A DNA stretch of 64,000 bases from assembly GCA_043744075.1 (NCBI GenBank), contig JAYTVL010000118.1, positions 9,191 through 73,190 on the forward strand. The letters run 5' to 3'. Position numbers and translations under genes: made by a program. The stretch comes from Pirellula sp. (GTDB lineage: Bacteria; Planctomycetota; Planctomycetia; Pirellulales; Pirellulaceae). Positions 1-64,000 of the stretch are shown piece after piece; within the stretch, counting starts at the first letter, position 1; each line of letters begins with the position of its first letter. A model generated the notes under the pieces. That model ran no database searches and was not told the origin of the DNA. It saw only the letters and a list, made by a program, of their open reading frames with translations.

Positions 1-1
1 C

Positions 2-931
2 GGAGCGGCAGTTCATCCACCTACCGGCCGTATCGTTGCTGGCGCTCAAGATAACGGTACGCTATACCTGACTCCAACTGGAAGTACTGAAACCTGGTTT
101 GAAGTTTTTGGGGGTGATGGCGGAGACAGTGCCTTTGATCCAGTCTCTCAAATTCACTATGGAGAATATGTCTACCTCCAAATACATCGCGGGCAGGCCG
201 GGGGCGGTTCTAACTACATATACTCTGGCATTGCGGACGCTGGCTCAAACGCACTCTTTATTGCCCCATTTATTTTGGACCCCAATAATTCTGCACGAAT
301 GCTGGCAGGTGGTGCGAGACTGTGGCGCAGTAACAATGTAAAGGACAATCCACCAAGTTGGAAAGCGATAAAGCCTGCGGGGGACCTAATTAGCGCAATC
401 GCAGTTGCGCCCGGCAACTCTAAGGTTATTTGGGTAGGAACTATGAATGGAACGGTCCAATACTCGAGTGACGGAACTGCTTCATCTCCATCGTGGGCAA
501 CCGTCGCAGGTCTTCCATCGCGGTATTGCAGTCGGATTACCTTCGATCCAAATGATTCAACTCATAAGACGATCTACGTAACATTCACGGGATACTCAAA
601 CAAGAATCTGCAAAAGACGACTGATGGAGGAACCACATGGTCCAATCTCGGTGACGCAGTACTACCCGAGATACCTTTCTACGACATCGTTGTGCATCCA
701 AGTAACACTAAAATATTGTATTTGGGAACGGAACTGGGACTATTCGTGAGTGATGACGCTGGGGTCACCTGGTCACCTACAAACCAAGGTCCGACGAACG
801 CACCCGTATCACGTTTGTTTTGGGTCAATACGACCTTGTACGTCGCTACACATGGTCGCGGAATTTTCAACATTAACCTTGCAACACCAGACACGAAAGC
901 TCCGCGTCAAGTTGCGGCAATTGCACCATGA
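2..931 (+). CDS. BNR/Asp-box beta-propeller protein (glycosyl-hydrolase/sortilin-like), 5' end outside window
   Basis: Frame is open from base 2 (GAAVHPPTGRIVAGAQDNGT...FGGDGGD...) into ORF 275..931. Asp-box repeats SSDGTA, TTDGGTTW, SDDAGVTW; ends YVATHGRGIF. Confidence 0.8.
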   Translation, partial: GAAVHPPTGRIVAGAQDNGTLYLTPTGSTETWFEVFGGDGGDSAFDPVSQIHYGEYVYLQIHRGQAGGGSNYIYSGIADAGSNALFIAPFILDPNNSARMLAGGARLWRSNNVKDNPPSWKAIKPAGDLISAIAVAPGNSKVIWVGTMNGTVQYSSDGTASSPSWATVAGLPSRYCSRITFDPNDSTHKTIYVTFTGYSNKNLQKTTDGGTTWSNLGDAVLPEIPFYDIVVHPSNTKILYLGTELGLFVSDDAGVTWSPTNQGPTNAPVSRLFWVNTTLYVATHGRGIFNINLATPDTKAPRQVAAIAP

Positions 932-1857
932 GCCGAGCATCTAAAGTTTTGCGATCCGTCGCAACAATGAAGTGCAGGTATCGATACGCAGCAAATTGGT
1001 TTTGCTTGGCAATGAATTTCGTGATTATTGCGACCAGTTTACTTACGACTGCGACGATGGCTTTTGCACAAGTGGACAAGTCTGGCTTCGAAAAACTACC
1101 TAGAAAAGTTATCGGTGTACTTGTGTTTGATAACGCCGAGCTGATAGCTCGCGAGTCTCGATCCGGTCCGCCTGATGCTGTCGTGTTTGTTCGTGACTAT
1201 CGAGCGTTTCGTTGGATGTACCTACCTGCACCAAATGATTCGGATGCCGACGATCTACCTTTTCGTGTACTGGACGACAGTAAACCCGTCGTTTTCGATG
1301 ATGTGCGCATTGCGACCAAAAGCATGTTGAGCAAGCATGACATTGTGGGACCATTTAATTTGGTCGAAGTAGAAGTTAATGGCGGTAGAGGTAGTGCGCC
1401 CGAGGAAGGTTTTGTTGCGACATCCATTCGTCGATTGGATGGTACACCGGATTTTCCGTTCTCGATTCCGGAACTCATCTCATTGATGAAGAAAGAACTC
1501 TCTTCGCATGCGGAATCGCAGGCATCGAATATACAAAAGGAGTTTAATGAGGTGCGCGACAAGGTTGCAAATGGACGACAATCATCGCTTCCTAACGAAT
1601 CCGATGTTGACATCTTTGTAACGTGGCTCGCAGATGAAAGGCGGCTTCGAGTCGAACTAATTAGCAAAGTTATGAACGGTTTCTATGTCCAAGGTGAAGG
1701 CGCATCGAATCCGGTCGCAAAGAAGCCCACACGCGCAGGTACTCAGTTCGGTGTTAAAGGTGGCGTGCGGATTGACGTTGAAATGAGGGAAAACAAACGG
1801 GTTACGACCGCCATTCCTTACAAAGGGTTCACACGTGAATTGCAATTGCCACGATAG
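928..1857 (+). CDS. Hypothetical exported protein
   Basis: 309-aa ORF overlapping the upstream stop (ATGA). Hydrophobic signal-like segment ending AFA-Q; true start may be the later Met (MNFVII). Confidence 0.6.
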   Translation: MSRASKVLRSVATMKCRYRYAANWFCLAMNFVIIATSLLTTATMAFAQVDKSGFEKLPRKVIGVLVFDNAELIARESRSGPPDAVVFVRDYRAFRWMYLPAPNDSDADDLPFRVLDDSKPVVFDDVRIATKSMLSKHDIVGPFNLVEVEVNGGRGSAPEEGFVATSIRRLDGTPDFPFSIPELISLMKKELSSHAESQASNIQKEFNEVRDKVANGRQSSLPNESDVDIFVTWLADERRLRVELISKVMNGFYVQGEGASNPVAKKPTRAGTQFGVKGGVRIDVEMRENKRVTTAIPYKGFTRELQLPR

Positions 1858-2878
1858 AGCATTGACTACAAAGCAGTGCTTCCAACGCCCTGCTTTCACC
1901 TTGGTGGAGTTATTGGTGGTCATTGCAATAATCGGAATCCTGGTTGGGTTACTAGCACCGGCAGTTCAGTTTGCACGTGAAGCTGCAAGAAAGATGAATT
2001 GCACTAACAACACAAAACAACTGGCGCTTGCATGTGCGAACTACGAGACAGCGTTTCGCTGTCTTCCTCCTGGTACTGTTGTTAACTATCAATCGCCGGT
2101 TCCAAGTATCGGATGGGGTGTTCATGGAAGAATACTTCCATTCCTCGAGCAGGACACACTTGGCTCACGCATCGACTTAACACTTACGTGGGAAAGCCAA
2201 TACACCATTGATGCGGTTCGGATTCCGATTTTTGCTTGCCCAAGTGATCCCAAGGGGACTCTGCTCCGCGACCCAGGGTCAGGAAGGCCACGAGTTTATC
2301 CAACCTGTTACGGGTTCAATTACGGCACTTGGTTTGTGTTCAATCCAATAGGCTTTCGCCCCGGTGATGGTTTGTTTTACCCCAATAGCTTTCAAAAATT
2401 GAGTTCTGTTCTTGATGGGGCAAGTAACACGCTTCTGATAGCAGAAGTTCGAGCGTGGCAACCCTTTTATCGTAACGGTGGTACACCGACAAATTTACTA
2501 CCGAATGACGCAACTTCGCTTGCAGCGTTAGCTCTCTCTTCGGACAACGTTTTTCGAGATTCTGGACATACCGAATGGCCTGACGGACGTGCACATCATA
2601 CTGGATTCACAACGACCTTCGCCCCAAATAACAGTGTGCGTGTAATGGTTTCAGGTGTGCCAACCGCTATTAATTACAATTCTTGGCAAGAAGGATTAAA
2701 TGGACTATCGGGGAGACCGACCTATGCAGCGGTAACTTCACGCAGTTATCACGCTGCAAGCATTGTTGGAGCCCGATTGGATGGAAGTGTCGTCTCGTTT
2801 TCCGATTCGATAGACGTTTCTTTATGGCAATCACTGAGTACGCGAGCGGGTGGAGAGGTTACGCACGATGTTGAGTAG
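1835..2878 (+). CDS. DUF1559 family prepilin-type N-terminal cleavage/methylation protein
   Basis: FTLVELLVVIAIIGILVGLLAPAVQFAREAAR...C.NN.KQL.LA N-terminus and C-terminal H-X9-DG motif (HAASIVGARLDGSV), the planctomycete hallmark family. Confidence 0.95.
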   Translation: MNCNCHDRALTTKQCFQRPAFTLVELLVVIAIIGILVGLLAPAVQFAREAARKMNCTNNTKQLALACANYETAFRCLPPGTVVNYQSPVPSIGWGVHGRILPFLEQDTLGSRIDLTLTWESQYTIDAVRIPIFACPSDPKGTLLRDPGSGRPRVYPTCYGFNYGTWFVFNPIGFRPGDGLFYPNSFQKLSSVLDGASNTLLIAEVRAWQPFYRNGGTPTNLLPNDATSLAALALSSDNVFRDSGHTEWPDGRAHHTGFTTTFAPNNSVRVMVSGVPTAINYNSWQEGLNGLSGRPTYAAVTSRSYHAASIVGARLDGSVVSFSDSIDVSLWQSLSTRAGGEVTHDVE

Positions 2879-3034
2879 ATCGACAAACGCATGATTTACC
2901 GAGCGAGGTCGCAAGTACTATTTCAAAGCCAAGCATGATGATGACTTCCATGAGGCAAATGAGGCCGATGACAGGCGTCGGCTCAACTGGCTCAATTAAC
3001 ATTTTTCACCATTTTATCTACGGAGGAAATAGCA

Positions 3035-4537
3035 ATGAACAGGACCATTCGAGGCAGGTTTCATTTTTGGTCAGTTCCCTGTTATTGCATGTGCATTATC
3101 CTTGTTCTGACTTTGACTATCCCACCTTCGGTTGGAAATGCATGGCAGATAAGTGACGCCCCTACAGTTACGCTGCGGTTTGGAATGGAGATCAAACCTC
3201 ACTCACTTGGAGTCGAAGTCGCAGATATCAAGTCCGATCGGGCCGTGAGCAAGAAACTGCATAAGGGGGATATCCTTCGCTCATACGAACTAGTGAGCAA
3301 TCAAGGCGTTAGCCATCGGATTACCAGCGGCCTCACCATCGATCAACTCAAGGAAGCCCTTGCACGTGGAGAAACGCTCTTAATTAGCCTTCTAAGGCGT
3401 AAGGATAGCGGCGAATCTGCCTTCGACGCGATTCAAGTAATTATAGATGCTTCGGATTTGATGCCCCCGCAAACGGTTGAGCATTCGAAAGCTTACAGGT
3501 CTACGTTTACCGTAGGTGAGCCCGAACCCGCTCCTCCTAAATCAGTGGTTTTGGTACCTGTTTTTTATGCAACCGATCGAATGCTAGAGAGCAATGAGTA
3601 TTCCGGAAACCGCGATAACCAATCCCCAAACCCAATCAAGTACGGTGCGTGTGTTGTCTCGATACCGCCAACGCACATTAGGGGACAACTCGAAGGACCT
3701 TCGTTTTGGCGTCTTGAGTTCATGGAGAACCCCACAAAGCACATTGTTCTGCGAACAGTCAGCCAAATTGGAAAGGATGCAACTTTTCAAGCGATCGCTG
3801 CCCAATTCGAGTCTCTTCCGACGATACCTCGTAAACGTGTTCTCGTATTTGTGCATGGTTACAACGTAGCGTTTGACGAAGCCGCTCGAAGAGCCGCACA
3901 AATGCACTACGATTTGCCTTTTCCAGGGGTAACTATGATCTATTCTTGGCCCTCCGACGGAACGATTAGAGGGTACGTTGCGGACCTTTCCGATGTCGAT
4001 TGGTCTGTTCCCCACATGAAGGCCTTTCTTGCTGACCTTGAAAAGCAGCAAGTCGATGATATTTATCTGGTAGCACACAGTATGGGAAATCGAGGCCTTA
4101 CCAAGGCCCTTGTCGAGCTAAAACGCGATGGAGCTGGCAAAAAGATCAAAGAACTGATCTTGGCCGCAGCTGACGTGGATGCAGACGTGTTTACGACAGA
4201 AATCGCTCCGGTGTTGGCAAACATTGCTCCTGCAACTGTCTATGTGTCTTCCTCGGACCTTGCATTATGGAGTTCAGAGACACTTTCAAGTACCCCTCGT
4301 GTTGGCGAGATTCGTGATGGCGAACCAACAATCCCAAGTACTCTGCGCTTGAATGTGATCGACGTCAGTACCGTGAAGTCCGACTTTGTCGGGCATTCAG
4401 CGTACGGTAGTGCCTCGGTCATTACTGATATTTCCAATGTCATTTCGGGAAGACCGTTACCACGGGACTTTCTGAAGTCAGTTGTTGGATCAAAAGGTCC
4501 GTATTACGAGTTTGTATCGACAAGCGAGTTGCCCTAA
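3035..4537 (+). CDS. DUF900-type alpha/beta hydrolase (esterase/lipase) with N-terminal signal and PDZ-like region
   Basis: VFYATDR, VFVHGYNV, YSWPS, nucleophile elbow AHSMGNR, GHSAY. N-terminal hydrophobic segment and GMEIK...GVEV...LHKGDIL PDZ-like stretch. Confidence 0.85.
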   Translation: MNRTIRGRFHFWSVPCYCMCIILVLTLTIPPSVGNAWQISDAPTVTLRFGMEIKPHSLGVEVADIKSDRAVSKKLHKGDILRSYELVSNQGVSHRITSGLTIDQLKEALARGETLLISLLRRKDSGESAFDAIQVIIDASDLMPPQTVEHSKAYRSTFTVGEPEPAPPKSVVLVPVFYATDRMLESNEYSGNRDNQSPNPIKYGACVVSIPPTHIRGQLEGPSFWRLEFMENPTKHIVLRTVSQIGKDATFQAIAAQFESLPTIPRKRVLVFVHGYNVAFDEAARRAAQMHYDLPFPGVTMIYSWPSDGTIRGYVADLSDVDWSVPHMKAFLADLEKQQVDDIYLVAHSMGNRGLTKALVELKRDGAGKKIKELILAAADVDADVFTTEIAPVLANIAPATVYVSSSDLALWSSETLSSTPRVGEIRDGEPTIPSTLRLNVIDVSTVKSDFVGHSAYGSASVITDISNVISGRPLPRDFLKSVVGSKGPYYEFVSTSELP

Positions 4538-4565
4538 CAGTCCCATTTTTACAAGGAAAAACAAC

Positions 4566-5435
4566 ATGAAAAAGTCCAAAGTTGATTTCGAGTTGAACAA
4601 GATTCTTGACGACGCAAAGAGGAAGATCTCGGAACTAGTGGATTGTTCCAAAACCAATATGCCTTCTTCAAGTAGTTCTCACTCACACTCAGGATACCCG
4701 GAGGCGCTAAAACGCCGCAGTCCTGAGGAGTCCGCACGAATAGAAAGAAAGGAGTTGCATATTTATGGTTCTAAAATACTTTGCAGGACGGACACCCGCG
4801 GATTCCCTACTCCAAAAAACCGATCTCCACTTGACCTCAAGTTGGATGCAACCGAAGGATTCATACCTCTTTGGGAACAAGGTTCGCAACTTCGATGGAG
4901 GTTTAAGCTATCGTCAATGGACTATTTCGAAGACCCAACGGCGGCTATGGGGTACATCAAGGAGTTGTTCCGGGACGCGCTAATGGCTTGGGGAGATGCT
5001 ACTCCAATCACATTCTCCGAGCGTGATGAGGCCTGTGATTTTGAAATCGTCATGAAGCAACACGACGATTGTCAAGGAGGTGGCTGCACTCTTGCAGCAG
5101 CTTTCTTCCCAGATGGTGGACGACATGGATTGGAAATATATCCAAAGATGTTTACTCAAAGCCGCAAAGAACAAGTGGACAACTTGATTCACGAAACTGG
5201 ACATATATTTGGCCTCCGGCATTTCTTTGCTGATATCAGCGAATCGGCTTGGCCCAGCGTAGTATTCGGGGAGGATAATCCTTTTTCAATCATGAACTAC
5301 GGTGCCAATAGCGAACTTACCGAACAAGACCGCTCGGATCTAGCAACACTTTACGAAAAAGTATGGGACGGCACGCTTAAAACAATTCAGATGACCCCTA
5401 TTCGCCTAGTGCGTCCCTTTAGTGCTTTACACTGA
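4566..5435 (+). CDS. Matrixin/M10-like zinc metalloprotease (metzincin)
   Basis: HETGHIFGLRH zinc motif plus Met-turn SIMNY. ATG at 4566 preceded by AAGGA. Confidence 0.85.
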   Translation: MKKSKVDFELNKILDDAKRKISELVDCSKTNMPSSSSSHSHSGYPEALKRRSPEESARIERKELHIYGSKILCRTDTRGFPTPKNRSPLDLKLDATEGFIPLWEQGSQLRWRFKLSSMDYFEDPTAAMGYIKELFRDALMAWGDATPITFSERDEACDFEIVMKQHDDCQGGGCTLAAAFFPDGGRHGLEIYPKMFTQSRKEQVDNLIHETGHIFGLRHFFADISESAWPSVVFGEDNPFSIMNYGANSELTEQDRSDLATLYEKVWDGTLKTIQMTPIRLVRPFSALH

Positions 5436-5602
5436 TGCTTGGACGGCCCGAGTCGATGAATCGTTTACACTATGCTGTTCGACTCGAACTTGGAATTGGA
5501 GAAATAGTTGGCGTTGGCGCAAGTGGCCTCGCTCCACCTCGTCAGCGCCAACAAAGCTCCAAATCGTATTATCCAACGTCCAATTGACCTTCGAATCGAA
5601 GA

Positions 5603-8515
5603 TCAGACAAACAAATGTGGAACTGCAACCATTCCCCTTGTTCCTAAATTATTGTCTAGCGGAACCAGTCGCACGCTTGTGATCGGATTTGCACTCGTGA
5701 AACGACCAAGATTGCTTCCATCCCCATCCGCTGATGCTGCCATCAATAGTGTGGGTTGACTGGACATTGGTATCCACTGGAATGGCCCAACGACTACAGA
5801 TCCACCCGGAATTATCCCGCTTGGCGCATCCTTCACGGCATCGATTAATGCGTTCCAGTCATCCGGCCACAAGGCGTTCCCAATTGCCGTCGACTGGAAT
5901 CCTTGTACCTTCACGTTCATTGCTTGCGAGACTCCCCGATTGGAAACTCGGACATAAGCGAAGTTCTTTTGACCCATGATTGGATCTTGATGCACTGTTC
6001 CGTCGTCCCCTGCTATGCGGTTCCAAACATCTCTTGAATCATCTCCTTCCACAAAATGGTAGTTCCCATCTCGACCATCATTAATGAACACATCGACCTT
6101 CGGTGGATCTCCAACGCGATTTATAGGAGTCTGCCCAACTCCGGGCGGCGTTCGATACGCCCCTTGCATTTCAAACGCCCAGCGAGTTACTTTGCGGAGA
6201 CTTCCGATGAGGGTGTCTTTTCCTTCATATTTAAATATCCCCGTATCTGCCTGCATCATGAGGTCTGCAAATCCCTCTGGCTTGGCCGGGTTATTGGCAG
6301 GAGACATCAGCCCGATTGCCTTAATGATAAGGAATACGACGTACTGTGCAGCAAAGTCTTGTTGCTTCTTGTCGTCTGAATCTCCCCCGGCCGCTTGGTA
6401 GATTCGAAAAAGGGAAGAAGAAAGCATTTGCTCAGCTACGTACCCTGCACTGTCGTTGCCGAAAAAAGGTTCGTACGATGGTCCGTACCAGGCAAGACTA
6501 CTTACCGCTCTTTGGTGGCTGCGACCAATTTGCACCCATGGAAACGTAAGGTTTCGTGGGCTTTGACTGCCCGCGTCGTTTAGGATAGCCGCCATGGCAT
6601 CTCCTGCGCTGTGGGCAAACTTGAAATTTGCTGAGCCTACGTTATCCCACAATAGTGCATGGCCAAATTCGTGGAGAACTACTCGCCAATCTGCGGCCAT
6701 TCCTACAGATGTATTTAAAGCAGCTAGCGCGAACCGAAATCCATCCGATCTAGGGGGGAGCGAAAAACCCGGCGCTGATGCGTTAACGCTGTTTGCGGAC
6801 GGAAAGCCTACTCGATGGTCCACTCGTACAGGAAACGTCGTACCATCGAAGTACGACTTTACATTGATGCCAAAACCTTCAAGTAGGCGAAACAGCCTAT
6901 CGCAATTGTGGTAAGCGTTCACTGCCCCAAAATCGTTTGTCGTCACGGAAAAACGAAAGTCCCCCGGCACAGGTGAACTCGGTATCGCTGGACTCGGAGC
7001 ACTTACGTTGACCAAGCGAACAAATTCTCCATCTAGCGATTGATTTGCACCAAATGAAGCTTGGGTTAACCCGACTAAGGACACGAGATCGCGATGTCGA
7101 TCCAAGTCTTGCGTGCTACCTGCTGGACCTGGCCCAGCAGATCCCAGTTTTGTTTTTGGGTCCTTCAAGTACACCCAAGCTAGAGACGCCTTCGGGTCAA
7201 CTACCGAAACAGCACGATCTGGACTATCAACTGTGACGAAACCCGCGTCCCCAGCAAACATGCGCTCCGAACTATTCTCTCCCACAAACAAACACTGGTC
7301 GCTTGTCACTCCAGCCAACGCAGCCGAATTCTCAAAAATTACTTTGCTGTTCTTGGTCCCGAATACTAACAAGTCTTGAGCGAGAAAAGCCATGATCCCC
7401 GTGTCTTGCATCAACGACTTAATCAAGTTCGGGTTGAATGGACCGGGATCAGAGATGATCCCTACCCGAAGTTGCTTTTCAAACAGTTCTTTTACGACTT
7501 CCATCGCTGAGGGAAAGATCTCGATCTTGTTGAGCTGACCTCCACTAACAACTGCCTTACCCAAGGTATCCCCAATGTCGAAAAAAACTACCGTAGGCGT
7601 AGTAGTAGTAGCATTGGTGAGCCCCGTCAGACTTGTGTTTGCAGCAGGCCCTCCAAGCTTCGCCTTTGCCGCTGGATCGAATGCGGCCCCTTGGATCTCA
7701 TGCATCACCGGTTCTCGATCGCAGCCTTCTAGGGACCTTAGCATTAATACGCTACTAGTTTCCGGTTCAATCAATGCTAACCAACTTGATTCTCCGCGAT
7801 TCGTTGAATGTATCGTGAATTCCACGGCCAAAACAACAAAACTCTCACCTTCCCCGATCTCGTCAGCAACTACGGGTAAAGCAAATGGAATTCTTTCTGC
7901 AATATTCCCCAGTGGACCCGCAGAGTGTATTTCAAGGCGTCCTTTGGCTCTGTATTGGTACACAAACTGCTTCGAGTTATGTAACTGAATGCGGTAACGC
8001 CCAGGAATCGAAAAGATCCCGCGAATAGCGTCGCTGTCTATGTGGGTCTCCGTAAAATTGGTTTTATTACTCTCAGACTTTCTTTTGAGATTCTTTTTGA
8101 CCGTACTTTGGGAGCCCACGACCTGCATCGGGTTTTCTTCCACTTGCACCACTACTCCAGATTCCCATACAGGAATTCCATCAAGATTTTGGCTGTACGT
8201 CACGCGAGAATTGCCCATCACCGACTTTTCGGATTCAAAGATGAGCTGCTCACCGGACTGCGTATTGCGGGAACGGGCTCGCCCATCAGTTCCAGTAGCA
8301 ACCAGCATCTCTTGGTTCAATCCAAATGCAGGTAGAGCTTCACTGAGATACGCATCCGCAATCACGCGAGCGGATACCACAGCGTTTCCGGCACGCTCAT
8401 GAAAATGTGTTGCGTCACTTTTCAGCCGAAAAGGACTCTCGACGTGATTGAGTTGTGTGACATTTCCCTTTTCGTCAAAAATCTTGGAGGAAGTATCTAG
8501 TTGAAATGAACCCAT
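5603..8515 (-). CDS. Fungalysin/thermolysin-like (M36/M4) metalloprotease with propeptide and inserted HAD-like domain
   Basis: FTP-like propeptide (VTYSQNLDGIPVWESGVVV), NAYH..D, VVLHEFGHALL. Internal FFDIGDTLG...IISDPG...FVGEN HAD motifs; C-terminal beta domain (DVWNR...HQDP...AYVRVSNRG). Start set at ATG 8515 (AAAGGA upstream). Confidence 0.8.
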   Translation of the reverse strand: MGSFQLDTSSKIFDEKGNVTQLNHVESPFRLKSDATHFHERAGNAVVSARVIADAYLSEALPAFGLNQEMLVATGTDGRARSRNTQSGEQLIFESEKSVMGNSRVTYSQNLDGIPVWESGVVVQVEENPMQVVGSQSTVKKNLKRKSESNKTNFTETHIDSDAIRGIFSIPGRYRIQLHNSKQFVYQYRAKGRLEIHSAGPLGNIAERIPFALPVVADEIGEGESFVVLAVEFTIHSTNRGESSWLALIEPETSSVLMLRSLEGCDREPVMHEIQGAAFDPAAKAKLGGPAANTSLTGLTNATTTTPTVVFFDIGDTLGKAVVSGGQLNKIEIFPSAMEVVKELFEKQLRVGIISDPGPFNPNLIKSLMQDTGIMAFLAQDLLVFGTKNSKVIFENSAALAGVTSDQCLFVGENSSERMFAGDAGFVTVDSPDRAVSVVDPKASLAWVYLKDPKTKLGSAGPGPAGSTQDLDRHRDLVSLVGLTQASFGANQSLDGEFVRLVNVSAPSPAIPSSPVPGDFRFSVTTNDFGAVNAYHNCDRLFRLLEGFGINVKSYFDGTTFPVRVDHRVGFPSANSVNASAPGFSLPPRSDGFRFALAALNTSVGMAADWRVVLHEFGHALLWDNVGSANFKFAHSAGDAMAAILNDAGSQSPRNLTFPWVQIGRSHQRAVSSLAWYGPSYEPFFGNDSAGYVAEQMLSSSLFRIYQAAGGDSDDKKQQDFAAQYVVFLIIKAIGLMSPANNPAKPEGFADLMMQADTGIFKYEGKDTLIGSLRKVTRWAFEMQGAYRTPPGVGQTPINRVGDPPKVDVFINDGRDGNYHFVEGDDSRDVWNRIAGDDGTVHQDPIMGQKNFAYVRVSNRGVSQAMNVKVQGFQSTAIGNALWPDDWNALIDAVKDAPSGIIPGGSVVVGPFQWIPMSSQPTLLMAASADGDGSNLGRFTSANPITSVRLVPLDNNLGTRGMVAVPHLFV

Positions 8516-8832
8516 TGACCAAAGTCCTTTGCTGACGCGAGGAAGGAATTCCATTTTGGAAAGAGTCACTAACGCGCAAAGGAGTCCGTCCCCTTCTTAA
8601 TATCGCAAAGCAGCTCAAAACCACGACAAGTTGTTGATTCAAAAAAAATCATTGAAATCACTTGATCAATTATAACAAGCATTTCGCCCCCGCGGTGTCT
8701 CTCAACAACAAAGGGTTGGTTAGATAGCAATCGCAATATTGGTAATGTCCATTGGACCCGGATTGCGACGTGAAGATTACACGCTAGAATTCCCAATCAT
8801 GGTTTGAAGCGTTTGACATCGAAGTCTCTGAG

Positions 8833-9486
8833 GTGATCATGGTCGATTCAGGTTCGCGCAAGCAGCCAACAATTGAACTGAGCAAGTTAATTGTCCCCTT
8901 GTGGATCTTTCTTCCTGGAATTGCGGTTGTCGGATCGCTAATAATTCATGAAGCCAAATGGGTTGATATCGGACGCTACTTTTTACTGACGGTTTCGACA
9001 ACAGTTTTGTCCTATTGTGTTGGATCTTGCTCAATCAAGTTTCTCCGATTGCGTGAACTACTGGCTCTCAGGGAATGGATAGATGAAAGTGATTATCCGA
9101 TACGCACAGACGAAATATTGCAACGATGCAACGACTTTGCAGCAAAAGAGGAGCGTGCAAAACGTGTTCAACTCGCTACGACCGGGATCACGCTTATCTC
9201 ATGGTTTATGGTGGTTCAAAATCATTGCGAACAGATCACGGGAGATAATGGTAACATGTGCCTTGCAGGATTTGCGTTTACGACCTGCGTGTGCTTGATC
9301 ATCTGGAAAATCCACGAGAACCAAATGTCGACTCCTATTGGAATATTTTTTGCCGGTGCTCATAAGTCGCACGCAAAAGACCAAGGCACACCTTTTCCAA
9401 AAGGAAATGAGAAAACTCTGGAACCTCTTGACACGCCGAGGTTTCCAAATGGAATACCCGACACAAATAAAACTCACGCAGACTAG
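8833..9486 (+). CDS. Hypothetical membrane protein
   Basis: 217-aa ORF with about 4 hydrophobic segments. Confidence 0.55.
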   Translation: MIMVDSGSRKQPTIELSKLIVPLWIFLPGIAVVGSLIIHEAKWVDIGRYFLLTVSTTVLSYCVGSCSIKFLRLRELLALREWIDESDYPIRTDEILQRCNDFAAKEERAKRVQLATTGITLISWFMVVQNHCEQITGDNGNMCLAGFAFTTCVCLIIWKIHENQMSTPIGIFFAGAHKSHAKDQGTPFPKGNEKTLEPLDTPRFPNGIPDTNKTHAD

Positions 9487-9516
9487 TTCGCTACCCTCAA
9501 AGAAGGAATCGAGGAC

Positions 9517-9762
9517 ATGAATTTTGCACTTGGATGCTTATTCGGACTTCTGTTTTCAGCCGCTTTCATTTGCCTTGCGACCCTATACGTAAGGCATGGA
9601 CTTCCAAAACGGAGAGTGAAAACAAAACCTGAAACTGCACCTCAGACGACTTCTGCACCTGACCCCCCCATTCTACTACGTTCAGATGCCTCTTGGGGCG
9701 AAAACTCTACTTCAGCGGCGGAGCCTGAAACCGTCAGTACTAGCAATGGCAGCCGGTTCTAA
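9517..9762 (+). CDS. Small single-TM hypothetical protein
   Basis: GAGGAC RBS before ATG; N-terminal TM followed by a basic patch and a Pro/Ser/Thr tail. Confidence 0.55.
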   Translation: MNFALGCLFGLLFSAAFICLATLYVRHGLPKRRVKTKPETAPQTTSAPDPPILLRSDASWGENSTSAAEPETVSTSNGSRF

Positions 9763-9989
9763 TTCGCATTCGTTCTTTGCATCGCTTCAAACGCTGCTTT
9801 TCGTCCGAGCACTTCAGCGGCATCAATGTTACGAATCTCCTCCATCCGCTTGATCGTGAAGCCTTTGTATTGAAACGGACGCATGTTTGCGTAGTAGATG
9901 CATGCGAAACCAATCGACAAAACGAACCAACTGTACACGGTAATGACCATCATGATCTCCTCGGGCTTAAGGGAATGAACTTCCCTCAC
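9759..9989 (-). CDS. Small membrane hypothetical protein
   Basis: 76-aa ORF with one TM segment, convergent with 9517..9762; start uncertain. Confidence 0.4.
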   Translation of the reverse strand: MREVHSLKPEEIMMVITVYSWFVLSIGFACIYYANMRPFQYKGFTIKRMEEIRNIDAAEVLGRKAAFEAMQRTNAN

Positions 9990-10300
9990 GCGCTAAAGCC
10001 AAGGAAATCCACTCCCGACAAAACCTTTTCACATCCTGCGATTCCTACGCCCTAGTACCATATTTGCCCATTTGAAGGCAATATCGCTGCTTTACGTAGT
10101 CTTTTATGTATCCTTTCCCGGATTGATCTTCGTGGTTTTTGGTTGAGTTATCGTTCTCGGCAATGCTAGCCAAGCGGTCAATAGTCAATTGATGTTCCCT
10201 CATGAGCATCAAACTCTAAGTGATGACGCTATGAGCCCGCTCGGAATCGGCACTCTAAGGCAGGGTTGGGGAGCGTAGGGTAAGGCCCTAATCCCTCGGT

Positions 10301-10402
10301 TTCATTCGCCTTCGTCGTCCATCATCCATCGGGGCCAAGGGCCTTGACGGCCTCCGCGGGCGAGCCCCGACAGATGACAGCCGACGAAGGCAGGTAAATG
10401 AA
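10301..10402. promoter_or_regulatory. Multi-stem inverted-repeat element upstream of DUF932 gene (candidate ssDNA promoter/leader)
   Basis: Nested pairings: TTCAT/ATGAA, GCCTTCGTCG(10308-17)/CGACGAAGGC(10382-91), TCGGGG/CCCCGA, and GGCC-TTGAC-GGCC. Confidence 0.55.
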
Positions 10403-10665
10403 GAAAGCAAATTTATTTGCAACATGTTTCTCTGCGGATTGCAAAACGGCGAATGGAACAATGCGTAAGGATGCTTTGGCGTCTCTAAGCCTCTTTTACA
10501 AACGCTGATCCACTGTGCTCCTTCTCAATTTGACTCGGGAAGTCGGATAAACCCCGGCACTCATTGAGCATCGCTCCAAACCTTTGGAAATGGCGTTCAA
10601 GGAGGACTGGTGGTGCATCCTTAAAAGGTTTTTTACTTTTTTCCTAAGCAAACGGAGAACAAAAC

Positions 10666-11694
10666 GTGGCGAATTTGAAGAAGGCATTCAATCAACTATT
10701 TGCTCGACCGCAAGATGAGCAGTTTGAGGACTTTGACAAGCTTTATACGCATTGCTTGCGAAAGCAGCGGGAATCAGAAGTCCACTGGCGACTTCCGCCA
10801 GAAGTTATCCCGCTCGCGTATAACGGCAATGTCAGTCTAAAGCTCAAAGGCGTCAGTGCATTTGGAATGAACGACTGGAGTTTCGGACAGGCATGCAGGA
10901 TTGCAAAGGTCAAAAAGGAAACGCTGAATCGTTTGAAGCCAGATACGACAGCCCAAGTGCTTATTGAAACTATGCCCTTTGGCTCTCGACCGTTTCAAGT
11001 CTTTACCCAAGATGGCGTTGTGAAATCGATTCATGGCGTCGGCTACTCTCGACTTTACGATTCTGACGTTCTAGAGCTTGTGATCGACGAAGCATTTGAC
11101 TTCGATCCTCCGCCTAAGGGGGCAAATGGTGCAACCGGTCTTTATGCGGGCGAACAAGACATGTTCGCTTTTATGATCGACGATAAAACGTGGGTCGATA
11201 TTGGAGGTGAACATTTCGCTCCAGGCTTCTTTATCTGGAATAGCGAAGTTGGACGGCGGTCGGTCGGTATCCAAACTTTTTGGTACCAACGAGTCTGCGG
11301 CAATCACATTGTTTGGGACGCAAACAAAATCGCGTCATACAGTCGAAAGCATACAGCCAATGTCGGAAATGCCGTCGACGATTTGCGATTTCTTCTAAAA
11401 CGCCTCATCCAAACTAGAGATTCGCGAAAAGATGCGTTTACGGCGACCATAAAGCAAGCGATGGCGACTTCACTTGGATCAACTTCGGATGATGTCGCTA
11501 AGGCCTTAAATGGATTTGGAATCGCGGCGGGCTACATCAAGGACGCCGTCGAAATGATGGCGACACAATCCAGTGGGTACACGGTATTTAAAGCAGTTGA
11601 CAGTTTGACTCGGATTACTGGGCGGATCAGTAACGCTGGCGATCGGGCCGAACAAGATTCTAAAGTTGGAAGACTGCTATCAATGGCAAGCTAA
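10666..11694 (+). CDS. DUF932 family protein
   Basis: YAGEQDMFAF, GFFIWNSEVG..S.GI..FWYQRVCGNHIVW...RKHT; GGAG RBS before GTG. Confidence 0.85.
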   Translation: MANLKKAFNQLFARPQDEQFEDFDKLYTHCLRKQRESEVHWRLPPEVIPLAYNGNVSLKLKGVSAFGMNDWSFGQACRIAKVKKETLNRLKPDTTAQVLIETMPFGSRPFQVFTQDGVVKSIHGVGYSRLYDSDVLELVIDEAFDFDPPPKGANGATGLYAGEQDMFAFMIDDKTWVDIGGEHFAPGFFIWNSEVGRRSVGIQTFWYQRVCGNHIVWDANKIASYSRKHTANVGNAVDDLRFLLKRLIQTRDSRKDAFTATIKQAMATSLGSTSDDVAKALNGFGIAAGYIKDAVEMMATQSSGYTVFKAVDSLTRITGRISNAGDRAEQDSKVGRLLSMAS

Positions 11695-11727
11695 CATCGC
11701 GACGAGGCGCGAAGAAAGGAGAATTTA

Positions 11728-11958
11728 ATGGACCCAGAAGCAGCGTGGCGAGCCGTGCTCCAAGCCCTCGTCGATGACGATCGCGAAGCAGCATCGGAAT
11801 ATGCAACGAATCTTATTGGCTGGTTAGACCGTGGTGGTTTTTCGCCCAAGGTCTTACCAGAACTAGGTCAAGCGGCAAGTGATCCAGAATCACCCGCTTA
11901 CCATCTTGATCGCATGATTGTTCGTTTTGTCTGTGCGAGAGTTCGCATAGCTTCTTAA
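11728..11958 (+). CDS. Small hypothetical MGE protein (MDP...WLxRGGFxP type)
   Basis: AGGAG RBS, operonic position. Confidence 0.7.
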   Translation: MDPEAAWRAVLQALVDDDREAASEYATNLIGWLDRGGFSPKVLPELGQAASDPESPAYHLDRMIVRFVCARVRIAS

Positions 11959-11986
11959 CCCCTTTATTTTTGGAGAATTTTGTATT

Positions 11987-12262
11987 ATGGCAACACAAAC
12001 TGCCAAACGCCCTGTTCATGAAATCCGCCTTGGACGAGTCAAGGCCGCAATTTGGGAGAACGATACGAAAGATGGCCTCCGCCATAACATCTCGCTGTCG
12101 CGTATTTACAAAGACGGTAACCAGTGGAAAGACTCCACGAGCTTCGGTCGCGATGACCTGCCGCTCGTGATCAAGGTAGCCGACCTGGCTCACACGTGGG
12201 TTTACGAGAATGCCGGTTCAACTGCAACTGTTGCAGCCGGAAGTACTAGCGAAGAGTTCTGA
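11987..12262 (+). CDS. Small putative ssDNA-binding protein (PC4-like fold inferred)
   Basis: RVKAAIWEN...HNISLSRIYKDGNQWKDSTSFGRDDLP; paralog at 57892..58119. Fold is an inference. Confidence 0.65.
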   Translation: MATQTAKRPVHEIRLGRVKAAIWENDTKDGLRHNISLSRIYKDGNQWKDSTSFGRDDLPLVIKVADLAHTWVYENAGSTATVAAGSTSEEF

Positions 12263-12640
12263 TTTGCTTGTAAAACGCAGACTGCCGTTTGTGCTTGCAA
12301 TTGTAAGACTTAAGGCAGAACTGGAGACACACAATTCGCGTGATTCCCATTTAGGTTTGGATGCACCACCCAAGCCTTTATAGTTTGTTGCGGATGATTC
12401 TCCGCGCTTCTCAAATTGATTCATCTGCGTAGACGAGACATAGATTCCACCTCTTCCATCAAAGCGTGACTAGGCCACGCATTGCTAGAGGAAGGTGGCG
12501 TGCTTTTATTTCTTAGGTTTTAAAAGTCCCTGAAAAGACGGCGATCGTTGCGGTCTTGTCTTCCCCTCCGTCAGCAGCCTGCGCTGCATTCTTCGACGGT
12601 TTGTCTCTCAAGCTGTGGTTTTACCACAAGGAGAATTCTC

Positions 12641-13510
12641 ATGGATCGTGATGAAGCAATGAAGAGGAGCGACGACGCTCTCAAAGAACTTAGCTCGGCC
12701 TTGCAACAAGGCAAGAGCGAAAAGTTGATCGAATACCTTGGCATGCTGTCGAGGTTCCATCAGTATTCGTTTGGCAACTGCATTTTGATTTACTTGCAAA
12801 AGCCAGACGCATCGTTTGTGGCCGGATTCGGTCGATGGAAAGAACTTAATCGATTTGTTCGGAAAGGTGAGAAAGGAATTTCGATCCTCGCACCGATGGT
12901 CGGCAAGAAAAAGAAGGACGCCGATGCGACAAAACTTCAAGCTGAACCGTCAAGCAAATCGTCGAGTGAAGAGTCACCGAAAGTTCTTTATGGCTTTCGC
13001 GTCGTCTACGTTTTCGACGTTTCGCAAACCGAAGGCGAAGAGCTGCCGGAGTTCGCTTCCCTCGGGGGCGATCCTGGCGACAGAATCCAACGGCTCGAAA
13101 CAATTATTCGCGGTCATGGGATCGGATTCGAGTTTGTCGAATGCCTTCCAGGCGCTGCCAATGGTATGTCGGAAGGGGGGAAGATTTCAATCAACTCAAC
13201 AATCCCTAAGCCTCAGATGTTCTCGACGATGGTTCACGAGTTGGCGCATGAACTCCTTCATTGGGGAGATCGTCGTGAATTGACAACCAAAGTCGTTCGA
13301 GAAACGGAAGCCGAAGCGGTTGCATATGTTGTTTGTCGCTCGTGTGGACTTGAATGTTCGACGCGCGCATCGGACTACATCCAACTTTGGAGTGGTGACG
13401 ACAAGATTCTGATGCAGTCGCTTGAACTTATTCGTACCGTTGCTTCTAAGATCATTGCGGAATTGGATTCGACTAAGGTCGAGACTGAAGAGGTAGCCCA
13501 TGTTGCCTAA
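12641..13510 (+). CDS. ArdC-like ssDNA-binding domain protein with C-terminal zinc-metallopeptidase motif
   Basis: FHQYSFGNCILIYLQKPDA..VAGF..WK...RFVRKGEKGISILAP; VFDVSQTEG; HELAH...ETEAEAVAY; AGGAG RBS. Confidence 0.85.
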   Translation: MDRDEAMKRSDDALKELSSALQQGKSEKLIEYLGMLSRFHQYSFGNCILIYLQKPDASFVAGFGRWKELNRFVRKGEKGISILAPMVGKKKKDADATKLQAEPSSKSSSEESPKVLYGFRVVYVFDVSQTEGEELPEFASLGGDPGDRIQRLETIIRGHGIGFEFVECLPGAANGMSEGGKISINSTIPKPQMFSTMVHELAHELLHWGDRRELTTKVVRETEAEAVAYVVCRSCGLECSTRASDYIQLWSGDDKILMQSLELIRTVASKIIAELDSTKVETEEVAHVA

Positions 13511-14498
13511 TAATCTTCAACCATCCGACGACGAAGGAGTTCCATTCGAAGTCAATGTTCCGCATGATTCGTCAAAAGCGAATCAGGTCGATTCAGTTAC
13601 GGACGCTCCTAAACCCGAAGCAATTCGCCTTGGCTGCATTCATTGCAACCGAAATGATTTCGACGGAGTGCATGAGTTGCCGTCCGATTGGCATGAAATC
13701 TATCCAATCCAGACTTGGAATGCATCAATCGAGCAAATAAAATCGAATGATCTGCTCAAGAGAAGTGCGTTGGTCTGGGAGACGCATCTTGGAGTTTGTC
13801 CCGAATGCAATGAAGAATTTGACCGCGAGGAAAAGCCTTCGATGTCGAAGATTCAATGGATGGAATCTGAATCGAGTGATCGCGACGAACGTGAGTTTCA
13901 AAGGTCGCTAAATATACATCCAATCATTCGGCAGATCATCGACCGCGATTGTCATGTCGGAGAAAGTAACCGTAACGTTGTTCGACATGTTGTTTCAAAA
14001 CTGCGGAAAGGAGTCGAATCCTTCCGAGGTATGAGCAAAGCCGATAGACGCAAGTTTATCGAGCAATGTGTTACGCAGCATAGCGGCAACTATCGCCAGT
14101 ACGTCGAAGTAATGAGCGGCTTTCGCTACACCACCCGCTGCAATGATTGCGGTGGGCAACCGATAAGTTCGCTTTCGGGCTCAGAGATTGTCAAAATGAT
14201 GCGAACGCACAAGATGACGATCGAGCAGTTGGCGTTTCGACTCGGAACGTCGCAGAAGCGAGTCCGTCAGGTTCGTGATCTGGGACTGAGCGATGTTTAT
14301 ACGATTCGCGATTGGATTCATGCAATCTCGGATTTGGACGTTGGTCCAATCCCCGAGAAGTACCGAGTTCATAACCGACGAGAAGAAGGCGACTGCTGTT
14401 TCTGCGGCTATCCTCTTTATGTTGGAGACGAAGCTTTCGAATACGTTGGAGAAATGTTTTGTTCAATAACCTGTAGCCGGAAAAGCCGTGGCTGGTAG
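13500..14498 (+). CDS. Hypothetical protein with several CxxC zinc fingers and an HTH-like segment
   Basis: CIHC, CPEC, CNDC, CCFC...CSITC; TIEQLAFRLGTSQKRVRQV helix-turn-helix-like; overlaps ArdC stop. Confidence 0.7.
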   Translation: MLPNNLQPSDDEGVPFEVNVPHDSSKANQVDSVTDAPKPEAIRLGCIHCNRNDFDGVHELPSDWHEIYPIQTWNASIEQIKSNDLLKRSALVWETHLGVCPECNEEFDREEKPSMSKIQWMESESSDRDEREFQRSLNIHPIIRQIIDRDCHVGESNRNVVRHVVSKLRKGVESFRGMSKADRRKFIEQCVTQHSGNYRQYVEVMSGFRYTTRCNDCGGQPISSLSGSEIVKMMRTHKMTIEQLAFRLGTSQKRVRQVRDLGLSDVYTIRDWIHAISDLDVGPIPEKYRVHNRREEGDCCFCGYPLYVGDEAFEYVGEMFCSITCSRKSRGW

Positions 14499-14621
14499 CA
14501 CAAACTAAACGGTTTGTATCAGAGGTTCCAAGCAAGCACGCCACTTGGACCTCATTTCCAAGGAACGCCCGACAAGCATATGTCTACTCCACTCAATGAG
14601 ACCAAATGGCACGATTCAGTA

Positions 14622-15152
14622 TCACAAATTTGCGAACACCATGATTAAGGCCAATGCACTGCCAAGTACCCACAGGCGGGCCGAGATGCCAACATAGTGG
14701 TACTTGAACTGAGCTATATTACTCAGTTGCCAATTGTGTTCGGCTACCGCAATTATCCAGTCGTGGTCTGTCAACGCGGTAACTTCGATCACATAATTTT
14801 CAATTTTGCGTTTTTGAATGTGTCCAAAGTAAATGGGAGATAGGTTGGTCGATTCTATTTTGGGCTTGTTCGATCGTAAAGAAACGAGTCGCGGGTACAT
14901 CGCCCAGCAAGCTACTCCAAAGGCAATGAATAGAACCACAAAACTGATCGCAATAAATGTCCCGTTCAATGTAAATGGGTTGGCTTTAAGTGTCTTCGGC
15001 AAATCAGCCCAAACCATTGCACCGATAACCGCAGTACTAACGCCAACCAAAGCGCTCGCTTTTTGATCCGCAAAACGAATGTACTCATTGATATAGCAAT
15101 GTACATTCCAATTTGATTCGATTGTAGGAGCGTCTTTCAAGTCGGTGTTCAT
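14622..15152 (-). CDS. pycTM: Pycsar transmembrane effector (PycTM-like)
   Basis: YINEYIRFADQKASAL, two N-terminal TMs, PIYFGHI, ...AQFKYHY plus C-terminal TM; ATGA-coupled to a class III cyclase. Confidence 0.75.
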   Translation of the reverse strand: MNTDLKDAPTIESNWNVHCYINEYIRFADQKASALVGVSTAVIGAMVWADLPKTLKANPFTLNGTFIAISFVVLFIAFGVACWAMYPRLVSLRSNKPKIESTNLSPIYFGHIQKRKIENYVIEVTALTDHDWIIAVAEHNWQLSNIAQFKYHYVGISARLWVLGSALALIMVFANL

Positions 15153-15964
15153 CTCGGATTATTTTTTCTTTTAACGGTGTCTGAAAGAACTCGGTAGTCC
15201 CAGCCCCATTCTATGGTTACCGCACCATCATTCTTGCTAGAACCAAATCTTGCCGTTCCGCCTTTGCCTTGGGGGTAAGTATCACGAGCTGAGTAAGTTA
15301 AGCAGATTTTGCTACTTTCGTTGCTTAGCTTGCAGCATTTGTTGACACACGGGCCATAAGCTGTAAGTTCCGTCGCCGTTAGGTGGCCAATCCGAGTAAC
15401 TACGACTTCCCCTGTATCGATCCCGACTCCTACTTCTAAGCCAGCCCTTATATCCGCGTCTTTGAGAATCGAATTGACTATTTCGATCGATTCAATCATT
15501 GCCTTGCCGCACTTTACAGCATTTCGGACTGCTTCGCTGCCATGATTCGGCTCGATTTCGTTGTTGAGAGGTTTCTCGACTTCTTTTAGGCCAAGGGCCA
15601 CGATAATGCCGTCCCCACGTAAGCCGACAACTTCCCCGGCGAAGTGCGACGATACATGTATCATAGTCGGCAAATATGTGTGCATCGTTAAGTATGTTGA
15701 CTTTGCACCCACTGCGATCGCACGCTGACTTGACCCCCTTAAATCAACACACAACATCGCAGCCCATGCAAGCTTACCGAAGCTGGTGTCCAGTTCTTCG
15801 AATTCGGGCCGATCTGTCAGAGCCCTTGCGGACTTTGCCATGTATTGTTCGGCAAGCAATGTTCCGCCTGTACGAGTCGAGAATCGAATTGTATTAGTCG
15901 CTACGTTTGCCTCATTGAATCTGTCTCTAGCAAACTCCCTAACCGCTTCCGAACTTAACTCCAT
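15149..15964 (-). CDS. pycC: Class III nucleotide cyclase (Pycsar PycC-like)
   Basis: MLCVDLRGSS, GLRGDGII, VGVGIDTGEV, YGPCVNKCCKL. Start set at ATG 15964 (GGAGGA RBS); 16051 region is an alternative. Confidence 0.8.
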   Translation of the reverse strand: MELSSEAVREFARDRFNEANVATNTIRFSTRTGGTLLAEQYMAKSARALTDRPEFEELDTSFGKLAWAAMLCVDLRGSSQRAIAVGAKSTYLTMHTYLPTMIHVSSHFAGEVVGLRGDGIIVALGLKEVEKPLNNEIEPNHGSEAVRNAVKCGKAMIESIEIVNSILKDADIRAGLEVGVGIDTGEVVVTRIGHLTATELTAYGPCVNKCCKLSNESSKICLTYSARDTYPQGKGGTARFGSSKNDGAVTIEWGWDYRVLSDTVKRKNNPR

Positions 15965-16148
15965 GTAGTCATCCTCCGTGCCAAGTCGACAGTCATTCAC
16001 AGACAAAAGTGCGACCGCAAATGCTGTACCAAGATGCCTGATCTCATTCATATGAAGCAACTCCCCGCAAATCAAATGACATTTAAGACCAAGCGTTTTC
16101 TCTAATTGTCTTATTGCAATTAAATAGAGCTTCGGTAGAATCATCCGG

Positions 16149-16529
16149 ATGAATGCAGCCGTAGGAGACAAGGTTTTGATTAAGGCACAAGGCCTTAGGG
16201 GGATCGTTAGCGGAGTACATCGCGAAAAGATAGGAGTTCTCGATATCCAAGGAAAATCTCACTCGTTAGTTGCCAATCAAATCGTCAATTACAGTCTAGC
16301 GGCACGCAAAGCTTGGGAAAAAATGCCGCTACGGCAAGTGGGAAGGCCGGTTGGAACAAAACGAACAGACAGAGTTTCGGTTACGCTTCGAATCGATCGT
16401 GATTTATGGGATGAATTCAGAGCTGCTGAGGAAAAAGGGCTGATAACGAATCGCACCACAACAGTGAACGAGTGGATTCGCCAAAAATTACAAGAGACAA
16501 GTTTGGGTTTAGAACCAGGAGGCGTGTAG
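16149..16529 (+). CDS. Small protein with C-terminal ribbon-helix-helix (BrnA/CopG-like) DNA-binding region
   Basis: GRP....[18 protein letters not shown] motif; first gene of the DUF5131-TcmP operon. Confidence 0.6.
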
Positions 16530-17254
16530 TGGCCCAAAATTCATCGATCGAATGGACTGAAGCGACATGGAACCCAACGACGGGTTGCACGAAGATTAGT
16601 CCAGGCTGCGCCCATTGCTATGCTGAAAGAATGGCAAAACGCTTAAAGGCAATGGGTCAACCGCGATATGCCAATGAGTTCAAATTGACGCTTCAACATG
16701 ATGTTGTCGAACTGCCGCTGCATTGGACGAAGCCTAAAACCATTTTTGTCAATTCGATGAGCGACCTATTTCATAAAGACGTCCCGGAAGAATTCATCGT
16801 GAAGTGCTTCAAAGTCATGGAAGAGGCAAAGCAACACGTCTTCCAGGTTCTAACAAAAAGACCAGAGCGTGTGCTTGAATTGACCAATAGACTTCCCTGG
16901 ACCGAAAACATTTGGATGGGGGTCAGCGTGGAAAACGACAAATACGAATCGAGGGTAGCAGCGCTGCAAGAAATTCCGGCGGTTATTCGCTTTCTGTCCG
17001 TTGAACCATTGTTAGGACCGATTACCCGATTGCCTATTACAAACATACATTGGGTAATAGTCGGCGGTGAATCAGGTCCAGAAGCAAGACCCATGGACAT
17101 AAAATGGGTGCGAACGATTCGTGACAGATGCGTAAAAAACAAGACGCCATTCTTTTTCAAACAATGGGGTGCGCATGGTCCTGACGGAATAAAGAGATCA
17201 AAGAAAGCGAACGGCCGTGAATTGGACGGTCGAGTTTGGAACGAAATGCCATGA
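16529..17254 (+). CDS. DUF5131 (phage Gp37/Gp68) radical-SAM-like protein
   Basis: [29 protein letters not shown] three-Cys motif, [32 protein letters not shown]; AGGAGG RBS before GTG 16529. Confidence 0.95.
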
Positions 17255-18576
17255 GTAGACAACCGGATCTATTTCCTGAATTGGAGTATAAGGCAAAAGC
17301 GACTAAACCTCGCCAGCAATATATTTGGACACCGGGTGGAACGCCGCCATTATTGGGGCGGCATAGTCTCGCAAAACACGAAGTACTTTCGTCATATCTG
17401 CGGAAATACGTTTCGGTGCTTGCTGGTCGTGTCGAACAGGAACAGTTGGTGCTGACGCTTGTTGATGGATTCTCGGGTGGTGGTACCTATCTGCACCCTG
17501 ACACCAACGAAACAATCTTTGGATCGCCGTTACTTATGCTCGATGCCATGAAGGAAGCCGAAGCATTTGAACAATCGCGGAGAACAAAGAATTTTCGCAT
17601 TCGAGCAGAGTACTACTTTATCGACAAAAGCCCGGCAGCAAGTTCGTGCCTCGCGTCTTCAATTGGCGAGATTGCAATCCCTGATGCCCATCGAACGAAT
17701 ACGCACGTGCTAACTGGCAAGTTCTCCGACTATCTAGATTCGATTATCAACAAGATTGACAGTCGTAGTCGCTCAAAAAGGGTGATTTTCCTATTGGACC
17801 AGTACGGCTACTCTGACGTCCAGATGAGTGACATCCAACATATCTTTATGAGGCTCCCAAACGCCGAAGTGATCCTAACTCTTGCAATCGATTGGCTCGT
17901 AGACTTCATAAGCGATCATGAGAACACAAAGCGAATCTTGACCAATATGAGTCTAGATGCAGAATTGCTGACTCGAATCAAACAAGAAAGTCCGACTACT
18001 TGGCGAGAGAAGATCCAACTTCTTTTGAGCAAGCAATTCTTTGCTTCGAGCGGTGCGACTTGCTACACGCCATTTTTCATCCACTCTGTTGAGTCGCATC
18101 GGGCCTATTGGTTGCTTCATTTTTCGGGCCATTCAAAAGCTCGCGATGTTATGACTGAACTGCATTGGGAGTTCAAAAACCATTTCCAGCATTTTGGAGG
18201 GTCTGGATTTGGGATGCTTGGGTTCGACCCTAGGAAAATGCATGAGGAAAACATTAGGATGCTTCCGTTCGATTTCGATATTTCCGCAAAGGGAGAAACT
18301 CACGACGCACTGCTTGCCGAGATTCCACGCAAAGTAGCTGCGATCGCAAACGAGATTCAGTTCGGACATTTCTTCGACTCATACGTGAACGACACACCAG
18401 CCACAAAACAAATGTTCGAGCAGTGCATTCAAATCCTAACCAAGGATCGAGAACTAAAGATCAAAAGCGCCAACGGGAAAATGCGAAAGCTTGGGGTCAA
18501 ACTGAAGGATGATGACGTCATCGTGGTCCCTCGACAGAAGATATTCTTCCCTCGTGAGTTAGTGATGTTTAATTGA
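17251..18576 (+). CDS. tcmP: Three-Cys-motif partner protein TcmP (methyltransferase-like + wHTH)
   Basis: [30 protein letters not shown]; ATGA-coupled to DUF5131. Confidence 0.85.
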
Positions 18577-18976
18577 TGCTGACCAGGTTGAATTGTTCTT
18601 GGGTATAGTAGACGCCCGGACTACTCAAAGCAAATCTGGTCTAGTCCAATTTGCGAATGACCGGGATTCGCCAATGAAAGAGAGGAAAGTGATTAGAGCC
18701 AACTTTCCAAAAAGGCTTAAAACAACAGGTAAAACATCGCTTCGAACAATTCGGGGCGGAGCTACCTAGGGCAATCGTCCTTACCTACCGCCACATTGCC
18801 TAAAAACATAGTGCGCAGCTCTCTAAGAATAAACATAGTTGCAGCTACCGCTATCAGAGTTTCCGTGAGACTAGACATGACATACTCCCAAAGGGTCGAA
18901 ATTAACCTAACACCTGAGTGGTTATGATGTGCTTGCGTTCCTTCGTATCCTAATTAGAAGAAGAGATTCAACCTAA

Positions 18977-20014
18977 ATGCTACTAACTCACTTAAAAACA
19001 TTTTTTTCCGACCTACTGCACTGGTCAAGGCAAGATGAAAATCGGAATCTTGCGACTGGAATTGGCGTTGCATGCAACATCGCGAATGCGTTGATACTAA
19101 TCTTAGTCGCAGTATATGCTAACTCTGCAAATCGAAGGAACGTGGTGCAAGCAAATCTGATCCAACAACAAAAGGTAGATACTGACCACGCAATGTTGGT
19201 GGTGAATGAAGAAATTAAAAAATCCCACGCAGAACACTTGAAGCTAATCGACAGAATGATTCAGATCAGTGAGCGAGGTACTGATCTACAAGCACAGAAC
19301 GTAGCGATCTTGCGAAAGTTAGAGAATTCCCCAGAAATCGATTTGGCCAGCAGGAGCTACAAGCGACTTATCGTCGCTCTGAACAAATTGTCGTGGACCC
19401 CTCACGAAGCCGGAGACGACCTAAGTCGATATAGAATGCTCGAAACTAAGAGGGTTCGGCAGATCGTACTGTCGATGGATGATTTGGATTGGCTGCTCAA
19501 TCTAGTCAAGAGAATAGATCCCATGACCTCAAAACTTTTTGATTCCTTAGGAAAGGACAAAGAAGCCGAAGTTACCCAGGAACTTGCAACCGAATTGCAG
19601 ATTGATAACGAAGGCTTGCTGTTCCCTGCAATCTCTTACTGCTACGGAACAAGATCAGACAATGAGATGTCCTTTCGTAACTTTGCAAGGCTCTACACAC
19701 GTCTCCAATCTGCTGGTGATAGCAAGCTCGATTGTTCCTTAATTGAAAAGCTATTTGAAGGCAATAATCCGTCGATTGACGAAGTGGGTCGTATGTACTT
19801 GAGCTGCCTGAGTAATCCAAAGTTGAAACAGGAGTTGTCCAATATACTGCGGTCTGACCCGACTCGACTTTCGGATCAAAAAACAGCTGTGATGCTGAGA
19901 AGGCAATTGCACGAATACATTCTGGAAGTCGGCGCAAATGAGAGACTTAGACTGCAACGATTTAGAGATGTTAGTGTAGTTGATGTTGTAACCTCTAAAC
20001 CGGCTAATCAGTAA
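18977..20014 (+). CDS. Hypothetical protein with N-terminal TM and coiled-coil
   Basis: 345-aa ORF; TM at IANALILILVAVY; helical remainder. Confidence 0.65.
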   Translation: MLLTHLKTFFSDLLHWSRQDENRNLATGIGVACNIANALILILVAVYANSANRRNVVQANLIQQQKVDTDHAMLVVNEEIKKSHAEHLKLIDRMIQISERGTDLQAQNVAILRKLENSPEIDLASRSYKRLIVALNKLSWTPHEAGDDLSRYRMLETKRVRQIVLSMDDLDWLLNLVKRIDPMTSKLFDSLGKDKEAEVTQELATELQIDNEGLLFPAISYCYGTRSDNEMSFRNFARLYTRLQSAGDSKLDCSLIEKLFEGNNPSIDEVGRMYLSCLSNPKLKQELSNILRSDPTRLSDQKTAVMLRRQLHEYILEVGANERLRLQRFRDVSVVDVVTSKPANQ

Positions 20015-20259
20015 GAGACTTCGCTATCTGAAACGAATTCGCGATCCTCAGGAACTATCGAATCGCTTCCGCTTGTGCAACCGACGGGCGGAACGGAATC
20101 CGGGAACCATACTTCCTCTGTTTGTAAACTGCGTTTTGCTGACGCTACCGCCAGCATTCTAGATCAATTGATTTGCCGCGGTGAAGCACAGGAGCTGAAG
20201 AGGAGGATTGCGCCGCTCCCACCCGCATTAATTTACTCCATTTCACCTATCTGACGAGT

Positions 20260-20490
20260 ATGCTTGATGGCAACCATGCTGATACGGGCTTCGAAAGCGT
20301 TGGCCGTTATGCCCATCCTCTTCCGATTCCTGTAGCAAACGTGATTAGGTACACACTCCCAATGGGATCGTTGATCAACATGGGAAAAGTCGCACCGCTA
20401 TTTAGGCAGGCTGGCGGCGGAGTCGAGATTTGTCTCACGGCCGATACGGTCGTAACTGTGGGGGCAACGACAGTTCTTCTACCATATTGA
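20260..20490 (+). pseudogene. Possible TNT-like toxin C-terminal remnant
   Basis: GKVAPLFRQAGGGVE resembles the TNT-family G.VAP.FGQ.GGG.Q motif; short and fragmentary. Confidence 0.3.
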
Positions 20491-20526
20491 TGCTGTCCTT
20501 CTTCAGGATATTGGTCCGGGTATTGA

Positions 20527-20920
20527 ATCGATGATGACAACGCGGACGTTTTGCACCAATGGTGGAAGCATCCAAATCTGCACGGTTGGATGGGTGCATG
20601 ACATGGTTTGCGAGGCGAGACCCTTTTTAGTTTTGAATGCAAAAGAAATTGGAATTTCGAGCATCAACTAGGAAAGCTGGGAAGGGTAGGTGGTTTTTTC
20701 TCAGTGGCTTTACCGTGGATTCGGCATCGAAGCAAACGGCTTTGGGCGTTTCAGATGAGTGTTTTCACCAAGCTGATGCGACTTCCCGGTTCGAAACGCT
20801 TGATACAAGATCAGAATCAGAGGTTCTTTGCAAACCATGTCATGCACCCGGTTGGATGGAGAATCTCTACTACGAAAAAAGGCGCTACCGAACCCGTTTT
20901 TAACTGCGTCAATTTAGCCA
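20527..20920 (+). pseudogene. MGE/phage hypothetical gene remnant (WxKHPNLHGWME...FNCV family) disrupted by MITE and frameshift
   Basis: Removing the MITE and one target duplication restores HQWWKHPNLHGWMENLYYEK; a frameshift in the A-run leads to GATEPVFNCVNL. Confidence 0.6.
20592..20849. mobile_element. 258-bp MITE / internally deleted IS with 20-bp terminal inverted repeats and 8-bp target-site duplication
   Basis: GGGTGCATGACATGGTTTGC (20592-20611) and its perfect reverse complement (20830-20849); GGTTGGAT directly repeated at 20584-20591 and 20850-20857. Confidence 0.9.
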
Positions 20921-21078
20921 GTCGTGGAAAGCTTTCTGTAGCGAGGCGATGTCGGCGTCTGTTACTTTGGTGTCTTTCACCGCAATTGTACCTTATTTTG
21001 TGAACTTCTTGCAGTGCTCGAGCCCTGCATTAGTATTAGTGTGCTCAAAATCAGATCCTTCGAATGATTGCCAACAAG

Positions 21079-21309
21079 CTAATCGTAAATCAAATGCTGC
21101 GCCGCTTCACGCAGCCGATCGCTGACTGAATCCGCTCCACCAATAATCTCAATTGCAGCCGCCCTTCGAAACAGCGTCCCAAGTTGCAGATCGAAATGCT
21201 CGCAGAGCTTTTCCGCTAGTTCGATTTCCTCATTTGTTAGTCCGATCAGTGAAACCGTTGCCGACGCAACTGCAAGGTTAACCTGCCGAATTCGTTCTTC
21301 GATACTCAT
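21079..21309 (-). CDS. Small hypothetical protein
   Basis: Plausible helical 76-aa ORF downstream of the nuclease remnant; weak RBS. Confidence 0.35.
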   Translation of the reverse strand: MSIEERIRQVNLAVASATVSLIGLTNEEIELAEKLCEHFDLQLGTLFRRAAAIEIIGGADSVSDRLREAAQHLIYD

Positions 21310-21328
21310 AAAGTGCGTACAACCTATT

Positions 21329-21820
21329 CTACCTGATCGCAATTCGCCAAGTTTCCGCTAGGTGGTAAGAAGCTTCGATCGCCCTCACTTGAGCTACGCG
21401 AACTGTGTTCTTCAAATACGCTTCGGACAGCTCAATCGTTTCCGGCTTTGCAGCCACGCCACGAGCAACCAAGTTTAGCGAATCCAAAACCTCCGCAGTG
21501 TAGACATTGTTGATTGCAGCGGCACGACTCTCCGCCAACCAAGCCAAATGACTAAGCCCATCTGTGGTGGCAATCGCGCTGTTCCCTTTCGCATCCAATT
21601 CTTGATCACCAGTGATTTCCACAATGCGGCGTCGGACTGCGCTCAACTCGAAATCGGGTCCCAAAAGTTGATCCCAAAGAGCGTGCATATTTTTCCTTTG
21701 TTTGGTGATGATTCGGTTTGCTCCCCGGTCCCCAACTTCCTCAACGAATACCTTTTCCATGTAAAGACTTCCCGCATGACATGGTTGGTGTGCGTCAGCC
21801 ACAAGATGTGCGAGTCGCAA
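21329..21820 (-). pseudogene. 5'-truncated S1/P1 nuclease
   Basis: LAHLVADAHQPCHAG...GDRGAN...MHALWD matches the C-terminal half of S1/P1 nucleases (compare 61167..62159). The N-terminal W..GH half is missing and an in-frame stop precedes it. Confidence 0.75.
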
Positions 21821-21845
21821 TTACAGCGTTTCGATGCTGCCCTGA

Positions 21846-24002
21846 TCAACCCAAACCCTTGGCGAAATCAATTTTTTCCGCCCACTCAGGACGATCGATC
21901 AATGGATTCCGATTGCCCTGCACCGTAAAGATAGCTTCATTGCGATGAAGTTCATACTCGGTGATTGGATGGTCTTTATGCCAGGTCAGAATTACTTTCA
22001 GCCTCTCGGCAGTGTACTCGTTCGCAGATGCGTTTATCTCTCCTGGATAACGAAGTAAGAAATAAAGTGTCGCGCGAGCAACTGGCCCCTTCCCGGAGTT
22101 CGGCTCAAACTTACTGGGATCGCTCCTGCCGCAATCAGAGCGGATGCCCTCCCGGAAATCTGGGAAGTCGAAATACGGTGTGTTGCCTCTAAAACTGTTA
22201 CACACTGACTCGCATGCAAACAAATGGTGCAAGTCTCCTTTCATTGGCTGTTTCTTTTTGAACCAAGACTGGGGCACAACATGCTCGCAATTATACGCAA
22301 GTTGAATTTCGAGCGATTCGAGTAACTCAGCTAATGCTATTTCACTATTCGCCGCTTCCGATGACTTGAATCGCGCAAGTCGCTCTGATCGCAGGCGAGC
22401 AACCTCACGGTCTCTCGCTATTAGTTCCAAAGGGGTGAAGGATTGGCTTGAATAGATACTCGTTATCTTTAATGAACGATGCAGGTCAACCCAGGGGTAT
22501 AAGTGTGTCTTCGGATCATAGCCGAGTTTATTGGTGTGCGTATCCGAAACGATCTTGCTTAACGCTTCATAGAGCTTTGCCGGGGTGAGGTTGGCATCAA
22601 CGCTTGAAAAATATGCGGTTGCAGCCAAGCGATCCGAAGTTGCGTCGTAATAAACTCGGGTTCCAGCCCGGTTTGCTTCTGCTATCGCCGCATTGAAGCC
22701 CCCCTCGCTCAAACTGTCTGTCGTAGGTTGAGCTGGAACGGTAGCGATTCCTGGCGTACCAACATTGACAGTGATCGTGAGTGGAATCGTCCAGGAATTC
22801 GTTGTAGGAGAAATTTGTGCGATGCGTACCGAAGGTGAACCAGAAACAATAGCTTGAATTTGCGGTTGCGTTTCATTCAGTTGTGACGGATTTAGAACCA
22901 AGTCACGTAATTGCCCCTGAGCACTGGTAAGGTTGTGGATCGATTGTAGATGCTCTCGAATCGCTTTTACGCGAATACCTTCGTTTGCAATCCAGTGGAT
23001 GCGGTCTTCCCCCATCTCTTCCTTCCAGACTTGACCGTCTGTAGTCATGTACTGCCCCTGACTGTTACGTTCAGGAAAGCCTGAGTGATGCAGCGCAACA
23101 ACTTCCCATTGATCGTTGAAAACCGGAGCACCAGAGGAACCTGGCGTTGTATCTGTTTCGTAGTAGAGAAACTGGTCCACTGTATCCGGAAATTGAAGAA
23201 CACGGTTTTCTCGCAAGGCGATTTGCTTTAAGTCCCCTCCTGGGTGTTGAATAATGGTTACTCCTTCGCCTGCTAGAATCTCATCGCCAGTAGCTGTGAG
23301 CGGATTGAAACCGAAATGGCTCAGCGAAAAGGCCCCTGACAAAATTGGTGTTGAAGAAACAGCAACAATGGAAACGTCAAGGGAATCCTCAGGGCTTGTC
23401 GTGAAAAACAATTCTGGCCTCAAACGAAACGAGACTTTCGCGAGTTCATTTCCATCGAACCCGAGTTGGTAATTGAATTCAACAATGCTGTTGCCAGCAA
23501 CAGCGGTCGATGGAAGTACATGGTTATTTGTCATGAAAAGATTTGGTGAAATCATTGACCCGGTTCCATAGCCCAGAATGTCGTCTGACGAATTGCGAAT
23601 AACAACTCTTGCAACTGCGAACCCAGCTCGCTGACCTTGATCGAGATAGCGAATCGACAACAACTCGCTACGTCCAATTATTCGCTCCAACCCGATGCGG
23701 TGCAAATCTAGCCCTGCCGCCAGTTCTAGTCTCTCCGATGCATGGGCTAGGGTAATCTCTTTTGAGAAACCGAGTCGAGCCAATCGCCGCTCAACTGCGT
23801 TAGAGGGGTTCGACTGTAAGAGTTCAAATGAACTTCTAGGCTCAAGTCTTGCTCGCAACGACTCATGTCGCGTTCGAGGCGCATTTCCTTCAATGTCGAT
23901 GGTTTCAGACACTTGAAGTGCTTTTTTCCCAAACTTTTTCTGAAACCGTTTGGCTGTTGCATTCAAAAGATCCGCTCGGGACAAAATTGAAGTTGTATTC
24001 AT
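21846..24002 (-). CDS. Trypsin/V8-like serine protease fused to endonuclease I (HNH-type) domain
   Basis: Protease triad TNNHVL / LDVSIV / TPGSSGAPV; nuclease NCEHVVPQSW, DLHHLF, NSFRGN, KGPVARATLYFLLRY. Start at ATG 24002 or upstream at 24053. Confidence 0.9.
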   Translation of the reverse strand: MNTTSILSRADLLNATAKRFQKKFGKKALQVSETIDIEGNAPRTRHESLRARLEPRSSFELLQSNPSNAVERRLARLGFSKEITLAHASERLELAAGLDLHRIGLERIIGRSELLSIRYLDQGQRAGFAVARVVIRNSSDDILGYGTGSMISPNLFMTNNHVLPSTAVAGNSIVEFNYQLGFDGNELAKVSFRLRPELFFTTSPEDSLDVSIVAVSSTPILSGAFSLSHFGFNPLTATGDEILAGEGVTIIQHPGGDLKQIALRENRVLQFPDTVDQFLYYETDTTPGSSGAPVFNDQWEVVALHHSGFPERNSQGQYMTTDGQVWKEEMGEDRIHWIANEGIRVKAIREHLQSIHNLTSAQGQLRDLVLNPSQLNETQPQIQAIVSGSPSVRIAQISPTTNSWTIPLTITVNVGTPGIATVPAQPTTDSLSEGGFNAAIAEANRAGTRVYYDATSDRLAATAYFSSVDANLTPAKLYEALSKIVSDTHTNKLGYDPKTHLYPWVDLHRSLKITSIYSSQSFTPLELIARDREVARLRSERLARFKSSEAANSEIALAELLESLEIQLAYNCEHVVPQSWFKKKQPMKGDLHHLFACESVCNSFRGNTPYFDFPDFREGIRSDCGRSDPSKFEPNSGKGPVARATLYFLLRYPGEINASANEYTAERLKVILTWHKDHPITEYELHRNEAIFTVQGNRNPLIDRPEWAEKIDFAKGLG

Positions 24003-24036
24003 GATTTCTGTTTGGGCCTGGGTGTTAAAAAGACTG

Positions 24037-26250
24037 TTATGAACTGCTCGCAATTGCTTTAATTGCGTTCATATTTGCGACGAAATCAGGGTCGTCCCCG
24101 TACTTAGTCGCAAGGCTTGCGTGCTTAAGTGCGGACTCGTACATGCCGCGCTTTACAAGCTCAGCTGCGAGATTGTTATGAGCCTCTGCGTGAGTGGGGC
24201 GAAGTGCAATCGCCAAGTTATAGTGACACACAGCAGATTCTTCTTGACCAAGTTCTGAATATGCAAGCCCAAGATTGGCTTGAAGATCAGCATCCATTTC
24301 CTCGTGGTGAAGCGCGCCGAGATAGGCGTCAAGTGCAGCTGACAGGTCCCCACCCTCAAGCCTAACGTTTCCGATTTCACGTAAAGCTCGCCATTCCTGA
24401 GGCTTTATCTCGAGCACTCGCTCAAAATCGTTAATTGCTCCAACGGAATCGCCAGTTTGAGCAAGAAGAAGCCCTCGATTTAAATGGGCTTCGAAATATG
24501 GAGGTGAAAGCGCAATTGCTCGCCCGTACGCTTCGATAGCTTCTGACTCCCGACCGGCAATTTTGGATAACAAGTTACCAAGGTCGTTGTAATACTCTGC
24601 GTAGTATGGATCGCATGCTATCGCATCCAACAGATGCAACTCCGCTTGTACTTGATCGTCTATGATTTCATATATTTGGCTTGTATTGTAGATAAGGATC
24701 GAACGATGCAAACGATACGTGTCTTCTCCATAGGCTGCCAAGATCTCGGCATTGCCCCGCCTACAAAGTTCAAGTGCTTCGTCAAATTTCCTCTGCCTCG
24801 CCTTGATGTAGGCGTAGGCATTCTCAGCAAAGACCAAAATATATTTGTATTTTGGATGCTTGTTGAAACGGCTCTTAATGAGGGACAAATTCTGGGTCGC
24901 ATATGCTTCCGCACGATCCAAATCGACCGGAACCAAATAACGGCCATAAGTCATCGATTGAGCGTATAGCGCCGTCGGAACGAACTTACTTCCAGGAAAA
25001 CGTTCGAGAAATTCTTCAAGAAAGGGCGACGATGCATTTGCATTACCCATCGCATAAAGAACAAATGCGGCATTTAAGAAAATGCCATTCTGCGGGTCGT
25101 CTCCGCTGCCATGCAAACGCAGATCCAAATCGACAAACATCGGAGCGAACAATGAAAACCAACTATCATAAAGCCCAATCCCCATCAGGATTTCGAAGGG
25201 TTCAACCAACAACTCCATACGTTTATATTTATTTGACACCGCCATCGCATACGCTAGAACCAGCGGCCCCTTGCCGTCCTTGTATTTTTCTAGAGCAAAA
25301 CAATGTTTACGTTCATTCTCCAAATCGACCTGCGGTGATGAGAGCTTTTCAGCGTTGCGCCTCGCGATTGGCATCAAATAGTCACATTGGTCGTATTCAA
25401 CTGCAAGATTCTCTCGCTGAATTGGGCTCAAAGTTGCAAGAAAGAAATCGAACACCGATTCTGCCGAAAGATTCCCAACAGTCCTCACGCTATTTTCGAA
25501 GCAATGTTTCAGTGCTCGACCAATTTGTAGATTTCCAAAGCTTGCCCGATAGATTTGCTCCCGTTGATCGATCGGCATGTTGTCCACGCCGAGTTGCTCT
25601 TCGAATTCAAAACGGGAATACGCGGAGAATTGAATCGTGACGGCCTGAGGGAAAAAGAGAGTGCCATCCGGATCAAGGAGTATGAAACGCAATCGCTCAC
25701 GACTAGGCTGTATTCGACTAATAATATCGATCAGACTCTTCGATGTAGGAGACAACCAGCTGGAGTTTCGAATCGTAAGCAAAATCGAACGGCCCTTGGC
25801 CTCTAATATTTCGATTAAGAACTCCGCAAGACCAACGAGTAGCTTATTCTGATACTCATGATGATAGAAGCGTGTTCGCTCTTCTCGAGAGGAGGTGTTC
25901 GTAAGATCACTCGGAACCCGATACGACGCTGATTTCCGTGTTGGCCAGATTCGCTTTAATGTCTGTTCATGTCGTGCTACAACATGCGGAAAACACTTCT
26001 CTGCGTCTTCCAAAAGCTCGAGTAGTAGTTCCTGAAAGCCGGAAAGATACCCAGAAGACAGCCAGCTACCATTAGCAACAAACGGCTCCCAGCTCGGCAT
26101 ACTTTCTGACGCTAGCCGTACGGACGCAACTTGACCGAAGCCACTTGCACCGGTCATTACGACCAGTTGATTTGCATCAACGGCGGTCTGAATCTGGAGA
26201 GCAAGATCCGGTCGTGGAAGTTCTTCCGCATCTAACGAAGATGAATTCAC
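24037..26250 (-). CDS. Degenerate (inactive) STAND-like P-loop domain + TPR repeat protein
   Basis: VVMTGASGFGQ (Walker A lacking Lys), no acidic Walker B at ILLTIRN; more than 6 TPRs (YYNDLGNLL, AHLNRGLLL, LQANLGLAY, AHNNLAAEL). Confidence 0.75.
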   Translation of the reverse strand: MNSSSLDAEELPRPDLALQIQTAVDANQLVVMTGASGFGQVASVRLASESMPSWEPFVANGSWLSSGYLSGFQELLLELLEDAEKCFPHVVARHEQTLKRIWPTRKSASYRVPSDLTNTSSREERTRFYHHEYQNKLLVGLAEFLIEILEAKGRSILLTIRNSSWLSPTSKSLIDIISRIQPSRERLRFILLDPDGTLFFPQAVTIQFSAYSRFEFEEQLGVDNMPIDQREQIYRASFGNLQIGRALKHCFENSVRTVGNLSAESVFDFFLATLSPIQRENLAVEYDQCDYLMPIARRNAEKLSSPQVDLENERKHCFALEKYKDGKGPLVLAYAMAVSNKYKRMELLVEPFEILMGIGLYDSWFSLFAPMFVDLDLRLHGSGDDPQNGIFLNAAFVLYAMGNANASSPFLEEFLERFPGSKFVPTALYAQSMTYGRYLVPVDLDRAEAYATQNLSLIKSRFNKHPKYKYILVFAENAYAYIKARQRKFDEALELCRRGNAEILAAYGEDTYRLHRSILIYNTSQIYEIIDDQVQAELHLLDAIACDPYYAEYYNDLGNLLSKIAGRESEAIEAYGRAIALSPPYFEAHLNRGLLLAQTGDSVGAINDFERVLEIKPQEWRALREIGNVRLEGGDLSAALDAYLGALHHEEMDADLQANLGLAYSELGQEESAVCHYNLAIALRPTHAEAHNNLAAELVKRGMYESALKHASLATKYGDDPDFVANMNAIKAIASSS

Positions 26251-26273
26251 AGATTCCAGCTTTGCCTTAACAA

Positions 26274-26489
26274 CTATACCGTACCGGTGTACGGTGTTGT
26301 CGTTCGAATCCTTGTCTTCGTGACCGTTACTTTTTTGATGATTGAAGTGCCCTTCGGTTGCCCTAACTTGTTAACTAGATTTCTTTCTTCGGTAGACTCG
26401 GTTTTTATTTCAGAATCGGTCGTTGTTACTATTTCGGGGTACTTCGCGTTCAGCGGATTTACTGGAAATTCCAAATTTGGGTCAGCCAT
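26274..26489 (-). CDS. 71-aa Thr-rich peptide upstream of the TPR gene
   Basis: AGGTG RBS; 14 Thr of 71; stop 23 nt before the TPR start. Confidence 0.6.
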   Translation of the reverse strand: MADPNLEFPVNPLNAKYPEIVTTTDSEIKTESTEERNLVNKLGQPKGTSIIKKVTVTKTRIRTTTPYTGTV

Positions 26490-26656
26490 TTTTTCACCTG
26501 AGTAGATCTGGTTTGGATTTGCACCGAAGCACGGTGTTCGGCATCAAACGTATCAAGACGTTCTCTTTAGTTTAGGGCAGCCTCGCACCCGGAACAAGTG
26601 GCCCTGTTGGAGACGCAAAGTCCTCTTTGTAATTTATTTCATTGCGTATCTGGAAC

Positions 26657-27745
26657 TCACCAATTGTTGACTTCGATAAAATTCCACCCAAGCTCGTGGG
26701 TTTCTAGTCGAAGTGTATGGTTACGGTCGACTTTGAGTCCGTCTGACTGTTTTTCTGTACAGACTCGTACGATTGCGAGATACATATGCGTATTCTCAAG
26801 CGGGCGGCGAACAAATTTCCAGTCTTCGATTGCGATCATCTCAATGAATTCGGTAATCGCCCGCGCCCCAGCTAGCGTTCCAAGATGCCCGATTCCTGCG
26901 GCAAATCCAAGCAAACTACCCTCGGTTGGTTCCAGAATGCCAACGAAACCGAAATCCTCTTCTAGGTCATCACGCACCTCTCCGACAATCTCTTTATTAT
27001 CGCTTCGACGAATCATTCCTCCTTTCAACGCTGGTCCCACATAAAAAAGGCTTCCTTCCAGTTGATTCTGCGCAAATGGAAGTCGAATCTTTGGGAAAAC
27101 ATCGTCTTTGGGTACATTAAAAAATGATGCGATGACACCAGTCGTCAGACAAGTGTTCGGCGCTCCGAAGGAAAAAACGGCCGAACACGACTGTGCTTTC
27201 TCTTGCAGGAACACTTGTTTCTTGTCTTCAATTTTTTTGTGTAACTCCCAAGCCTTTGATCCTGCATCTACCGGCGGCAATTCCAGTATCGGATCAATGC
27301 GCACATCAAAATTCTGGTCACTATGCAACGCTCCTACAAACTCGCACAGTCCCTTCAAGTCATGAAGTGAAGCTACATGTTTACTTGCGTCGCCTCCATC
27401 GATCCACGTTCCGATATGACTACCTGCAACCACTTGGACCGTCGCTTTGTTTGCGAGTCGTTCCCATATCCTCGGTTTTAGCGATATAAAATGATCCGCC
27501 CGCAATCCAAAGCGCCTTAGGTTTTTCAGATTGCTCTCCTGAAGCATTGTCGACCTTTGTTCATGCTTATCGTCGGGAATACTTAAACTAAGACGTTGTT
27601 CCCTTTTTGACATCCCCAACTCCCTCGCCCTTTGAGCTAGAGCCCACTGCACTGCCCGATGGGCTACTTCCTCGCCACGTGAATCGGAAATGAATCGCAC
27701 CAGTTCATCAATCAAAAGATACACAGGCCTGCTCTCGTTTGTCAT
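26657..27745 (-). CDS. Hypothetical protein (possible N-terminal HTH-like + C-terminal alpha/beta domain)
   Basis: 362-aa ORF co-oriented with the peptide-TPR-protease operon; no firm motif. Confidence 0.6.
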   Translation of the reverse strand: MTNESRPVYLLIDELVRFISDSRGEEVAHRAVQWALAQRARELGMSKREQRLSLSIPDDKHEQRSTMLQESNLKNLRRFGLRADHFISLKPRIWERLANKATVQVVAGSHIGTWIDGGDASKHVASLHDLKGLCEFVGALHSDQNFDVRIDPILELPPVDAGSKAWELHKKIEDKKQVFLQEKAQSCSAVFSFGAPNTCLTTGVIASFFNVPKDDVFPKIRLPFAQNQLEGSLFYVGPALKGGMIRRSDNKEIVGEVRDDLEEDFGFVGILEPTEGSLLGFAAGIGHLGTLAGARAITEFIEMIAIEDWKFVRRPLENTHMYLAIVRVCTEKQSDGLKVDRNHTLRLETHELGWNFIEVNNW

Positions 27746-27976
27746 TCCTAAGTGTCCAATCGGCGATAGTTCTGAAGCTAGTTTCCGTGAATCGAAGGTG
27801 CAATCCTACCCCCCGTATTTTTCTGGCTTCTATAACGCGAGGGCAACTTTCCCCCTTTTTAAACGAATATGACAAAAATTCAAGAGCACTCTTAAAGGTG
27901 TTCATTTTTCTTTGATCTGTTTACTATCGATGGACAGACGGTACTTTTTTGCACTCTATTCGAGGAACGATCCATC

Positions 27977-28993
27977 ATGCAACGACCTTTTAGGCTTCTA
28001 GCGACATTCGCATTACTTGCGTCGACATTCGTCACTTCCGGAAGTGCTCAGTTTAATACCAACGCTACAACCGGGAACGCCCAGTCAAATCCATTTTCCT
28101 TTCGTAAGAAAGGGATTGTATTCGACATCAACTATTCAACGCTCCAAGGAGACCTAAACTACTGGGTTGCTAAAAAAGCATCCGCCGTTCGCTACCAAGT
28201 CATGTTGAAGCAACCACCCGATACTACGCTAAATGGTGCCCCATTCGATAAAGCGACGACTGAACAGCATGTACAATGGATCAATTCGCTTATGGCAACC
28301 ATTGTTGCTAACAACATGGTGCTAATCGTTGATTTCCATGTACCCGATCGAAAGGTCTTCCAGTTTCCGGTACTCAAATGGGATGACTTTACTGACGACT
28401 GGGGCCGAATCGTCGCTGGAGTAGGACATCATAGGAGTGCAAACATCGCATTCGAATTGGCAAACGAGCAGGTCAGTGACGATTGGCCGAACCGCGCACT
28501 TACGGCGGCTCAACGCATTCGTCGGGTAGAATCTGCCCGTGGCTTCGATAAGCATCCAATCCTCTATTCCCCTAGAGGCACAACAACAAGTCCAGCAACC
28601 ACTTTTACTAAGCTTCCCATCGATGGTCCACAGGTGGTGGTATTCCATTTTTGGAACTGGCTAACTCGAGGACCAAATGTTCAAAACACTCCACCTTCAG
28701 CAATTCTTGAATACCCGAATCCGAATCAATCACTCCCAACGATAAAAGCCAGGCTTAACGAGGTCCAACAATGCGGTATTTCCAACGGCTGCCCAGTGTT
28801 GATTTCAGAAGTGTCGATCGACTATCGCCACCCAGATGCAGCCGCATTTACAAAGGATTTTTTGCAAGCAGCCACAGACCGAAATATTAGCGTAACCTGG
28901 CATGCTAACGACGGTTCATACTGGGTTGGCTCAAAAAGAAACCCTGAGAGTGCTGGTTTCAAAGAGCTTGTCGCTTGGATGAATGCACAGTAG
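27977..28993 (+). CDS. Secreted glycoside hydrolase family 5 (cellulase-like)
   Basis: Signal peptide; IVDFH, FELANEQ (acid/base), FHFW, VLISEV (nucleophile), VTWH. Confidence 0.75.
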   Translation: MQRPFRLLATFALLASTFVTSGSAQFNTNATTGNAQSNPFSFRKKGIVFDINYSTLQGDLNYWVAKKASAVRYQVMLKQPPDTTLNGAPFDKATTEQHVQWINSLMATIVANNMVLIVDFHVPDRKVFQFPVLKWDDFTDDWGRIVAGVGHHRSANIAFELANEQVSDDWPNRALTAAQRIRRVESARGFDKHPILYSPRGTTTSPATTFTKLPIDGPQVVVFHFWNWLTRGPNVQNTPPSAILEYPNPNQSLPTIKARLNEVQQCGISNGCPVLISEVSIDYRHPDAAAFTKDFLQAATDRNISVTWHANDGSYWVGSKRNPESAGFKELVAWMNAQ

Positions 28994-29386
28994 GTGAGCA
29001 GTTCACGCGAAGGATTTGCAGTTTCTAAACCAGCCAACAGAATCGAATCATTCCTTTAGCTATTTCTGACCATCGCTACTCAATCTCAAATGTTCATCGC
29101 ACTTCATGTGTGGTACTCCACTAGGCGGACTGATTTCGCCACCAGCCCCCATGTATTCGGTTGGATGCGGATCGTTCTCCGGTGCCGTTACTTCAGCGTA
29201 GGATTCCGACGCTGGCCCTTCGTCTGGTCCGCTCTCGACAAACTACCTTTCTGTTTAACGCAGCCTCGCACTCGGAACAAGCGGCAAGGGCGAAAACACA
29301 ACGCAATGGCGCACGGGCGATGAACAAGCTAACAACGCTTTAGCGTTTGACGCCAAAACCATTATTATTTTCGTCCCAGGGTTTTT

Positions 29387-29674
29387 TTGTCCACTAAGCT
29401 AGAATCAGGGTCAAAAGCACGCAATCGCTTTACTTCAGGATTGCGAACATGCCGAAGGGACAGAACAGTGGGATTCTTCTTCCAAACAATTCATCATGGC
29501 GACGTCGACAAGTTCGGTCTGGCATCTGAACTTGAACGATTCGCAAACGATCAATGGGTAGGAGAACATTACACGTTTGAGCAAGCTAGCGCTTTGGTAA
29601 TGGAGCGATTCAAAAAAATGATCGAACAGGAACTGAAGTTGATCGAGTTGCGGGCCGAGATAGAAAAGGAATGA
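29387..29674 (+). CDS. Small hypothetical protein
   Basis: 95-aa ORF with protein-like composition; no motif. Confidence 0.3.
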   Translation: MSTKLESGSKARNRFTSGLRTCRRDRTVGFFFQTIHHGDVDKFGLASELERFANDQWVGEHYTFEQASALVMERFKKMIEQELKLIELRAEIEKE

Positions 29675-29767
29675 TATTTCGAACTACGACGCGGTAAAAG
29701 CTGCTTTTTGCCGAAGTGCAACGGGCGCTGAACCTATAATGCGCAAAAAAATAGGCCGTTCGCGCTT

Positions 29768-30040
29768 CTATCTTTTTGCGTCATCATCGTTTTCTCCCCT
29801 CGCGTTCACATTACCCGGATTGTAGTCCGCGTTTCTGGCTGCGATCGCGTTGGCGTTATCGTCGAACAATTTGGCGGCTTTGGCCTGCAAATGCCGAGAG
29901 TTGTCTTGATTCTCTGGATAAATCCCCCCGATGTATTCGGAAAGCAATTCGGGGTAAAATCGGGAGTAGCCTAGGATTTTGGAGTCGAGGTTTATAAAGT
30001 ACGTACCTTTGACTCCGAATTGTTCGTCCGACCTTGTCAC
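29768..30040 (-). CDS. Small hypothetical protein/fragment
   Basis: 90-aa ORF, acidic and aromatic; no motif. Confidence 0.3.
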   Translation of the reverse strand: MTRSDEQFGVKGTYFINLDSKILGYSRFYPELLSEYIGGIYPENQDNSRHLQAKAAKLFDDNANAIAARNADYNPGNVNARGENDDDAKR

Positions 30041-30108
30041 AACTATTGATCGAGACGCATTACCATGATACTGTCCCGGGCTGACAGACCCACTCCGGGA
30101 AAAACAAA

Positions 30109-30804
30109 ATGACCGAATACCAAACTTTCACTCCTGAAGAATTACTTGGACCACTAAACGAGGTGGAATCAAAGAACGCTCCAAAACAATTGTTTGTCGC
30201 TGGCGATACTAGAATCCTAGAACGCGGAGCAAGAGTTTCAATTGTAGGATCAAGAAAGGCGTCCGCTAATGGTGTTAATCGTGCGGGGAGGCTTGCAAAG
30301 CTATTGGTTGCTCGAGATATCGTCGTCGTTAGTGGGCTTGCGGAAGGAATCGACGCCGCTGCACATCTAGGTGCGATGGACTCTGGAGGACGAACAATTG
30401 GAGTCATCGGAACGCCACTTGACGTCGCTTATCCAAAAAAGCACGCGGATCTTCAGAACCGGATTGCAACCAAACATCTTTTGATATCTCAATTTCCTAT
30501 CGGTATTCCGACATCGCCAAAGTGTTTTCCGCAACGCAACCGCACGATGGCCTTAATCTCGGATGCGACCGTTATTATCGAGGCCTCGGATGCAAGTGGT
30601 TCGCTGCATCAAGGTTGGGAAGCGCTCCGGCTTGGTCGACTACTATTGATTGCAAAATCTGTTGTTGACGATCGATTGCTTTTATGGCCAAAAGAGATGC
30701 TCGAATATGGAGCGCAAGTCCTAGATGACGCAACGCTTGAGGACTTCTTTTATAGTCTTCCACCTCGAGATCTAGCGATTCATGACGGCCAACTTCCCTG
30801 CTAA
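30109..30804 (+). CDS. DprA/Smf (SLOG) family protein, core domain only
   Basis: VSIVGSRKAS, VVVSGLAEGIDAAAH, VIGTPLD..YP, FPQRNRTMALIS, IEAS..SGSLHQ. Confidence 0.9.
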   Translation: MTEYQTFTPEELLGPLNEVESKNAPKQLFVAGDTRILERGARVSIVGSRKASANGVNRAGRLAKLLVARDIVVVSGLAEGIDAAAHLGAMDSGGRTIGVIGTPLDVAYPKKHADLQNRIATKHLLISQFPIGIPTSPKCFPQRNRTMALISDATVIIEASDASGSLHQGWEALRLGRLLLIAKSVVDDRLLLWPKEMLEYGAQVLDDATLEDFFYSLPPRDLAIHDGQLPC

Positions 30805-31435
30805 CATCGCGTTTGCGTCCTACCTGACGTATGACCCCAGAGGCGATTCAGATGAGGCAAGAAAATCTCGTGATTTTACTTATTCGGTTAAGCAAGATGG
30901 ATCGGTCGGAACGATTAGAACCATTGACGGGATAATCGAGCGAATTCTGTTTAGACTCGAGCAGTTTCCGTTTTTGAGAGACTTCTTAAATCCAAAAGCT
31001 ACTCTCATTCCAATGCCTCGGAGCGCCCCGCTCAAGCCGAGTACATTGTGGGTTCCCAAACGAATTTGTGATTCGTTGGTTTCAGCTGGCCTCGGTGCTG
31101 AGACGCTGGCTTGCATCGAACGATTTAAGGCAGTTACAAAATCCTCTACAGCTGGGTCGAGGCGACCTAGCCCAGAAGAGCACTTTTCTACAACCCGGAT
31201 TTTAAACAGTCCTACTTTTCCGCTAGTTACCGATATAGTTCTCATTGACGACGTGCTAACGCGAGGATCTACATTCGTGGGAGTCTACCCACACATCCAA
31301 CGAGCATTTCCTTCCGCCAACATAAAGTGCTTTGCATTGGTTAGCACGCGGGGCCTCGATAATTTCCGACAGATCTTGGATCCTGTTCAAGGGACGATTA
31401 CGTATGACAGTGGTTCACTGGATCGAGTTCCCTGA
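30782..31435 (+). CDS. Type I phosphoribosyltransferase (ComF-like), partner of DprA
   Basis: LIPMPRS, IVLIDDVLTRGSTF PRPP-binding motif; overlaps the DprA gene end. Confidence 0.85.
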   Translation: MTANFPANIAFASYLTYDPRGDSDEARKSRDFTYSVKQDGSVGTIRTIDGIIERILFRLEQFPFLRDFLNPKATLIPMPRSAPLKPSTLWVPKRICDSLVSAGLGAETLACIERFKAVTKSSTAGSRRPSPEEHFSTTRILNSPTFPLVTDIVLIDDVLTRGSTFVGVYPHIQRAFPSANIKCFALVSTRGLDNFRQILDPVQGTITYDSGSLDRVP

Positions 31436-31627
31436 ATTGCCCAAGGGCTAATTTGTACATTGGCTATACGGACACCGCCCAAAGAAGTCGCCATAGCAAT
31501 CCGATCCGATACTTGGAGGACCTGAAGATAACCAATCAGCTGCGCACCATAACAGCTCAAGCTGCAATACTTGAGGACAAGGTGCCTCGAAGTATTACAG
31601 CTCCTAACCTTCGAACCGACTGGTCAT

Positions 31628-32077
31628 TTAAGGACAGCCAAATTCGCGAATTGAACATGCTTTTCCAGTGCCGTCGCCATGGATAATGTGATCAAGTACG
31701 CTGATCCCCAGCAGTTTCCCAGCTTCTGTCAATCGGTCAGTAACCAAGTGATCTTCGCGACTCGGATCGGGATTGCCCGAGGGGTGATTGTGTGACAGTA
31801 TGATAGCGGACGAACCCTCGATGATTGCTGGCTTGAATACTTCTCGCGGATGGACAAGTGAAGCGTCAAGTGTGCCAATTGTCACGACAACCACGCATTG
31901 AACGCGATTCTTTGTATCGAGACATGCCACAACAAACCGCTCTTGATCATTTGCAGGATGTCTTGCCCAATATTGCTTGAAGAAGTATATCGCGTCGCCT
32001 GTGCTGCTCAAACATGGCCGACCCTCTAACGAACCTTCAAAGACAAGCGAAATGCGCTTTACTGATGAGTACTCCAT
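31628..32077 (-). CDS. radC: RadC/JAB domain protein
   Basis: QERF....LD.KN, GTLDASLVHPREVF, SHNHPSGNPDPSRED, LDHII. Confidence 0.95.
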   Translation of the reverse strand: MEYSSVKRISLVFEGSLEGRPCLSSTGDAIYFFKQYWARHPANDQERFVVACLDTKNRVQCVVVVTIGTLDASLVHPREVFKPAIIEGSSAIILSHNHPSGNPDPSREDHLVTDRLTEAGKLLGISVLDHIIHGDGTGKACSIREFGCP

Positions 32078-32214
32078 TTCATGTTCAATGCAACTGATGA
32101 TTGACTTGACGATTTCATTTTTCGGAGCGTCGTTATAGAGCTTGCTGGTTTCATGACCTACACTCGAACGAGTTTTTTGGGAAAAGAAAACCGATATGCA
32201 AAACCTTTATGTGC

Positions 32215-32260
32215 GCACTGCCGGTTACGGGTGAGGTCAATCCCAACCGTAACGGCATGC
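32215..32260 (-). promoter_or_regulatory. Hairpin with TTGAC in its loop upstream of radC
   Basis: Minus strand GCATGCCG-TTACGG...GGGATTGACCTCAC...CCGTAA-CCGGCAGTGC. Confidence 0.35.
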
Positions 32261-32579
32261 TTTTTCCGTCTGCTCAAAGTAGAGTGAACTTGGGCGTGAT
32301 GCAAAGAGCGAATGTTCAAACAAGGTTTTTTGGGCGATTCCGACTAGTCGCTGCGATTCAATAAGACTTGTCTAACCGCTGGAGTTGCAATGCGTTTGAA
32401 ATCCCGACGGAATTAGTAGCAGATGTTCGCCGTTTGCGCAAATTGTTTACATGAACGCAGCGTGAATTGTTGAGCTCCCTGCTTTTACTTTATGCTTGAT
32501 AAAGGACGTTATCATGCGCTATAAGGAGGCAGGGGAGTCGTCAGGCTCAGGGGCAATTCAAGCATAGGAGCAGTCAAGA

Positions 32580-32873
32580 ATGGAGAGACAAAGCGAGATT
32601 GGATTTACCGTACATGCAATTCGATTTCCGTCGTTGAACGAGGCTCAAGGCGTGATGCCTTGGGACCCAAATCAACTCGATATCTGGGCTGCGCAGTTCG
32701 GACGAGAAAAACAGGCCGTTCATGCGGCTCGATTCATTCTTGAACGCTGGAATCCCGGATTTGCGTGGGAGTGTGGAAAATTTGATCCGAAAGTCGCTCT
32801 CGAAAGCTGGGACAAAACCCATCGACGCGCCTTTCTTGAGTTGGCGACTCTTGAATTGTCGTACTCGGCATAG
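32580..32873 (+). CDS. Hypothetical protein upstream of integrase
   Basis: AGGAG RBS; WDP..LD.WA...HAARFIL..WNP...W..G.FD...AL..WD..HR.AF aromatic pattern. Confidence 0.7.
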   Translation: MERQSEIGFTVHAIRFPSLNEAQGVMPWDPNQLDIWAAQFGREKQAVHAARFILERWNPGFAWECGKFDPKVALESWDKTHRRAFLELATLELSYSA

Positions 32874-32884
32874 CGGCATTTAAG

Positions 32885-33859
32885 TTGACAGCGGAATTCG
32901 ATCCCTCTCGATTAAATTTACCGGCGATCCGAGATAGGATTTCCCCTATCGTTCAAGCAGCCGGAGATGCGGCTAAATTCGCCTGGGAAGAATTTTTTTA
33001 CGGTCGCATTCGAAGCGAGCATACTCGGCGAGCCTATCTTCGTGCTGTCAGCTACTTCCTGACGTGGTGCGAAAAGCAAGGCCTCGAACTCAGAACAATA
33101 AGCCCCGCTCACGTCGGTCTCTATATAGACAGCCTCATCCTTTCGACGGCAAGCAAGAAGCAAGTCCTCGCGGGACTTCGCCATTTCTTCGATGGTATGG
33201 TAACTCGCCATGCAATCGCTCTAAACCCTGCCCTTTCTGTTCGAACAGAACGATATTCAGTGGTTGAGGGCAAGACTCCCGAGATCACAGTCAAACAGGC
33301 TCGCAAACTTCTTCAATCAATCGACACTAACGACGTTATCGGGCTTCGAGATAAGTGCACTATCGCAATCCTAATCTACACCGCAGCTCGAATCGGGGCC
33401 GTATCCAAACTCAAAGTCAAAGACCTCTATGACTCGGGCGACCAGTACTGCCTTCACTTTTTAGATAAGGGCGGTAAGTCGCGCGAGATCCCTGTGAGGC
33501 ACGATTTGCAAACGCTCTTGTTCGAGTACTTGCGATCAGCAGACATGCTGCTTGGATTTGATAATGATCGCCCACTCTTTACCACGACCATACGGAAGAC
33601 CAAGGAGCTTACGCTTCGCAGGATGAAGGAAAACGATATCGGCCGTATGGTCAAGCGTCGAATGAAAGCCGCAAATCTTCCCGGACGATTATCCCCGCAT
33701 TCGTTTAGAGTCGCTACAATCACCGACCTACTTGGACAAGGAGTTCCACTTGAGGATGTGCAGCAGCTCGCCGGTCACGCTGATCCTAGGACTACGCGGC
33801 TTTACGATCGCCGTCAAAAGAAAATTACTAGAAACATCGTTGAGCGAATTTCAATCTAA
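32885..33859 (+). CDS. Tyrosine recombinase/integrase (XerC/D-like)
   Basis: N-terminal SAM-like domain (HTRRAYLRAV..F..W); catalytic R (YTAARIGAV), K (DKGGK), HSFR, GHAD..TT..Y. Confidence 0.95.
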   Translation: MTAEFDPSRLNLPAIRDRISPIVQAAGDAAKFAWEEFFYGRIRSEHTRRAYLRAVSYFLTWCEKQGLELRTISPAHVGLYIDSLILSTASKKQVLAGLRHFFDGMVTRHAIALNPALSVRTERYSVVEGKTPEITVKQARKLLQSIDTNDVIGLRDKCTIAILIYTAARIGAVSKLKVKDLYDSGDQYCLHFLDKGGKSREIPVRHDLQTLLFEYLRSADMLLGFDNDRPLFTTTIRKTKELTLRRMKENDIGRMVKRRMKAANLPGRLSPHSFRVATITDLLGQGVPLEDVQQLAGHADPRTTRLYDRRQKKITRNIVERISI

Positions 33860-33929
33860 GCGGATGATCTGACTAGCTTATCGCCGTAATCCGCTAGACG
33901 AGCCCGAGCCGATCTAGGAACATGCTCGC

Positions 33930-34210
33930 CTATCGGATGCGCATCCAAGCCCTAGTTGATATCGGTAGCCTCGGTTGTCGCAAGCGGCGGCGACGCCACC
34001 GCGAGGGAGGCGAACTTCTTCTTCGGGTTCACTGCTCCTTTCGAGCAATCCTTTGGCGACAGCGTCACGCCCCCATCCAAATCGTTCTTCCGTCTTTCGT
34101 GCGCTGCCGTCGCAGAGCTTTTCGCAAACTGCTGCGATGAAGATTCTCTTCTGACGTCCGTTAACTTGCTTCGCCGCCAAAACTAGCAACTCGTCGACCG
34201 TTCCATCCAT
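33930..34210 (-). mobile_element. Degenerate ISAzo13-family transposase N-terminal remnant
   Basis: GRQKRIFIAAVCEKLC.GSARKTEERFGWGRDAVAKGL resembles the ISAzo13 HTH region; frameshifted afterwards, no DDE domain. Confidence 0.55.
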
Positions 34211-34364
34211 GGGAAAAATCCTCCTTGAGAAATTGATTCGGAATGAATCCAGCCTGACGTATACTGGCTTTTTCACAAAGAGCAATATCCATCGATTCTC
34301 GACGAAAACATCGCCAAAGTGGACTACTCGGGGGCGTTGCCACCGGTCATGCACACGTCTGCGT

Positions 34365-34453
34365 TCGTACTCGTACTCAGCGAAGCGGTACTCGTGCTCG
34401 ATCGCTTGTTTTCGAGTACGAGTACCATCGAAAGCGATTGAGTACAAGTACGA
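34365..34453. repeat. Planctomycete REP-like GTACTC repeat/palindrome
   Basis: TCGTACTCGTACTCAGCGAAGCGGTACTCGTGCTCGA...TCGAGTACGAGTAC; a 14-bp imperfect hairpin plus tandem GTACTC units. Confidence 0.7.
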
Positions 34454-34610
34454 AAGTTCTTCAATCGAACTCCACTTTTCAGGTAATTTTCAGGCCGCCG
34501 CTCGCCTTATAGGGCCATTTGCCACGTATTTTGCTTGATTTGGCCATTAAAGAGCAATAAGATGTCAACGAGTTGCCTTATGTTCCAAAATAATGTTGAC
34601 GAAATAGTTC

Positions 34611-36323
34611 GTGCTTAATACGGTACTGAATCTGGATTCACATATGTCCCCAGTCGAGCGCATCAGCACAGGAGTGATTCTCTTCATTGGGCTACTCTTT
34701 TTCGTGCAACTCGCTTGGAAGCGCCGGACAGAAAGTTTCAAAGTTCGTAATTTCTTTCTTGGTGGCGGCAGCGTCGGGCCTGAACTTACCGAACAGAGCT
34801 CGATCGGATTGACTTTTGCTTGGATGGGCGGGACATGGTTCTTCACGATACTTGCATATCAGAACGGCCCTTGGGTCACGCTGCTTCAGTTGCCGTGGTG
34901 TTTTTCGATCATTCTCCTCGCACTTCTTTTTCGCCGCATCAAATCGGTTATCGGACTAAACACTATCCATGGCTACTTGGGATACGCATATTCTCCGAGG
35001 ACTCAAGTTGTTGCCGCAATCGCGACCACGATCGGCTACTTGATCAATACCGGCTTCGAAGTGTTTTGGTCTTCGTTGATGCTCGCGCACTGTCTTGGTG
35101 CTCCTGGACTGGCATTACAGTTTGCGGCAGTGCTTGTAATGGTTTGTGCAATCTACTGCATGATCGGTGGGTACGTTGCAAACGCAACAACTGACAAACC
35201 CCAAAACGTCGTCGGAGTCATCTCCCTTGCAATATTGATTACTTTCGTTGTTTGGGATCTTTCGCTGCCTAACTCGCTACTTTGGGCGTGCGGCATATTC
35301 GTGGCTGGTGCCGTCGCTTACTCAGTATTTTCCTATCTCACTCCACATCTTAGCAATCGCCATTCCAATCGAATACAATCGATCGTTGCCGTCCTTTACG
35401 CCCTAGTCGCAATAGCAGTAACTATCTTCCTCGTTCTTAGCGACAACAGCTTAACCACCGCATCGTCTCAATCAGAGATCGCAAACCTTCACAACACGAT
35501 GTTGCCCTTACCGCTGATAGTCGGCATCTTGAGTTTTCAGCTTATTTTTAACGCGATCGACATGGCGAACTGGCAGCAAGTTGCAGCGAACTCGATGATT
35601 TCAGACAGCACGATCCCCGCCGTCAGATGGGCGATTATCCGATCCGCTATGTACCTTCTATGGTTTCCGGCGCTGGGCGGTGTACTCCTTGGCTGCGCCC
35701 TCCGATTTGCCGACTTACAGGTGCAAAACGAAACAATTTTTGCAATCGCATTTACGCATGTACTACCGGATTATCCAGGGATTATGCGAGGAATACTCTT
35801 AGGGGTTATTACACTGGGTTTTATATCGACGACATTATCAACCGCTGACAGCTACCTTATGTCTGCAGCCCAGACATTGGCAACCGACATTGTGTTTCGT
35901 CGCGAGTATGGCGCAATCTTGAAGTATGGTGATGAACAAGCTGAACGCGATTTTGTAATGAAGTGTCGTAATTTACTCATCCCGATCGGCATAATTGCAG
36001 TTGCTCTCGCGTATTCGTTATGGCGACTCTATCCGCAGAATCCTTTGGACTTTCAGGCATTAATGTATGCGTGGGCCTTGACGCTGACGGCACCTGTATT
36101 ATTGGCTCTTTTAGTTCCGGGATGGTCTCGCGGGCGATCAGCACACGCATTTTACGCAATCCTCCTTAGTCTATTACTTGTCTCCGCAATGTTTTTTATT
36201 TCAGTTTTCGGCCTTCGTGCCGACTCGGAACTGCGGACTTGGACCATTAATTTGTTGCCGATAACTTCGATCTTCGTTCCATTCGTTATCATGATGCTTC
36301 CGCGGAGGTCTGCAAATGTTTGA
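34611..36323 (+). CDS. Sodium:solute symporter (SSS)-like transporter
   Basis: About 14-15 TMs; FFLGG near the N-terminus, GGY.A...TD, STADSYL motif. Confidence 0.7.
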   Translation: MLNTVLNLDSHMSPVERISTGVILFIGLLFFVQLAWKRRTESFKVRNFFLGGGSVGPELTEQSSIGLTFAWMGGTWFFTILAYQNGPWVTLLQLPWCFSIILLALLFRRIKSVIGLNTIHGYLGYAYSPRTQVVAAIATTIGYLINTGFEVFWSSLMLAHCLGAPGLALQFAAVLVMVCAIYCMIGGYVANATTDKPQNVVGVISLAILITFVVWDLSLPNSLLWACGIFVAGAVAYSVFSYLTPHLSNRHSNRIQSIVAVLYALVAIAVTIFLVLSDNSLTTASSQSEIANLHNTMLPLPLIVGILSFQLIFNAIDMANWQQVAANSMISDSTIPAVRWAIIRSAMYLLWFPALGGVLLGCALRFADLQVQNETIFAIAFTHVLPDYPGIMRGILLGVITLGFISTTLSTADSYLMSAAQTLATDIVFRREYGAILKYGDEQAERDFVMKCRNLLIPIGIIAVALAYSLWRLYPQNPLDFQALMYAWALTLTAPVLLALLVPGWSRGRSAHAFYAILLSLLLVSAMFFISVFGLRADSELRTWTINLLPITSIFVPFVIMMLPRRSANV

Positions 36324-36966
36324 AGCGGTTCACACGAGCGCTATGTGGCGAATTGTAACATCGTGGACCGCCGTTTTCTTTATGCTGCAAATCTTGACGG
36401 TTACTGCGTGCTGGGTTCTGATTGAGATTCCGATGTATTGTGTCTATGGTGTTTACGCGTTGACGGTTCTTTGGATCAACCTATTTCGATGGCCGTCCGA
36501 TCAATGGCTCTGTATTGCAATACCGCAAACGGTTCATGACGGGCTTTGCGGTCAACGATTCGATGGCTCACGTTTCACGATATTTCGGGACCTTCACGAC
36601 TCAAAAAAGGCTGATGCCCTGTTTACGACTCATGGACGAACGACGGACACAAGAGACTTGGCTCATCATATTCATGAAGCGTTCTTTGTAAAGGCTGTGG
36701 TCTATAACTTGCTGGTGTTTGCAATTGCAGTTTCAACCGCTGTGGCAACTGAAGGAACTGAGCATCATCAGCTTACTTCATCAGATTGGTTTAAGGCTGT
36801 GCTTTTGTTCGTTGTGCTGATTATGGGATTGCTGTGGGATGCAGCTATCTGTTTTTACCAGCGTACACTCAATGAGCGCTGCCATAGGTATTTGGTATTG
36901 ACTGTGGAGTCGCGCGAACAAAGCATTGGACACGGAACGGCGGACAACGCGGTTTCAAATGGATAG
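36316..36966 (+). CDS. Hypothetical 4-TM membrane protein
   Basis: Overlaps the symporter stop; two TM pairs flank a His-containing loop. Confidence 0.65.
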   Translation: MFEAVHTSAMWRIVTSWTAVFFMLQILTVTACWVLIEIPMYCVYGVYALTVLWINLFRWPSDQWLCIAIPQTVHDGLCGQRFDGSRFTIFRDLHDSKKADALFTTHGRTTDTRDLAHHIHEAFFVKAVVYNLLVFAIAVSTAVATEGTEHHQLTSSDWFKAVLLFVVLIMGLLWDAAICFYQRTLNERCHRYLVLTVESREQSIGHGTADNAVSNG

Positions 36967-37686
36967 TTCGGTGGCCGCCACAAAAAGCACGATTTGGCTG
37001 GGCTTCGGCATTCTTTCCATGGCATGGTAACGCAGCACGCTATCGGTCTGAACCCTTCCCTATCGGTTCGAACGGAACGATACTCAGTCATCGAAGGCAA
37101 GACGCCGGAGATCACTGTCAAGCAAGCTCGCAAACTCCTTCAATCAATCGACACTAACGACGTTATAGGGCTTCGAGATAAGTGCACTATCGCAATCCTA
37201 ATCTACACCGCAGCTCGCATCGGAGCCGTATCGAAGCTCAAGGTCAAAGACCTTTACGATTCTGGCGACCAATACTGCCTCCACTTTTTGTATAAGGGCG
37301 GTAAATCACGAGAGATCCCGGTTAGGCACGATTTACAATTGTTTTTGTTCGAGTACATGCGATCCGCGAACACTCTACTCGGTCACGATAATGACCGACC
37401 ACTCTTTACCACGACCATTCGGAAAACCAAATCGCTTACGCTTCGACGAATGAAGGGAAACGATATCGGGCGGATGGTAAAGCGTCGGATGAAGGCCACA
37501 GGGCTTCCAGAACGTTTATCCCCCCATTCGTTTAGAGTTGCTACAATCACCGATCTACTTGGTCAAGGCGTTCCCCTCGAGGATGTGCAGCAGCTCGCAG
37601 GCCACGCCGATCCGAGAACAACAAGGTTATACGACCGACGGCAGAAAAAAGTGACTCGGAATATAGTGGAGCGGATTTCGATTTGA
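36967..37686 (+). pseudogene. 5'-truncated second copy of the tyrosine recombinase
   Basis: Nearly the same protein as residues about 95-324 of 32885..33859. Homology starts right after the cargo stop at 36966, with a frameshift near 36982; N-terminal domain absent. Confidence 0.85.
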
Positions 37687-38094
37687 CGGGATTATTGAAG
37701 ACTCAAAAGGTCTGCACAACGCACAAATTGCGAGTATTTACAAATTCCTGTATCACAGGACTTGGCATTACTAAATTGAAGGGTAACGGCAGTAGTCTGT
37801 CGAAACTCCCAAATCGTAAACAAGTGATTGAGCGGCATGAAAATAGAAATTTCCGAAATCCAAGCGATTTTCCGACTAAAGTCGAAGGGCATTTCAACGA
37901 CATGATTGCAAAACTTGCAGCAGATATTGAGATCTCGCAACTGACTGCAACTGGAGCGACTCAATGAGCCACACGAAAACTACGCTAGCCCTATTTCTTC
38001 CTGGCCAATTGTCAAGACACTGTCTAGGCAATCCACAGCAAAGAAGTAACTGCCGCCACAAAACACAAACCAATAACCACAAAACACAGCCATC

Positions 38095-38934
38095 ATGAAA
38101 AAAGAAGTCATCGTTTCACTTATAACAACCTTCGAAGGCCATGCGCAACAGACCGACAGCGGAATTGAATACTGGCTAGCTCGGGATTTGCAGCATCTGT
38201 TGGGTTATTCGAAATGGGACAACTTCATCAACGTGATTTCCAAGGCAAAAACTGCTTGCGAAGTTTCTGGACACGTCATCGCAGACCATTTTGCTGACGT
38301 CGGGAAAATGGTCGATTTGGGGTCGGGGAGCCAGCGTGAAGTCGAAGATATGATGCTTACCCGCTACGCTTGCTATCTCGTCGCTCAAAACGGAGATCCA
38401 AATAAACAAGAGATCGCATTCGCCCAAACCTATTTTGCAATCCAGGCTCGTCGAGCCGAATTGATCGAACAACGATTGCTGGAAGCGGAGCGAATTTCGG
38501 CACGCAGGAAACTCACGGAAACGGAAAAAGAACTGTCATTAGTCATCTTTGAACAAACTGGTGGCATTCAAGACTTCGCGTTGATTCGAAGTAAAGGCGA
38601 CCAAGCACTTTTCGGCAAGAGCACACAGGCTATGAAGGCACAATGGAAAGTCCCCGATTGTCGACCATTGGCTGACTTTGCACCGACCATCATTCTCAAA
38701 GCTAAAGATTTCGCAACCGAGATCACAATTTTCAATACTCGCGACCACAACATAGCAAGTGAAAGAGCGATTTCAGCGGAACACATTACTAACAACGATG
38801 CGGTTCGCAGGACTCTGCTTGAGCGTGGTATTCGCCCAGAAAGTTTACCTCCCGCCGAGGATTTGAAGAAAGTCGAACGACGGCTTACGTCCGACGAAAA
38901 GAAGTCATTGAAGAATCCCGAGTCTCTGGAATAG
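38095..38934 (+). CDS. dinD: DNA damage-inducible protein D
   Basis: EYWLARDLQHLLGYSKWDNF, LTRYACYLVAQNGDP.K..IAFAQTYFA.Q.R, DFAPTIILKAKDFATEIT, PESLPPAEDLKKVERRL. Confidence 0.92.
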   Translation: MKKEVIVSLITTFEGHAQQTDSGIEYWLARDLQHLLGYSKWDNFINVISKAKTACEVSGHVIADHFADVGKMVDLGSGSQREVEDMMLTRYACYLVAQNGDPNKQEIAFAQTYFAIQARRAELIEQRLLEAERISARRKLTETEKELSLVIFEQTGGIQDFALIRSKGDQALFGKSTQAMKAQWKVPDCRPLADFAPTIILKAKDFATEITIFNTRDHNIASERAISAEHITNNDAVRRTLLERGIRPESLPPAEDLKKVERRLTSDEKKSLKNPESLE

Positions 38935-39663
38935 TGGTTGATGGCTAATGATAAACATTGTCAACACCGTCGACAAAATTGCAATCCCTCTGAACGGGCG
39001 TTGAGGGGATGAAAATGCATCGCGGAAGAATATCCCAGCTGCTGAATACCAATCCGTTATTCAATGTTTAATACCAAGGAGTATTTGGATTTGAGAGCTC
39101 TTTAAAAGCGAACCCTTGCACCCTTTTAGAAACTTGATGCTCAGGTCATCTTCCGGAACGTTGGTTCATAGGAAATACAACCCACATGCCCGCCTTCCCA
39201 GAATGGAATGTTGGCGCTTTCGTACCGGCACGGAATGCTTTCTGAGCAAATCTTCGTTAGACCAACGGTCCGATAGTTCTAAATCGGCGTGCCGCTGCTG
39301 TAGTTTTAGTCGCCGCCTACTCCCGAAATGGAAGCCATTCGAGGCGAATGGTCGGTGCGGCAGAGTGACACGGCATATCGTTGAATGCATTTCGATTTAG
39401 CAATTGTTGCAGTTACTTACGCTTGTATATCCAACTATCGCATGTCGCTTTTTTGACTTTCTGCTCGCATAAGGCGCTAGCCATCAACAGAGACAATTCA
39501 TAACACCACTCCAACGATTCTAGGAGGATAGAGGGAATCTGCTCTGGCCAATATAATGCTAGACGACGATTTAGCGGAAGTTGATTGCTCACAGCGGCGA
39601 TCGGTGCTAAGTATTCAGCAAGCTAGGGAAACTTCCCAAGTTTGGTTTTGAAACGTAACTTGA

Positions 39664-41232
39664 TTGGGATGGACCTTGAACGGAACAACGACGGACCTTG
39701 CTGAATTTGCTGCCAGGCAACAGGCGCATTTTGACCGAACAATCTCCGCTTCTGAGCGAAAGCTTCAAGGACATTTCGGTACTTCGCCTTCCATTGCGAA
39801 GTTCATGGCCGAAATGTTCTCGGAAAACCGCAGTGATTCCATTCGCATTCTCGATCCAGGAGCTGGAGTTGGAATCCTTTCTGCAATTTTATGCCAAACG
39901 ATTTGCCATAATCGTGCAAATCGAAAGATCTACGTTGAACTCTGGGAAAACGACAAAAAACTCATTCCGTTACTTAAGAGCACCATGGATCGGTGCCAAA
40001 GTGCACTCGGAGAACTCGGACATCAACTCACATTCGATGTTTGTGCCGAAGACTTTATTTTGGCCAACACGCAGACGTCGCTTTTCTCCGATGGGCCTCA
40101 GCCATCGTTCCACATGGCGATTACCAATCCTCCTTATTTTAAGTTGCGAAAGGATTCTCAACACGCGAGAGTTATGTCTCACGTAGTTCATGGCCAACCG
40201 AACATCTACACGCTCTTCATGGCGTTGGCGACCGACTTCCTACTCCCGAACGGTGAGATGGTCGCGATAACACCCCGGAGCTATTTCAACGGGCCGTATT
40301 TCAAGCGTTTTCGAATCTGGTTTTTTGATCGTGCTGTTCCTAGGAAAATTCACGTTTTCGAAACAAGAAACGATGCCTTTAGAAAGGACTCGGTTCTCCA
40401 AGAAAATGTAATCATGCTCGTTGAGAAAGGTGGAAAACCGAAGGTAATTGAACTTTCAAGTAGTTCTGGTACTGACTTCAAGTCCATTAAGACACAGACT
40501 TCGCCGTTCGAACAAATCATCGATTCCATTTCTGGCGACAAAATCGTTCGCGTTGCGTCCGACCCATTCGAGACTTTGATTTTAGAGGCAATGGATTCGT
40601 TCCCACAACGATTTAGGCAACTTGGGTATGAAGTCTCAACCGGTCCAGTCGTTACATTTCGTTCAACCGAGTTTCTACGAGACTCGAAGTCATCCGATAC
40701 TGTACCGCTGCTTTGGATGCACAATGTCCGCCCGTTTATTACTCAGTTTCCCAAGGCGAACGGAAAACCCACCCACATACAAGTAACCGAGAAATCAAAA
40801 AAACTTTTGATAAGTGCAAAGACATACGTCCTTTTGAAACGCTTCACGGCGAAGGAAGAAAGCAAGAGGTTGGTTGCGGGGATATTTCGCGCCGGAGATT
40901 CTTATGGAGACTTGGTCGGTATTGAAAACCACGTCAATTATGTCTATCGCAAAGGCGCAATTCTCCACCTTTCAGAAGCTTTTGGATTGGCTGCGTTCTT
41001 TAACTCCTCATTTGTTGATCGGTACTTTCGTTCGATTAGTGGGAATACCCAAGTAAATGCAACTGAACTTCGAGAGCTGCCCATCCCGACTGTTCAACGA
41101 ATTCAAGACATTGGCGAGCAGGTTCAAAGATTAGGAAGCTTCGAACCACGTGCAATTGAAATGATTGTTGGCAAGTGCCTTGGTCTTCCAAAGCAATTAC
41201 TTGAACGACTTCTAGAGGATGCAAATGGGTAA
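39664..41232 (+). CDS. N6-adenine DNA methyltransferase, BsuBI/PstI (Eco57I-like) type
   Basis: GHFGT, ILDPGAGVG (SAM), ITNPPY (motif IV), C-terminal LKRFTAKEE..RL, ENHVN, SGNTQVNATEL. Confidence 0.93.
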   Translation: MGWTLNGTTTDLAEFAARQQAHFDRTISASERKLQGHFGTSPSIAKFMAEMFSENRSDSIRILDPGAGVGILSAILCQTICHNRANRKIYVELWENDKKLIPLLKSTMDRCQSALGELGHQLTFDVCAEDFILANTQTSLFSDGPQPSFHMAITNPPYFKLRKDSQHARVMSHVVHGQPNIYTLFMALATDFLLPNGEMVAITPRSYFNGPYFKRFRIWFFDRAVPRKIHVFETRNDAFRKDSVLQENVIMLVEKGGKPKVIELSSSSGTDFKSIKTQTSPFEQIIDSISGDKIVRVASDPFETLILEAMDSFPQRFRQLGYEVSTGPVVTFRSTEFLRDSKSSDTVPLLWMHNVRPFITQFPKANGKPTHIQVTEKSKKLLISAKTYVLLKRFTAKEESKRLVAGIFRAGDSYGDLVGIENHVNYVYRKGAILHLSEAFGLAAFFNSSFVDRYFRSISGNTQVNATELRELPIPTVQRIQDIGEQVQRLGSFEPRAIEMIVGKCLGLPKQLLERLLEDANG

Positions 41233-42172
41233 GCGAGAGGAATCACTCGAGATTTTGAAGGCACTCGGGTTACCAAAACAACAACAAAACGCAAGGTCGT
41301 GCTTAACACTTTTGGCACTAGCAGGACTTAAGGAAGACGACAAATGGCTTAGCGTCGATCGCCCATTGCTACGCATCTGGGATATTATGTCTTGGATGCG
41401 TAATCAATTCTCAAAAGACTACGCTGCAAACAGTAGGGAGACGATTCGTAGACAAACGATTCATCAATTTGAGCAAGCAAGGATCGTTGATCGCAATCCC
41501 GACGATCCATCAAGACCCACTAACAGTGGAGATACGGTTTATCAATTGACTGCATCGGCGGCAATAGTCCTAAAAGCGTTTGGCAAGAAAGGGTTTTCAA
41601 AGCGTTGTGAACATTTCATTCAAGAACATGGGATGTTGTCCGCAAAATACAACCGTTCCAGGCAGTTGCTAAAAGTGCCTGTCACCCTGCCAAATGGAAA
41701 ACAAGTTGAGCTCTCCCCTGGGAAGCACAATGAACTGCAACGACAAATCGTCGAGGATTTTTCGCCGAGATTTGCTCCGGGTGCGATGGTGCTTTATTTG
41801 GGGGACACTGCTGAAAAGCGACTAGTGATCGATTCTGCAAAACTGGAGGCGTTGCATATCCCAGAAATGAATCACGACAAACTTCCAGACGTCGTACTGC
41901 TGGACGAAAAGAGGAACTGGATTTTTTTGATTGAAGCTGTTACCACGCACGGACCCGTTTCTCCAAAACGTCACGCAGAACTTGAATCGTCCCTTTCCAA
42001 CTGCAGTGCAGGACGGGTTTACGTTACGGCGTTTAGAGAATTCGCCGCCTTCAAGAAATATGCGTCTGAAATAGTGTGGGAATCGGAGGTCTGGATTGCG
42101 GACTTTCCCGACCACATGATTCATTTCAACGGCGATAATTTTATTGGTCCATACCCCACAAGAAAAAACTAA
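41219..42172 (+). CDS. BsuBI/PstI family type II restriction endonuclease
   Basis: LG.PKQQQN.RS.LTLLALA, YAANSRETIRRQT.HQF, LSPGKHN.LQ, KLPDVVL, LIEAVTTHGP; overlaps the MTase stop. Confidence 0.93.
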   Translation: MQMGKREESLEILKALGLPKQQQNARSCLTLLALAGLKEDDKWLSVDRPLLRIWDIMSWMRNQFSKDYAANSRETIRRQTIHQFEQARIVDRNPDDPSRPTNSGDTVYQLTASAAIVLKAFGKKGFSKRCEHFIQEHGMLSAKYNRSRQLLKVPVTLPNGKQVELSPGKHNELQRQIVEDFSPRFAPGAMVLYLGDTAEKRLVIDSAKLEALHIPEMNHDKLPDVVLLDEKRNWIFLIEAVTTHGPVSPKRHAELESSLSNCSAGRVYVTAFREFAAFKKYASEIVWESEVWIADFPDHMIHFNGDNFIGPYPTRKN

Positions 42173-42763
42173 CCGCCAGAACGCTACTCCCCTAATTGTC
42201 AGTTAGGCTTCATGACCTGGGCCGTCAATGGTACCTCTTCTTTTTTGCCATACCTGTTCATCTTGGATAAGCCGAGTATCTCTTCAACGAGAATTCTTAG
42301 GTCGGATTGCCCACAGTGCCGCTTCTACAGTAGTGGTGCCGGAATACGCCGATTACCTTGCAAATAGCGATAACTACTTCCGATTGCGGACGTGACACTA
42401 TGAACCCACATCAGTGCAAAAAAACCCTCCAAACGGACAACACGGCTGCGTCTAACTGGGTAGTTATCTTCTTGTAGATTGCCTTTACTATCCACACGGG
42501 ATGCCATGTAGCGCAAAGTGTCATCAATGACGACATCTCAATATCTAGCAATCTAGAGAAATAGCGAGCAAGCGGGATTGGACCGTGTTTTTTTTCGGCC
42601 TGCTGATTTGAATCGACCGGGATTTCGTGATATGACACCAAGGGCCATTTCGTTCTCTATCAATCTGAATAACAGTTTTGAGATACTTCAACTGGTCATA
42701 ACCCCATGGCTGGTCGCCAATCTAGGTTTTTTACTTCTTCCCTCTGTCATCTTGGAGCACATC

Positions 42764-43042
42764 ATGACAACAACACCCAATCAAGGAGGGCAAACGTTGA
42801 AGGAATCGCAAGCTTTAGTCTGTCACCATACCGAGAATCACAAGAATGGTGCCGGGGACCTCCAAGGAACGTGGATTGAGATCCAAATCACCGACGGAGT
42901 TCTTGTCCAGTGTCGAACCTGTAACATGCACTATGGCGTAATTAAGAATCCATCGAAAGACGACGCGATGCTGCAAGCATACCTCCTTCAACAGAGACGA
43001 TTGTCGTGTCCCGGCTGTGGTGAGAATCCATTCTTAGGTTGA
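42764..43042 (+). CDS. Small Cys/His (zinc-binding) protein, paralog A
   Basis: GGAG RBS; VCHH...G.W...GV.V.CRTC...YG...AY..Q.RRLSCPGC. Confidence 0.7.
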   Translation: MTTTPNQGGQTLKESQALVCHHTENHKNGAGDLQGTWIEIQITDGVLVQCRTCNMHYGVIKNPSKDDAMLQAYLLQQRRLSCPGCGENPFLG

Positions 43043-43376
43043 TTTTAAGTTTTAATTGGCTGAATCCACAAGGTTTGTCGACCAGCCAATGCTCTTGCTC
43101 CGAACAATCCACTGCGGCGAGGCATATACGCTTCCCCCGCACTTCTTCGTCAGTCCAAACTCATCAATTCAATTCACCGTTGAGTCTAACGACGTACCGC
43201 GTTTGCGTGCTACCGTAAATTCGTGGTAGTAACACACAACTCACGGCTCTTTCCCAACTTGAATTTACAGATATTTCGCAATCGAACATCGAACATGGCT
43301 CCGGCCCTGTTCCGTGGCCGGTTGCGTTGATCGGTTTAAAAGCGATTTTGTAACATTGGTAGCAGGAGAAAGTTCG

Positions 43377-43643
43377 ATGAGTCGTCTTGATGTTCAAAAT
43401 GTATTAGTGGACGCCCCAGAAAGGCTCTGTGTTCATACCGTTTATCACGTAAGCGACGACGGTATTACGCTTGGCTCGTGGGCTGCAACAACAGGCCCAT
43501 ACGGAGTCCGGTTTGCATGCAGGAATTGCGGTAAGCTGTTTGGTTACCTGCCGCTGCACGCCGATCGCAACGACCAAGAGTTGTATGAGGCGTACAAAGA
43601 ACAGCGTCGCTTATCTTGCGATTCGGAGAATGGCCCTCAATAA
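43377..43643 (+). CDS. Small Cys/His (zinc-binding) protein, paralog B
   Basis: AGGAG RBS; LCVH...G.W...GV...CRNC...FG...AY..Q.RRLSC. Confidence 0.7.
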   Translation: MSRLDVQNVLVDAPERLCVHTVYHVSDDGITLGSWAATTGPYGVRFACRNCGKLFGYLPLHADRNDQELYEAYKEQRRLSCDSENGPQ

Positions 43644-43743
43644 GAGGCACTAGGTGATGGCCGGTTATGTAGAAGAGGTTTTCCGCGAACTGGCCACTCC
43701 CCCTTCGTCATCCCTACCCCAAAACGTTCCATAGTTTCCGTGA

Positions 43744-43979
43744 CATAGACACGCTTTTTGCCACACACCCCACCGCAACAACCAAATACACCAAACCCTA
43801 CTCTATCCGTCGGCAAACTTTGATTTTACCACGGCGTAAAGGTCCGCTGATGCCTTCGTAAACTCCGGCTTCTCTCTCACAGTCTCCGACCGCTCGAGCC
43901 GCTGCTGCTTTTTGATTCTCAAAAAGGCTCCACCTTGACTTGCCGTGCTTTTCGAATTTTCCAAAGCCGACGGCAGGCT
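43744..43979. repeat. Conserved upstream repeat, copy 1 (before radC)
   Basis: About 235 bp, near-identical to 54924..55158. Stems CCGTCGGC/GCCGACGG, CACGGC-GTAAAGGT/ACCTTGAC-TT-GCCGTG, CTTTTTGA-TTC-TCAAAAAG. Confidence 0.9.
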
Positions 43980-44039
43980 AAATCTATAACTGCTTCGCAA
44001 ACGTGCCAGTCCGTTTCGTAGCACATCATTTGGAGACCT

Positions 44040-44501
44040 ATGGCTAACGCTAGAAAGAAAACAACATTCAAAGACACATTCATTCGCGAGGTTAACGTCC
44101 ATTACCGCAAGACTGCTAATGAGCCAGTGAACATAAAAAGCGCAGGAGACATCTCGCAGTTTGTTCGCTCTGTCCTGATCGACAACAGCCGGGAACACTT
44201 AGTCGCTCTATACCTTGATGGAGCACATAACGTCGCAAGCTATTCCATCGTATCAATTGGAACAGCAAACTCCGCCCACGTCACCCCGCGTGAGATTTTT
44301 CAACGGGCAGTTCTAGTCGGAGCAATCGCGATTGTAATTGCCCATAACCATCCAAGCGGCAGCACCACTCCAAGTAATGAGGACCGTTCAATTACAAAAC
44401 GCATTTCCGAGGCTGGAAACGTTCTTGGAATCAAGCTCTTAGACCACGTAATCGTGACCGACTCCCACTTCGTATCCTTCCTTGAGGAAGGATTCATGTA
44501 G
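44040..44501 (+). CDS. radC: RadC/JAB domain protein (second copy)
   Basis: REHLVALYLD, GTANSAHVTPREIF, AHNHPSG...PS.ED, LLDHVIV. Confidence 0.95.
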   Translation: MANARKKTTFKDTFIREVNVHYRKTANEPVNIKSAGDISQFVRSVLIDNSREHLVALYLDGAHNVASYSIVSIGTANSAHVTPREIFQRAVLVGAIAIVIAHNHPSGSTTPSNEDRSITKRISEAGNVLGIKLLDHVIVTDSHFVSFLEEGFM

Positions 44502-45000
44502 GAATTTCTGGAACTAGGTTTAACAAAATAAGGAGACGACTATGAAACGCCACCAAACAAACAACATGACAGGGCCCAACAACATGCAATCGAGTAACGA
44601 TGTGAGCACTTTCCGAACCATAGATTGCACACTGGAAACGTGAGTAAGACTGACTCAGGACGGTTCGACATTGGTTACCAACGATCGTAGCCCAGCGGCA
44701 TCTGGAGTAATCAGTTTTGGCTGTCGAAACCTGCTAGCTGCGCCTTTTGCCGTTTCACCTTGCGATGACTTCTTGCAAGCGGTCGATGCAATCGCTGTCG
44801 CTAAGAAACCGGCCAAACTGTTGGCGGTGAGGACGGACTCGGCAGGCAAACGACTGGTGAATTCTCACTTGCCCCCGGAGATTGAACCCGAGCACCGATT
44901 GTCCTAACTGGTTTACTGAACAAGAACTCGCGGGTCCCGAGAGTCGTCTGTTAGGAAATTTACAGGAATTTGTGCTAAGGCTAGCGGCAAAATGAGTCAT

Positions 45001-45089
45001 ACCCTCCCCTCGCTTCGTTCGACCCTCACGGAGGGAGGGTGAAGTCATTCTCCCCCTGGGAGAGTCGGCATGAAAGGCCGGAGAGGGGT
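45001..45089. repeat. REP-like GC-rich palindrome doublet
   Basis: ACCCTCCC...GGGAGGGT (45001-45040) followed by CTCCC-CCT-GGGAG and TCGGC..GCCGG hairpins. Confidence 0.55.
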
Positions 45090-45673
45090 TGCATCACACT
45101 GGTAGTTTTCAGCCTGCCGTTCGCCAAAGAGCCGGGCTCGAATTGACATTCAACTTCGGAACGTCATCGAGTGTTGGAATCTGTTAGCCGATCAATGACC
45201 GGCAACGCGTTGCCGTATGTGTCGTTCCATCGCAAAATACTGAAGTCACTACCGCGAGGTCGTATGGCTCGCGGCCAAGCCCCTGTCGCGCAAGCTGTTT
45301 CGCCTAAAGTAAGTCTTTACTGTAAGCTTAAGATAAACCTTGCTGGAATACCGTTCTAGAGAACCACACAGATTTCAGGTGACTCATTTTCGCCTCCGAA
45401 TCTTCGACGTTTTCCGCTCGCGTCATTCTTGCTCGGGAGGGTTCCAGCATGGGGAAATCATTATTATGTCTTGAGATATAGAGCAAAGCACCGACTGTCA
45501 AACGCGAAAAGCGAGGCGACGATCGACCTAAATCCGATTCTTCCTTCGGCTGAATGCAAACTGTACCGATTACTTACTAGGCGTTACTAACCCATCACGA
45601 GTGTCCAATTGCGGAACTGTCTGTTAAAAAGTGACTGAATTACGAAGCGTGTTCTCAGTGATGGAGGAAATAC

Positions 45674-46104
45674 ATGGACGACGCGAAGAGTACGCCTTCA
45701 CAGAGCGGCATGCTGGAAATCATTTTTCAGAAGCAGAAGGGGCTCAACGATGCAGTCCTTGGAGCAAACGATATGAGGGACGCAGAAGGCAGGCCGCTAA
45801 CAATGCACGCAATTGAGCGAGCCGCCATTGAGAACAGATCTGGAGTCAATGACTTGCCCAATCAATGGTTGACGCGATTTGCCGACGCAATGGAAGTTTA
45901 ACTTGACGAGTTCAGGCAGCTATTGCAGCAAAAATGGTGGAAAAGCACGAAGGTGATCTCGAAAATGTACGTATCGAGCTTGTCGACATCCTCCACGCAC
46001 TTGTTTCAGCCATGAGCGCAGCTGGCTTGACGCCCGAAACAGTGTTTAAAGCATATTGTGACAAGCACACTGTCAACTTGTCACACCGAAACGCACAGGA
46101 ATGA
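45674..46104 (+). pseudogene. Dimeric (all-alpha) dUTPase-like pseudogene
   Basis: MLEIIFQKQK.LN..., in-frame TAA at 45899-45901, then LDEFRQLL..KWWK; a frameshift leads to DLENVRIELVDILH.LVS....G...E.VFKAY..K..VN. Confidence 0.75.
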
Positions 46105-46366
46105 CCGGGGCAAACATCCTTTACTCAGTGTCAGGTTAATTTGTGACTATTCCAACTGGCAGCAACCAGAAACTTGACCTTATTGAGTTGCACGCGGATA
46201 ATCCAATGGCTCGGTAGCTCCCGACTTCTTTGGCGGTGAGATATGAAGCCATTCAATTTTTGGGTCAGCCGGGCTCGCCGAGGAGTCCCTCCATCTCAGG
46301 TTTACGAAGCTCTATGGCAACTTCTTCTTCTAGTGCAATCCGGGAACTTCACAAAATGGAGCCATA

Positions 46367-47287
46367 ATGACAACAATGGATCATTGGTTAGATCGGGCGA
46401 CTGTTCGCCATGCCCCGCTGCCGCTAATAGAGGAGTTGGAGTCATTGGACAAGGTCTTCTTCTCGGAAGATGAAGTTGCAACGCTCGCACACCCGCTTAT
46501 CGCGGATCGCGGATCCGACTTAAAACGAACCTTGCTCATTCAGCATCTTTTCACTTTCATGCATTTTACCGATCACCTTGAGCTTAAAGCCGTCAACCCC
46601 GTTGTGCAGCGAATCGCACATGGTGAAATGGACATAATGGTGAGCGATAGCACTAGGGAGGAGGCCCATATGACCTACGCCGACGAGGCTTGGCACGCGC
46701 TGGTCTGTAACAATGTCATGCGGCAAGTCCAAGGCGTTACGGGTACTGTTCCCGCTTACCGTGGTCCGCCAAGGTTCTTGTCTCGATTGAACGAGTTGCA
46801 AGCACATCTCTCTCCCCCAATCAGAAGGCTGAGCGAATTTCTGTTTGTCGTAGTCTCAGAGACCATGATTTCCAAGACGCTATCGAAAGTCCCGAAGGAT
46901 ACGAACGTTGTAACCGCAGTGAGGGAGATGCTGCGTCATCACTCAATTGATGAAGGCCGACATCATCGGTTCTTCTCTCAGCTATTTGAACAGCTTTGGC
47001 CTGCACTGACCGCACACCAGAAAGAGAAGGTTGGCGTACTGTTGCCAGAATTCATCCGAGCATTCATAGACCCTGATACCGAAGCAATCAAAGCGATGTT
47101 GGGGGAACAACGATTCACCGCCAAGGAAATTGGTCAGATAATTCACGAAACTTTCCCGCCAAGGCTGCTTGAACTATGGTCGCAGGAAGCATCGAAATCC
47201 ACGTTAAGCCTATTTGAACGCAACGGTGTCTTTGAGGACGCACGAACTTCTGACGCATTCGTTGCAGCCGGGCTGCCTCATCCGTGA
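46367..47287 (+). CDS. AurF-like diiron N-oxygenase (ferritin/heme-oxygenase-like fold)
   Basis: W..RATVR, FT..LE...VNP, DEAWH, ETMIS, H..DEGRH diiron ligands. Confidence 0.85.
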   Translation: MTTMDHWLDRATVRHAPLPLIEELESLDKVFFSEDEVATLAHPLIADRGSDLKRTLLIQHLFTFMHFTDHLELKAVNPVVQRIAHGEMDIMVSDSTREEAHMTYADEAWHALVCNNVMRQVQGVTGTVPAYRGPPRFLSRLNELQAHLSPPIRRLSEFLFVVVSETMISKTLSKVPKDTNVVTAVREMLRHHSIDEGRHHRFFSQLFEQLWPALTAHQKEKVGVLLPEFIRAFIDPDTEAIKAMLGEQRFTAKEIGQIIHETFPPRLLELWSQEASKSTLSLFERNGVFEDARTSDAFVAAGLPHP

Positions 47288-47301
47288 TTCGTAACAGAGC
47301 A

Positions 47302-50265
47302 CTAACTTTCGTCGTTGGAATGGAGGCCAGCATCCGCAACTTGCCGCTCAAGCCGAGTTCCGTGCTTCGCAAAGTGACAAAGAATTGCCGAGTCCTTATC
47401 CGTGCAAATTGCGGCCAAGCTGATCAGATAGAATAGCTGCAGGTTTCCCGGCATGAGACGGTTCGGAGTAACATCGCCCGAGTACGCAGCAGTTGCAGTA
47501 GCGAGTCGGTTTCTCAAATACTCGCGAGCTTCCTCAACGCTACCGTAGTAGTCCCTAAGCTCCATTTCTATTTCGTCTGATGGAATGGGGTTTTGAAGAT
47601 GCAACTCGATCGCTCGTTCGTCTACTTCGATTTCGAGAGACACCATAGCAACCAACAGCTCTCTTATGACAAAAGCTTTGCGCTCGACCGCAATTTGGGC
47701 TTCGAAAACAGCCTTCAATTCAGTTAGTGAAAACGTTCTTCCTTTTTGAGCCGCACGAGTAATGAGGTACACGCACAAGTACCTCATGATAGGTGAAGTG
47801 TACAACGAAAACGTTTGAAGAATGGACTCCTCCCAGCCTGTATTATCAAGTAGAAGGTCAACGGTGAACGCATTCGTAACTTTTGACGGAAACCGTCTTA
47901 GTTCTAGATCGATTTCACCATTGGTGATCGCCGAAATGATTCGTTCCGCCAAAAAGTACTCGAAGAACGACCTATGATTGAATCGACATTGCCCAAGACT
48001 CGATACAGTTAGGAAGCTTGAGGATCCTAGGTGAAACGTAAGTTCCTCACGCTGATGCGAAAGGTAGCTCGGAGGAAAAAAGTCAGGGAATATGGCTGGA
48101 AGCTCGCTGAACTTCACGGACTCAGTACTCGAATTGAGGAACAATAGCGCCAGATTCTCAAAAAGGATGCGCGCATCCGAACCGCCCAGTCCAAGTCTAC
48201 CGCTTTCTCGTGACAGCCATCTTTCCGTATATATCCGATAGAGGTGGCCCGCTGTAATCGGCTGGCCGTCGTCTCGCTGCGAATTCTCTATTTCACTGAG
48301 GGAGTCGCACACCATTGGCAACATTACTGGACGACTTGCCAAATCAGCAAGGTCAACGACTGCGGCCATCCGTGACCAAAGCTTGCCGCTTGCGTCGCCG
48401 TATTCCTCGACGAGAAATTTTCGAATACTATTGTCCGTCAGTGGCTTAACGTAGATTGCGCAATACGAAGGAGGGGACCTTTTTGTCCCAGGCAACCCAT
48501 ACGTAGCCGCCTTTACAATTCGCGCGAGTTGTTTGTTTCCGCCGAAGAGGTGAGATCTACTAGCCAAAACAACTTGAAACCCCCTGGCGGTTAATTCCAA
48601 CACAGCATCCAACAGTTTGCGACGTGAGCCCGGAGGACACTTAGCGACAGCTTCATCGTAGGCGTCAAGGAGTAATACAGCCTCGTCAGAGGTCAGACCA
48701 TCCGTGAGGGTATTTCTACTCCACGGCCAAGTTTTACCGTCCTCTGGTTCGAGCTTCTCACTCAAGCTAACAATGCACGGGATTTTCTTCGTCTTGTCAG
48801 CAGCACGTTCCGTCATGAGATCGACAAACAAGCGCTTTAGTGCCCATGTCTTCCCTGCCCCCACCTCTCCGAGAAGAAACATGAGTTTCGTACCCCGCCG
48901 TATTTCTGATATCAACTGCTCGCCGACCAACTGATCATTTGAACTAGCCGATTGGCGAGAATCATCCAATGTCGATGCACAATGAAGAGGCAAACAAAAG
49001 TGATACAGTTCATTGAACTCGATTGCATCCCTTCGAGCTAAAGCAATACTGTCTTTGCCAAGCGTCTTGTGGGGCTCAGGTGGTTGTATGATTCTTGGGC
49101 CAATCTGGACATGCGAGTCGATCGAAGACTCGAATGCAGCGAGCAGATCTTTGACATGAAAAAAACGCCGGTCTGGGTCGGTATGAAGACAGGTCGATAC
49201 GACGTCTTGCCACCGCGAGCTTAACTGAGGTGCAGCCTGATTAACCGGTTCAAATTGGCCTGTCCGAATAGACTGTCGCCAGTCACTGGTGGCAAACGGG
49301 TGTTTTCCCGTTAACAATTGATAAAGTATGAGTCCCAGGCTCCAGATATCTTGAGACCGCGATGGGGTGACGGTGATCCTTCTATCCAGACTATCGAGTA
49401 CCTCTGGAGCCATCCAAAGCAACGTGCCGGCAGGAGGCTGTGGCCCGCCGTTCAACCATGCCTCGGCCAGCCCGAAGTCGGCAACACGCGGAAGCCCGTC
49501 GGCTCCATATAAAATATTCTGAGGCTTCAAGTCTCGATGTACCAGTCCTGCGCTATGTATATCATCTACGCCGCTAGCAATTTTGGGAAACTGTCCTATT
49601 ACATTTGCGAGCTGCCACGGTCCGGAACCGATCCTGTCTTGCAGACTCCCACGCTCGGCATATTCCATAACGATAGCTGGGCGAAAAGCGGAGAAGAAAC
49701 TACTATCTTGAGACAGAAAGATCGGATCGTCCCATTCATCCCATAGGTAACCCACATCGATCACCCTCACGACACGATTAGATTTTACTTGGACCGCTTT
49801 TCTGGACTCCCTCAGAGCATCATCCAACGTCGTAGTACTCGGCGAGCGTGGTAATTTGATCGCTACTTCCTGATTGAGGTACGTGTCGTGGTATCGGCCG
49901 ACGCGACCAAATCCGCCACGGCCTATTCCCTCACTAAATACGTAGCGCCCCAGCCAGCGAGAGATATCGACAGCTGGCGCCTCTTGTTCCTTAGCCACTA
50001 TCCTCTTCGCTTTTCGCAGAACTCCAATGTTACAGCCCAGTTTCTGCGCAGCGTCAATTTCATCAATAGGTTCGTTAATGCCAACTCGACGCCAGTAGAT
50101 GACGAGCAGTTCGTCCAGTACGCGGTCTCTCGGAACCTTCGAGGCCTGCGCCTGTAGGGTGGCTACGTCTGATAAATCAAAATCCGACATTTGCGATAGC
50201 GCCTCGCACAGATTGTCGAGTTCAGCTTGCTGTTGTGCCGTTAATGGCTCTGGTGACGCAGCCAT
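47302..50265 (-). CDS. Ser/Thr protein kinase - NACHT (STAND) NTPase fusion
   Basis: GRGGFGRV, VAIK, HRDLKPQNIL, DFG; Walker A GEVGAGKT, Walker B LLLDAYDE, SR sensor, P.ML..V motif, F.HRSFFEYFLA; helical C-terminus. Confidence 0.9.
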   Translation of the reverse strand: MAASPEPLTAQQQAELDNLCEALSQMSDFDLSDVATLQAQASKVPRDRVLDELLVIYWRRVGINEPIDEIDAAQKLGCNIGVLRKAKRIVAKEQEAPAVDISRWLGRYVFSEGIGRGGFGRVGRYHDTYLNQEVAIKLPRSPSTTTLDDALRESRKAVQVKSNRVVRVIDVGYLWDEWDDPIFLSQDSSFFSAFRPAIVMEYAERGSLQDRIGSGPWQLANVIGQFPKIASGVDDIHSAGLVHRDLKPQNILYGADGLPRVADFGLAEAWLNGGPQPPAGTLLWMAPEVLDSLDRRITVTPSRSQDIWSLGLILYQLLTGKHPFATSDWRQSIRTGQFEPVNQAAPQLSSRWQDVVSTCLHTDPDRRFFHVKDLLAAFESSIDSHVQIGPRIIQPPEPHKTLGKDSIALARRDAIEFNELYHFCLPLHCASTLDDSRQSASSNDQLVGEQLISEIRRGTKLMFLLGEVGAGKTWALKRLFVDLMTERAADKTKKIPCIVSLSEKLEPEDGKTWPWSRNTLTDGLTSDEAVLLLDAYDEAVAKCPPGSRRKLLDAVLELTARGFQVVLASRSHLFGGNKQLARIVKAATYGLPGTKRSPPSYCAIYVKPLTDNSIRKFLVEEYGDASGKLWSRMAAVVDLADLASRPVMLPMVCDSLSEIENSQRDDGQPITAGHLYRIYTERWLSRESGRLGLGGSDARILFENLALLFLNSSTESVKFSELPAIFPDFFPPSYLSHQREELTFHLGSSSFLTVSSLGQCRFNHRSFFEYFLAERIISAITNGEIDLELRRFPSKVTNAFTVDLLLDNTGWEESILQTFSLYTSPIMRYLCVYLITRAAQKGRTFSLTELKAVFEAQIAVERKAFVIRELLVAMVSLEIEVDERAIELHLQNPIPSDEIEMELRDYYGSVEEAREYLRNRLATATAAYSGDVTPNRLMPGNLQLFYLISLAAICTDKDSAILCHFAKHGTRLERQVADAGLHSNDES

Positions 50266-50273
50266 GGTCCGCC

Positions 50274-50888
50274 TCAATCACAGAACACTTTGGATATTCT
50301 GGGAATAATTGTCTGACGGACGCGGCGCCCCACGGCGTGCCGGCTAAGCCCAGTTCGAGAGGCGATCTCCGATTGCGTGCAACCTTCCATCATAAGCAAG
50401 AGAATCACCTGTTCGTGTCCCGTTGCTGGAAACGCTTCCATGATGACTTCAAGGTCCAACCGCAGTTCATCTTGACTTGGCGGCGATAGCTCTATCAATT
50501 CCGGCCCACCGCCACTACTATTCTCTAGTTGGCTAGCCAGGACAAGATTTCCACTACCGCGCGTCGCTGCGTGGCCACAACGTCGTCTTTCGATCCATAA
50601 GTCGAGCAACATCCGATGTAGCACGTGTCGAAGATCGTCAGTTGTCGCCACGTTGCGCAGCTCGGATTTGGGGTCCGCCCAGATGCGCCCCATTTGGCTA
50701 TTCGCTAGGTCACTGGCTCCGGTTACACCGTCGGGGGATCCACGTCGGCGATATTGGGCTCTGGCGATACCAAGAGCCTCAGCATGAACGATTTGAAACA
50801 TGCTCTCTATTGCTGCTGGATCTAACTCGCCAGTCAGCAGGCGCTCGATGCGCTCGGTCAGCCCAGACAGACTTGATTCTTTTTTCAT
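50274..50888 (-). CDS. ECF-type sigma factor (planctomycete STK-associated type)
   Basis: ASDL, RRR...A..RGSG, LLLMMEGCTQSEIA...G.SRHAV.RR region 4; directly upstream of the kinase. Confidence 0.8.
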   Translation of the reverse strand: MKKESSLSGLTERIERLLTGELDPAAIESMFQIVHAEALGIARAQYRRRGSPDGVTGASDLANSQMGRIWADPKSELRNVATTDDLRHVLHRMLLDLWIERRRCGHAATRGSGNLVLASQLENSSGGGPELIELSPPSQDELRLDLEVIMEAFPATGHEQVILLLMMEGCTQSEIASRTGLSRHAVGRRVRQTIIPRISKVFCD

Positions 50889-51026
50889 TCTGATCTTCGG
50901 TTCTCAATAAGTGTAACAATTTTTTAATTATTGCTGCGACCAACCATTACACAGACCAGCACCTAAGACTTGCCTGTGCGCCAACAAGCCCCCGCCGATT
51001 TGATCGACGGGGCATTTCGATTTCAT

Positions 51027-51332
51027 TTATTTAACGATCCCGGCCGCAAGCTCCAAGCAACGCAGCACAATTGTTATCCAACGATAAACGGGATCAGCGT
51101 CTGATTGTAGCCGTTGAACTCCTTCGTCGCCATCAGGTCCGCTTACTCGGCGCCGGCGTGCTGACCCCGCTGATTTACCGGACTTGGGCTGCTCAGCATC
51201 TACATGCTCGTGGTTCGGAACCGGTTCAGAACTAGGGGCACACGCTCCCCCTTCATTCTCCCAAGAAATGTAGGCGAGCGATGAGTCGCTTGGTGGCAAA
51301 TTCTGCGGTGTAACCCATTTAGGGACGTCCAT
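51027..51332 (-). CDS. Small hypothetical protein (WENEGG motif)
   Basis: GGAG RBS; SWENEGGA motif; C-terminal hydrophobic helix. Confidence 0.5.
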   Translation of the reverse strand: MDVPKWVTPQNLPPSDSSLAYISWENEGGACAPSSEPVPNHEHVDAEQPKSGKSAGSARRRRVSGPDGDEGVQRLQSDADPVYRWITIVLRCLELAAGIVK

Positions 51333-51465
51333 ACTTTAGTCTCCTCGTGAACAGTTTTGATCTGCGGCAGCGTAAATGCTGCTCGTCAAGGAGACTCCGC
51401 AAAAACCAGGCTGGACAGTGCGGAAATTCTATGCAAATGGACGTACTTAGTAGCGGATCACCTCC

Positions 51466-52227
51466 TTACGGCTTCTTGGAGCAAAGGTCACCTAGTTCTT
51501 CCGATAGGAATACGGTGACACGGTCACGAACTTCCGGTTCATGAATAATTGATAAGGGAAAACTCGGATCAAATCTTTGATAAGAGAACAACTCGCGTGT
51601 AAGCGAGCGTTTTTTTTCCCCACTAATTGCGACAACGACTTGCATCGACTCTACGACTTCTCTTGGCCCGAGCGACATACCAAATTCCCTGAAACGGGCC
51701 CCTTCATACGATTCGCTTCCAGCTTGAGTGTGCGCTACTTGAAACTCCGGGATTAAGTGAGCTATGTGCCAGGACGTGGACTTTGTTGTGTTGGGCATTA
51801 CATTGGCAAAATTCCCTTTTACACCAAGCGCAAGGACCAGGAGATCGATGGGACTTTCAAGGTAGAACGAATCGATGTCGTCAATCTTTGGCTTGACGAC
51901 CGGTATAGGAAATCCAAGCTTATTCTTCAAAGGAAGCAACAGATGTTCATTGGCGAATGCCTCGTAGCTGGCTGAATCCTCACCCGGGATGTAATTGAAC
52001 GGGGGCGAGTTGCTCTCCACCTGCTCATCCATTAACACGAAGCGGACCTTTTCCCAGCCGTCAAAATCTTGCCAATTCGCGATGATCCATTCATAAATTG
52101 GCAGCGGTGTACTGGAAAGTGGAGATGCGACGTGAAAGCTATCCTTCTTCGACGTTACCTCAGATTGTAAATCACGCCAAAACATTCCTACGCACTCGCC
52201 GAGGGAAGCAGTTGTTTTTATTTTCAT
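51466..52227 (-). CDS. Glucosamine-6-phosphate deaminase / 6-phosphogluconolactonase-like sugar-phosphate isomerase family
   Basis: SSTPLPIY, FVLMDE, DLLVLALG.KGNFANVMP, .MSLG...V, G.KK. Confidence 0.75.
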   Translation of the reverse strand: MKIKTTASLGECVGMFWRDLQSEVTSKKDSFHVASPLSSTPLPIYEWIIANWQDFDGWEKVRFVLMDEQVESNSPPFNYIPGEDSASYEAFANEHLLLPLKNKLGFPIPVVKPKIDDIDSFYLESPIDLLVLALGVKGNFANVMPNTTKSTSWHIAHLIPEFQVAHTQAGSESYEGARFREFGMSLGPREVVESMQVVVAISGEKKRSLTRELFSYQRFDPSFPLSIIHEPEVRDRVTVFLSEELGDLCSKKP

Positions 52228-52279
52228 TATCGTGGCTCGTCGTTCGAAGAAATCCTGAGATCGAAATAATGACCGGAAA

Positions 52280-53635
52280 TCAGCACTCGTATACCTCCAT
52301 TTCCGGAACCATTTCTTTGCTTGCGTGACAAATGTCCGTGAACTTGTTAACTGCACAAGCTGCACAAATTGCGGCACCCAACTCACCCGTTCCCGAGTTG
52401 GACGGATGGAGTAGCTGCATCCCGTCTGAGACTTGCGATCGAATTTGAAGGTAGCGTAGTCCTTCACTGAGGCCACCCGTCACCAGTACACGACGCGATG
52501 TGAGGTTCAATTGTTCGACTCTCTCATGAGCAATGCTTGCCACACGCTGCAGCACGGCATCCACCAAGTCCGCTCGGCTCGTGTTCATATCCAATCCTTT
52601 TACTGTTACGTCCGATTCCCCAAACGTGGTCTTGCGACCGAGAATGCCTAACGAAATACTCAATAGACTTGGTTTAGCTTGAGGAATTCTAAGCAACTCG
52701 TCAAATTCCGATTTCGAGAACTGCAACAGTTCCGAGACTTTGTCAAGAACAAGGCCGGCGGTCTCGATGCTGGAAAAAGAAATGTCGTTCATAGACACAA
52801 AAGGATCACTTTGTGGTTTGCTCCATGCGCCAGCAGACTTTGGATCGTTGTTTTGGGTGGTTATCTGCACATAGGACGTCCCCCCGATTTCAAAAACTAC
52901 GTCCCTGTCCAACAGCAACCCGGCTCCAAGCACCGAAACTAGCGCGTCATTACCGCCGACGCAAACAATTGATTCTGCGAGGAGATTCTCTGGCGACAGT
53001 TCTTTTCCGACTTCCCTCAATAGTTGACCCGCGTTGTGCTGCGGACGGAGTGGAGTAGCATACTCTGGAGGCAATCTTTGGTGTTGGGCCTCGCCTAACG
53101 CCTCGAATAGTGACCATCTATCAGGCGGGACCCCCCAAGTGAAGTCGCTAATGCTGTTCGAAAGCGTCATGACACCTGTTAGCTTGTGCACTAACCAACT
53201 CACACCTTCGACAATTACGAATTTCTTTTTAACATTATTCGCAAGCCATAATGCTTTTGGCGCCATGTGCTCCGAGGAAACATCGAAGCCCGCTGCCCGA
53301 AGCTCATTGGCCTCGGCTTGGGCGCGATTGTCCATCCAGAGAATAGCCAGCCCGATGGGATCAAGATCGTTCGGCGAGCATGGCACTAGAGTACTTGACG
53401 TGCCGCAGATCCCAATTGCCTTAATGGGTTCTCTTCGATGAGCGACGGTAGTCAGAACCCTAGCTACCGTTTTCTTCAGTCCGACCCACCAGTCAACAGG
53501 ATTCTGCTCTGCGATAACTGCCGATGGAAAATGCGTGGATAGCCGTTCGCTTGCTCGAGCAAGACTGGTTCCATTGTCATCAAAGCATGAAGCTCTAACT
53601 CCATGAGTCCCGCAGTCGATACCCAAAAACAGCAT
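52280..53635 (-). CDS. FGGY family carbohydrate kinase
   Basis: LGIDCGTHGVRA, AEQNP.DWW, ILWMDNRA, GGNDA, GGTS, VTGG, GELGAAICA. Confidence 0.92.
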   Translation of the reverse strand: MLFLGIDCGTHGVRASCFDDNGTSLARASERLSTHFPSAVIAEQNPVDWWVGLKKTVARVLTTVAHRREPIKAIGICGTSSTLVPCSPNDLDPIGLAILWMDNRAQAEANELRAAGFDVSSEHMAPKALWLANNVKKKFVIVEGVSWLVHKLTGVMTLSNSISDFTWGVPPDRWSLFEALGEAQHQRLPPEYATPLRPQHNAGQLLREVGKELSPENLLAESIVCVGGNDALVSVLGAGLLLDRDVVFEIGGTSYVQITTQNNDPKSAGAWSKPQSDPFVSMNDISFSSIETAGLVLDKVSELLQFSKSEFDELLRIPQAKPSLLSISLGILGRKTTFGESDVTVKGLDMNTSRADLVDAVLQRVASIAHERVEQLNLTSRRVLVTGGLSEGLRYLQIRSQVSDGMQLLHPSNSGTGELGAAICAACAVNKFTDICHASKEMVPEMEVYEC

Positions 53636-53851
53636 TGTTCCACTCCGTCTCTATTTACGTGCTCTTGGTCATACCGCATGCATCTACGATCCGTGATCTC
53701 CACGGTTTAGTCCGACTTTGTGTCCAGCCGCATTGAAGCTTGCACAATCATTTGATATGTTCGATAGAAGAGCAAATGACTGATCCATGCTTGCAAAGGC
53801 TAAACTAAACCGAAATTGTATCTTTTTTGTCGTAAGATGGGAGCCCGCTTG

Positions 53852-54529
53852 ATGTTAACTGAACAAATGGTGCGTGCATACATCGAATCTCTGACTAAGC
53901 CTGAGTCTCAAGGGATGGTCGAAATTCGGCGGGCCATTACTGAGCAAGGTGCTGAACACGAGGAGATATTTCCTTCGCAAGCGGCCATACTAGAAATGTT
54001 TATTGTTGCGAGGAACGCCAACCGAGTCTTAGAACTAGGCACAGCGTACGGCTATAGCGGCGCGGCTATTGTTGCGGCCCTCCACAAAAATGGTGGCGGA
54101 AAGTTTATCTCTGTCGAGCTTGACTCTAGACGTGCGGACTATTCACGATCAACGCTTAGTAAGCTATCCGCTACGGTATCTGTCGATGTAATCGAAGGCA
54201 ATGATAATTCAATTTGCCAGAAACTCATCGACGAAGGACAAAAATTTGACCTGATTTTTGTAGATAGCTCAGAAGCGAATTACCTCTCGCTATACGACGG
54301 ATGTACCAGCCTCCTGACAGATCGCGGTGTTTTAATCTACGACAACGTTTTAATGCTCACGGTCAAAGGATGGACCAATGGATCCAATGTTATAGAGAAC
54401 TCATCCGACCCGGTATTGAGAACCCTTAGCGAGCTAGTTACGAGAGCTTTATCTGACGACCGCATGGCAACTGCGATCTTTGGATCTGGAAGCGGGCTAC
54501 TTGTCTGTGCCAAGAGACTGGCCCACTGA
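53852..54529 (+). CDS. SAM-dependent O-methyltransferase (COMT/CCoAOMT-like)
   Basis: RVLELGTAYGYS, SVELD, FDLIFVDS...NY, L...GVLIYDNVL, GSGL. Confidence 0.9.
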   Translation: MLTEQMVRAYIESLTKPESQGMVEIRRAITEQGAEHEEIFPSQAAILEMFIVARNANRVLELGTAYGYSGAAIVAALHKNGGGKFISVELDSRRADYSRSTLSKLSATVSVDVIEGNDNSICQKLIDEGQKFDLIFVDSSEANYLSLYDGCTSLLTDRGVLIYDNVLMLTVKGWTNGSNVIENSSDPVLRTLSELVTRALSDDRMATAIFGSGSGLLVCAKRLAH

Positions 54530-54923
54530 AAACAACCCAATTCGACTAAACAATTCCACTGCCACTCCGCCCCCGAGCCGGCGGGTAACGTATCCGTCGA
54601 TTCTTGCCCGTTACTCCGAGGAAACTGCAGTGTCGCTCGAACTGGTCGGGGCATTGACGGGAAGAACTGTCGAATAACAAACCGGGATACACACAGCTGA
54701 CAGTTTGGGCGCGTGAAAACTGTGTCACTTTGACTTACCAACCTTTGGCCAATTGGAACCCCGACCTGCCGATCTCTAAATGTAAGAAGGAGGGCGTGTC
54801 CTGAGCATGCAACGGGCAGCGGTTCCAAGCGTCCATCGCAAGCAATACGGCATTTTACTTGCATCGAATACCGCTTCGAAGGTGCGCCACCACTCCAAAA
54901 ACCCGATGACTCCCTTCGCGTTT

Positions 54924-55158
54924 CATAGACACACTTTTTGCCACGCCCCCACCTCCCAACAACCAAATACACCAAACCCTACTCTATCCGTCGGCAGACT
55001 TTGATTTTACCACGGCGTAAAGGTCCGCTGAAGCCTTCGTAAACTACGGCTTCTCTCTCACGGTCTCCGACCGCTCAAACCGCTGCTGCTTTTTGATTCT
55101 CAAAAAGGCTCCACCTTGACTTGCCGTGCATTCAAACCTCTTGAGCCGACGGCAGGCT
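54924..55158. repeat. Conserved upstream repeat, copy 2 (before ArdC-like gene)
   Basis: Direct repeat of 43744..43979 with the same nested stems. Confidence 0.9.
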
Positions 55159-55210
55159 TAAAACTCAACAAACTGCTGCTAAGCCGGGCAGCAAAAACAA
55201 GGAGAAGACT

Positions 55211-56038
55211 ATGAAACGAGACGAAGCAATGCAAATCACAGAGCGCTCACTTGCTCAATTAAATGAGTCCCTAAAGAACGGGAAAAGCGAATCCTTCCAC
55301 GCGTACCTAAACACCATCGCACAATTCCCGAGATACAGCTTTAGAAACCTACTCTTAATCGAGCAACAGTTCCCAACGGCTACGCGAGTTGCGGGCTACA
55401 ACGCATGGCGAAAACTAGGACGCTGGGTTAAAGAAGGTGAATCCGGAATTGGGATCATTGCACCACTTGCAATTCGAGCGAAAGGGAATACGGACGATGA
55501 CGAAGTCTTTGGCTTCAGAATCATTCACGTATTCGATGTCAGCCAAACAGATGGTGCTCCGCTTCCAAGCCTTGCACGGCCTACGGGAGATCCTCTAGAC
55601 AGCATCCGCTTCCTTGAGATGGTGTATTCTAAACTCGGTATTCATTTGGAAATCGTAGACTTACCCAGAGGCCACTTTGGTCGTTCACGCGGCGGACATG
55701 TGCAAATTAACTCGGAACTCACAGTAGCCGAGCACTTCCAAACCATGGTTCATGAGCTTGCTCACGAACTTCTTCACACCTCTCCTTCGGAAAACAAGTT
55801 GCGTGCTTCAAAGCGGGCTGAAGAGCTAGAGGCAGAATCCGTATCTTATGTGGTGTCAATGGCCAACGGAGTGGAATGCAGGGACGCAAGCTGCGACTAC
55901 ATCCACCTCTACCAAGGGGACGAAACGTTACTTGCAGACTCGTTGGAGCGAATTAGGAAAACTGCGGTTACCATCCTAACCCACATAAGTGACGCGAAAG
56001 AATCCTGCGAAGTCTCAGAGGTGAACCATGCAGCATAA
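55211..56038 (+). CDS. ArdC-like ssDNA-binding / metallopeptidase protein (second copy)
   Basis: FPRYSFRNLLLI..Q.P.ATRVAGY..WR.LGR.VK.GE.GI.I.AP; VFDVSQTDG; HELAH...ELEAESVSY; AGGAG RBS. Confidence 0.85.
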   Translation: MKRDEAMQITERSLAQLNESLKNGKSESFHAYLNTIAQFPRYSFRNLLLIEQQFPTATRVAGYNAWRKLGRWVKEGESGIGIIAPLAIRAKGNTDDDEVFGFRIIHVFDVSQTDGAPLPSLARPTGDPLDSIRFLEMVYSKLGIHLEIVDLPRGHFGRSRGGHVQINSELTVAEHFQTMVHELAHELLHTSPSENKLRASKRAEELEAESVSYVVSMANGVECRDASCDYIHLYQGDETLLADSLERIRKTAVTILTHISDAKESCEVSEVNHAA

Positions 56039-56423
56039 GACTCGCACCTGGAAAGTCACTTCCATCACTTCCTCGTCTGAACTAACAACGCAGCTCACAG
56101 AATATCGGCATTGCTTGTGCAAAGGCTTCTCAGTAGAGCCGTACCTCTTCCTAAATGACTCCGAGAGTGAACAAGATGCAACCTATGCGATTTGCTTGGA
56201 TGAATCCCACAGCTACAAGTTGATTCAGTCGCCTCTAGCTTGCACGATCCGCCAAATCGAGACGAAGACTTTTAAATTCCTTAGCTACTCCGATGCGAAA
56301 ACCGAAGTCGATGCGGTGCTAGCTGGAAGATACAACTTCTATCACTTTGGGACCATTGCTCACCAGAGGCTTAACTACGGGCCAAGAAGAATACTTTGCA
56401 ATCAGTGTATCCAAACCTACTGA
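56028..56423 (+). CDS. Hypothetical protein coupled to ArdC copy 2
   Basis: ATG overlaps the ArdC end; 131 aa with C-terminal H...C..C. Confidence 0.6.
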   Translation: MQHKTRTWKVTSITSSSELTTQLTEYRHCLCKGFSVEPYLFLNDSESEQDATYAICLDESHSYKLIQSPLACTIRQIETKTFKFLSYSDAKTEVDAVLAGRYNFYHFGTIAHQRLNYGPRRILCNQCIQTY

Positions 56424-56605
56424 TAGACCTCGCTAGTGCTAGTACCAATTCTTGCTACCTAATCTCATGCAACCAATTGAGCATTTCCAATTTAACTTCA
56501 CGATAAAGATGGCGGCATTTACCACCAACAATCGCTAAGTGCTTTTCGATGTCTTCACCCCAAGAGTCGAAAAAGAATCCTCTCCTCAGCACACGACGAT
56601 CGTAT

Positions 56606-56721
56606 CACGGCGTAAAGGTCCGCTGACGCCCACTAAAGCGGGCTTCTCTCTCACGGCCTCCGACCGTTCGAGCCGCTGCTGCTTTTTGCTTCTCAAAAAG
56701 ACTCCACCTTGACTTGCCGTG
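56606..56721. repeat. Conserved upstream repeat, copy 3 (core only)
   Basis: CACGGCGTAAAGGTCCGCTGA...GCCGCTGCTGCTTTTTG.TTCTCAAAAAG.CTCCACCTTGACTTGCCGTG. Confidence 0.88.
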
Positions 56722-56817
56722 AACCGTTCTCGCCAGTCGCATCGGCAAGCAGTACATTGCAAACAGTCTCTACATATAGCCGAGTGTAGGGTCAATAAAA
56801 TATAGGAAAACACGATT

Positions 56818-57336
56818 ATGGCAATAACAGTTGATGAAAAAAAATATTGGAAAGAACGCATCGCACGAAAGGTTGATCGAGCCATCGACGAGTTACTCGT
56901 TACTAACGACCCGACATTCAAGACGCGCATCACAATTGAAGCCAGAACACGAGCAATTCAAGCACTTGAAATCGAAGAGCCATTCAACCGCACCCGAGAG
57001 ATCGACAAACAGATTCAAGAACTCTTCGATGAACGTTCAAGTTCATTTCGCAAAATGGCAGTACTGTTAGACTATTTAGCAAGACTACCGACGTACTTCG
57101 GATCGACGGAGCATTTTATCGCAAAGGCAATCGATGATCGCCAATCCCTCTACGAAATCGAGTTAATGAATGAATCGCCGCTTGGGAACCAGATTCAACA
57201 ACTGATGCAAAAAAAGGAAGAACTCATCGACGCATCAATGCTAGCAACTTCAACTTCGCAAATCGCCACACTTTGGTCACGCATTACGTCGCTGTTTGGT
57301 GATTCGGAAACCGAAGTCGAAACCGATAACGAATAG
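56818..57336 (+). CDS. Hypothetical helical protein
   Basis: AGGA RBS; TV.EK.YWKERI..K.D.AI pattern; downstream of repeat copy 3. Confidence 0.7.
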   Translation: MAITVDEKKYWKERIARKVDRAIDELLVTNDPTFKTRITIEARTRAIQALEIEEPFNRTREIDKQIQELFDERSSSFRKMAVLLDYLARLPTYFGSTEHFIAKAIDDRQSLYEIELMNESPLGNQIQQLMQKKEELIDASMLATSTSQIATLWSRITSLFGDSETEVETDNE

Positions 57337-57679
57337 AACCCTCGGGATGCCTATAGATCAAGAGTTGATTCAAAGGCGTCCCATTTTTTGTAATAAGCTT
57401 ATCGCCTCTGTCGTCACTAATCGTTTCCAGCGTTACACAAATGGCCACCAAGGAAGTCTCCCACCTCAGCTGCCATTTATTGCAACGCCTAATTCTTGGA
57501 GCACAAACTAAGCATTCGCAACAAGAAACGCCAACGCTATTCGTCCGACGTTGTTCACTACTGCTTTTTTGCAAACCGCCTCTAATCGCCGTTAAGTTTC
57601 CGGCACGTATTTAGTCCCTCTCTTGCTCCTTTCAATTGTTGCAAACAATTCCATTCTAGCGAGGATAACTGTATTTGCC

Positions 57680-57784
57680 AAAGCTCCACCTTACTCGAAG
57701 CCCTGCCGTTGGTCGGTGAAGAGCAGCCAAGGGGACGCCAAGGTACTTGTCATCGCCCTTGCAATCGCTTCGACTGTGCTCTTC
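57680..57784. promoter_or_regulatory. Degenerate stem-loop relative of the upstream repeats, before SSB-like gene
   Basis: AAGCTCCACCTTAC resembles the repeat core; stems GAAGAGCA(57718-25)/TGCTCTTC(57777-84) and CAAGGG/CCCTTG. Confidence 0.45.
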
Positions 57785-57891
57785 TTCCTCCCGCCAAGCG
57801 GGGCTTCTCGCTTTCCTCTTCATTAGTTTTTTATGTCCATCAGCTTGCCAGTGAATGAACAATAAAAACCTAATAAAAAGGAAAAAACAAA

Positions 57892-58119
57892 ATGGCAAAT
57901 AAACCAGTATACTCAACTCGCTTAAACAGAATCGAAGTTGCGATTTGGAAAAACGAAACGGAAGCTGCGATTTGGCACAACGTGACGTTCCAAAGAACGT
58001 ATCGCGATGAGGCAGGCGAAATGAAAAGCACCAACAACTTCAAGATCGACGATCTTCCAGCGTTGGCGTTCTTATCAGCCAAAGCTTATGACTTCTTAGC
58101 TACATCGAAAGAAGAATAG
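57892..58119 (+). CDS. Small putative ssDNA-binding protein (paralog of 11987..12262)
   Basis: RIEVAIWKN...HNVTFQRTYRD..GEMKSTNNF..DDLP; AAGGA RBS. Confidence 0.65.
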   Translation: MANKPVYSTRLNRIEVAIWKNETEAAIWHNVTFQRTYRDEAGEMKSTNNFKIDDLPALAFLSAKAYDFLATSKEE

Positions 58120-58132
58120 GCTTCCCAATCCT

Positions 58133-58177
58133 GCCACCTTGAGGGAGACATCCTCCTTCGAGGTGGCCTTTTTATTT
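58133..58177 (+). terminator. Intrinsic terminator
   Basis: 15-bp stem GCCACCTTGAGGGAG-ACATC-CTCCTTCGAGGTGGC (with G-U pairs) followed by CTTTTTATTT. Confidence 0.75.
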
Positions 58178-58283
58178 CTCCTGCTCCCCAAACGCAGCCT
58201 AGGCACTTTCGGAACAAGTTCCTTAAGTGATGGAATCCGAGCGGCTATCAAAATACACGCCCGCTCCACCTGTCGCATACTCT

Positions 58284-58324
58284 CGGCAAATCAAGGTCCG
58301 CTTCGCTCTCCACCTTGACATGCC
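58284..58324. repeat. Minimal version of the upstream repeat core
   Basis: CGGCAAA-TCAAGGT-CCGCTTCGCTCTCC-ACCTTGA-CATGCC shares AAGGTCCGCT and CTCCACCTTGAC with the long copies and contains a perfect TTGACA. Confidence 0.6.
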
Positions 58325-58708
58325 TCTAGCCTCACCCTCTCTGCTCCCCAGCTTAAGTGCCTTATTGCTTCGGTCATACCTCACTCACTCTTCCCTAAAC
58401 TACGGGAGGCTTCGGCTAGCAAGTCTGCGGAGTGACTGCATTCCGTGACATTGTCCCGTATTCGCCCACACAATAGACGAACGTCTGAGCTAGCTCTAAG
58501 ACCTGGCTGTTCGCTGAACGCTTGCCATAGCCATCCCACATAAGCTTTCAGGTGACTATTTTGTGGGCATCCTCTAAACTCGAAACCTTTTAGAACAAGT
58601 ACTTCCGAAACACCAGCATGCAATAGATTAGCCCCACAAGCTCAGCTAGCCCAGGGATCAAAAGAAATGCAACGGCTAACAACAATGACCAAAAGACCTG
58701 ACATGGGA

Positions 58709-59401
58709 TCATATGGCTGCCTCCGCAAGCTCACTTGTAACTTCGTATACCTTGACCGGCTTTCGCCTTAGCCCAAGTTTGGAATATGGTACGGGCTCAA
58801 AGCCATGTGGCTGTCGCATTTTGTTTACCATTCGGGCAAGAATTAGGATCTGGCGGCGAATCGGGGCATACCGAGCATAGGGTAGTTTCCGAAACTCAGA
58901 CGCCAGTGCTTCAGCCGTTCGATGTGGGGCAAGACTTTCAAAAAACGCTTTGAGTTGCACGTACGTCTTGCCCTCGATTCGGACATGGGCACAGAATCGA
59001 TCGGCCGTTCTGCCAGCTTCTTGAACGCCCGCTCTTCGGTACGAGATCGAGTAATCCCCGAGCCTGATCGAATGGCGCCTCGCATCTTTTAGCGATTCTT
59101 TCTCCCCGCCTTGAGAGGCCGGAAGTTTGATTTTGTGATGCCCATCACTGGCCATAATGATGAACCAGTTGCCGCACCGTAAGTAGTGGGCGTTAGCCAA
59201 TCCTGCCTTCTTCCTTCTTCGTCTCTCCCATTCGCTAACGTCAATTTGGTACTTCTCGATAAGTTTCGAATCGATTGACTCAGCCGCTTTCCCCTCTGGG
59301 ATTCGCCCGGTAACAAACCAGTAAAATCCGTGTCTCAGGTAACTTGCGGCTATCAACTGGATCGCGCCTTCCATACTCGCTGCTCGATAAAGGTATGCCA
59401 T
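58709..59401 (-). CDS. Conserved-looking hypothetical basic protein downstream of the structured RNA locus
   Basis: AGGAGG RBS before ATG 59401; Arg/Lys/aromatic rich (SYLRHGFYWFVTGRIP, KY.I..S...R.RRKKAGLAN.HYLR). Confidence 0.75.
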   Translation of the reverse strand: MAYLYRAASMEGAIQLIAASYLRHGFYWFVTGRIPEGKAAESIDSKLIEKYQIDVSEWERRRRKKAGLANAHYLRCGNWFIIMASDGHHKIKLPASQGGEKESLKDARRHSIRLGDYSISYRRAGVQEAGRTADRFCAHVRIEGKTYVQLKAFFESLAPHRTAEALASEFRKLPYARYAPIRRQILILARMVNKMRQPHGFEPVPYSKLGLRRKPVKVYEVTSELAEAAI

Positions 59402-59829
59402 ATTCCTCCTAAAGAAATTCCGTTTCAAAAAATGGACGTTGATTCGTAGTGGCAAATGCCCCTACTCGCTCATACGTCCAAAGCGATACCTTGACTGACA
59501 AACAGGCTCTCTGCCGTTTGTGCGATTAACCTTGCGAAACCAAACAAAGGTCTCAAAGCAAAGAACCACACTTGCGACTTCGAACAACGCGGACTGCTAT
59601 GCTTTATTGCAATGCACCGCTTTCTACAGTGCATGTATGCAATTCATAGTAGCCGCTTTTGAAAACCTTCGGCAATCGCTAACGCGTCCGCAAGACGCAA
59701 CTATAGCGATCGCCGTCAGACACGCTGTTTCAAGTAAAATGCTCGCCAAAGCTTTTCACCTCAAACCGCTTGCTGTTGCCAACCACGGCCACCGAAAACG
59801 GGAGGAAGAACATATCGCTAATCGCGATC

Positions 59830-61020
59830 GTCCTCCGCCCTACGGTGTACGTTCATGGTCGGGGCTTAAAGTGCCCCTCGCCTCTTTCGTTCTCACTCCC
59901 CATGGACATCACTCCAAAGGTGCAAACGTGAACGAGTCGTGACTGCCTTGCCACGCACCTTCTACTACCTTGGACTGGTAGTGCCGGTGTCTTGCCCTTC
60001 GACAAGATCATCGCCCTCCTCCCGGAGGCTTCTACTTAAGGCACGCTCCCACTCATGCGGCATTTCAATCACCGAACTTGACCGTCGTTCGGCACCGAGG
60101 TTGCGATCCCCGGCAGCCACAGAGTTTCCTGCGTTAGCTAATCACTTCACTACTAGAGTCACGTCGTTAGAAGGAATTACCCTTCGATCCACAGACAGTA
60201 TGTGCTACCTTCCGGTAAGCCATAGTTTCCAATCGACCTTGTTCAAGCCGATTGATTTCCCGATGCGAAAGCAGAAGCTCTCGGTATCCGATGGTCCTAG
60301 TCCTTGGACCGTCTGTAGTGGATTGGTCACGGTTTGGCACCGTCTCTCTAGTGATTTACTGGCAAGCTCTATCCGTACTTATTTGGATTGGAGCCTTTCA
60401 TAGTTGAGCTTTTTGCCGTCGGTCTTTTATTCCGATCGCCGGAGTGGCAACTCCGGTATGGCCTGTTACCAGGCTCATAGCTCCCTACGCCAGCCGTGTT
60501 GAAGGAACCTTGGTAGAACCAAGGCCCACAACCCCTTGAGAGGGTTCAACCCCACGGACGGGATTACGCATATCCATGCTTCACCCGTTTTGTGATTAGC
60601 GGCTTGGTACTTGGATCAAAGTCCTAAGCACTAAGTCTTTCCGCATCGCCCGTATTCAATTTGAGAAACAACAGATTGTTATAGGATAGAACGACAGGAT
60701 TACTTCTTAGGCCACTTCTCACTTACAACGTGAGCTTGTGGCCAAGAGATTACTCTGTCGAGCCTCCTTCGCACTGGACGAACCACTCTCGTGGTATCCA
60801 GCGCTAAGGGCGGCGGGATGGTCAAAATTGACCAAAATGAAGGGAGCTACCCTTCGCTTCTTAGCTCGGCTGATAAGACCAAGTTTACCGAAGCCCGCCA
60901 CGCCCGACCATGAACGTCAACTTCGTCTGCCTTAGCCAGTGGAGTATTTCCATTCTGGTTTACCGACAAACTCGCTTTACGCTAAAACTGACGTCCGGCG
61001 ATTACTCGCCTGTGGTTTAC
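59830..61020 (-). ncRNA. Candidate large ornate structured ncRNA (about 1.2 kb; GOLLD/ROOL-class by analogy, unverified)
   Basis: At least 15 hairpins; GNRA loops (GTAA at 60997-61010 and 60461-74, GAGA at 60782-95); G-U pairs favour the minus strand; 15-bp perfect long-range helix 60903-17/59849-63; no credible ORF. Boundaries approximate. Confidence 0.65.
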
Positions 61021-61166
61021 GTCCTATCACGCATTTCACAAAAAACAAAGCAAAGTAAAGTTTATACTTCCGAAGCTGCTTAGGTGTGCTAGACCGATGC
61101 GGGTTCGGGCAAAGACAGAATCTGTGCTCGCCTACGAGCTACATTACTCTTGACAGCGCCTGGAGC

Positions 61167-62159
61167 TTAATTGATTGCTATAGCTAAAACCTTTCCAAGG
61201 CGTACACCGCCCGCGAGCATGCGTTGTTGTGCAGAATTACCACCGCTCTTGAGGTAGCTCTCACTACAGACGACGGGTATATCTTGAGTGTTTGCAATCA
61301 GTTGCGCCCGTATCTCTTGCGAATAGGCAAGCGAAGATGCAATTTCGAGGCTCTCGGTCAACCAATCCTCTTCGTTCATCGACAAACTCTCTGTGGGATC
61401 GTGCTCACCAATAAGTTGAAGTGCACGGTTTCTCGCCGTACGCCACTTAATGTCATTTCCTGGGAATTGATCCCATAAGCTATGCAGATTACCTCTCTGT
61501 TTCGTTTTTATCGAATTTCCGCCTCTGTCGCCTCGTTTGAATAACGTCTCCGAATATAACGAAACTGAGTGAAGGGGCTGATGGATGTCGCCAACGGTAT
61601 GGCATAGCCAAGTTATCATTAAAGCCTTGTTTGCATCTGTGGCGTTTACGTCACGTAGGACAGACCGAGATTTTCGGATAGCCTGAACAATGTTCATGTC
61701 TTCGACAATTGCAGCCGGAGGATGCAGGCTTACGTTCGCAGTTAGCTTTCCGGCAAAGAAATGCACATCGGATTCTTGAAGAAAAACTGGGAGGTTAATG
61801 TAATGCCAAGAGCCATGATGGTAGGTCGCCTTAAGTTCGCCACGGAAGCCTCGCGTGATGTCCGGCCAAATCGATGCTTGCTGGAGCATCCACTCATGCC
61901 TTTCGGTTTCGTTCGTGATTTCCTTTTCTTTGGCAAGGATCGTTTCAAAATCCTCAGCAAATCTTGGATGGTTCTTAAGTAGCCCAACAAATTTTCTTCG
62001 TTGGACTTCATTCAACTGCCTGAATGCTATCGACGCAATAATACGATGCCCAGCCGAACTCCATGCACATGCATTTGGGGCAAGCATCAGCACGAGTAGA
62101 AAACTGACGACCAAGGCGCGAGAGCAGAATCGACTCCCGTATCTTTGGCAACGTTTCAT
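61167..62159 (-). CDS. S1/P1 nuclease (secreted)
   Basis: Signal peptide, then mature W-SSAGH; ASIWPD; WHYIN; H.VGDIHQPLH; GDRGGN; NLHSLWD; LAGG.RL. Confidence 0.95.
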   Translation of the reverse strand: MKRCQRYGSRFCSRALVVSFLLVLMLAPNACAWSSAGHRIIASIAFRQLNEVQRRKFVGLLKNHPRFAEDFETILAKEKEITNETERHEWMLQQASIWPDITRGFRGELKATYHHGSWHYINLPVFLQESDVHFFAGKLTANVSLHPPAAIVEDMNIVQAIRKSRSVLRDVNATDANKALMITWLCHTVGDIHQPLHSVSLYSETLFKRGDRGGNSIKTKQRGNLHSLWDQFPGNDIKWRTARNRALQLIGEHDPTESLSMNEEDWLTESLEIASSLAYSQEIRAQLIANTQDIPVVCSESYLKSGGNSAQQRMLAGGVRLGKVLAIAIN

Positions 62160-62163
62160 TCTG

Positions 62164-62367
62164 TTAGCTCCCAATTGCTCGCCCAACGATAAAACAAATC
62201 CCGAGGATAAAAGCGGCCATGACAGCTGCAGCAGCCATATTTCCCTTTTTGATTTCCTGCGCAAAATCGATCCGCCATTCCAAAAAGTCGAAAAGAAAGT
62301 AACCGGCGATCGACAAGACCAAACCGACCGAACCGAAAAGTGAAGCGATTAATACTGATTCCCACAT
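62164..62367 (-). CDS. DUF350 small membrane protein
   Basis: Two TMs with IDFAQEIKKGNMAAAAV; GGAG RBS before ATG 62367. Confidence 0.85.
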   Translation of the reverse strand: MWESVLIASLFGSVGLVLSIAGYFLFDFLEWRIDFAQEIKKGNMAAAAVMAAFILGICFIVGRAIGS

Positions 62368-62383
62368 AGTTGACTCCAATGAT

Positions 62384-63574
62384 TTACGAGGAAAGGATTT
62401 GGGTGAATGGCCGAATTTTGCTGCTGTGCGCAGACGTTGCAGAATGGAAAAATCCCCCGCAGTGAGGTTGTGCAGAACACATTTCGCATTCGGGAAGAAA
62501 TATGTTTTTCCAGTCGGAAATACTCTTTCTCGCAAATGCCCACATCGGCTTGGGAAGGACACAAAGTTGATGGTTGTAAATTGATACGTTTAAGCCAGCG
62601 GCAGCAAGATTCGTCACCGCTTCGGTGAGTTCCACTTGATAATCAATTGGGTCAATCCATAGAGACCGAAGGTTTGTTTTACCAAAGCCAATTGGCTCGA
62701 AGCCCATCAAGGCAACATGCGAGACAAATGGGAAATTGCGAGCAATGTACGAGGCAAGCTGAGGCAAGCGAGCATAAGTATGTCGATGAATGACAACTCG
62801 AATTTCCACGGGGACTTTGCACCGAGCGAGGTTGAGAATGCCGCGTACTGTGTGGTCAAACGATCCGGGCGCTTGAACTACAAATTCGTGCCGCCATGAA
62901 ATGTCTGAGTAGACAGGAATTCCAATCATCAGATCTGGATGTCTGATTTCGGCAAGTTCCCTGGCAAGTGACAAATAGGCAAACATCCTTCCATTGCTTA
63001 AAACATGAAGTGCCGTCTTTGGCAAGAAACGCGCACACGCGGATACCAAATCGATAAACCGATCTCCCAAAAGAGTGGGTTCACCTCCCGTGATTCCGAG
63101 AGCCTGCGTTTCGTTACTCATCATTGGAATAGCTGCAAGCCAATCATCGACAAGCGACACCGAATCATGTTTCTTTGGCGGTTGCGAGCACATCACGCAC
63201 CATGAATTGCATCGCTCTGTTACCAACATGGCATTGGAAAGCGAATTCCTTCGGTACATTACCCAGAGCTCTCCACGCGACGGAGTGAGTCTTACGATAT
63301 CGCCGTCCTCCAAATGATTGAGCGTTTCCGGCAACAAGTAGTGCGGCACCTCACCTAAAAGTTGTTGTTCAATAGAATTGTGAGTGGCGTGCGTTCGAGA
63401 AAAATAGGCTCCAAAACCACGCGGGACATTTGAAGGTCCATCAATTAGCAAGGCGTTGTCAGCCGGACTGATTTCATTTTCGTTCGAAGTTATGCGAAGA
63501 ATACATGGCGGTACTTCGAAAATTCTATCGAGCTTTGCCCCAAGTGCCGAGGCGACTGTCTTAAACGGCGTCAT
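62384..63574 (-). CDS. hxsC: His-Xaa-Ser system radical SAM maturase HxsC
   Basis: VTERCNSWCVMCSQPP, ITGGEPTL, ARKSISDWKN, C..C.....CGGFF; ATGA-coupled to hxsB. Confidence 0.92.
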   Translation of the reverse strand: MTPFKTVASALGAKLDRIFEVPPCILRITSNENEISPADNALLIDGPSNVPRGFGAYFSRTHATHNSIEQQLLGEVPHYLLPETLNHLEDGDIVRLTPSRGELWVMYRRNSLSNAMLVTERCNSWCVMCSQPPKKHDSVSLVDDWLAAIPMMSNETQALGITGGEPTLLGDRFIDLVSACARFLPKTALHVLSNGRMFAYLSLARELAEIRHPDLMIGIPVYSDISWRHEFVVQAPGSFDHTVRGILNLARCKVPVEIRVVIHRHTYARLPQLASYIARNFPFVSHVALMGFEPIGFGKTNLRSLWIDPIDYQVELTEAVTNLAAAGLNVSIYNHQLCVLPKPMWAFARKSISDWKNIFLPECEMCSAQPHCGGFFHSATSAHSSKIRPFTQILSS

Positions 63575-64000
63575 GCGATCCATGTTCGCAAAACCTTTGC
63601 TGCTTCAGGTCGATCTTCTAGTATCGCAATAAGGAAGCGGACAAGCTCCATTTGCTTTCGACAAAATCCGCTTTCTGGCTTATTTCCGACGATATCCCCT
63701 TGTGTTGAAAAGTGATAGAGAGGGTCACTTCCGCAATAGGGTTGGATACCGCAGTCAGCGCACATAGGCATACTTTCGGTCATGGTAGATTCAATCCATT
63801 TCACGTACTTTTCCGATGTCAGTAGGTCTTCAAAGCTATTATGCTCAACGTGTCCTAGCCGAAACTGCGTTTCTCGCATTTCAGCAAGCATTCGAGCTTC
63901 GTCGGAACCATAAACGTAGCCATCGTAGTTAAAGACCATGCAGCCAAGTCCCATACCAGCCGGGGATTGAAGGTCGACATAGCCAATTGGGAATGGAGTT
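63571..64000 (-). CDS. hxsB: His-Xaa-Ser system radical SAM maturase HxsB (3' part; 5' end outside window)
   Basis: YVDLQSPAG.G.G..V.NYDG.VY.SDEARML...P.C..C...PYCGSDP..H....FC. Confidence 0.92.
   Translation of the reverse strand, partial: TPFPIGYVDLQSPAGMGLGCMVFNYDGYVYGSDEARMLAEMRETQFRLGHVEHNSFEDLLTSEKYVKWIESTMTESMPMCADCGIQPYCGSDPLYHFSTQGDIVGNKPESGFCRKQMELVRFLIAILEDRPEAAKVLRTWIA

Follow-up and report, generated by a model that had tools for sequence, protein, structure and literature searches.

In bacteria, plants and animals alike, STAND and NLR-like proteins act as key switches for immunity and cell death. A known class of bacterial protease-nuclease effectors includes the NucA-peptidase conflict system, described as System 3 by Kaur, Burroughs, Iyer & Aravind (eLife 2020, PMC7159879); another member is LypC, which belongs to LypABC, a CARD-NLR-like system of Caulobacter (bioRxiv 10.1101/2025.05.08.652646). 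For members of this class, a role in proteolytic cascades controlled by STAND/NLR-like proteins has been proposed or shown (PMC7159879; 10.1101/2025.05.08.652646). It is an established principle that protease-effector modules plug into many STAND sensors (PMC12642450, PMC12799240), and unrelated sensors, Avs, Hachiman and similar ones, have repeatedly gained such modules (PMC12799240, PMC12642450). The iSTAND ternary systems are defined by their MoxR AAA+ and vWA partners (Kaur et al. 2020, PMC7159879).

Here, we analyse a stretch of 64,000 nt from Pirellula sp. (GCA_043744075.1, JAYTVL010000118.1:9191-73190), called the window below, with positions 21,846 to 27,745 as the segment under study. 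An earlier note on this segment had proposed a novel defence operon of four genes, and all the sequence features that it described (the ORFs, the Thr-rich peptide, the TPR protein and the protease-nuclease) are present. ORF calling gives four ORFs on the minus strand, three of them as listed in Table 1. The fourth, encoding a trypsin-endonuclease I fusion (trypsin-EndoI), spans 21846-24053 (735 aa) at full length; the start conserved in its family is the ATG at 24002, and the alternative TTG start at 24053 would give a 17-nt overlap with the TPR gene. In the order 362-aa gene, peptide gene, TPR gene and trypsin-EndoI gene, the successive gaps are 167, 23 and 34 nt. Three further features are absent from the note: a fifth ORF (21329-21820) for the C-terminal third of an S1/P1 nuclease, a terminator-like hairpin at the end of the 362-aa gene, and a conserved promoter-like box before the peptide gene. 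The surrounding island carries a DprA and PRTase pair, an integrase and an Eco57I-type methylase. Promoters and terminators were called purely by consensus matching.

Table 1. Features of the studied segment and its 3' flank, in window coordinates.
Feature	Coordinates	Strand	Basis or remark
Terminator-like hairpin	21096..21115	-	Consensus scan; the transcription unit may end here
S1/P1 nuclease remnant, C-terminal ~145 aa	21329..21820	-	Pfam and paralogue alignment
Trypsin (V8-like)-tag-endonuclease I fusion, 718 aa	21846..24002	-	Pfam, family alignment
Linker tag SWTIPLTITVNVG between protease and nuclease domains	22758..22796	-	Family consensus TWTIPLxVSVxLG
737-aa protein: STAND-like P-loop domain, helical region, C-terminal TPR array	24037..26250	-	Homologues, AF2, Foldseek, Pfam
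Invariant block D115-L-T-N-T-S-x-x-E-E-R-T-R-F-Y-H-H-E-Y-Q-N-K136	25843..25908	-	Invariant alignment columns, P-loop domain
Degenerate Walker A GASGFGQV, Gln40 replacing Lys	26128..26151	-	Family alignment
71-aa long-form peptide	26274..26489	-	Small ORF directly 5' of the TPR gene
Promoter-like box CTTGAYAC...	26540..26557	-	~60 nt 5' of the peptide start; upstream-region alignment
362-aa orphan protein gene	26657..27745	-	Judged a native flank outside the system
Terminator-like hairpin, 3' end of the 362-aa gene	26686..26701	-	Consensus scan

According to Pfam, trypsin-EndoI contains a Trypsin_2 (E 2e-19) and an Endonuclease_1 domain (E 5e-31). A family alignment of 15 members shows no variation in the catalytic residues: the His of TNNHV, the Asp of LD, the Ser of GSSG and the endonuclease I His of NCEHVVPQSW. 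The N-terminus, MNTTSILSRADLLNATAKRFQKKFGKK..., lacks a hydrophobic signal sequence, and a signal peptide is absent in 15 of the 15 aligned members. Both the domain matches and the alignment agree with the earlier description of the last gene as an intact serine protease joined to an intact endonuclease I without signal peptide, and they support its reading as an intact, cytoplasmic protease-nuclease of the conflict-system type. Its closest solved relatives are V8/glutamyl endopeptidase and the Vvn endonuclease I.

As in NucA-peptidase and LypC, a flexible linker connects a trypsin-like peptidase with a His-Me-finger nuclease in a cytoplasmic protein, and an intact triad is fused to the nuclease with the tag TWTIPLxVSVxLG before the effector domain. 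In contrast to that class, the nuclease is an Endonuclease I (PF04231) and not NucA/Endonuclease_NS, the window genome has no partner trypsin-STAND or S8 peptidase and no apparent CARD or Death-like partner, and the adjacent STAND-like protein has a degenerate P-loop and a dedicated peptide and lacks an adaptor domain. The same tag is found once or twice in trypsin-nuclease proteins of Pirellula staleyi. The P. staleyi orthologue of trypsin-EndoI adjoins a Trypsin-NB-ARC-TPR protein, a lipase and a Trypsin-EndoNS-S8 protein, a cluster which is the NucA-peptidase system of Kaur et al. 2020 (PMC7159879). Elsewhere in the window genome (99% complete), neither a further ORF with the tag nor a further trypsin of this clade is found. 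Taken alone, trypsin-EndoI adds a new member to a class that is already known, the protease-linked nuclease effectors; its family counts more than 2,500 homologues of the same architecture, usually with other neighbours. In the modules of the Avs/Hachiman type the protease is fused to the sensor, and the effector is a protein of its own (MBL nuclease, hydrolase or Pepco); in the window it is the nuclease that carries the protease, apart from the sensor.

Where the trypsin-EndoI gene ends, an S1/P1 nuclease gene is broken off. What is left matches only positions 114-252 of the 258 in the S1-P1_nuclease profile (Pfam), and it aligns with residues 220-364 of an intact paralogue at 61167-62264 with 36% identity. 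The best explanation of these alignments is that trypsin-EndoI took the place of the 5' two-thirds of the S1/P1 nuclease gene.

At the other end of the segment, the 362-aa protein has no match in Pfam, PADLOC or NCBIfam. A word-based search found no homologue, and an exhaustive HMMER search of 1.8 billion representatives found two only; the AF2 model, with a pLDDT of 41, is unusable. The homologue with readable context, at locus L087, lies beside the same divergent GH5-like gene as in the window (27977-28993), without the RTTTPY peptide or the cassette described below. The 362-aa gene is missing from every other peptide-TPR locus examined, and the hairpin at its 3' end suggests that its transcript would end before the cassette. 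We judge it to be a native flank of the island, outside the system. The common strand, the close spacing and the defence-island context would fit a single operon in which the unknown protein, the peptide, the inactive STAND-TPR protein and trypsin-EndoI evolved and act together. However, the L087 homologue kept its GH5-like flank gene and not the cassette, the hairpin together with the promoter-like box separates the 362-aa gene from the peptide gene, and the neighbourhood check found the arrangement in no other locus examined, so that we consider such a unit very improbable. The four genes are not a conserved unit, and only part of the operon interpretation is retained, namely the peptide-TPR link, the degenerate P-loop and the conflict-type protease-nuclease.

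When the upstream regions of the window and of the loci L015, L084, L085 and L086 are aligned, they share the promoter-like box, present in one copy in the window, and no further similarity is seen 5' of it. Across loci, cassette homology begins at this box and ends at the stop codon of the TPR gene. The conserved unit is a two-gene cassette, consisting of the RTTTPY peptide and the dead-ATPase TPR protein. No second copy is found in the genome (99% complete). The window locus is best explained as a composite of three origins: the cassette, the effector and the flank gene.

A small ORF ending in R-T-(T/V/I)-T-P-Y-x(2-5)* is located directly upstream of every TPR family member examined, and it is present in 69 of the 69 loci with upstream sequence. 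The window peptide has an acidic N-terminal half (NPLNAKYPEIVTTTDSEIKTESTEE...), followed by a basic, Thr-rich C-terminal half that ends in IRTTTPYTGTV*. Across phyla, hardly any variation is seen in its C-terminal core, (I/V/L)-R-T-T-T-P-Y-x-G/A-x. The peptides begin with MKKK..., MKVKV... or MADPN..., and no hydrophobic segment or signal sequence is seen in those inspected. They come in two forms, a short one of 21-22 aa and a long one of ~70 aa. Counted from its NPxN motif, the long form has the same length, 61 aa, in 12 diverse loci, and there the median pN is 0.17 compared with a pS of 0.81, which indicates strong purifying selection. Together, the strict pairing and this selection uphold the proposed functional link between the peptide and the TPR protein. 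NCBIfam and Pfam hold no precursor family that matches the peptide, which is most likely a dedicated ligand or substrate of the TPR protein.

Three Thr codons in a row, and a palindrome (ACCGTACACCGGTACGGT, 26278-26295) that overlaps the last codons in the window, could point to a purely regulatory small ORF, either a Thr-codon attenuator or ribosome-arrest peptide, or an RNA hairpin at the 3' end that controls TPR expression. However, the palindrome is not preserved in other loci. All four Thr codons, all four Pro codons and both Tyr codons are in use across the compared loci with the residues constant. Since the codons vary while the residues are fixed, and pN is below pS, selection appears to act on the amino acids and not on the RNA. 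The extra 40 residues in the N-terminal part of the long form are also fixed in length and under purifying selection, and a leader function alone is therefore the least credible of the explanations considered.

The TPR family consists of ~111 proteins, each of about 735-780 aa and with 35-64% identity; about 100 columns of the alignment are invariant. Pfam finds TPRs only in residues ~390-720 of the 737-aa protein. The N-terminal domain matches AAA_16 with E-values from 1.8e-6 to 0.03 in five members, below the gathering score. The AF2 model of a homologue with 62% identity has a pLDDT above 90 and a pTM of 0.85, and Foldseek matches it over the whole length with the STAND-TPR structure 6mfv_A. 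In the model, a P-loop NOD fold is followed by a helical domain and a repeat sensor, the order that characterises STAND proteins. The protein starts at once with the P-loop domain, with no effector domain in front, and Pfam recognises no enzyme or modifying-enzyme domain, HTH or phosphatase.

The earlier reading of the nucleotide-binding motifs was correct, with Gln40 in place of the Walker A Lys (GASGFGQV) and no acidic Walker B: the Walker B position reads LLTIRNSS compared with a family consensus of hhhIDNA, and hhhhD[DE] is not found. The Lys of GxxxxGK[ST] is missing in all 27 long-form members. Among the short-form members 25 of 42 keep GK, but it is followed by x-D instead of S/T. Judging from these motifs, the P-loop of the long-form branch, to which the window belongs, is predicted to be dead. 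The invariant block from D115 to K136 is a candidate peptide-binding or catalytic patch.

No named system accounts for this cassette. PADLOC gives only generic TPR (20.8 bits) and trypsin domain matches at the locus and no system model, the cassette has no match in PADLOC, Pfam or NCBIfam, and a full-text literature search did not find RTTTPY. The absence of a PADLOC Avs match, of an N-terminal effector domain and of an active ATPase separates the protein from Avs/AVAST. As in the iSTAND ternary systems, where such a domain is a scaffold in a conflict context (Kaur et al. 2020), the STAND domain has lost its catalytic motifs. However, the window protein lacks an effector or EAD domain at its N-terminus, iSTAND systems do not feature a partner peptide, and no MoxR or vWA is matched by Pfam in the scanned ORFs within ~8 kb of the cassette, which speaks against a known inactive-STAND system. 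The RRNPP receptors (Rap/Phr, NprR, PlcR/PapR, AimR/AimP) also place a TPR protein beside a small gene for a presumed ligand peptide. Here the receptor has double their length, contains a P-loop domain of the STAND-like type and lacks an HTH or phosphatase (Pfam), and the peptide has no signal sequence and a core that is invariant across phyla instead of strain-specific.

Cassettes are found in Proteobacteria, Actinomycetota, Bacillota, Bacteroidota, Acidobacteriota and Planctomycetota, in genera that include Streptomyces, Paenibacillus, Bradyrhizobium and Vibrio. The neighbours differ between the two forms. Long-form cassettes lie on mobile or defence islands, beside varying hydrolases. PLDc_2 is present in ~17 of 28 loci and DUF2278-LTD in ~13 of 28. 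An S1/P1 nuclease occurs in four loci, one of them the window with its remnant and the others intact (L025, L059, L084); these neighbouring nucleases bear signal peptides. Further neighbours are a MoCo oxidoreductase pair, GmrSD, TIR, DNase II and integrases. A protease of any kind is seen in only two of ~28 long-form loci. At L095, the peptide and TPR genes are directly preceded by a Trypsin_2-Endonuclease_NS fusion with the tag variant GIVIPLQLRVSL, and a deaminase-like gene lies downstream. The TPR proteins of L095 and the window belong to different subclades, and the L095 fusion is not orthologous to trypsin-EndoI. An independent trypsin-nuclease beside the cassette makes a link between sensor and effector plausible.

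Among the short-form loci, 36 of 37 have an MFS gene and 32 of 37 an S9 peptidase (27 S9A prolyl oligopeptidases and five other S9); ATP-grasp is found in 14 and cupin in four. Each short peptide has one Pro, and in many of these loci a hairpin follows the peptide gene, as is typical of precursor genes. This resembles RiPP and microcin clusters, and the cassette could be a module for a peptide product (RiPP-like or a signal) that merely landed in a defence island, with the nuclease as an unrelated neighbour. RTTTP would then serve for recognition, the prolyl oligopeptidase would cut after the Pro, and the TPR protein would modify or chaperone the Tyr-led tail or the trimmed peptide before export. 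The C39-ABC/HlyD exporter downstream in L084 and the cassette-free loci of most trypsin-EndoI homologues would fit as well. However, MFS and prolyl oligopeptidase are found in none of the 18 long-form loci with flanks read, the window locus has no export or processing genes, and no known modifying-enzyme domain is found at the cassette loci, where the TPR protein itself has no recognisable enzyme domain and, in the window's branch, an apparently dead P-loop. A core invariant across phyla is also atypical of antibiotics, hydrolases reappear as neighbours in different phyla, and L095 has a second fusion of trypsin and nuclease. In the window, trypsin-EndoI is probably co-transcribed with the TPR gene, because the spacer between them is short and contains no hairpin. 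We regard a peptide product with an unrelated nuclease as rather unlikely for the window.

The reading we put forward for the window, with somewhat less than even confidence, combines a sensor gated by its peptide with a suicide nuclease that was swapped in, and for it we infer peptide binding, coupling of the TPR protein to the protease and a role in defence. The peptide would hold the TPR/iSTAND protein in a resting state. If the peptide were lost, cleaved or displaced, or an invader molecule were bound during infection, the TPR protein would change state or assemble and license the trypsin domain to cut the linker tag. Cleavage would free the endonuclease I, and the resulting DNA degradation would be a response of the abortive-infection type. 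In the long-form branch, the cassette travels on mobile or defence islands, and the degradative enzymes next to it are interchangeable.

Several observations count against a gated sensor. The trypsin-EndoI family adjoins this TPR family only in the window, L095 being one non-orthologous case, and clustering in defence islands raises the chance of accidental adjacency. The MFS and S9 neighbours of the short form look more like peptide processing and export than immunity. The peptide and the TPR surface are extremely conserved, unlike fast-evolving phage sensors, and the signal peptides on the S1/P1 neighbours suit secreted enzymes better than suicide effectors. Furthermore, in the AlphaFold2 prediction of a natural read-through fusion, the RTTTPY core was left undocked, with a pLDDT below 50.

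The peptide could instead be a latent effector, similar to Pepco, in which the acidic half masks a basic, beta-prone C-terminal half; the TPR protein would sequester it and the V8-like, possibly Glu-specific, protease would strip the Glu-rich pro-region. The order of an acidic and then a basic half at a fixed 61-aa length agrees with this, as do the glutamyl endopeptidases among the closest solved relatives of the protease, and small effector proteins activated by proteases are known (PMC12642450). We consider it improbable, as the long-form loci with any protease are so few, the C-terminal half is highly polar (Thr/Lys/Arg) without a clear amphipathic pattern, and the short forms lack a pro-region, yet are encoded for the cytoplasm without obvious harm.

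For the family as a whole, it is possible, although doubtful, that the RTTTPY peptide and the ~740-aa STAND-like/TPR protein form an unrecognised, ancient, cross-phylum family, in which one branch works with an exporter and a prolyl oligopeptidase and the other, with a dead ATPase, acts on mobile islands as a switch that the peptide gates for cytotoxic enzymes that can be swapped in (PLD, nucleases, a deaminase, protease-nucleases). A STAND-like protein that is always paired with its own small invariant peptide is undescribed in the profile libraries and literature searched. If the peptide gates the switch, the cassette would offer a simple two-component model for the restraint and release of an NLR-like scaffold, and it would show effector exchange on one sensor, here a protease-nuclease for an S1/P1 nuclease. 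A peptide-gated switch in the dead-ATPase branch would, if true, mean that sensors of bacterial conflict systems can be controlled on a new principle. If the cassette yields an exported peptide, it would represent a new family of peptide natural products in the four genera named above.

The nuclease domain of trypsin-EndoI is homologous to EndA/Vvn (PDB 1OUP) and keeps the catalytic His of EHVVP and the GNRNP motif. In contrast to the periplasmic EndA/Vvn, which it resembles in these residues, the domain has no signal peptide and is placed behind a protease and a tag. Four Cys are invariant in the trypsin-EndoI family, despite the predicted cytoplasmic location of the protein.

Four minus-strand ORFs are present precisely as an earlier note gave them (see the table), on a planctomycete contig from a 9.47-Mb assembly with 99% completeness. 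The intergenic gaps across them are 167, 23 and 34 nt, and the trypsin-EndoI start conserved in the family is the ATG at 24002, giving 718 aa. The reported details also hold: in the P-loop of the TPR protein Lys is replaced by Gln (GASGFGQV at the Walker A position), the Walker B position (LLTIRNSS) is not acidic, the protease and endonuclease I domains are intact, with the triad and the EHVVP histidine invariant across the family alignment, and every aligned trypsin-EndoI family member is without a signal peptide. While these observations are confirmed, their interpretation as one four-gene unit is supported only in part. The conserved unit consists of the peptide and TPR genes, the 362-aa gene belongs to the flank, and trypsin-EndoI is not a fixed partner, as the 737-aa family is never its neighbour in the three other contexts read. 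The locus is best read as three parts: an acquired cassette, a swapped-in effector and an unrelated flanking gene.

Coordinates of the features at the window locus and at the comparison loci
Locus	Position	Strand	Feature
Window	21329-21820		S1/P1 nuclease remnant (C-terminal third), fifth ORF; aligns to residues 220-364 of the paralogue
Window	21846-24053	minus	735-aa trypsin-EndoI ORF
Window	21885-22520		EndoI domain
Window	24037-26250	minus	737-aa TPR protein
Window	26274-26489	minus	71-aa peptide
Window	26278-26295		Perfect palindrome ACCGTACACCGGTACGGT
Window	26287-26505	plus	Spurious antisense ORF
Window	26540-26557		TTGACA-like box
Window	26657-27745	minus	362-aa product
Window	27977-28993		GH5-like secreted protein (Cellulase, E 1.6e-8), divergent to 362-aa gene
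Window	30109-31435		DprA-like (DNA_processg_A, SLOG cluster 4) overlapping weak PRTase_2
Window	32885-33859		Tyrosine integrase
Window	39664-41232		Eco57I-type methylase
Window	61167-62264		Intact S1/P1 paralogue, 365 aa
L011 (Pirellula staleyi CP001848.1)	5811811-5830042		Trypsin-EndoI orthologue, 1224-aa Trypsin-NB-ARC-TPR, Lipase_3 protein, Trypsin-EndoNS-S8
L084	10465-14035		C39-peptidase ABC transporter and HlyD-type adaptor, directly 3' of long-form cassette
L087	3873-4949		GH5-like secreted protein, divergent to 362-aa gene
L095 (JAESFU010000073.1)	3336-9508		Four same-strand genes: 712-aa Trypsin_2-Endonuclease_NS, long RTTTPY peptide, TPR, 391-aa deaminase-like

The 737-aa protein, with TPRs at about residues 390-720 according to Pfam, is one of a tight family whose members are 735-780 aa long and 35-64% identical, with about 100 invariant columns, among them a patch that reads DLTNTS...ERTRFYHHEYQ. 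Members are found in Alpha- and Betaproteobacteria (Bradyrhizobium, Rhizobium, a Microvirga plasmid, Liberibacter crescens, Duganella, Burkholderia), Vibrio, Actinomycetota (Streptomyces, Micromonospora, Lentzea), Bacillota (Bacillus cereus, Paenibacillus), Bacteroidota, Acidobacteriota and Planctomycetota. At all 69 loci with enough upstream sequence, a small ORF ending in (I/V/L)-R-T-T-T-P-Y-x(2-5)-stop lies just 5' of the TPR gene, the core being RTVTPY or RTITPY at two loci. When PADLOC, Pfam and NCBIfam were run on all genes, they gave no match for the peptide or the 362-aa protein, and for the TPR N-domain nothing except a weak AAA_16. A full-text literature search for "RTTTPY" returned no prior description, and one for TPR, prolyl oligopeptidase, MFS and precursor peptide returned no relevant one. 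Thus the peptide and dead-STAND/TPR cassette has no match in the libraries or papers searched.

Comparison of the loci indicates that the small ORF is a translated peptide under strong constraint, neither an RNA element nor a mere leader, because its codons vary freely while the residues stay constant. Counted from the NPxN motif, long-form peptides have 61 residues at each of 12 diverse loci, where the median pN is 0.17 against a pS of 0.81. The free synonymous variation also rules out an RNA-hairpin or leader-peptide account of the 3' palindrome. The palindrome spans the last codons (PYTGTV), with a T-rich run after it; not being conserved at other loci, it is probably fortuitous. An antisense ORF of the peptide gene, whose start MYGVVVR... 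mirrors RTTTPY, occurs here and at the equivalent place elsewhere, and could mislead gene callers.

Between the window and its nearest relatives, nucleotide homology runs from a TTGACA-like box, some 60 nt 5' of the peptide start, to the stop codon of the TPR gene; the cassette therefore comprises the box, the peptide and the TPR gene alone. A sigma-70 promoter scan gave counts not above those of shuffled sequence. Because a full-length family member is present in only one of 401 Planctomycetota genomes, the window's own, we reject vertical inheritance and favour horizontal acquisition of the cassette.

Both the tree and the motif table separate the family into two groups. Clade A (Actinomycetota, Bacillota, Vibrio) has 21-22-aa peptides and keeps the Walker A Lys as GKxD. 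Clade B is without this Lys and contains Bradyrhizobium-type short-peptide loci and all 27 long-peptide loci. The neighbours contrast sharply between the two peptide forms. Of 37 short-form loci, 36 have an MFS protein, 27 an S9A prolyl oligopeptidase, five another S9 peptidase, 14 an ATP-grasp and four a cupin, whereas neither MFS nor prolyl oligopeptidase occurs in the flanks read of any long-form locus. The approximately 28 long-form loci instead have PLDc_2 (about 17, many of them from related Oxalobacteraceae), DUF2278-LTD (about 13), an S1/P1 nuclease (four, including the window remnant) and a MoCo and ferritin-like/2Fe-2S pair (five). A PLD also stands beside the cassette on a Microvirga plasmid, in one MAG each of Planctomycetaceae and Cyclobacteriaceae, and on contigs without assignment. 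Further long-form neighbours are DNase II and Tle1, GmrSD, TIR and LOG/SLOG proteins, a C39-ABC exporter and integrases.

In many short-form loci (e.g. L047, L053, L058, L017 and L045, 30 nt past the stop), GC-rich hairpins lie 3' of the peptide gene and resemble those after precursor-peptide genes of RiPP/bacteriocin operons; in long-form loci the spacer after the peptide is merely 12-45 nt. The C39/HlyD genes of long-form locus L084 are the sole export machinery seen beside any long-form locus, and a GA/GG-type site (…YESGA|PKG…) may be present in its peptide.

Binding of the peptide by the TPR protein is inferred from their co-occurrence and co-conservation. For structure prediction with AF2 we used the natural in-frame read-through fusion of the L084 peptide and TPR protein (TAA as Gln), with paired and unpaired rows. 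The result is a STAND-like/TPR model of high confidence (mean pLDDT 87, pTM 0.85) in which the RTTTPY core is undocked with a pLDDT below 50, only residues 49-60 reaching about 64. As the fusion blocks the free C-terminus, the undocked core weighs neither for nor against binding. Foldseek returned mostly generic TPR matches (OGT, SPY, APC/C), as well as the STAND-TPR structure 6mfv_A, matched over the whole length.

The 362-aa gene is part of the flank, outside the system. A word-based search found no homologue, and an exhaustive HMMER search of 1.8 billion representatives found only two. One is in L087, a metagenome contig unrelated to the window, where it retains the divergent GH5-like neighbour and has no RTTTPY peptide after it; the two genes form a small conserved unit. 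A terminator-like hairpin is predicted by scan at the 3' end of the gene. The AF2 model, from three sequences, has a pLDDT of 41, too low to give a usable structure. Kinship with the 334-368-aa proteins upstream of other cassettes, LDcluster4/LOG-like ones included, was ruled out, as BLASTP found no similarity.

The trypsin-EndoI gene is widespread and independent. More than 2,500 proteins share its architecture (Trypsin_2 at residues 163-321, Endonuclease_1 at 512-723), with homologues in Pirellula staleyi, Gemmataceae, cyanobacteria, Acidobacteria and Nitrospira, and its neighbours vary between the three contexts read. The P. staleyi orthologue (60% identity) stands ahead of Trypsin-NB-ARC-TPR, a lipase and Trypsin-EndoNS-S8, this cluster being the NucA-peptidase conflict system described by Kaur et al. 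2020 (PMC7159879). A SIR2_2 protein and an MBL-fold protein are located upstream of it. The protease and nuclease domains are joined by a linker motif, or tag, which is SWTIPLTITVNVG in the window (family consensus TWTIPLxVSVxLG) and is found once or twice in the P. staleyi proteins; Trypsin-EndoNS-S8 has two copies of TWTIPL. The window genome has no second trypsin of the clade and no second tag-bearing ORF. The PLD, S1/P1 and DUF2278 neighbours of the cassette do not carry the tag. The nearest solved structures are V8/glutamyl endopeptidases and the endonuclease I Vvn, and the protease-linker-endonuclease layout recurs in LypC of Caulobacter. The window effector is best read as a protease-tag-endonuclease I of known class, swapped in. 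Four Cys of the EndoI domain (NCEH, FACE, CNSF, DCG) never vary in this cytoplasmic family, and periplasmic Vvn/EndA relatives are reported inactive in reducing conditions (PMC5714182), therefore the nuclease might, by analogy, be redox-silenced within the cell.

Several observations favour coupling of trypsin-EndoI to the cassette. The 34-nt spacer after the TPR gene contains no hairpin, and the first terminator-like site comes 3' of the S1/P1 remnant, which is 36% identical to the paralogue. S1/P1 is a recurrent cassette neighbour, with intact, signal-peptide-bearing copies in L025, L059 and L084, and it looks as if trypsin-EndoI replaced it as effector, because the S1/P1 gene is cut off exactly at the trypsin-EndoI end. 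In L095, from another TPR subclade, the peptide and TPR genes directly follow a Trypsin_2-Endonuclease_NS fusion that is not orthologous to trypsin-EndoI, shares 35% identity with it in the trypsin domain and bears the tag variant GIVIPLQLRVSL. Protease-effector modules also attach to many unrelated STAND sensors (PMC12642450, PMC12799240). We tentatively propose, at somewhat under even chances, that a peptide-gated switch would license self-cleavage at the tag and so release the nuclease. The main rival, a peptide-product module with the nuclease as a coincidental neighbour, we consider somewhat less likely. Against coupling stand the short-form context, which points to peptide processing and export and not to immunity, and the fact that coupling is supported by one adjacency and one analogue; defence islands, such as the one here with a DprA and PRTase pair, an integrase and an Eco57I-type methylase, bring such genes together by chance. 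The window integrase is related to that of L084 and lies at a similar distance from the cassette. Directly 3' of the L095 TPR gene, the deaminase-like protein matches dCMP_cyt_deam_1, MafB19-deam and Bd3614-deam, and looks like another candidate effector.

Follow-up and report, generated by a model that had tools for sequence, protein, structure and literature searches.

Circularly permuted (CP) group II ribozymes have been known since 2021, and cryo-EM structures of them are now available; canonical group II introns carry their intron-encoded protein in D4. In the literature covered by our search, the CP class is still treated as being without any intron-encoded protein; a 2026 NAR paper, in particular, describes the D4 of CP introns as being without a protein-coding region (PMC13717195). 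The AcpG protein was found beside these ribozymes by Roth, Weinberg, Vanderschuren, Murdock and Breaker (2021, iScience, PMC8637638), who also observed that many CP RNAs have no acpG gene nearby and that the orientation of the gene is variable. A reverse transcriptase (RT)- or maturase-like reading of AcpG was not found in our literature search, and planctomycetes and cyanobacteria are absent from the supplementary files of the 2021 study.

The window analyzed here, a 64,000-nucleotide stretch of a Pirellula sp. contig, contains on its minus strand a structured RNA followed by a gene for a 230-aa protein (Table 1). The RNA is identified as a CP group II ribozyme, since its covarying D5 and D6 domains precede D1. 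In the alignment of the D5-D6 region (A6), compensatory changes were observed in 24 of 34 pairs, and the branch-point adenosine occupies column 144, unpaired between pairs 54-145 and 55-143; the D5-D6 covariance model (R1) gives the window a score of 130.8 bits. The D5 triad is CGC in the window and AGC in most relatives, with a compensating change in its partner. The linker that follows D6 is variable (alignment A4) and leads into an invariant GGGCGA (60651-60646) and D1. The two arms of the clamp helix are perfectly complementary over 15 bp, and this clamp corresponds to the split-D4 stem (omega-omega') of the Gdi-1 CP intron (PMC13717195). Homology to the core RNA was detected by nhmmer in 75 of 80 loci. 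Neither the region, searched both at the gathering threshold and at E<=1, nor the published pTT8 RNA has a match in Rfam, and thus Rfam lacks a model for the CP group II class. Model R1 matches the pTT8 RNA, in the gap beside TTHC007, weakly (E 0.003), and nhmmer with the window RNA found no match in pTT8.

Table 1. Features of the RNA-protein module, in positions of the window
Feature	Position	Strand	Basis
Ribozyme core, in the order P1/P2, D4 3' strand, D5, D6, linker, D1-D3, D4 5' strand	59849..61010	-	nhmmer, conservation profile
Clamp helix 5' arm, equivalent of the canonical D4 stem 3' strand	60903..60917	-	complementarity; PMC13717195
Clamp helix 3' arm (15 bp), equivalent of the canonical D4 stem 5' strand	59849..59863	-	complementarity; PMC13717195
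D5 with CGC triad, GAGA loop and 3' bulge	60771..60804	-	A6 covariation, covariance model R1
D6 with bulged branch-point A (~60687), then 3' splice-site region and short variable linker	60684..60767	-	A6, A4
Conserved RNA 3' extension, topologically inside D4 (D4a position)	59611..59800	-	conservation, covariation, folding
Hairpins of the 3' extension	59769-59724, 59715-59670, 59634-59612	-	covariation / folding
Conserved single-stranded ACUAUGAAUUG in the 3' extension	59650-59640	-	conservation profile
Terminator- or attenuator-like hairpin GGACGU...ACGUCC, then six T, ending 25 nt before the ATG	59427..59479	-	RNAfold, -14.3 kcal/mol
Ribosome-binding site AGGAGG, 3 nt 5' of the ATG	59405..59410	-	sequence reading
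CDS of the 230-aa AcpG-like protein, predicted RT palm+thumb-like fold without catalytic Asp	58709..59401	-	ORF, homologs, hhalign, AF2

The initial annotation proposed that the structured transcript may continue to about 59490 and listed three hairpins in the spacer. The structured RNA does pass 59830 yet stops short of 59490, since its conservation ends at about 59611. Compensatory changes are seen in 17 of 29 predicted pairs of this 3' extension (alignment A5), and two of the listed hairpins lie within the conserved block. A 19-bp hairpin (59715-59670; -28.4 kcal/mol and z -5.3 for the window copy) has the GCGTC/GACGC stem at its tip. In all 29 of 29 loci the orthologous segment folds into one long hairpin despite differing sequences (mean z -3.1), as assessed by per-sequence folding, the alignment having indels. 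The TGCACTG/CGGTGCA hairpin is also conserved, with some compensatory changes at its base. In contrast, the ACAAAC-GGC/GCC-T-GTTTGT hairpin (about 59521-59497) sits in the poorly conserved spacer, and a covarying hairpin at 59769-59724 was absent from the list. The terminator-like hairpin closer to the gene was missed by a simple terminator scan because of its long loop. Of 35 loci, 13 have a comparable hairpin with a T-run at a distance of 20-61 nt upstream of the ATG. The location of such a hairpin between the RNA and the ORF makes separate or attenuated transcripts possible.

The 230-aa ORF is a genuine gene. A total of 317 homologs were detected, the best 120 of which share 53-77% identity with it, and a profile search with the family retrieved 1,391 clusters at 50% identity. 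In the alignment, the homologs begin at the ATG (59401) and not at the TTG (59455). The perfect AGGAGG and the richness in Arg, Lys and aromatic residues pointed out in the initial annotation were both confirmed: the protein has a pI of 10.0, 17.8% Arg+Lys and 10.4% Phe/Trp/Tyr, and a GGAGG-type ribosome-binding site is present in approximately half of 35 aligned loci. Three residues, R75, Q184 and R196, are invariant. Searches of the protein against Pfam, PHROG and NCBIfam produced no match. Among 73 diverse family members, Pfam at E<=10 gave only scattered single matches, neither RVT_1 nor GIIM being matched by any of the 73. A search of PDB sequences with the family profile yielded no meaningful match, and ten longer members (among those of 308-431 aa), examined as possible fusions with RT fingers, contained no Pfam domain. 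The most diverged family members are mostly assigned to Pseudomonadota in the ESM Atlas.

The suggestion that this protein is a partner of the RNA was borne out by gene neighborhoods, which show that its homologs, far from being found mostly without the upstream RNA, are almost always preceded by it. Of 58 planctomycete loci whose upstream flank spans at least 1.5 kb, 56 have the RNA directly upstream and on the same strand; the two exceptions are 5'-truncated copies of the gene. Across 61 sampled genomes of the order, a match of the D5-D6 covariance model accompanies 21 of 24 full-length homologs, and the window's own genome shows the RNA directly upstream of all three testable copies. Three unpaired D5-D6 matches were examined and proved to be truncated remnants that match the RNA profile in its 5' part alone; one of them has an IS66 transposase gene about 1 kb downstream. 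The same co-oriented pair is present on the planctomycete K2D plasmid and on plasmids of Leptolyngbya, Calothrix and Bacillus cereus. These data demonstrate a partnership of the RNA and the protein in the form of near-obligate co-oriented synteny.

Profile comparison identifies the 230-aa protein as a diverged member of the AcpG family. The 73-sequence profile (A3) aligns by hhalign with the Thermus TTHC007-type AcpG profile (A2) at a probability of 95.6% (E 1.1e-8) over 166 collinear columns, covering residues 11-195 of the window family and 15-202 of Thermus AcpG, and a shallower profile still gave 90.6%. Direct BLASTP against TTHC007 revealed no similarity, and thus the relationship is visible only by profile-profile comparison. 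The AF2 models of the two proteins have an identical order of secondary-structure elements, and the best whole-protein match of both is the same chain, 6me0_C, over residues 151/154-456. The two groups share a length of approximately 200-260 aa, the predicted fold, a location beside a CP group II ribozyme and frequent plasmid residence. They differ in gene order, as the Thermus gene is divergent from its RNA and orientation varies in the published set, whereas here the gene is always downstream and co-oriented, and in the length of the RNA, which is about 1.4 kb here and about 0.9 kb with the published AcpG. The pairing of AcpG with CP group II RNA has already been published (PMC8637638).

The AF2 model of the 230-aa protein (pLDDT 96.7) has a palm and thumb (X) fold, and all of its whole-protein structural matches are RT-like, in the order group II RT, G2L4, DRT9, Prp8 and retron. 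Group II intron maturases in ribonucleoprotein complexes give the best and most complete matches and rank above defense RTs; DRT2 and AbiA are also among the matches. Foldseek searches of PDB and BFVD, as well as the ESM Atlas, are weakly RT-like too, with Foldseek E-values above 1e-3. At the sequence level, hhalign against planctomycete group II RTs gave a probability of 2.5-4% (E of about 0.01 for a single comparison), which is not significant alone; enlarging the RT profile by a new protein search, which added only close relatives (69-97% identity), did not raise it. In this alignment, residues 6-33 correspond to RT2a/RT3 with loss of the Asp, residues 71-84 (YLRCGNWFII) to FVRYADDFVIF of RT5 with loss of YADD, residues 98-103 to N-x-EKS of RT6, and residues 111-121 to VEFLGFVF of RT7, the helices beyond aligning with the thumb. 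The catalytic Asp of RT3 and the YxDD of RT5 are replaced by T/G and R-x-x-(R/N)-W, respectively, with no conserved pair of Asp. Lacking the N-terminal fingers, the RT4 segment and all catalytic aspartates, the protein cannot polymerize.

Compared with the group II intron RT/maturases (LtrA, 8h2h; T.el4h, 6me0; E.r., 8t2r; GsI-IIC, 6ar1), the window protein is approximately half the size and lacks the RT0-RT2 fingers, RT4, YADD, the RT3 Asp and the D/En domains, and its RNA, unlike their introns, is permuted and back-splices. The degenerate RT-derived splicing factors, plastid MatK, plant nMATs and spliceosomal Prp8, are larger and retain more RT motifs. Retrons, DRT2, DRT9 and AbiA differ in having active RTs that make cDNA, whereas the window protein has no active site and its RNA partner is a self-splicing ribozyme.

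We infer from these observations RNA binding, a maturase role, and descent from an intron-encoded RT, and consider that the 230-aa protein, the dedicated partner of the upstream CP group II ribozyme, is probably an RT-derived, maturase-like RNA cofactor. The ORF lies just 3' of the clamp 3' arm, the D4 5' strand, beyond the conserved hairpins and with the terminator-like hairpin intervening, and on a transcript that includes it would be topologically in the D4 interior. Since this is the place of the intron-encoded protein, the module looks like a permuted intron that has kept a degenerate maturase gene. The protein would bind its own RNA, probably at the conserved hairpins of the 3' extension and at the ribozyme core, and binding would stabilize the active fold; back-splicing could then proceed at cellular Mg2+, releasing a tiny RNA circle, predicted at about 29 nt, and a branched RNA. 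Several observations speak against this role: in vitro, CP group II ribozymes need no protein for self-splicing; many CP RNAs have no acpG nearby, gene orientation is variable (PMC8637638) and the pair is divergent in Thermus; similarity to RTs is not significant at the sequence level alone, with RVT_1 and GIIM unmatched; and in the window, as in 13 of 35 loci, a terminator-like hairpin with a T-run separates the RNA from the ORF.

In vitro splicing of the ribozymes without protein (PMC8637638) would also suit a true partner that is not a folding cofactor, one acting on the RNA circle or branched RNA, or coupling these products to replication control, maintenance, defense, anti-defense or another function of the plasmid, similarly to the modules of a non-coding RNA with an RT-like protein in retrons and DRTs. 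In agreement with such a role, the modules reside on plasmid or ICE backbones with ParA/ParB, a conserved 433-aa gene, RadC and an RNase T-like exonuclease as recurrent neighbors, an ArdC-like gene (Pfam ArdcN) lies convergently about 2.7 kb away in the window, RepA is near the module on K2D, and the DRT9, DRT2, AbiA and retron RTs found among the structural matches have a non-coding RNA just upstream. However, intron maturases outrank these defense RTs, the polymerase active site is missing, and no conserved effector gene was seen with the pair across phyla in the K2D, Leptolyngbya, Calothrix and Bacillus plasmid contexts, so that we regard this role as rather unlikely. The RT likeness itself could be convergent or generic, an RRM-like sheet with a helical bundle, AcpG being then an unrelated family of nucleic acid-binding proteins. 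The low hhalign probability, the missing Pfam match and the Foldseek E-values speak for such a resemblance. It is nevertheless improbable, as two models derived from different alignments select the same top chain and the same region of it, whole-protein matches are all RT-like, the weak alignment is collinear with RT3, RT5, RT6 and RT7 on matching strands, and the genomic position equals that of an intron-encoded protein.

The initial annotation also envisaged an RNA-binding or DNA-processing protein and drew attention to a possible HUH-like motif in CAHVRI (residues 137-142). RNA binding remains plausible, given the RT/maturase-like fold and the basic charge, whereas the DNA-processing part was not supported. 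Many Pirellulales homologs do contain H-A-H-V-R at residues 137-141, and the protein is basic and encoded on a mobile element. However, residue 137 is Cys in the window protein, His137 is kept in 44 and His139 in only 22 of 73 diverse homologs, and invariance is seen at R75, Q184 and R196 instead of at a His pair with a Tyr. No HUH nuclease was among the top 50 structural matches, the whole-protein matches all being reverse transcriptases. It is very hard to credit that the protein is a DNA-processing enzyme of the mobile element, whether of the HUH type or another. A plasmid Rep or primase was considered separately and rejected; K2D and pTT8 have their own Rep genes, and no primase/AEP fold was among the matches.

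Returning to the maturase-like cofactor, it is possible, though somewhat short of probable, that the same holds for the whole family, with all AcpG proteins being degenerate descendants of an intron-encoded RT, CP group II introns being ribonucleoproteins and not protein-free ribozymes, and AcpG enabling back-splicing in the cell. An ORF-containing intron would then have given rise to CP introns, for instance through tandem duplication and trimming, with the circle opened inside the D4 loop and the maturase gene keeping its ancestral place behind the D4 5' half. The plasmids of planctomycetes, cyanobacteria and Bacillus would preserve this arrangement, whereas in Thermus and proteobacteria it would have been rearranged. 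The planctomycete clade is well suited for testing the maturase idea because of its near-obligate pairing and many covarying sequences. If AcpG is indeed a palm-thumb relic of a group II RT, this would suggest an origin of the permuted class, make AcpG the missing cofactor for splicing assays and ribonucleoprotein structures, and provide, beside MatK and Prp8, a bacterial example of a reverse transcriptase turned into a pure splicing factor.

The gene downstream of the structured RNA encodes a basic 230-aa protein (pI 10.0; 17.8% Arg+Lys, 10.4% aromatic residues) preceded by an AGGAGG site, in agreement with the composition and ribosome-binding site described in the initial annotation; aligned homologs start at the ATG at 59401 and not at an upstream TTG. 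The protein has no match in Pfam, PHROG, or NCBIfam. A word-indexed search returned 317 homologs, the best 120 of which are 53-77% identical to it, and the named ones among these 120 belong to Pirellulales and other Planctomycetota. An exhaustive profile search collected 1,391 clusters (50% identity) at E<=1e-3, 262 of them at E<=1e-30, and the family is well populated despite lacking a domain-database match. The invariant or near-invariant residues of 73 diverse homologs (R75, Q184, R196, G25, G32, D44, Y51, G67, Y73, G87, E100, Y117, V140, A158, and N193) form neither a polymerase site nor an HUH site. The HUH-like motif envisaged in the initial annotation was therefore rejected, His137 being kept in 44 and His139 in 22 of the 73 homologs, with Cys137 in the window protein itself.

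The 1.7 kb that separate this gene from an S1/P1 nuclease gene (61167-62264) hold no credible ORF and gave no Rfam match. Elsewhere in the window, at 57810-57886 of the minus strand, an AT-rich long hairpin has a sub-threshold Rfam match to a plant microRNA precursor (MIR6426; 29 bits versus a gathering score of 96), surely by chance. The RNA was analyzed using two alignments, one covering 35 orthologous regions (A4) and one focused on domains 5 and 6 (A6). Both show a textbook domain 5, which combines an AGC triad and a GAGA loop with a 3'-side bulge of two bases; domain 6 follows, with an unpaired adenosine. In the clade of the window the triad is CGC, and the partner strand has changed to compensate. 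Of the 34 base pairs predicted for D5-D6 in A6, 24 have compensatory changes. Downstream of D6, A4 contains the 3' splice-site region, a highly length-variable linker, an invariant GGGCGA, and a long conserved body, so that the domain order, D5-D6-linker-D1, is that of circularly permuted (CP) group II ribozymes. With a 3' splice site just after CCUAU (60681) and GGGCGA (60651) as the point where the intron resumes, back-splicing would release a circle of only about 29 nt; among the loci in A4 the linker differs widely in length.

Features of the ribozyme-protein module in the window, in the same assembly (C), and in other loci (L), with the protein segments aligned to reverse transcriptase (RT) motifs
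Feature	Location	Strand	Remark
Window protein ORF	58709-59401	minus	start ATG at 59401
AGGAGG ribosome-binding site	59405-59410	minus	3 nt before ATG
Terminator-like hairpin, then six T	59479-59434 (element 59427-59479)	minus	25 nt before ATG
TGCACTG/CGGTGCA hairpin	59634-59612	minus	second conserved block
Almost invariant single-stranded ACUAUGAAUUG	59650-59640	minus	second conserved block
19-bp hairpin, tip GCGTC/GACGC	59715-59670	minus	second conserved block
Covarying hairpin	59769-59724	minus	second conserved block
Predicted circle/linker segment	60652-60680	minus	splice site after CCUAU, restart at GGGCGA
D6 branch A	about 60687	minus	unpaired adenosine in A6
D5	60804-60771	minus	A4, A6
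Own-genome AcpG-like genes	C643:21963-22640; C446:12313-12984; C350:3774-4448		fragment C643:24333-24611
Partner-less D5-D6 matches, 5' ribozyme fragments	L109:873-1194 and 2195-3826; L108:839-1377; L110:4747-4974
Co-oriented pair	pK2D_1 plasmid		R1 E 2e-26
Co-oriented pair	Leptolyngbya boryana pLBX		R1 E 4e-16
Co-oriented pair	Calothrix NIES-4101 plasmid5		R1 E 5e-26
Co-oriented pair	Bacillus cereus 10.8-kb plasmid		R1 E 2e-8
RT2a/RT3	residues 6-33		Y-R..S..G.VQ...G-Y-x-F-Y-V-x-G vs F-R-P.R-S..A..Q-V...G...V-V-D-x-D
RT5	residues 71-84 (hairpin)		Y-L-R-C-G-N-W-F-I-I vs F-V-R-Y-A-D-D-F-V-I-F
RT6	residues 98-103		G-G-E-K-E-S vs N-x-E-K-S
RT7	residues 111-121		I-R-L-G-D-Y-S-I-S-Y vs V-E-F-L-G-F-V-F
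Thumb/X domain	C-terminal helices

Roth et al. named the protein partner family of CP group II RNA AcpG and placed a bona fide CP group II RNA in the gap beside TTHC007 on the Thermus plasmid pTT8 (PMC8637638); a covariance model of D5-D6 (R1) has a weak match in this ORF-free gap (16.4 bits, E 0.003). BLASTP detected no similarity between the window protein and TTHC007. Profile-profile comparison with the TTHC007 family gave 90.6% probability (E 1.3e-6) using 24 close homologs and 95.6% (E 1.1e-8, 166 collinear columns) using the 73 diverse ones, the latter alignment spanning residues 11-195 of the window protein and 15-202 of AcpG. Both proteins, as modelled by AlphaFold, have their helices and strands in identical order. 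From this profile link and the matching models we classify the window protein as a diverged AcpG, and it is very likely the AcpG-family partner of a CP group II ribozyme.

Scanning one genome per species returned 245 relatives, of which 80 loci were kept, 79 labelled Planctomycetota and one (L077) only 'bacterium'. Upstream flank of 1.5 kb or more was available for 58 loci, and in 56 of these an nhmmer profile located the RNA directly upstream of the gene, on the same strand; in 19 of the 22 loci with shorter flank the RNA reaches the contig edge. Both RNA-less loci carry 5'-truncated gene copies annotated as ordinary hypothetical proteins, which look like decayed modules with the 5' end replaced or missing; the match starts at residue 15 in L029 (Neorhodopirellula pilleata Pla100_22380) and at residue 89 in L051. 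Full-length protein matches were also compared with R1 matches across 61 genomes sampled evenly from the order. Of 24 such proteins, 21 have a same-strand R1 match 1.2-1.9 kb upstream of the ORF start; the remaining three include one at a contig end and one (G004) with partial RNA homology upstream. Homologs mostly lacking the RNA, the outcome that would have refuted the partnership, are clearly not what the gene neighborhoods show. The proposed RNA partnership is strongly supported, and the reading of the protein as a mere neighbor was rejected. Six of the 27 RNA matches in the sample are protein-less: one at a contig edge, two weak, and three each limited to the 5' part of the RNA profile. 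Among the partner-less fragments, one has an IS66 transposase gene about 1 kb downstream of it, and another adjoins a HipA-like kinase gene.

The 9.5-Mb assembly of the organism itself contains four full paralogues at 41-52% identity and one fragment. The RNA accompanies all three testable copies, and R1 detects exactly those three RNAs assembly-wide. The low identity and the location of each gene at a different contig or site suggest several distinct elements, not recent copies. On contig C643, a full module is followed 1.7 kb downstream by a gene fragment. Outside Planctomycetota, co-oriented pairs with a 1.4-1.7 kb ORF-free gap occur on four plasmids. Calothrix plasmid5 has two same-strand D5-D6 units 2.1 kb apart (L106:629-739 and L106:2780-2881; R1 E 2e-22 and 5e-26), with an AcpG-like gene only after the second; the ribozyme may be duplicated here, in tandem or in part, which bears on the origin of the permutation. 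In 28 loci a conserved 433-aa protein without Pfam match is encoded ~0.8 kb upstream of the RNA on the same strand (e.g., L043:2370-3671); ParA/ParB are encoded still further upstream, on the opposite strand. The 433-aa protein may initiate replication of the plasmids; the window has the S1/P1 nuclease gene in its place.

The initial annotation suggested that the structured transcript may continue to about 59490. Conservation of the RNA does continue beyond 59830: a variable stretch (59860-59800) is followed by a second conserved block, which ends at about 59611 (about 59800-59611). Two of the spacer hairpins described initially, GCGTC/GACGC and TGCACTG/CGGTGCA, fall within this block; for the third (about 59521-59497), in a poorly conserved ~210-nt spacer, conservation could not be demonstrated. 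The middle hairpin of the block was folded per sequence, and all 29 orthologs form a single 15-20 bp hairpin of differing sequence (mean z -3.1). The terminator-like hairpin with its T-run has similar counterparts in 13 of 35 loci (consensus GUGGGGUUGG...CAACCCCAC + UUUU) and, lying between ribozyme and ORF, may serve as terminator or attenuator or form a 3'-end structure. Because it precedes the ribosome-binding site, the ORF may be expressed by attenuated read-through from the RNA promoter, or from its own promoter.

In canonical group II introns, D3 is succeeded by the 5' strand of the D4 stem; D4a, where the maturase binds, comes next, and the ORF after it. In the window, a segment upstream of D5 (60917-60903) shows perfect 15-bp complementarity to one after D3 (59863-59849). 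Beyond the latter come the conserved hairpin block and then the AcpG-like ORF, which in topological terms occupies the site of the intron-encoded protein gene. A 2026 NAR cryo-EM study of a CP intron identifies a helix of this kind (omega-omega') as the stem of a split domain 4, and CP introns are said there to lack the protein-coding region held in D4 by many bacterial introns (PMC13717195). By inference, exactly this layout would result if an ORF-bearing intron were duplicated in tandem and both ends were trimmed within D4; the co-oriented form could equally be derived instead, given the variable acpG orientation in other lineages (Roth et al., PMC8637638).

The protein modelled on the 73-sequence alignment (pLDDT 96.7, pTM 0.90) probably has an RT palm- and thumb-like fold. 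Its best Foldseek rows in the PDB are RTs (retrons Eco8 and Ec86, group II intron RNPs 8t2r/8t2s/8h2h, GsI-IIC RT) and Prp8, none at E<=1e-3. In BFVD, the highest-probability match is a phage 'group II intron reverse transcriptase/maturase', and the nearest named ESM-Atlas cluster carries RVT_1 (score 0.80, a lead only). Comparison by hhalign with a small alignment of planctomycete group II RTs from the same order was not significant (probability 2.5-4%, E 0.01-0.02 per single comparison); the alignment is collinear and agrees with the predicted structure. Relative to these RTs, the protein lacks RT4 and the fingers (RT0-2), and other residues stand in place of the RT3 aspartate and the YADD box.

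Since the association of AcpG with CP group II RNA is already published, the module is not a new kind of system. New with respect to the literature searched are the planctomycete, cyanobacterial, and Bacillus branch with almost obligate co-oriented pairing, the D4a-like 3' extension of the RNA, and the predicted RT/maturase-like fold of AcpG.

The function of the protein can be read in several ways. The main rival to a maturase-like role is that it handles the splicing products or links them to plasmid function, in line with the location of modules on plasmid or ICE backbones that also encode ParA/ParB, RadC, an RNase T-like exonuclease, and the conserved 433-aa protein, with an ArdC-like gene in the window, and with RepA on K2D. 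Alternatively, the RT resemblance may be generic, a reading that the nonsignificant scores favor and the collinear alignment speaks against. We moderately favor an RT-derived, maturase-like protein, which would bind the RNA as a cofactor, helping back-splicing in vivo.

Follow-up and report, generated by a model that had tools for sequence, protein, structure and literature searches.

The locus raises the question of why two short segments more than 1 kb apart, in a gap free of open reading frames, are perfectly complementary to each other. An inverted-repeat search of the window (the whole 64-kb stretch of DNA that was analysed) found 59849-59863 (ACGTTCATGGTCGGG) to be 100% complementary over 15 nt to 60903-60917 (CCCGACCATGAACGT), with 1039 nt between the arms. 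The initial annotation had reported this match, correctly and at the same coordinates, and had read it as a helix that builds an RNP/RNA cage and could act as a conformational switch. The best overall explanation, with a probability of roughly 0.85, is that the match forms the terminal helix, here called the clamp, of a ~1.07-kb circularly permuted (CP) group II ribozyme encoded on the minus strand (60917-59849 plus a leader). The locus is a divergent planctomycete branch of the CP group II ribozymes and lies in a mobile element. The ribozyme takes the place of the proposed cage, to which no evidence pointed.

The terminal helix

The window holds only two perfect inverted matches of at least 15 nt with arms 200-2000 nt apart (59849/60903 and 20592/20830), and shuffling the window 40 times gave a mean of 0.075 such matches. 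The analytic expectation for the 1.7-kb ORF-free gap is 0.0013, and at about 0.001 expected matches the earlier judgement that chance is an unlikely source stands. The 5' and 3' labels of the arms had been given on the plus strand; the RNA is the minus strand, so the 5' arm is 60917-60903. The two strands of the clamp are:

60903-60917, minus strand: 5' strand of the clamp helix, ACGUUCAUGGUCGGG in RNA sense; partner 59849-59863, with two-sided changes at 14-15 of the 15 pairs
59849-59863, minus strand: 3' strand of the clamp helix, CCCGACCAUGAACGU in RNA sense; 48 G.U against 7 A.C in minus-strand sense

Covariation was assessed in 44 homologs, all from Planctomycetota. The arm sequences diverge among them yet complementarity is kept, and RNAduplex placed a 13-19-bp duplex of quite different sequence at the corresponding position in 43 of the 44. 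In a first alignment, double changes occur at all 15 pairs, and the paired fraction of the cells is 86.7%, where slid controls reach 33-44%. The clamp has a covariation score of 0.583, compared with 0.06-0.12 for these controls, and none of 500 shuffles reached it. A second alignment reproduces this result; across the analyses 14-15 of the 15 pairs are doubly changed and ~90% of the cells are paired (33-52% in slid controls). The clamp pairing is under selection, and the clamp is an evolutionarily maintained, real helix. The search for compensatory substitutions in homologs had been suggested together with the original observation. Such changes are present and the arms are co-conserved, and the long-range helix proposed there does close over 1 kb of a single structured RNA.

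The excess of G.U over A.C pairs in the clamp (48 vs 7) identifies the minus strand as the folding strand. Over the whole RNA, ~36 helices are 94% paired when read as the minus strand and 84% when read as the plus strand.

The variation of the arms also bears on whether they are the terminal inverted repeats of a non-autonomous, MITE-like DNA transposon with the interior as its cargo. DNA transposons typically end in perfect inverted termini, and some genomes have several copies of the present element, which sits on plasmid- or ICE-like DNA. However, the arms vary freely while staying complementary, with G.U above A.C on one strand, which indicates selection on a folded single strand and not on a protein-bound DNA end. 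Conservation also passes both arms, through the leader to ~61030 on one side and into a spacer block at 59790-59615 on the other. The interval has no ORF, and neither a transposase nor a target-site duplication was seen, as first reported. No empty site was found, and the shorter copies in the same genome are internally deleted fragments instead of clean excisions. The transposon reading is largely refuted and retains a very small probability, in agreement with the earlier view that a transposon end is unlikely.

Group II D5-D6 and the D1-D3-like domains

The Rfam model of group II D5-D6 (RF00029) matches 60806-60681 on the minus strand over the full model length with 42.5 bits (E 1.5e-7), where the gathering score is 40. 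A distant family member scores 42.1 bits, which is also above the gathering score. The match was recovered only with a 171-nt search segment; Rfam scans of the whole window and of an 8-kb segment returned no match, and long-window scans can miss CP group II elements such as this one. The domains are:

60771-60804, minus strand: Domain 5 (D5), 34 nt; helices of 9 bp and 5 bp are separated by a UC bulge, and the loop is GAGA
60681-60767, minus strand: Domain 6 (D6); an inserted hairpin varies, and a conserved internal loop carries GUAAUCC twice, once on each side
60652-60680, minus strand: linker of 29 nt between splice sites placed by analogy; predicted small RNA circle
60640-60651, minus strand: 5' splice-site-like block GGGCGAUGCGGA, conserved in the family; putative analog of GUGYG and the start of D1
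60128-60648, minus strand: D1-like domain, closed by 60648-60642/60133-60128; assigned by position, by RNAalifold on 44 sequences and by per-helix covariation
60051-60125, minus strand: D2-like domain, assigned by position and RNAalifold covariation
60050-60043, minus strand: purine-rich joiner that precedes the D3-like domain
59880-60042, minus strand: D3-like domain, assigned by position and RNAalifold covariation

D5 (60804-60771) has CGC as its catalytic triad, and most homologs in the family alignment have AGC. D6 has a bulged branch-point A at 60687 and a 3' splice-site-like UAU that ends at 60681. The D5 architecture, the bulged A and the D6 sequence GUUCU-A-UCCnAU are conserved across the family. 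The linker is very variable in length among homologs. Its 5' splice-site boundary is GGGCG, the same as in Thermus pTT8, and the GGGCGAnnCGGACA block is also found after D6 in the Thermus pTT8 CP group II RNA. D5-D6 are followed by ~830 nt of covarying structure, which forms three multi-helix domains in the order expected for D1-, D2- and D3-like domains; the Rfam models for D1-D4 gave no match in 59830-60700.

The order of the domains is permuted. D5 begins ~100 nt past the clamp 5' arm, and the clamp encloses D5-D6 and the D1-D3-like domains alike. Upstream of the RNA there is no room for D1-D4, with a nuclease gene ending at 61167. There is no ORF inside the RNA (11-24 stops per frame), and a six-frame tblastn comparison with homologs showed no preferred frame across the interval. 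These two results rule out a protein-coding gap. A tRNA/tmRNA scan found none.

The three-way junction around the clamp

A second long-range helix, here called the basal helix, lies inside the clamp, and a local arm lies between the two on the 5' side. These elements and the conserved flanks are:

60918-61030, minus strand: conserved 5' leader, with a hairpin (60958-60936) and the motif CCGG(A/U)CGUCA
60812-60899, minus strand: local arm between the clamp 5' arm and the basal helix, with the helix 60899-60894/60817-60812 around two hairpins
60892-60858 and 60854-60838, minus strand: the two hairpins inside that helix
60805-60811, minus strand: basal long-range helix, strand GCCCUUA, directly 5' of D5; partner 59873-59879
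59873-59879, minus strand: basal long-range helix, strand GAGGGGC, directly 3' of the D3-like domain; partner 60811-60805
59872-59864, minus strand: 9-nt linker from the 3' strand of the basal helix to the clamp 3' arm
59615-59790, minus strand: conserved non-coding block between the ribozyme and the acpG-like gene

The 7-bp basal helix is 95% paired in the second alignment, with 31 G.U and 0 A.C pairs. It shows compensatory changes from GCCC/GGGC to GCUC/GAGC and to GCCCG/CGGGC. The helix of the local arm takes the forms GGCGGG/CCCGCC, CAGCG/CGCUG, CCAGUCAC/GUGACUGG, CAUCCAC/GUGGAUG and others across the homologs. The clamp meets the basal helix and the local arm in a three-way junction. The junction probably occupies the position of D4 and would thereby rejoin the permuted ends. 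Outside the clamp, a fragment in the same genome is 90% identical over 60869-61030, and a promoter scan found no sigma-70-like site.

The clamp could alternatively be one state of a conformational switch that toggles the ribozyme between inactive and active forms, through either an upstream ACGUCA stem or a local hairpin with the C-run of the 3' arm. The sequences of the upstream stem, ACGTCA (60914-60919) and TGACGT (60989-60994), are present as annotated; the 5' arm of the clamp would pair with ACGUCA at 60994-60989. ACGUCA and UGACGU are complementary in the RNA, and a related 5-bp CGUCA/UGAYG pairing is possible in most homologs. However, both motifs are nearly invariant across the homologs and therefore provide no covariation for or against the stem, while the outer three pairs of the clamp covary with their partners in the 3' arm. 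The local hairpin GGGGC/GCCCC, between 59879-59873 and the C-run of the 3' arm, can form in 91% of the cells, in competition with the two long-range helices. One clade has GGAG in place of GGGG and, concurrently, CUCC in place of CCCC, across all four G- or C-rich strands. The two-sided changes of this hairpin nevertheless affect only 2 of its 5 pairs and come essentially from one clade. At 0.186, the hairpin's covariation score lies near the shuffled mean (0.146) and one slid control (0.143), and GAGGGGC has a better-supported partner at 60811-60805. Since its 5' strand covaries with that partner, the local hairpin was demoted as a native structure. The proposed switch is unsupported, and it is considered unlikely.

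The duplex could instead serve mainly in processing, as a site for RNase III for instance, and would then fix the mature 5' and 3' termini of the ribozyme and detach it from the acpG mRNA. In rRNA maturation, the two extremities of a long RNA pair to give the RNase III processing stem. The clamp, a near-perfect duplex of 13-19 bp formed in the same way, has this classic shape; it is found throughout the family (43/44), and a weak terminator-like hairpin (59828-59814) follows its 3' strand. The helix is, however, part of a covarying three-way junction that abuts D5, which suggests an architectural role, and there is little probability that processing is its main function. The roles of processing signal and structural clamp are compatible with each other.

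From 5' to 3', the RNA runs through the leader, the clamp 5' strand, the local arm with its two hairpins, the basal strand, D5, D6 and the putative 3' splice site. After the 29-nt linker it continues with the putative 5' splice site, the D1-, D2- and D3-like domains, the second basal strand, the 9-nt linker and the clamp 3' strand, followed by a spacer of 450 nt and the acpG-like gene on the same strand. The chain of a permuted intron is open at D4, the connection from D3 to D5. The three-way junction in the D4 position may reclose the central wheel and keep the catalytic D5-D6 module docked on the scaffold of D1-D3. If the RNA reacts like the published class, the branch A at 60687 would attack the 5' splice site, before G60651, and the freed 3'-OH would next attack after U60681, at the 3' splice site. 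A circle of ~29 nt would be released, and the remaining RNA would be branched and in two pieces. These pieces would be kept joined by the 2'-5' branch together with the clamp and basal helices.

The acpG-like gene and the distribution of the family

The gene that follows the ribozyme is:

58709-59401, minus strand: acpG-like gene, 230 aa, directly downstream of the ribozyme on the same strand

It has this position and orientation in 74 of 76 assessable loci. A single-sequence comparison of the 230-aa protein with AcpG was not significant, while hhalign of the planctomycete protein alignment against the AcpG alignment gave 89.7% (E 1.8e-6, 151 columns) and included the R(H/D)GY..W motif. The profile match indicates that the protein is a remote homolog of AcpG. 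The planctomycete proteins are a tight family of their own, with 317 members at an E of at most 1e-5. Sequence searches of Pfam, NCBIfam, PHROG and PDB with the 230-aa protein found no match, and RVT and GIIM Pfam matches are absent. A first AlphaFold model (21 sequences, pLDDT 74) had no useful Foldseek match. With an alignment of 101 sequences the pLDDT rose to 91, and the best Foldseek matches of this model are retron reverse transcriptases (E 2e-3, low TM-scores), a similarity that is suggestive only. A reading as an HUH endonuclease, from HAH and YSISY motifs in the protein, was dropped as it had no family or fold support.

The family has 245 protein-anchored loci in species-representative genomes, and 26 out of 301 genomes in the same order contain a DNA match. 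Its cultured carriers include Novipirellula rosea JCM 17759 and Stieleria mannarensis JC639. A cyanobacterial origin had been considered from a Calothrix plasmid match and HIP1-like GCGATCGC motifs. It was ruled out, since every protein homolog and each of 80 loci came from Planctomycetota.

The neighbours of the locus are ArdC, RadC and exonuclease genes, which are typical of the leading regions of plasmids and ICEs. This setting would suit a structure of single-stranded DNA instead of RNA, an ssDNA promoter or origin that folds while the leading region is transferred by conjugation; G.T wobbles would be tolerated there too. The folded strand, however, has a full group II D5-D6 above the Rfam threshold, in the same sense as the downstream gene, and ~36 covarying helices laid out as intron domains exceed what an ssDNA promoter needs. 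A function in single-stranded DNA is therefore highly improbable, and the CP group II ribozyme remains the preferred reading.

Possible origin and significance

The layout of the ribozyme and its gene may indicate how the permutation arose. The clamp could be the D4 stem, now opened, of an ancestral group II intron that carried an ORF, with acpG as a remnant of the intron's maturase. Cutting such an intron after the ORF and before the D4 3' strand results in the order seen here. It would read D4 3' strand, D5, D6, splice sites, D1-D3, D4 5' strand and protein gene, all on the same strand. This origin is possible but doubtful as a whole, and it is only weakly suggested that acpG is the shrunken, polymerase-dead descendant of an intron-encoded reverse transcriptase/maturase. 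If the origin is correct, AcpG would have the three-way junction at D4 as its binding site, and the layout ancestral to all CP group II elements would survive in the planctomycete clade. The constant setting with ArdC, RadC and exonuclease genes would then suggest a function in the establishment of plasmid or ICE DNA on entry.

The locus belongs to a large planctomycete branch of CP group II ribozymes that is apparently so far unreported. This branch is unusually regular, with a universal clamp at the probable D4 position, D5-D6 that score as canonical and a partner gene fixed directly downstream. This regularity makes it possible to test how a permuted intron recloses its wheel and holds its two pieces together once it has cut itself, and whether AcpG is a remnant of an intron maturase that recognises the three-way junction. 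The clamp is a real and functionally constrained structural element of a known kind of RNA, and not a new type of RNA cage.

Comparison with known systems

CP group II ribozymes, also known as "T-large" RNA, were described by Roth, Weinberg, Vanderschuren, Murdock and Breaker (iScience 2021, PMC8637638), and cryo-EM studies of these RNAs are available (NAR 2026, PMC13717195; bioRxiv 10.64898/2025.12.30.696962). Catalysis is proven for the class; it excises a small circle from an internal linker and has the order D5-D6-linker-D1-D2-D3 (PMC8637638). Its published features include a P2-D2 loop-loop pseudoknot, and epsilon, zeta, EBS/IBS, J2/3 and a D3 E-loop in D1-D3 (PMC8637638).

Like this class (PMC8637638), the planctomycete element is an ORF-less RNA of ~0.9-1.1 kb on plasmids and chromosomes. 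D5-D6 are on the 5' side, followed by the putative 3' splice site, a variable linker, the putative 5' splice site and the D1-D3-like domains. The U-N bulge of D5, the bulged A and conserved internal loop of D6, extra hairpins before D5 (two here) and a nearby gene of the AcpG family are also in common. Homology to the published class is suggested by the order of the domains, by D5-D6 and the block at the 5' splice site, and by AcpG. In contrast, nhmmer with the planctomycete family profile finds nothing in Thermus pTT8, with which only short motifs are common. The planctomycete D5-D6 reach the Rfam threshold for canonical group II introns, whereas those of the Thermus RNA do not. In the published class, the 5' and 3' ends are in contact through a P1-loop pseudoknot of narrow distribution ("decent in Thermus"), and D4 is a local stem-loop. 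The planctomycete branch instead has a terminal helix of 13-19 bp in 43 of 44 homologs, with the basal helix and the side arm, at the putative D4 position. The MFE fold of Thermus pTT8 hints at 5'-3' pairing, which is not evidence for it, and RNAduplex is uninformative on this GC-rich sequence. The acpG gene is nearly always directly downstream on the same strand here, but varies in orientation and distance in the published class (PMC8637638). Planctomycetota are not named in the available text and supplements of Roth et al. 2021 (PMC8637638).

Canonical group II introns (RF00029) share the 34-nt D5 with its AGC/CGC triad, G.U wobble, 2-nt bulge and GNRA loop, the D6 branch A, the AY 3' boundary and a central wheel with a long D1. 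The planctomycete RNA differs in its permuted order, in which D5-D6 come first instead of D1-D6. It also has no internal ORF and no reverse transcriptase, whereas canonical introns encode a protein in D4. A canonical group II intron is ruled out by the permuted order and the absence of an intron-encoded RT/maturase. The splice sites would face each other across a short linker and not lie at the two ends of the intron, so that splicing would be expected to yield a circle plus a branched RNA instead of ligated exons and a lariat.

The downstream protein resembles the AcpG (TTHC007) family in its length (~230-260 aa), in having no known domain and in being encoded beside CP group II RNAs, although the identity is only ~18-20%. 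The clamp itself is similar to the processing stems of rRNA precursors and to other terminal closing helices, in which a long duplex is formed by the sequences that flank a large structured RNA. It differs from the rRNA processing stems in being integrated into a junction that adjoins the catalytic domain.

A long-range helix closes the RNA

The initial annotation had singled out two 15-mers (59849-59863 and 60903-60917) as a perfect match and proposed that they form a helix closing the RNA. The inverted-repeat search of the window found them where described, perfectly complementary and with 1039 nt between the arms. Both arms of this helix, here called the clamp, lie within an ORF-free gap. 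The features of the locus are as follows.

59456-61166: ORF-free gap of ~1.7 kb; on the minus strand the S1/P1 nuclease gene is upstream and the 230-aa gene downstream
60917-60903 with 59863-59849, minus strand: clamp, 15 bp
60899-60894/60817-60812, minus strand: closing helix of the local arm, which carries two hairpins
60811-60805 with 59879-59873, minus strand: 7-bp long-range helix
60804-60771, minus strand: D5-type hairpin of 34 nt (9-bp helix, 2-nt bulge, 5-bp helix, GNRA loop)
59401-58709, minus strand: acpG-like gene, 230 aa
55211-56038: ArdC

Only two perfect inverted matches of at least 15 nt with arms 200-2000 nt apart occur in the 64-kb window. Shuffled windows have a mean of 0.075 such matches and the expectation inside the ORF-free gap is 0.0013; therefore, the clamp match is real and not a product of chance. 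The only other perfect inverted matches of at least 15 nt in the window are a 20-nt pair 238 nt apart (20592-20611/20830-20849) and a 16-nt pair ~12.9 kb apart (19865-19880/32781-32796). No coding signal was found in 59800-61000, where each frame has 11-24 stops and six-frame tblastn against homologs scores about equally across frames.

The arms were tested for duplex formation with RNAduplex in a family alignment of 44 sequences, and 43 members have a 13-19-bp duplex at the homologous position. The paired arms differ greatly in sequence among homologs (UUCAUGGUCGGG/CCCGACCAUGAA, UCUCCUGACGGGG/CCCCGUCAGGAGA, AUGUCGCUUCGAC/GUCGAAGCGACAU, UCGAAACGAUUGGAG/CUCCAAUCGUUUGA and UUCGAUGAUGGAG/CUCCAUCAUCGAA). 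In a MAFFT mini-alignment made without fitting to the structure, two-sided changes occur at 15/15 clamp pairs and 86.7% of cells pair, compared with 33-44% in controls in which the 3' partner was shifted by 1-3 columns. Covariation scores are 0.583 for the clamp and 0.06-0.12 for these controls, and no shuffle attains the observed values. A second alignment gives two-sided changes at 14/15 pairs, with 90.7% of cells pairing. This strong covariation supports the proposed closing helix.

Across the homologs, read in the minus-strand sense, the clamp pairs include 48 G.U and 7 A.C combinations, so the folded strand is the minus strand, the sense shared with the flanking genes. With the same asymmetry, the arms cannot be explained as a signal in double-stranded DNA, for instance the ends of a transposon. 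RNAalifold finds ~36 helices across the family, nearly all with compensatory changes; overall, their pairing reaches 94% on the minus strand (11.5% G.U) versus 84% when read on the plus strand.

Identity of the RNA

The hairpin at 60804-60771 reproduces the architecture of domain 5 (D5) of group II introns exactly. It starts with AGC in the family but with CGC in the subclade of the window, and the G.U wobble is kept. The domain that follows terminates in GUUCU-A-UCCnAU, where an AY boundary comes after a bulged branch-point A. In a 171-nt search, RF00029 (group II D5-D6) matches 60806-60681 of the minus strand over the full model with 42.5 bits (gathering score 40, E 1.5e-7), and a distant member of the family, whose arms differ, reaches 42.1 bits. 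Rfam scans of the whole window and of 8 kb reported no match. Since the short search exceeds the gathering score, these misses are a filter effect, which is probably caused by an insertion in D6. Rfam scans of long windows can thus overlook a group II D5-D6 when D6 has an insertion.

D5 starts only ~100 nt past the 5' arm and is followed by ~830 nt of structured RNA. Past D6 come a linker of very variable length, the conserved block GGGCGAnnCGGACA and three large covarying domains, which by position only would be D1-D3. Circularly permuted (CP) group II ribozymes, with the order D5-D6-linker-D1-D2-D3, release the linker as a small circular RNA, and a branched RNA remains (Roth et al. 2021, PMC8637638). 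By analogy, the window locus would have splice sites, a 29-nt circle and catalysis. The RNA is a divergent planctomycete branch of this known ribozyme class, with a known partner gene, and the RNP/RNA cage suggested initially is not supported.

Junction at the RNA ends

Three helices meet at the ends of the RNA: the clamp, the local arm and the 7-bp long-range helix. The closing helix of the local arm covaries (GGCGGG/CCCGCC, CAGCG/CGCUG, CCAGUCAC/GUGACUGG and others). The 7-bp helix is 95% paired with compensatory changes, with 31 G.U and 0 A.C combinations; one of its strands adjoins D5 and the other adjoins the end of the D3-like domain. This three-way junction probably sits at the D4 place of the group II wheel. 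The permuted chain is open at that place, so the three helices would re-close the wheel. After both transesterifications, the junction helices and the 2'-5' branch would be all that still links the D5-D6 and D1-D3 pieces, which may be the role of these helices. Opening a canonical intron just downstream of its D4 ORF would give this layout (D4 3' strand, D5, D6, splice sites, D1-D3, D4 5' strand, protein gene); such an origin is possible but less likely than not.

The 5' arm had also been suggested to act as a conformational switch through an overlapping ACGTCA/TGACGT stem. This stem exists (60914-60919 and 60989-60994, plus strand), but both motifs are almost invariant in the family and therefore give no covariation supporting it; the outer clamp pairs covary with the 3' arm. 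The switch proposal is not supported. A local GGGGC/GCCCC hairpin, formable in 91% of cells, competes with both long-range helices and might conceivably be a folding intermediate or switch. The four G- and C-rich strands have all changed in concert in one clade. The covariation of the hairpin is barely above controls, and a better-supported distant partner exists for its 5' strand.

Partner gene and distribution

In 74 of the 76 loci whose contig permits judgement, the acpG-like gene lies downstream of the RNA and shares its strand. The two exceptions are L093, with a truncated gene, and L071 (Neorhodopirellula pilleata Pla100, NZ_SJPM01000003.1, 4001-4642), with no ribozyme detectable in 4 kb of upstream sequence. 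The protein has no match in Pfam, NCBIfam, PHROG or PDB sequences. Its profile matches that of AcpG (TTHC007), a protein found associated with CP group II RNAs (PMC8637638), with 89.7% probability (E 1.8e-6, 151 columns); the single-sequence comparison is insignificant. An AlphaFold model from a 101-sequence alignment (pLDDT 91, pTM 0.84) has the reverse transcriptases of retrons Eco8 and Eco2 as its best PDB structure matches and telomerase at rank 6, with E 2e-3 or worse and low TM-scores. The protein may have a reverse transcriptase-like fold.

DNA matches to the RNA locus occur in 26 of 301 genomes of the same order and in further classes of the phylum. All protein homologs, and all 80 loci retrieved from species-representative genomes, belong to Planctomycetota, which bears out the initial planctomycete assignment and rejects a cyanobacterial origin. 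The window's own genome has a second full ribozyme-plus-acpG copy on contig C643 (20405-21282; ~70% identity, protein 53%), with clamp arms of different sequence (AAACGAUUGGA...). It also has two fragments (C397, 3439-3638; C69, 5623-5676). The C397 fragment joins window position 60869 directly to 60587; missing from it are D5, D6, the linker, the 5' splice-site block and some of the local arm. Plasmid5 of Calothrix sp. NIES-4101 (AP018278.1) has two partial matches to the D5-D6/D1 part in unannotated DNA (3738-4072 and 5878-6227). Downstream of one is a CDS (2274-2867) whose product, the "hypothetical protein" BAZ36859.1, shares 28% identity with the acpG-like protein; thus, the branch extends beyond Planctomycetota.

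Flanking regions

Between the 3' arm and the start codon of the acpG-like gene is a 450-nt spacer, ~170 nt of which (59615-59790, minus strand) form a conserved non-coding block; stretches such as GUGGUUGGCA, CAGCGUGUCUGACGGCGA and CUACUAUGAAUUGCAU...GCACUGUAGAAAGCGGUGCA are among those conserved. This block may serve as a promoter or operator, bind a protein or be an additional domain of RNA. A weak terminator-like hairpin at 59814-59828 of the minus strand (AUCGCGAUUAGCGAU, then a U-rich tail), ~20 nt past the 3' arm, may terminate transcription of the ribozyme ahead of acpG. The region preceding the 5' arm, 60918-61030 (minus strand), is conserved as well and contains a hairpin that covaries (60958-60936), a UAAGG motif and CCGG(A/U)CGUCA. 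The start of the RNA probably lies well upstream of the clamp; a promoter scan at the locus gave no promoter-like site.

Recurrent neighbors of the module are a DEDDh exonuclease, a 113-aa protein and RadC (28 loci), which in a few cases is fused to ArdC-like domains. A ~420-aa protein (422 aa) without a Pfam domain is co-oriented upstream of the ribozyme in 27/80 loci, ~3 kb upstream of acpG on the same strand (loci L046-L125).

Comparison with the published class

The yardstick was Thermus thermophilus plasmid pTT8, which carries a published CP group II member. Its RNA and the window RNA have in common the D6 end GGUCUAUCGCAAU and the block GGGCGAccCGGACA after the linker. The pTT8 RNA has no match at all in Rfam; therefore, Rfam 15 has no model for the class, which is why the window RNA looked "unknown". 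For the published class, D4 is reported to be a local stem-loop, and the only 5'-3' contact is a narrowly distributed pseudoknot of the P1 loop with the 3' extremity (PMC8637638), which the deposited alignment labels "decent in Thermus". A long clamp that is present almost universally thus sets the planctomycete branch apart.
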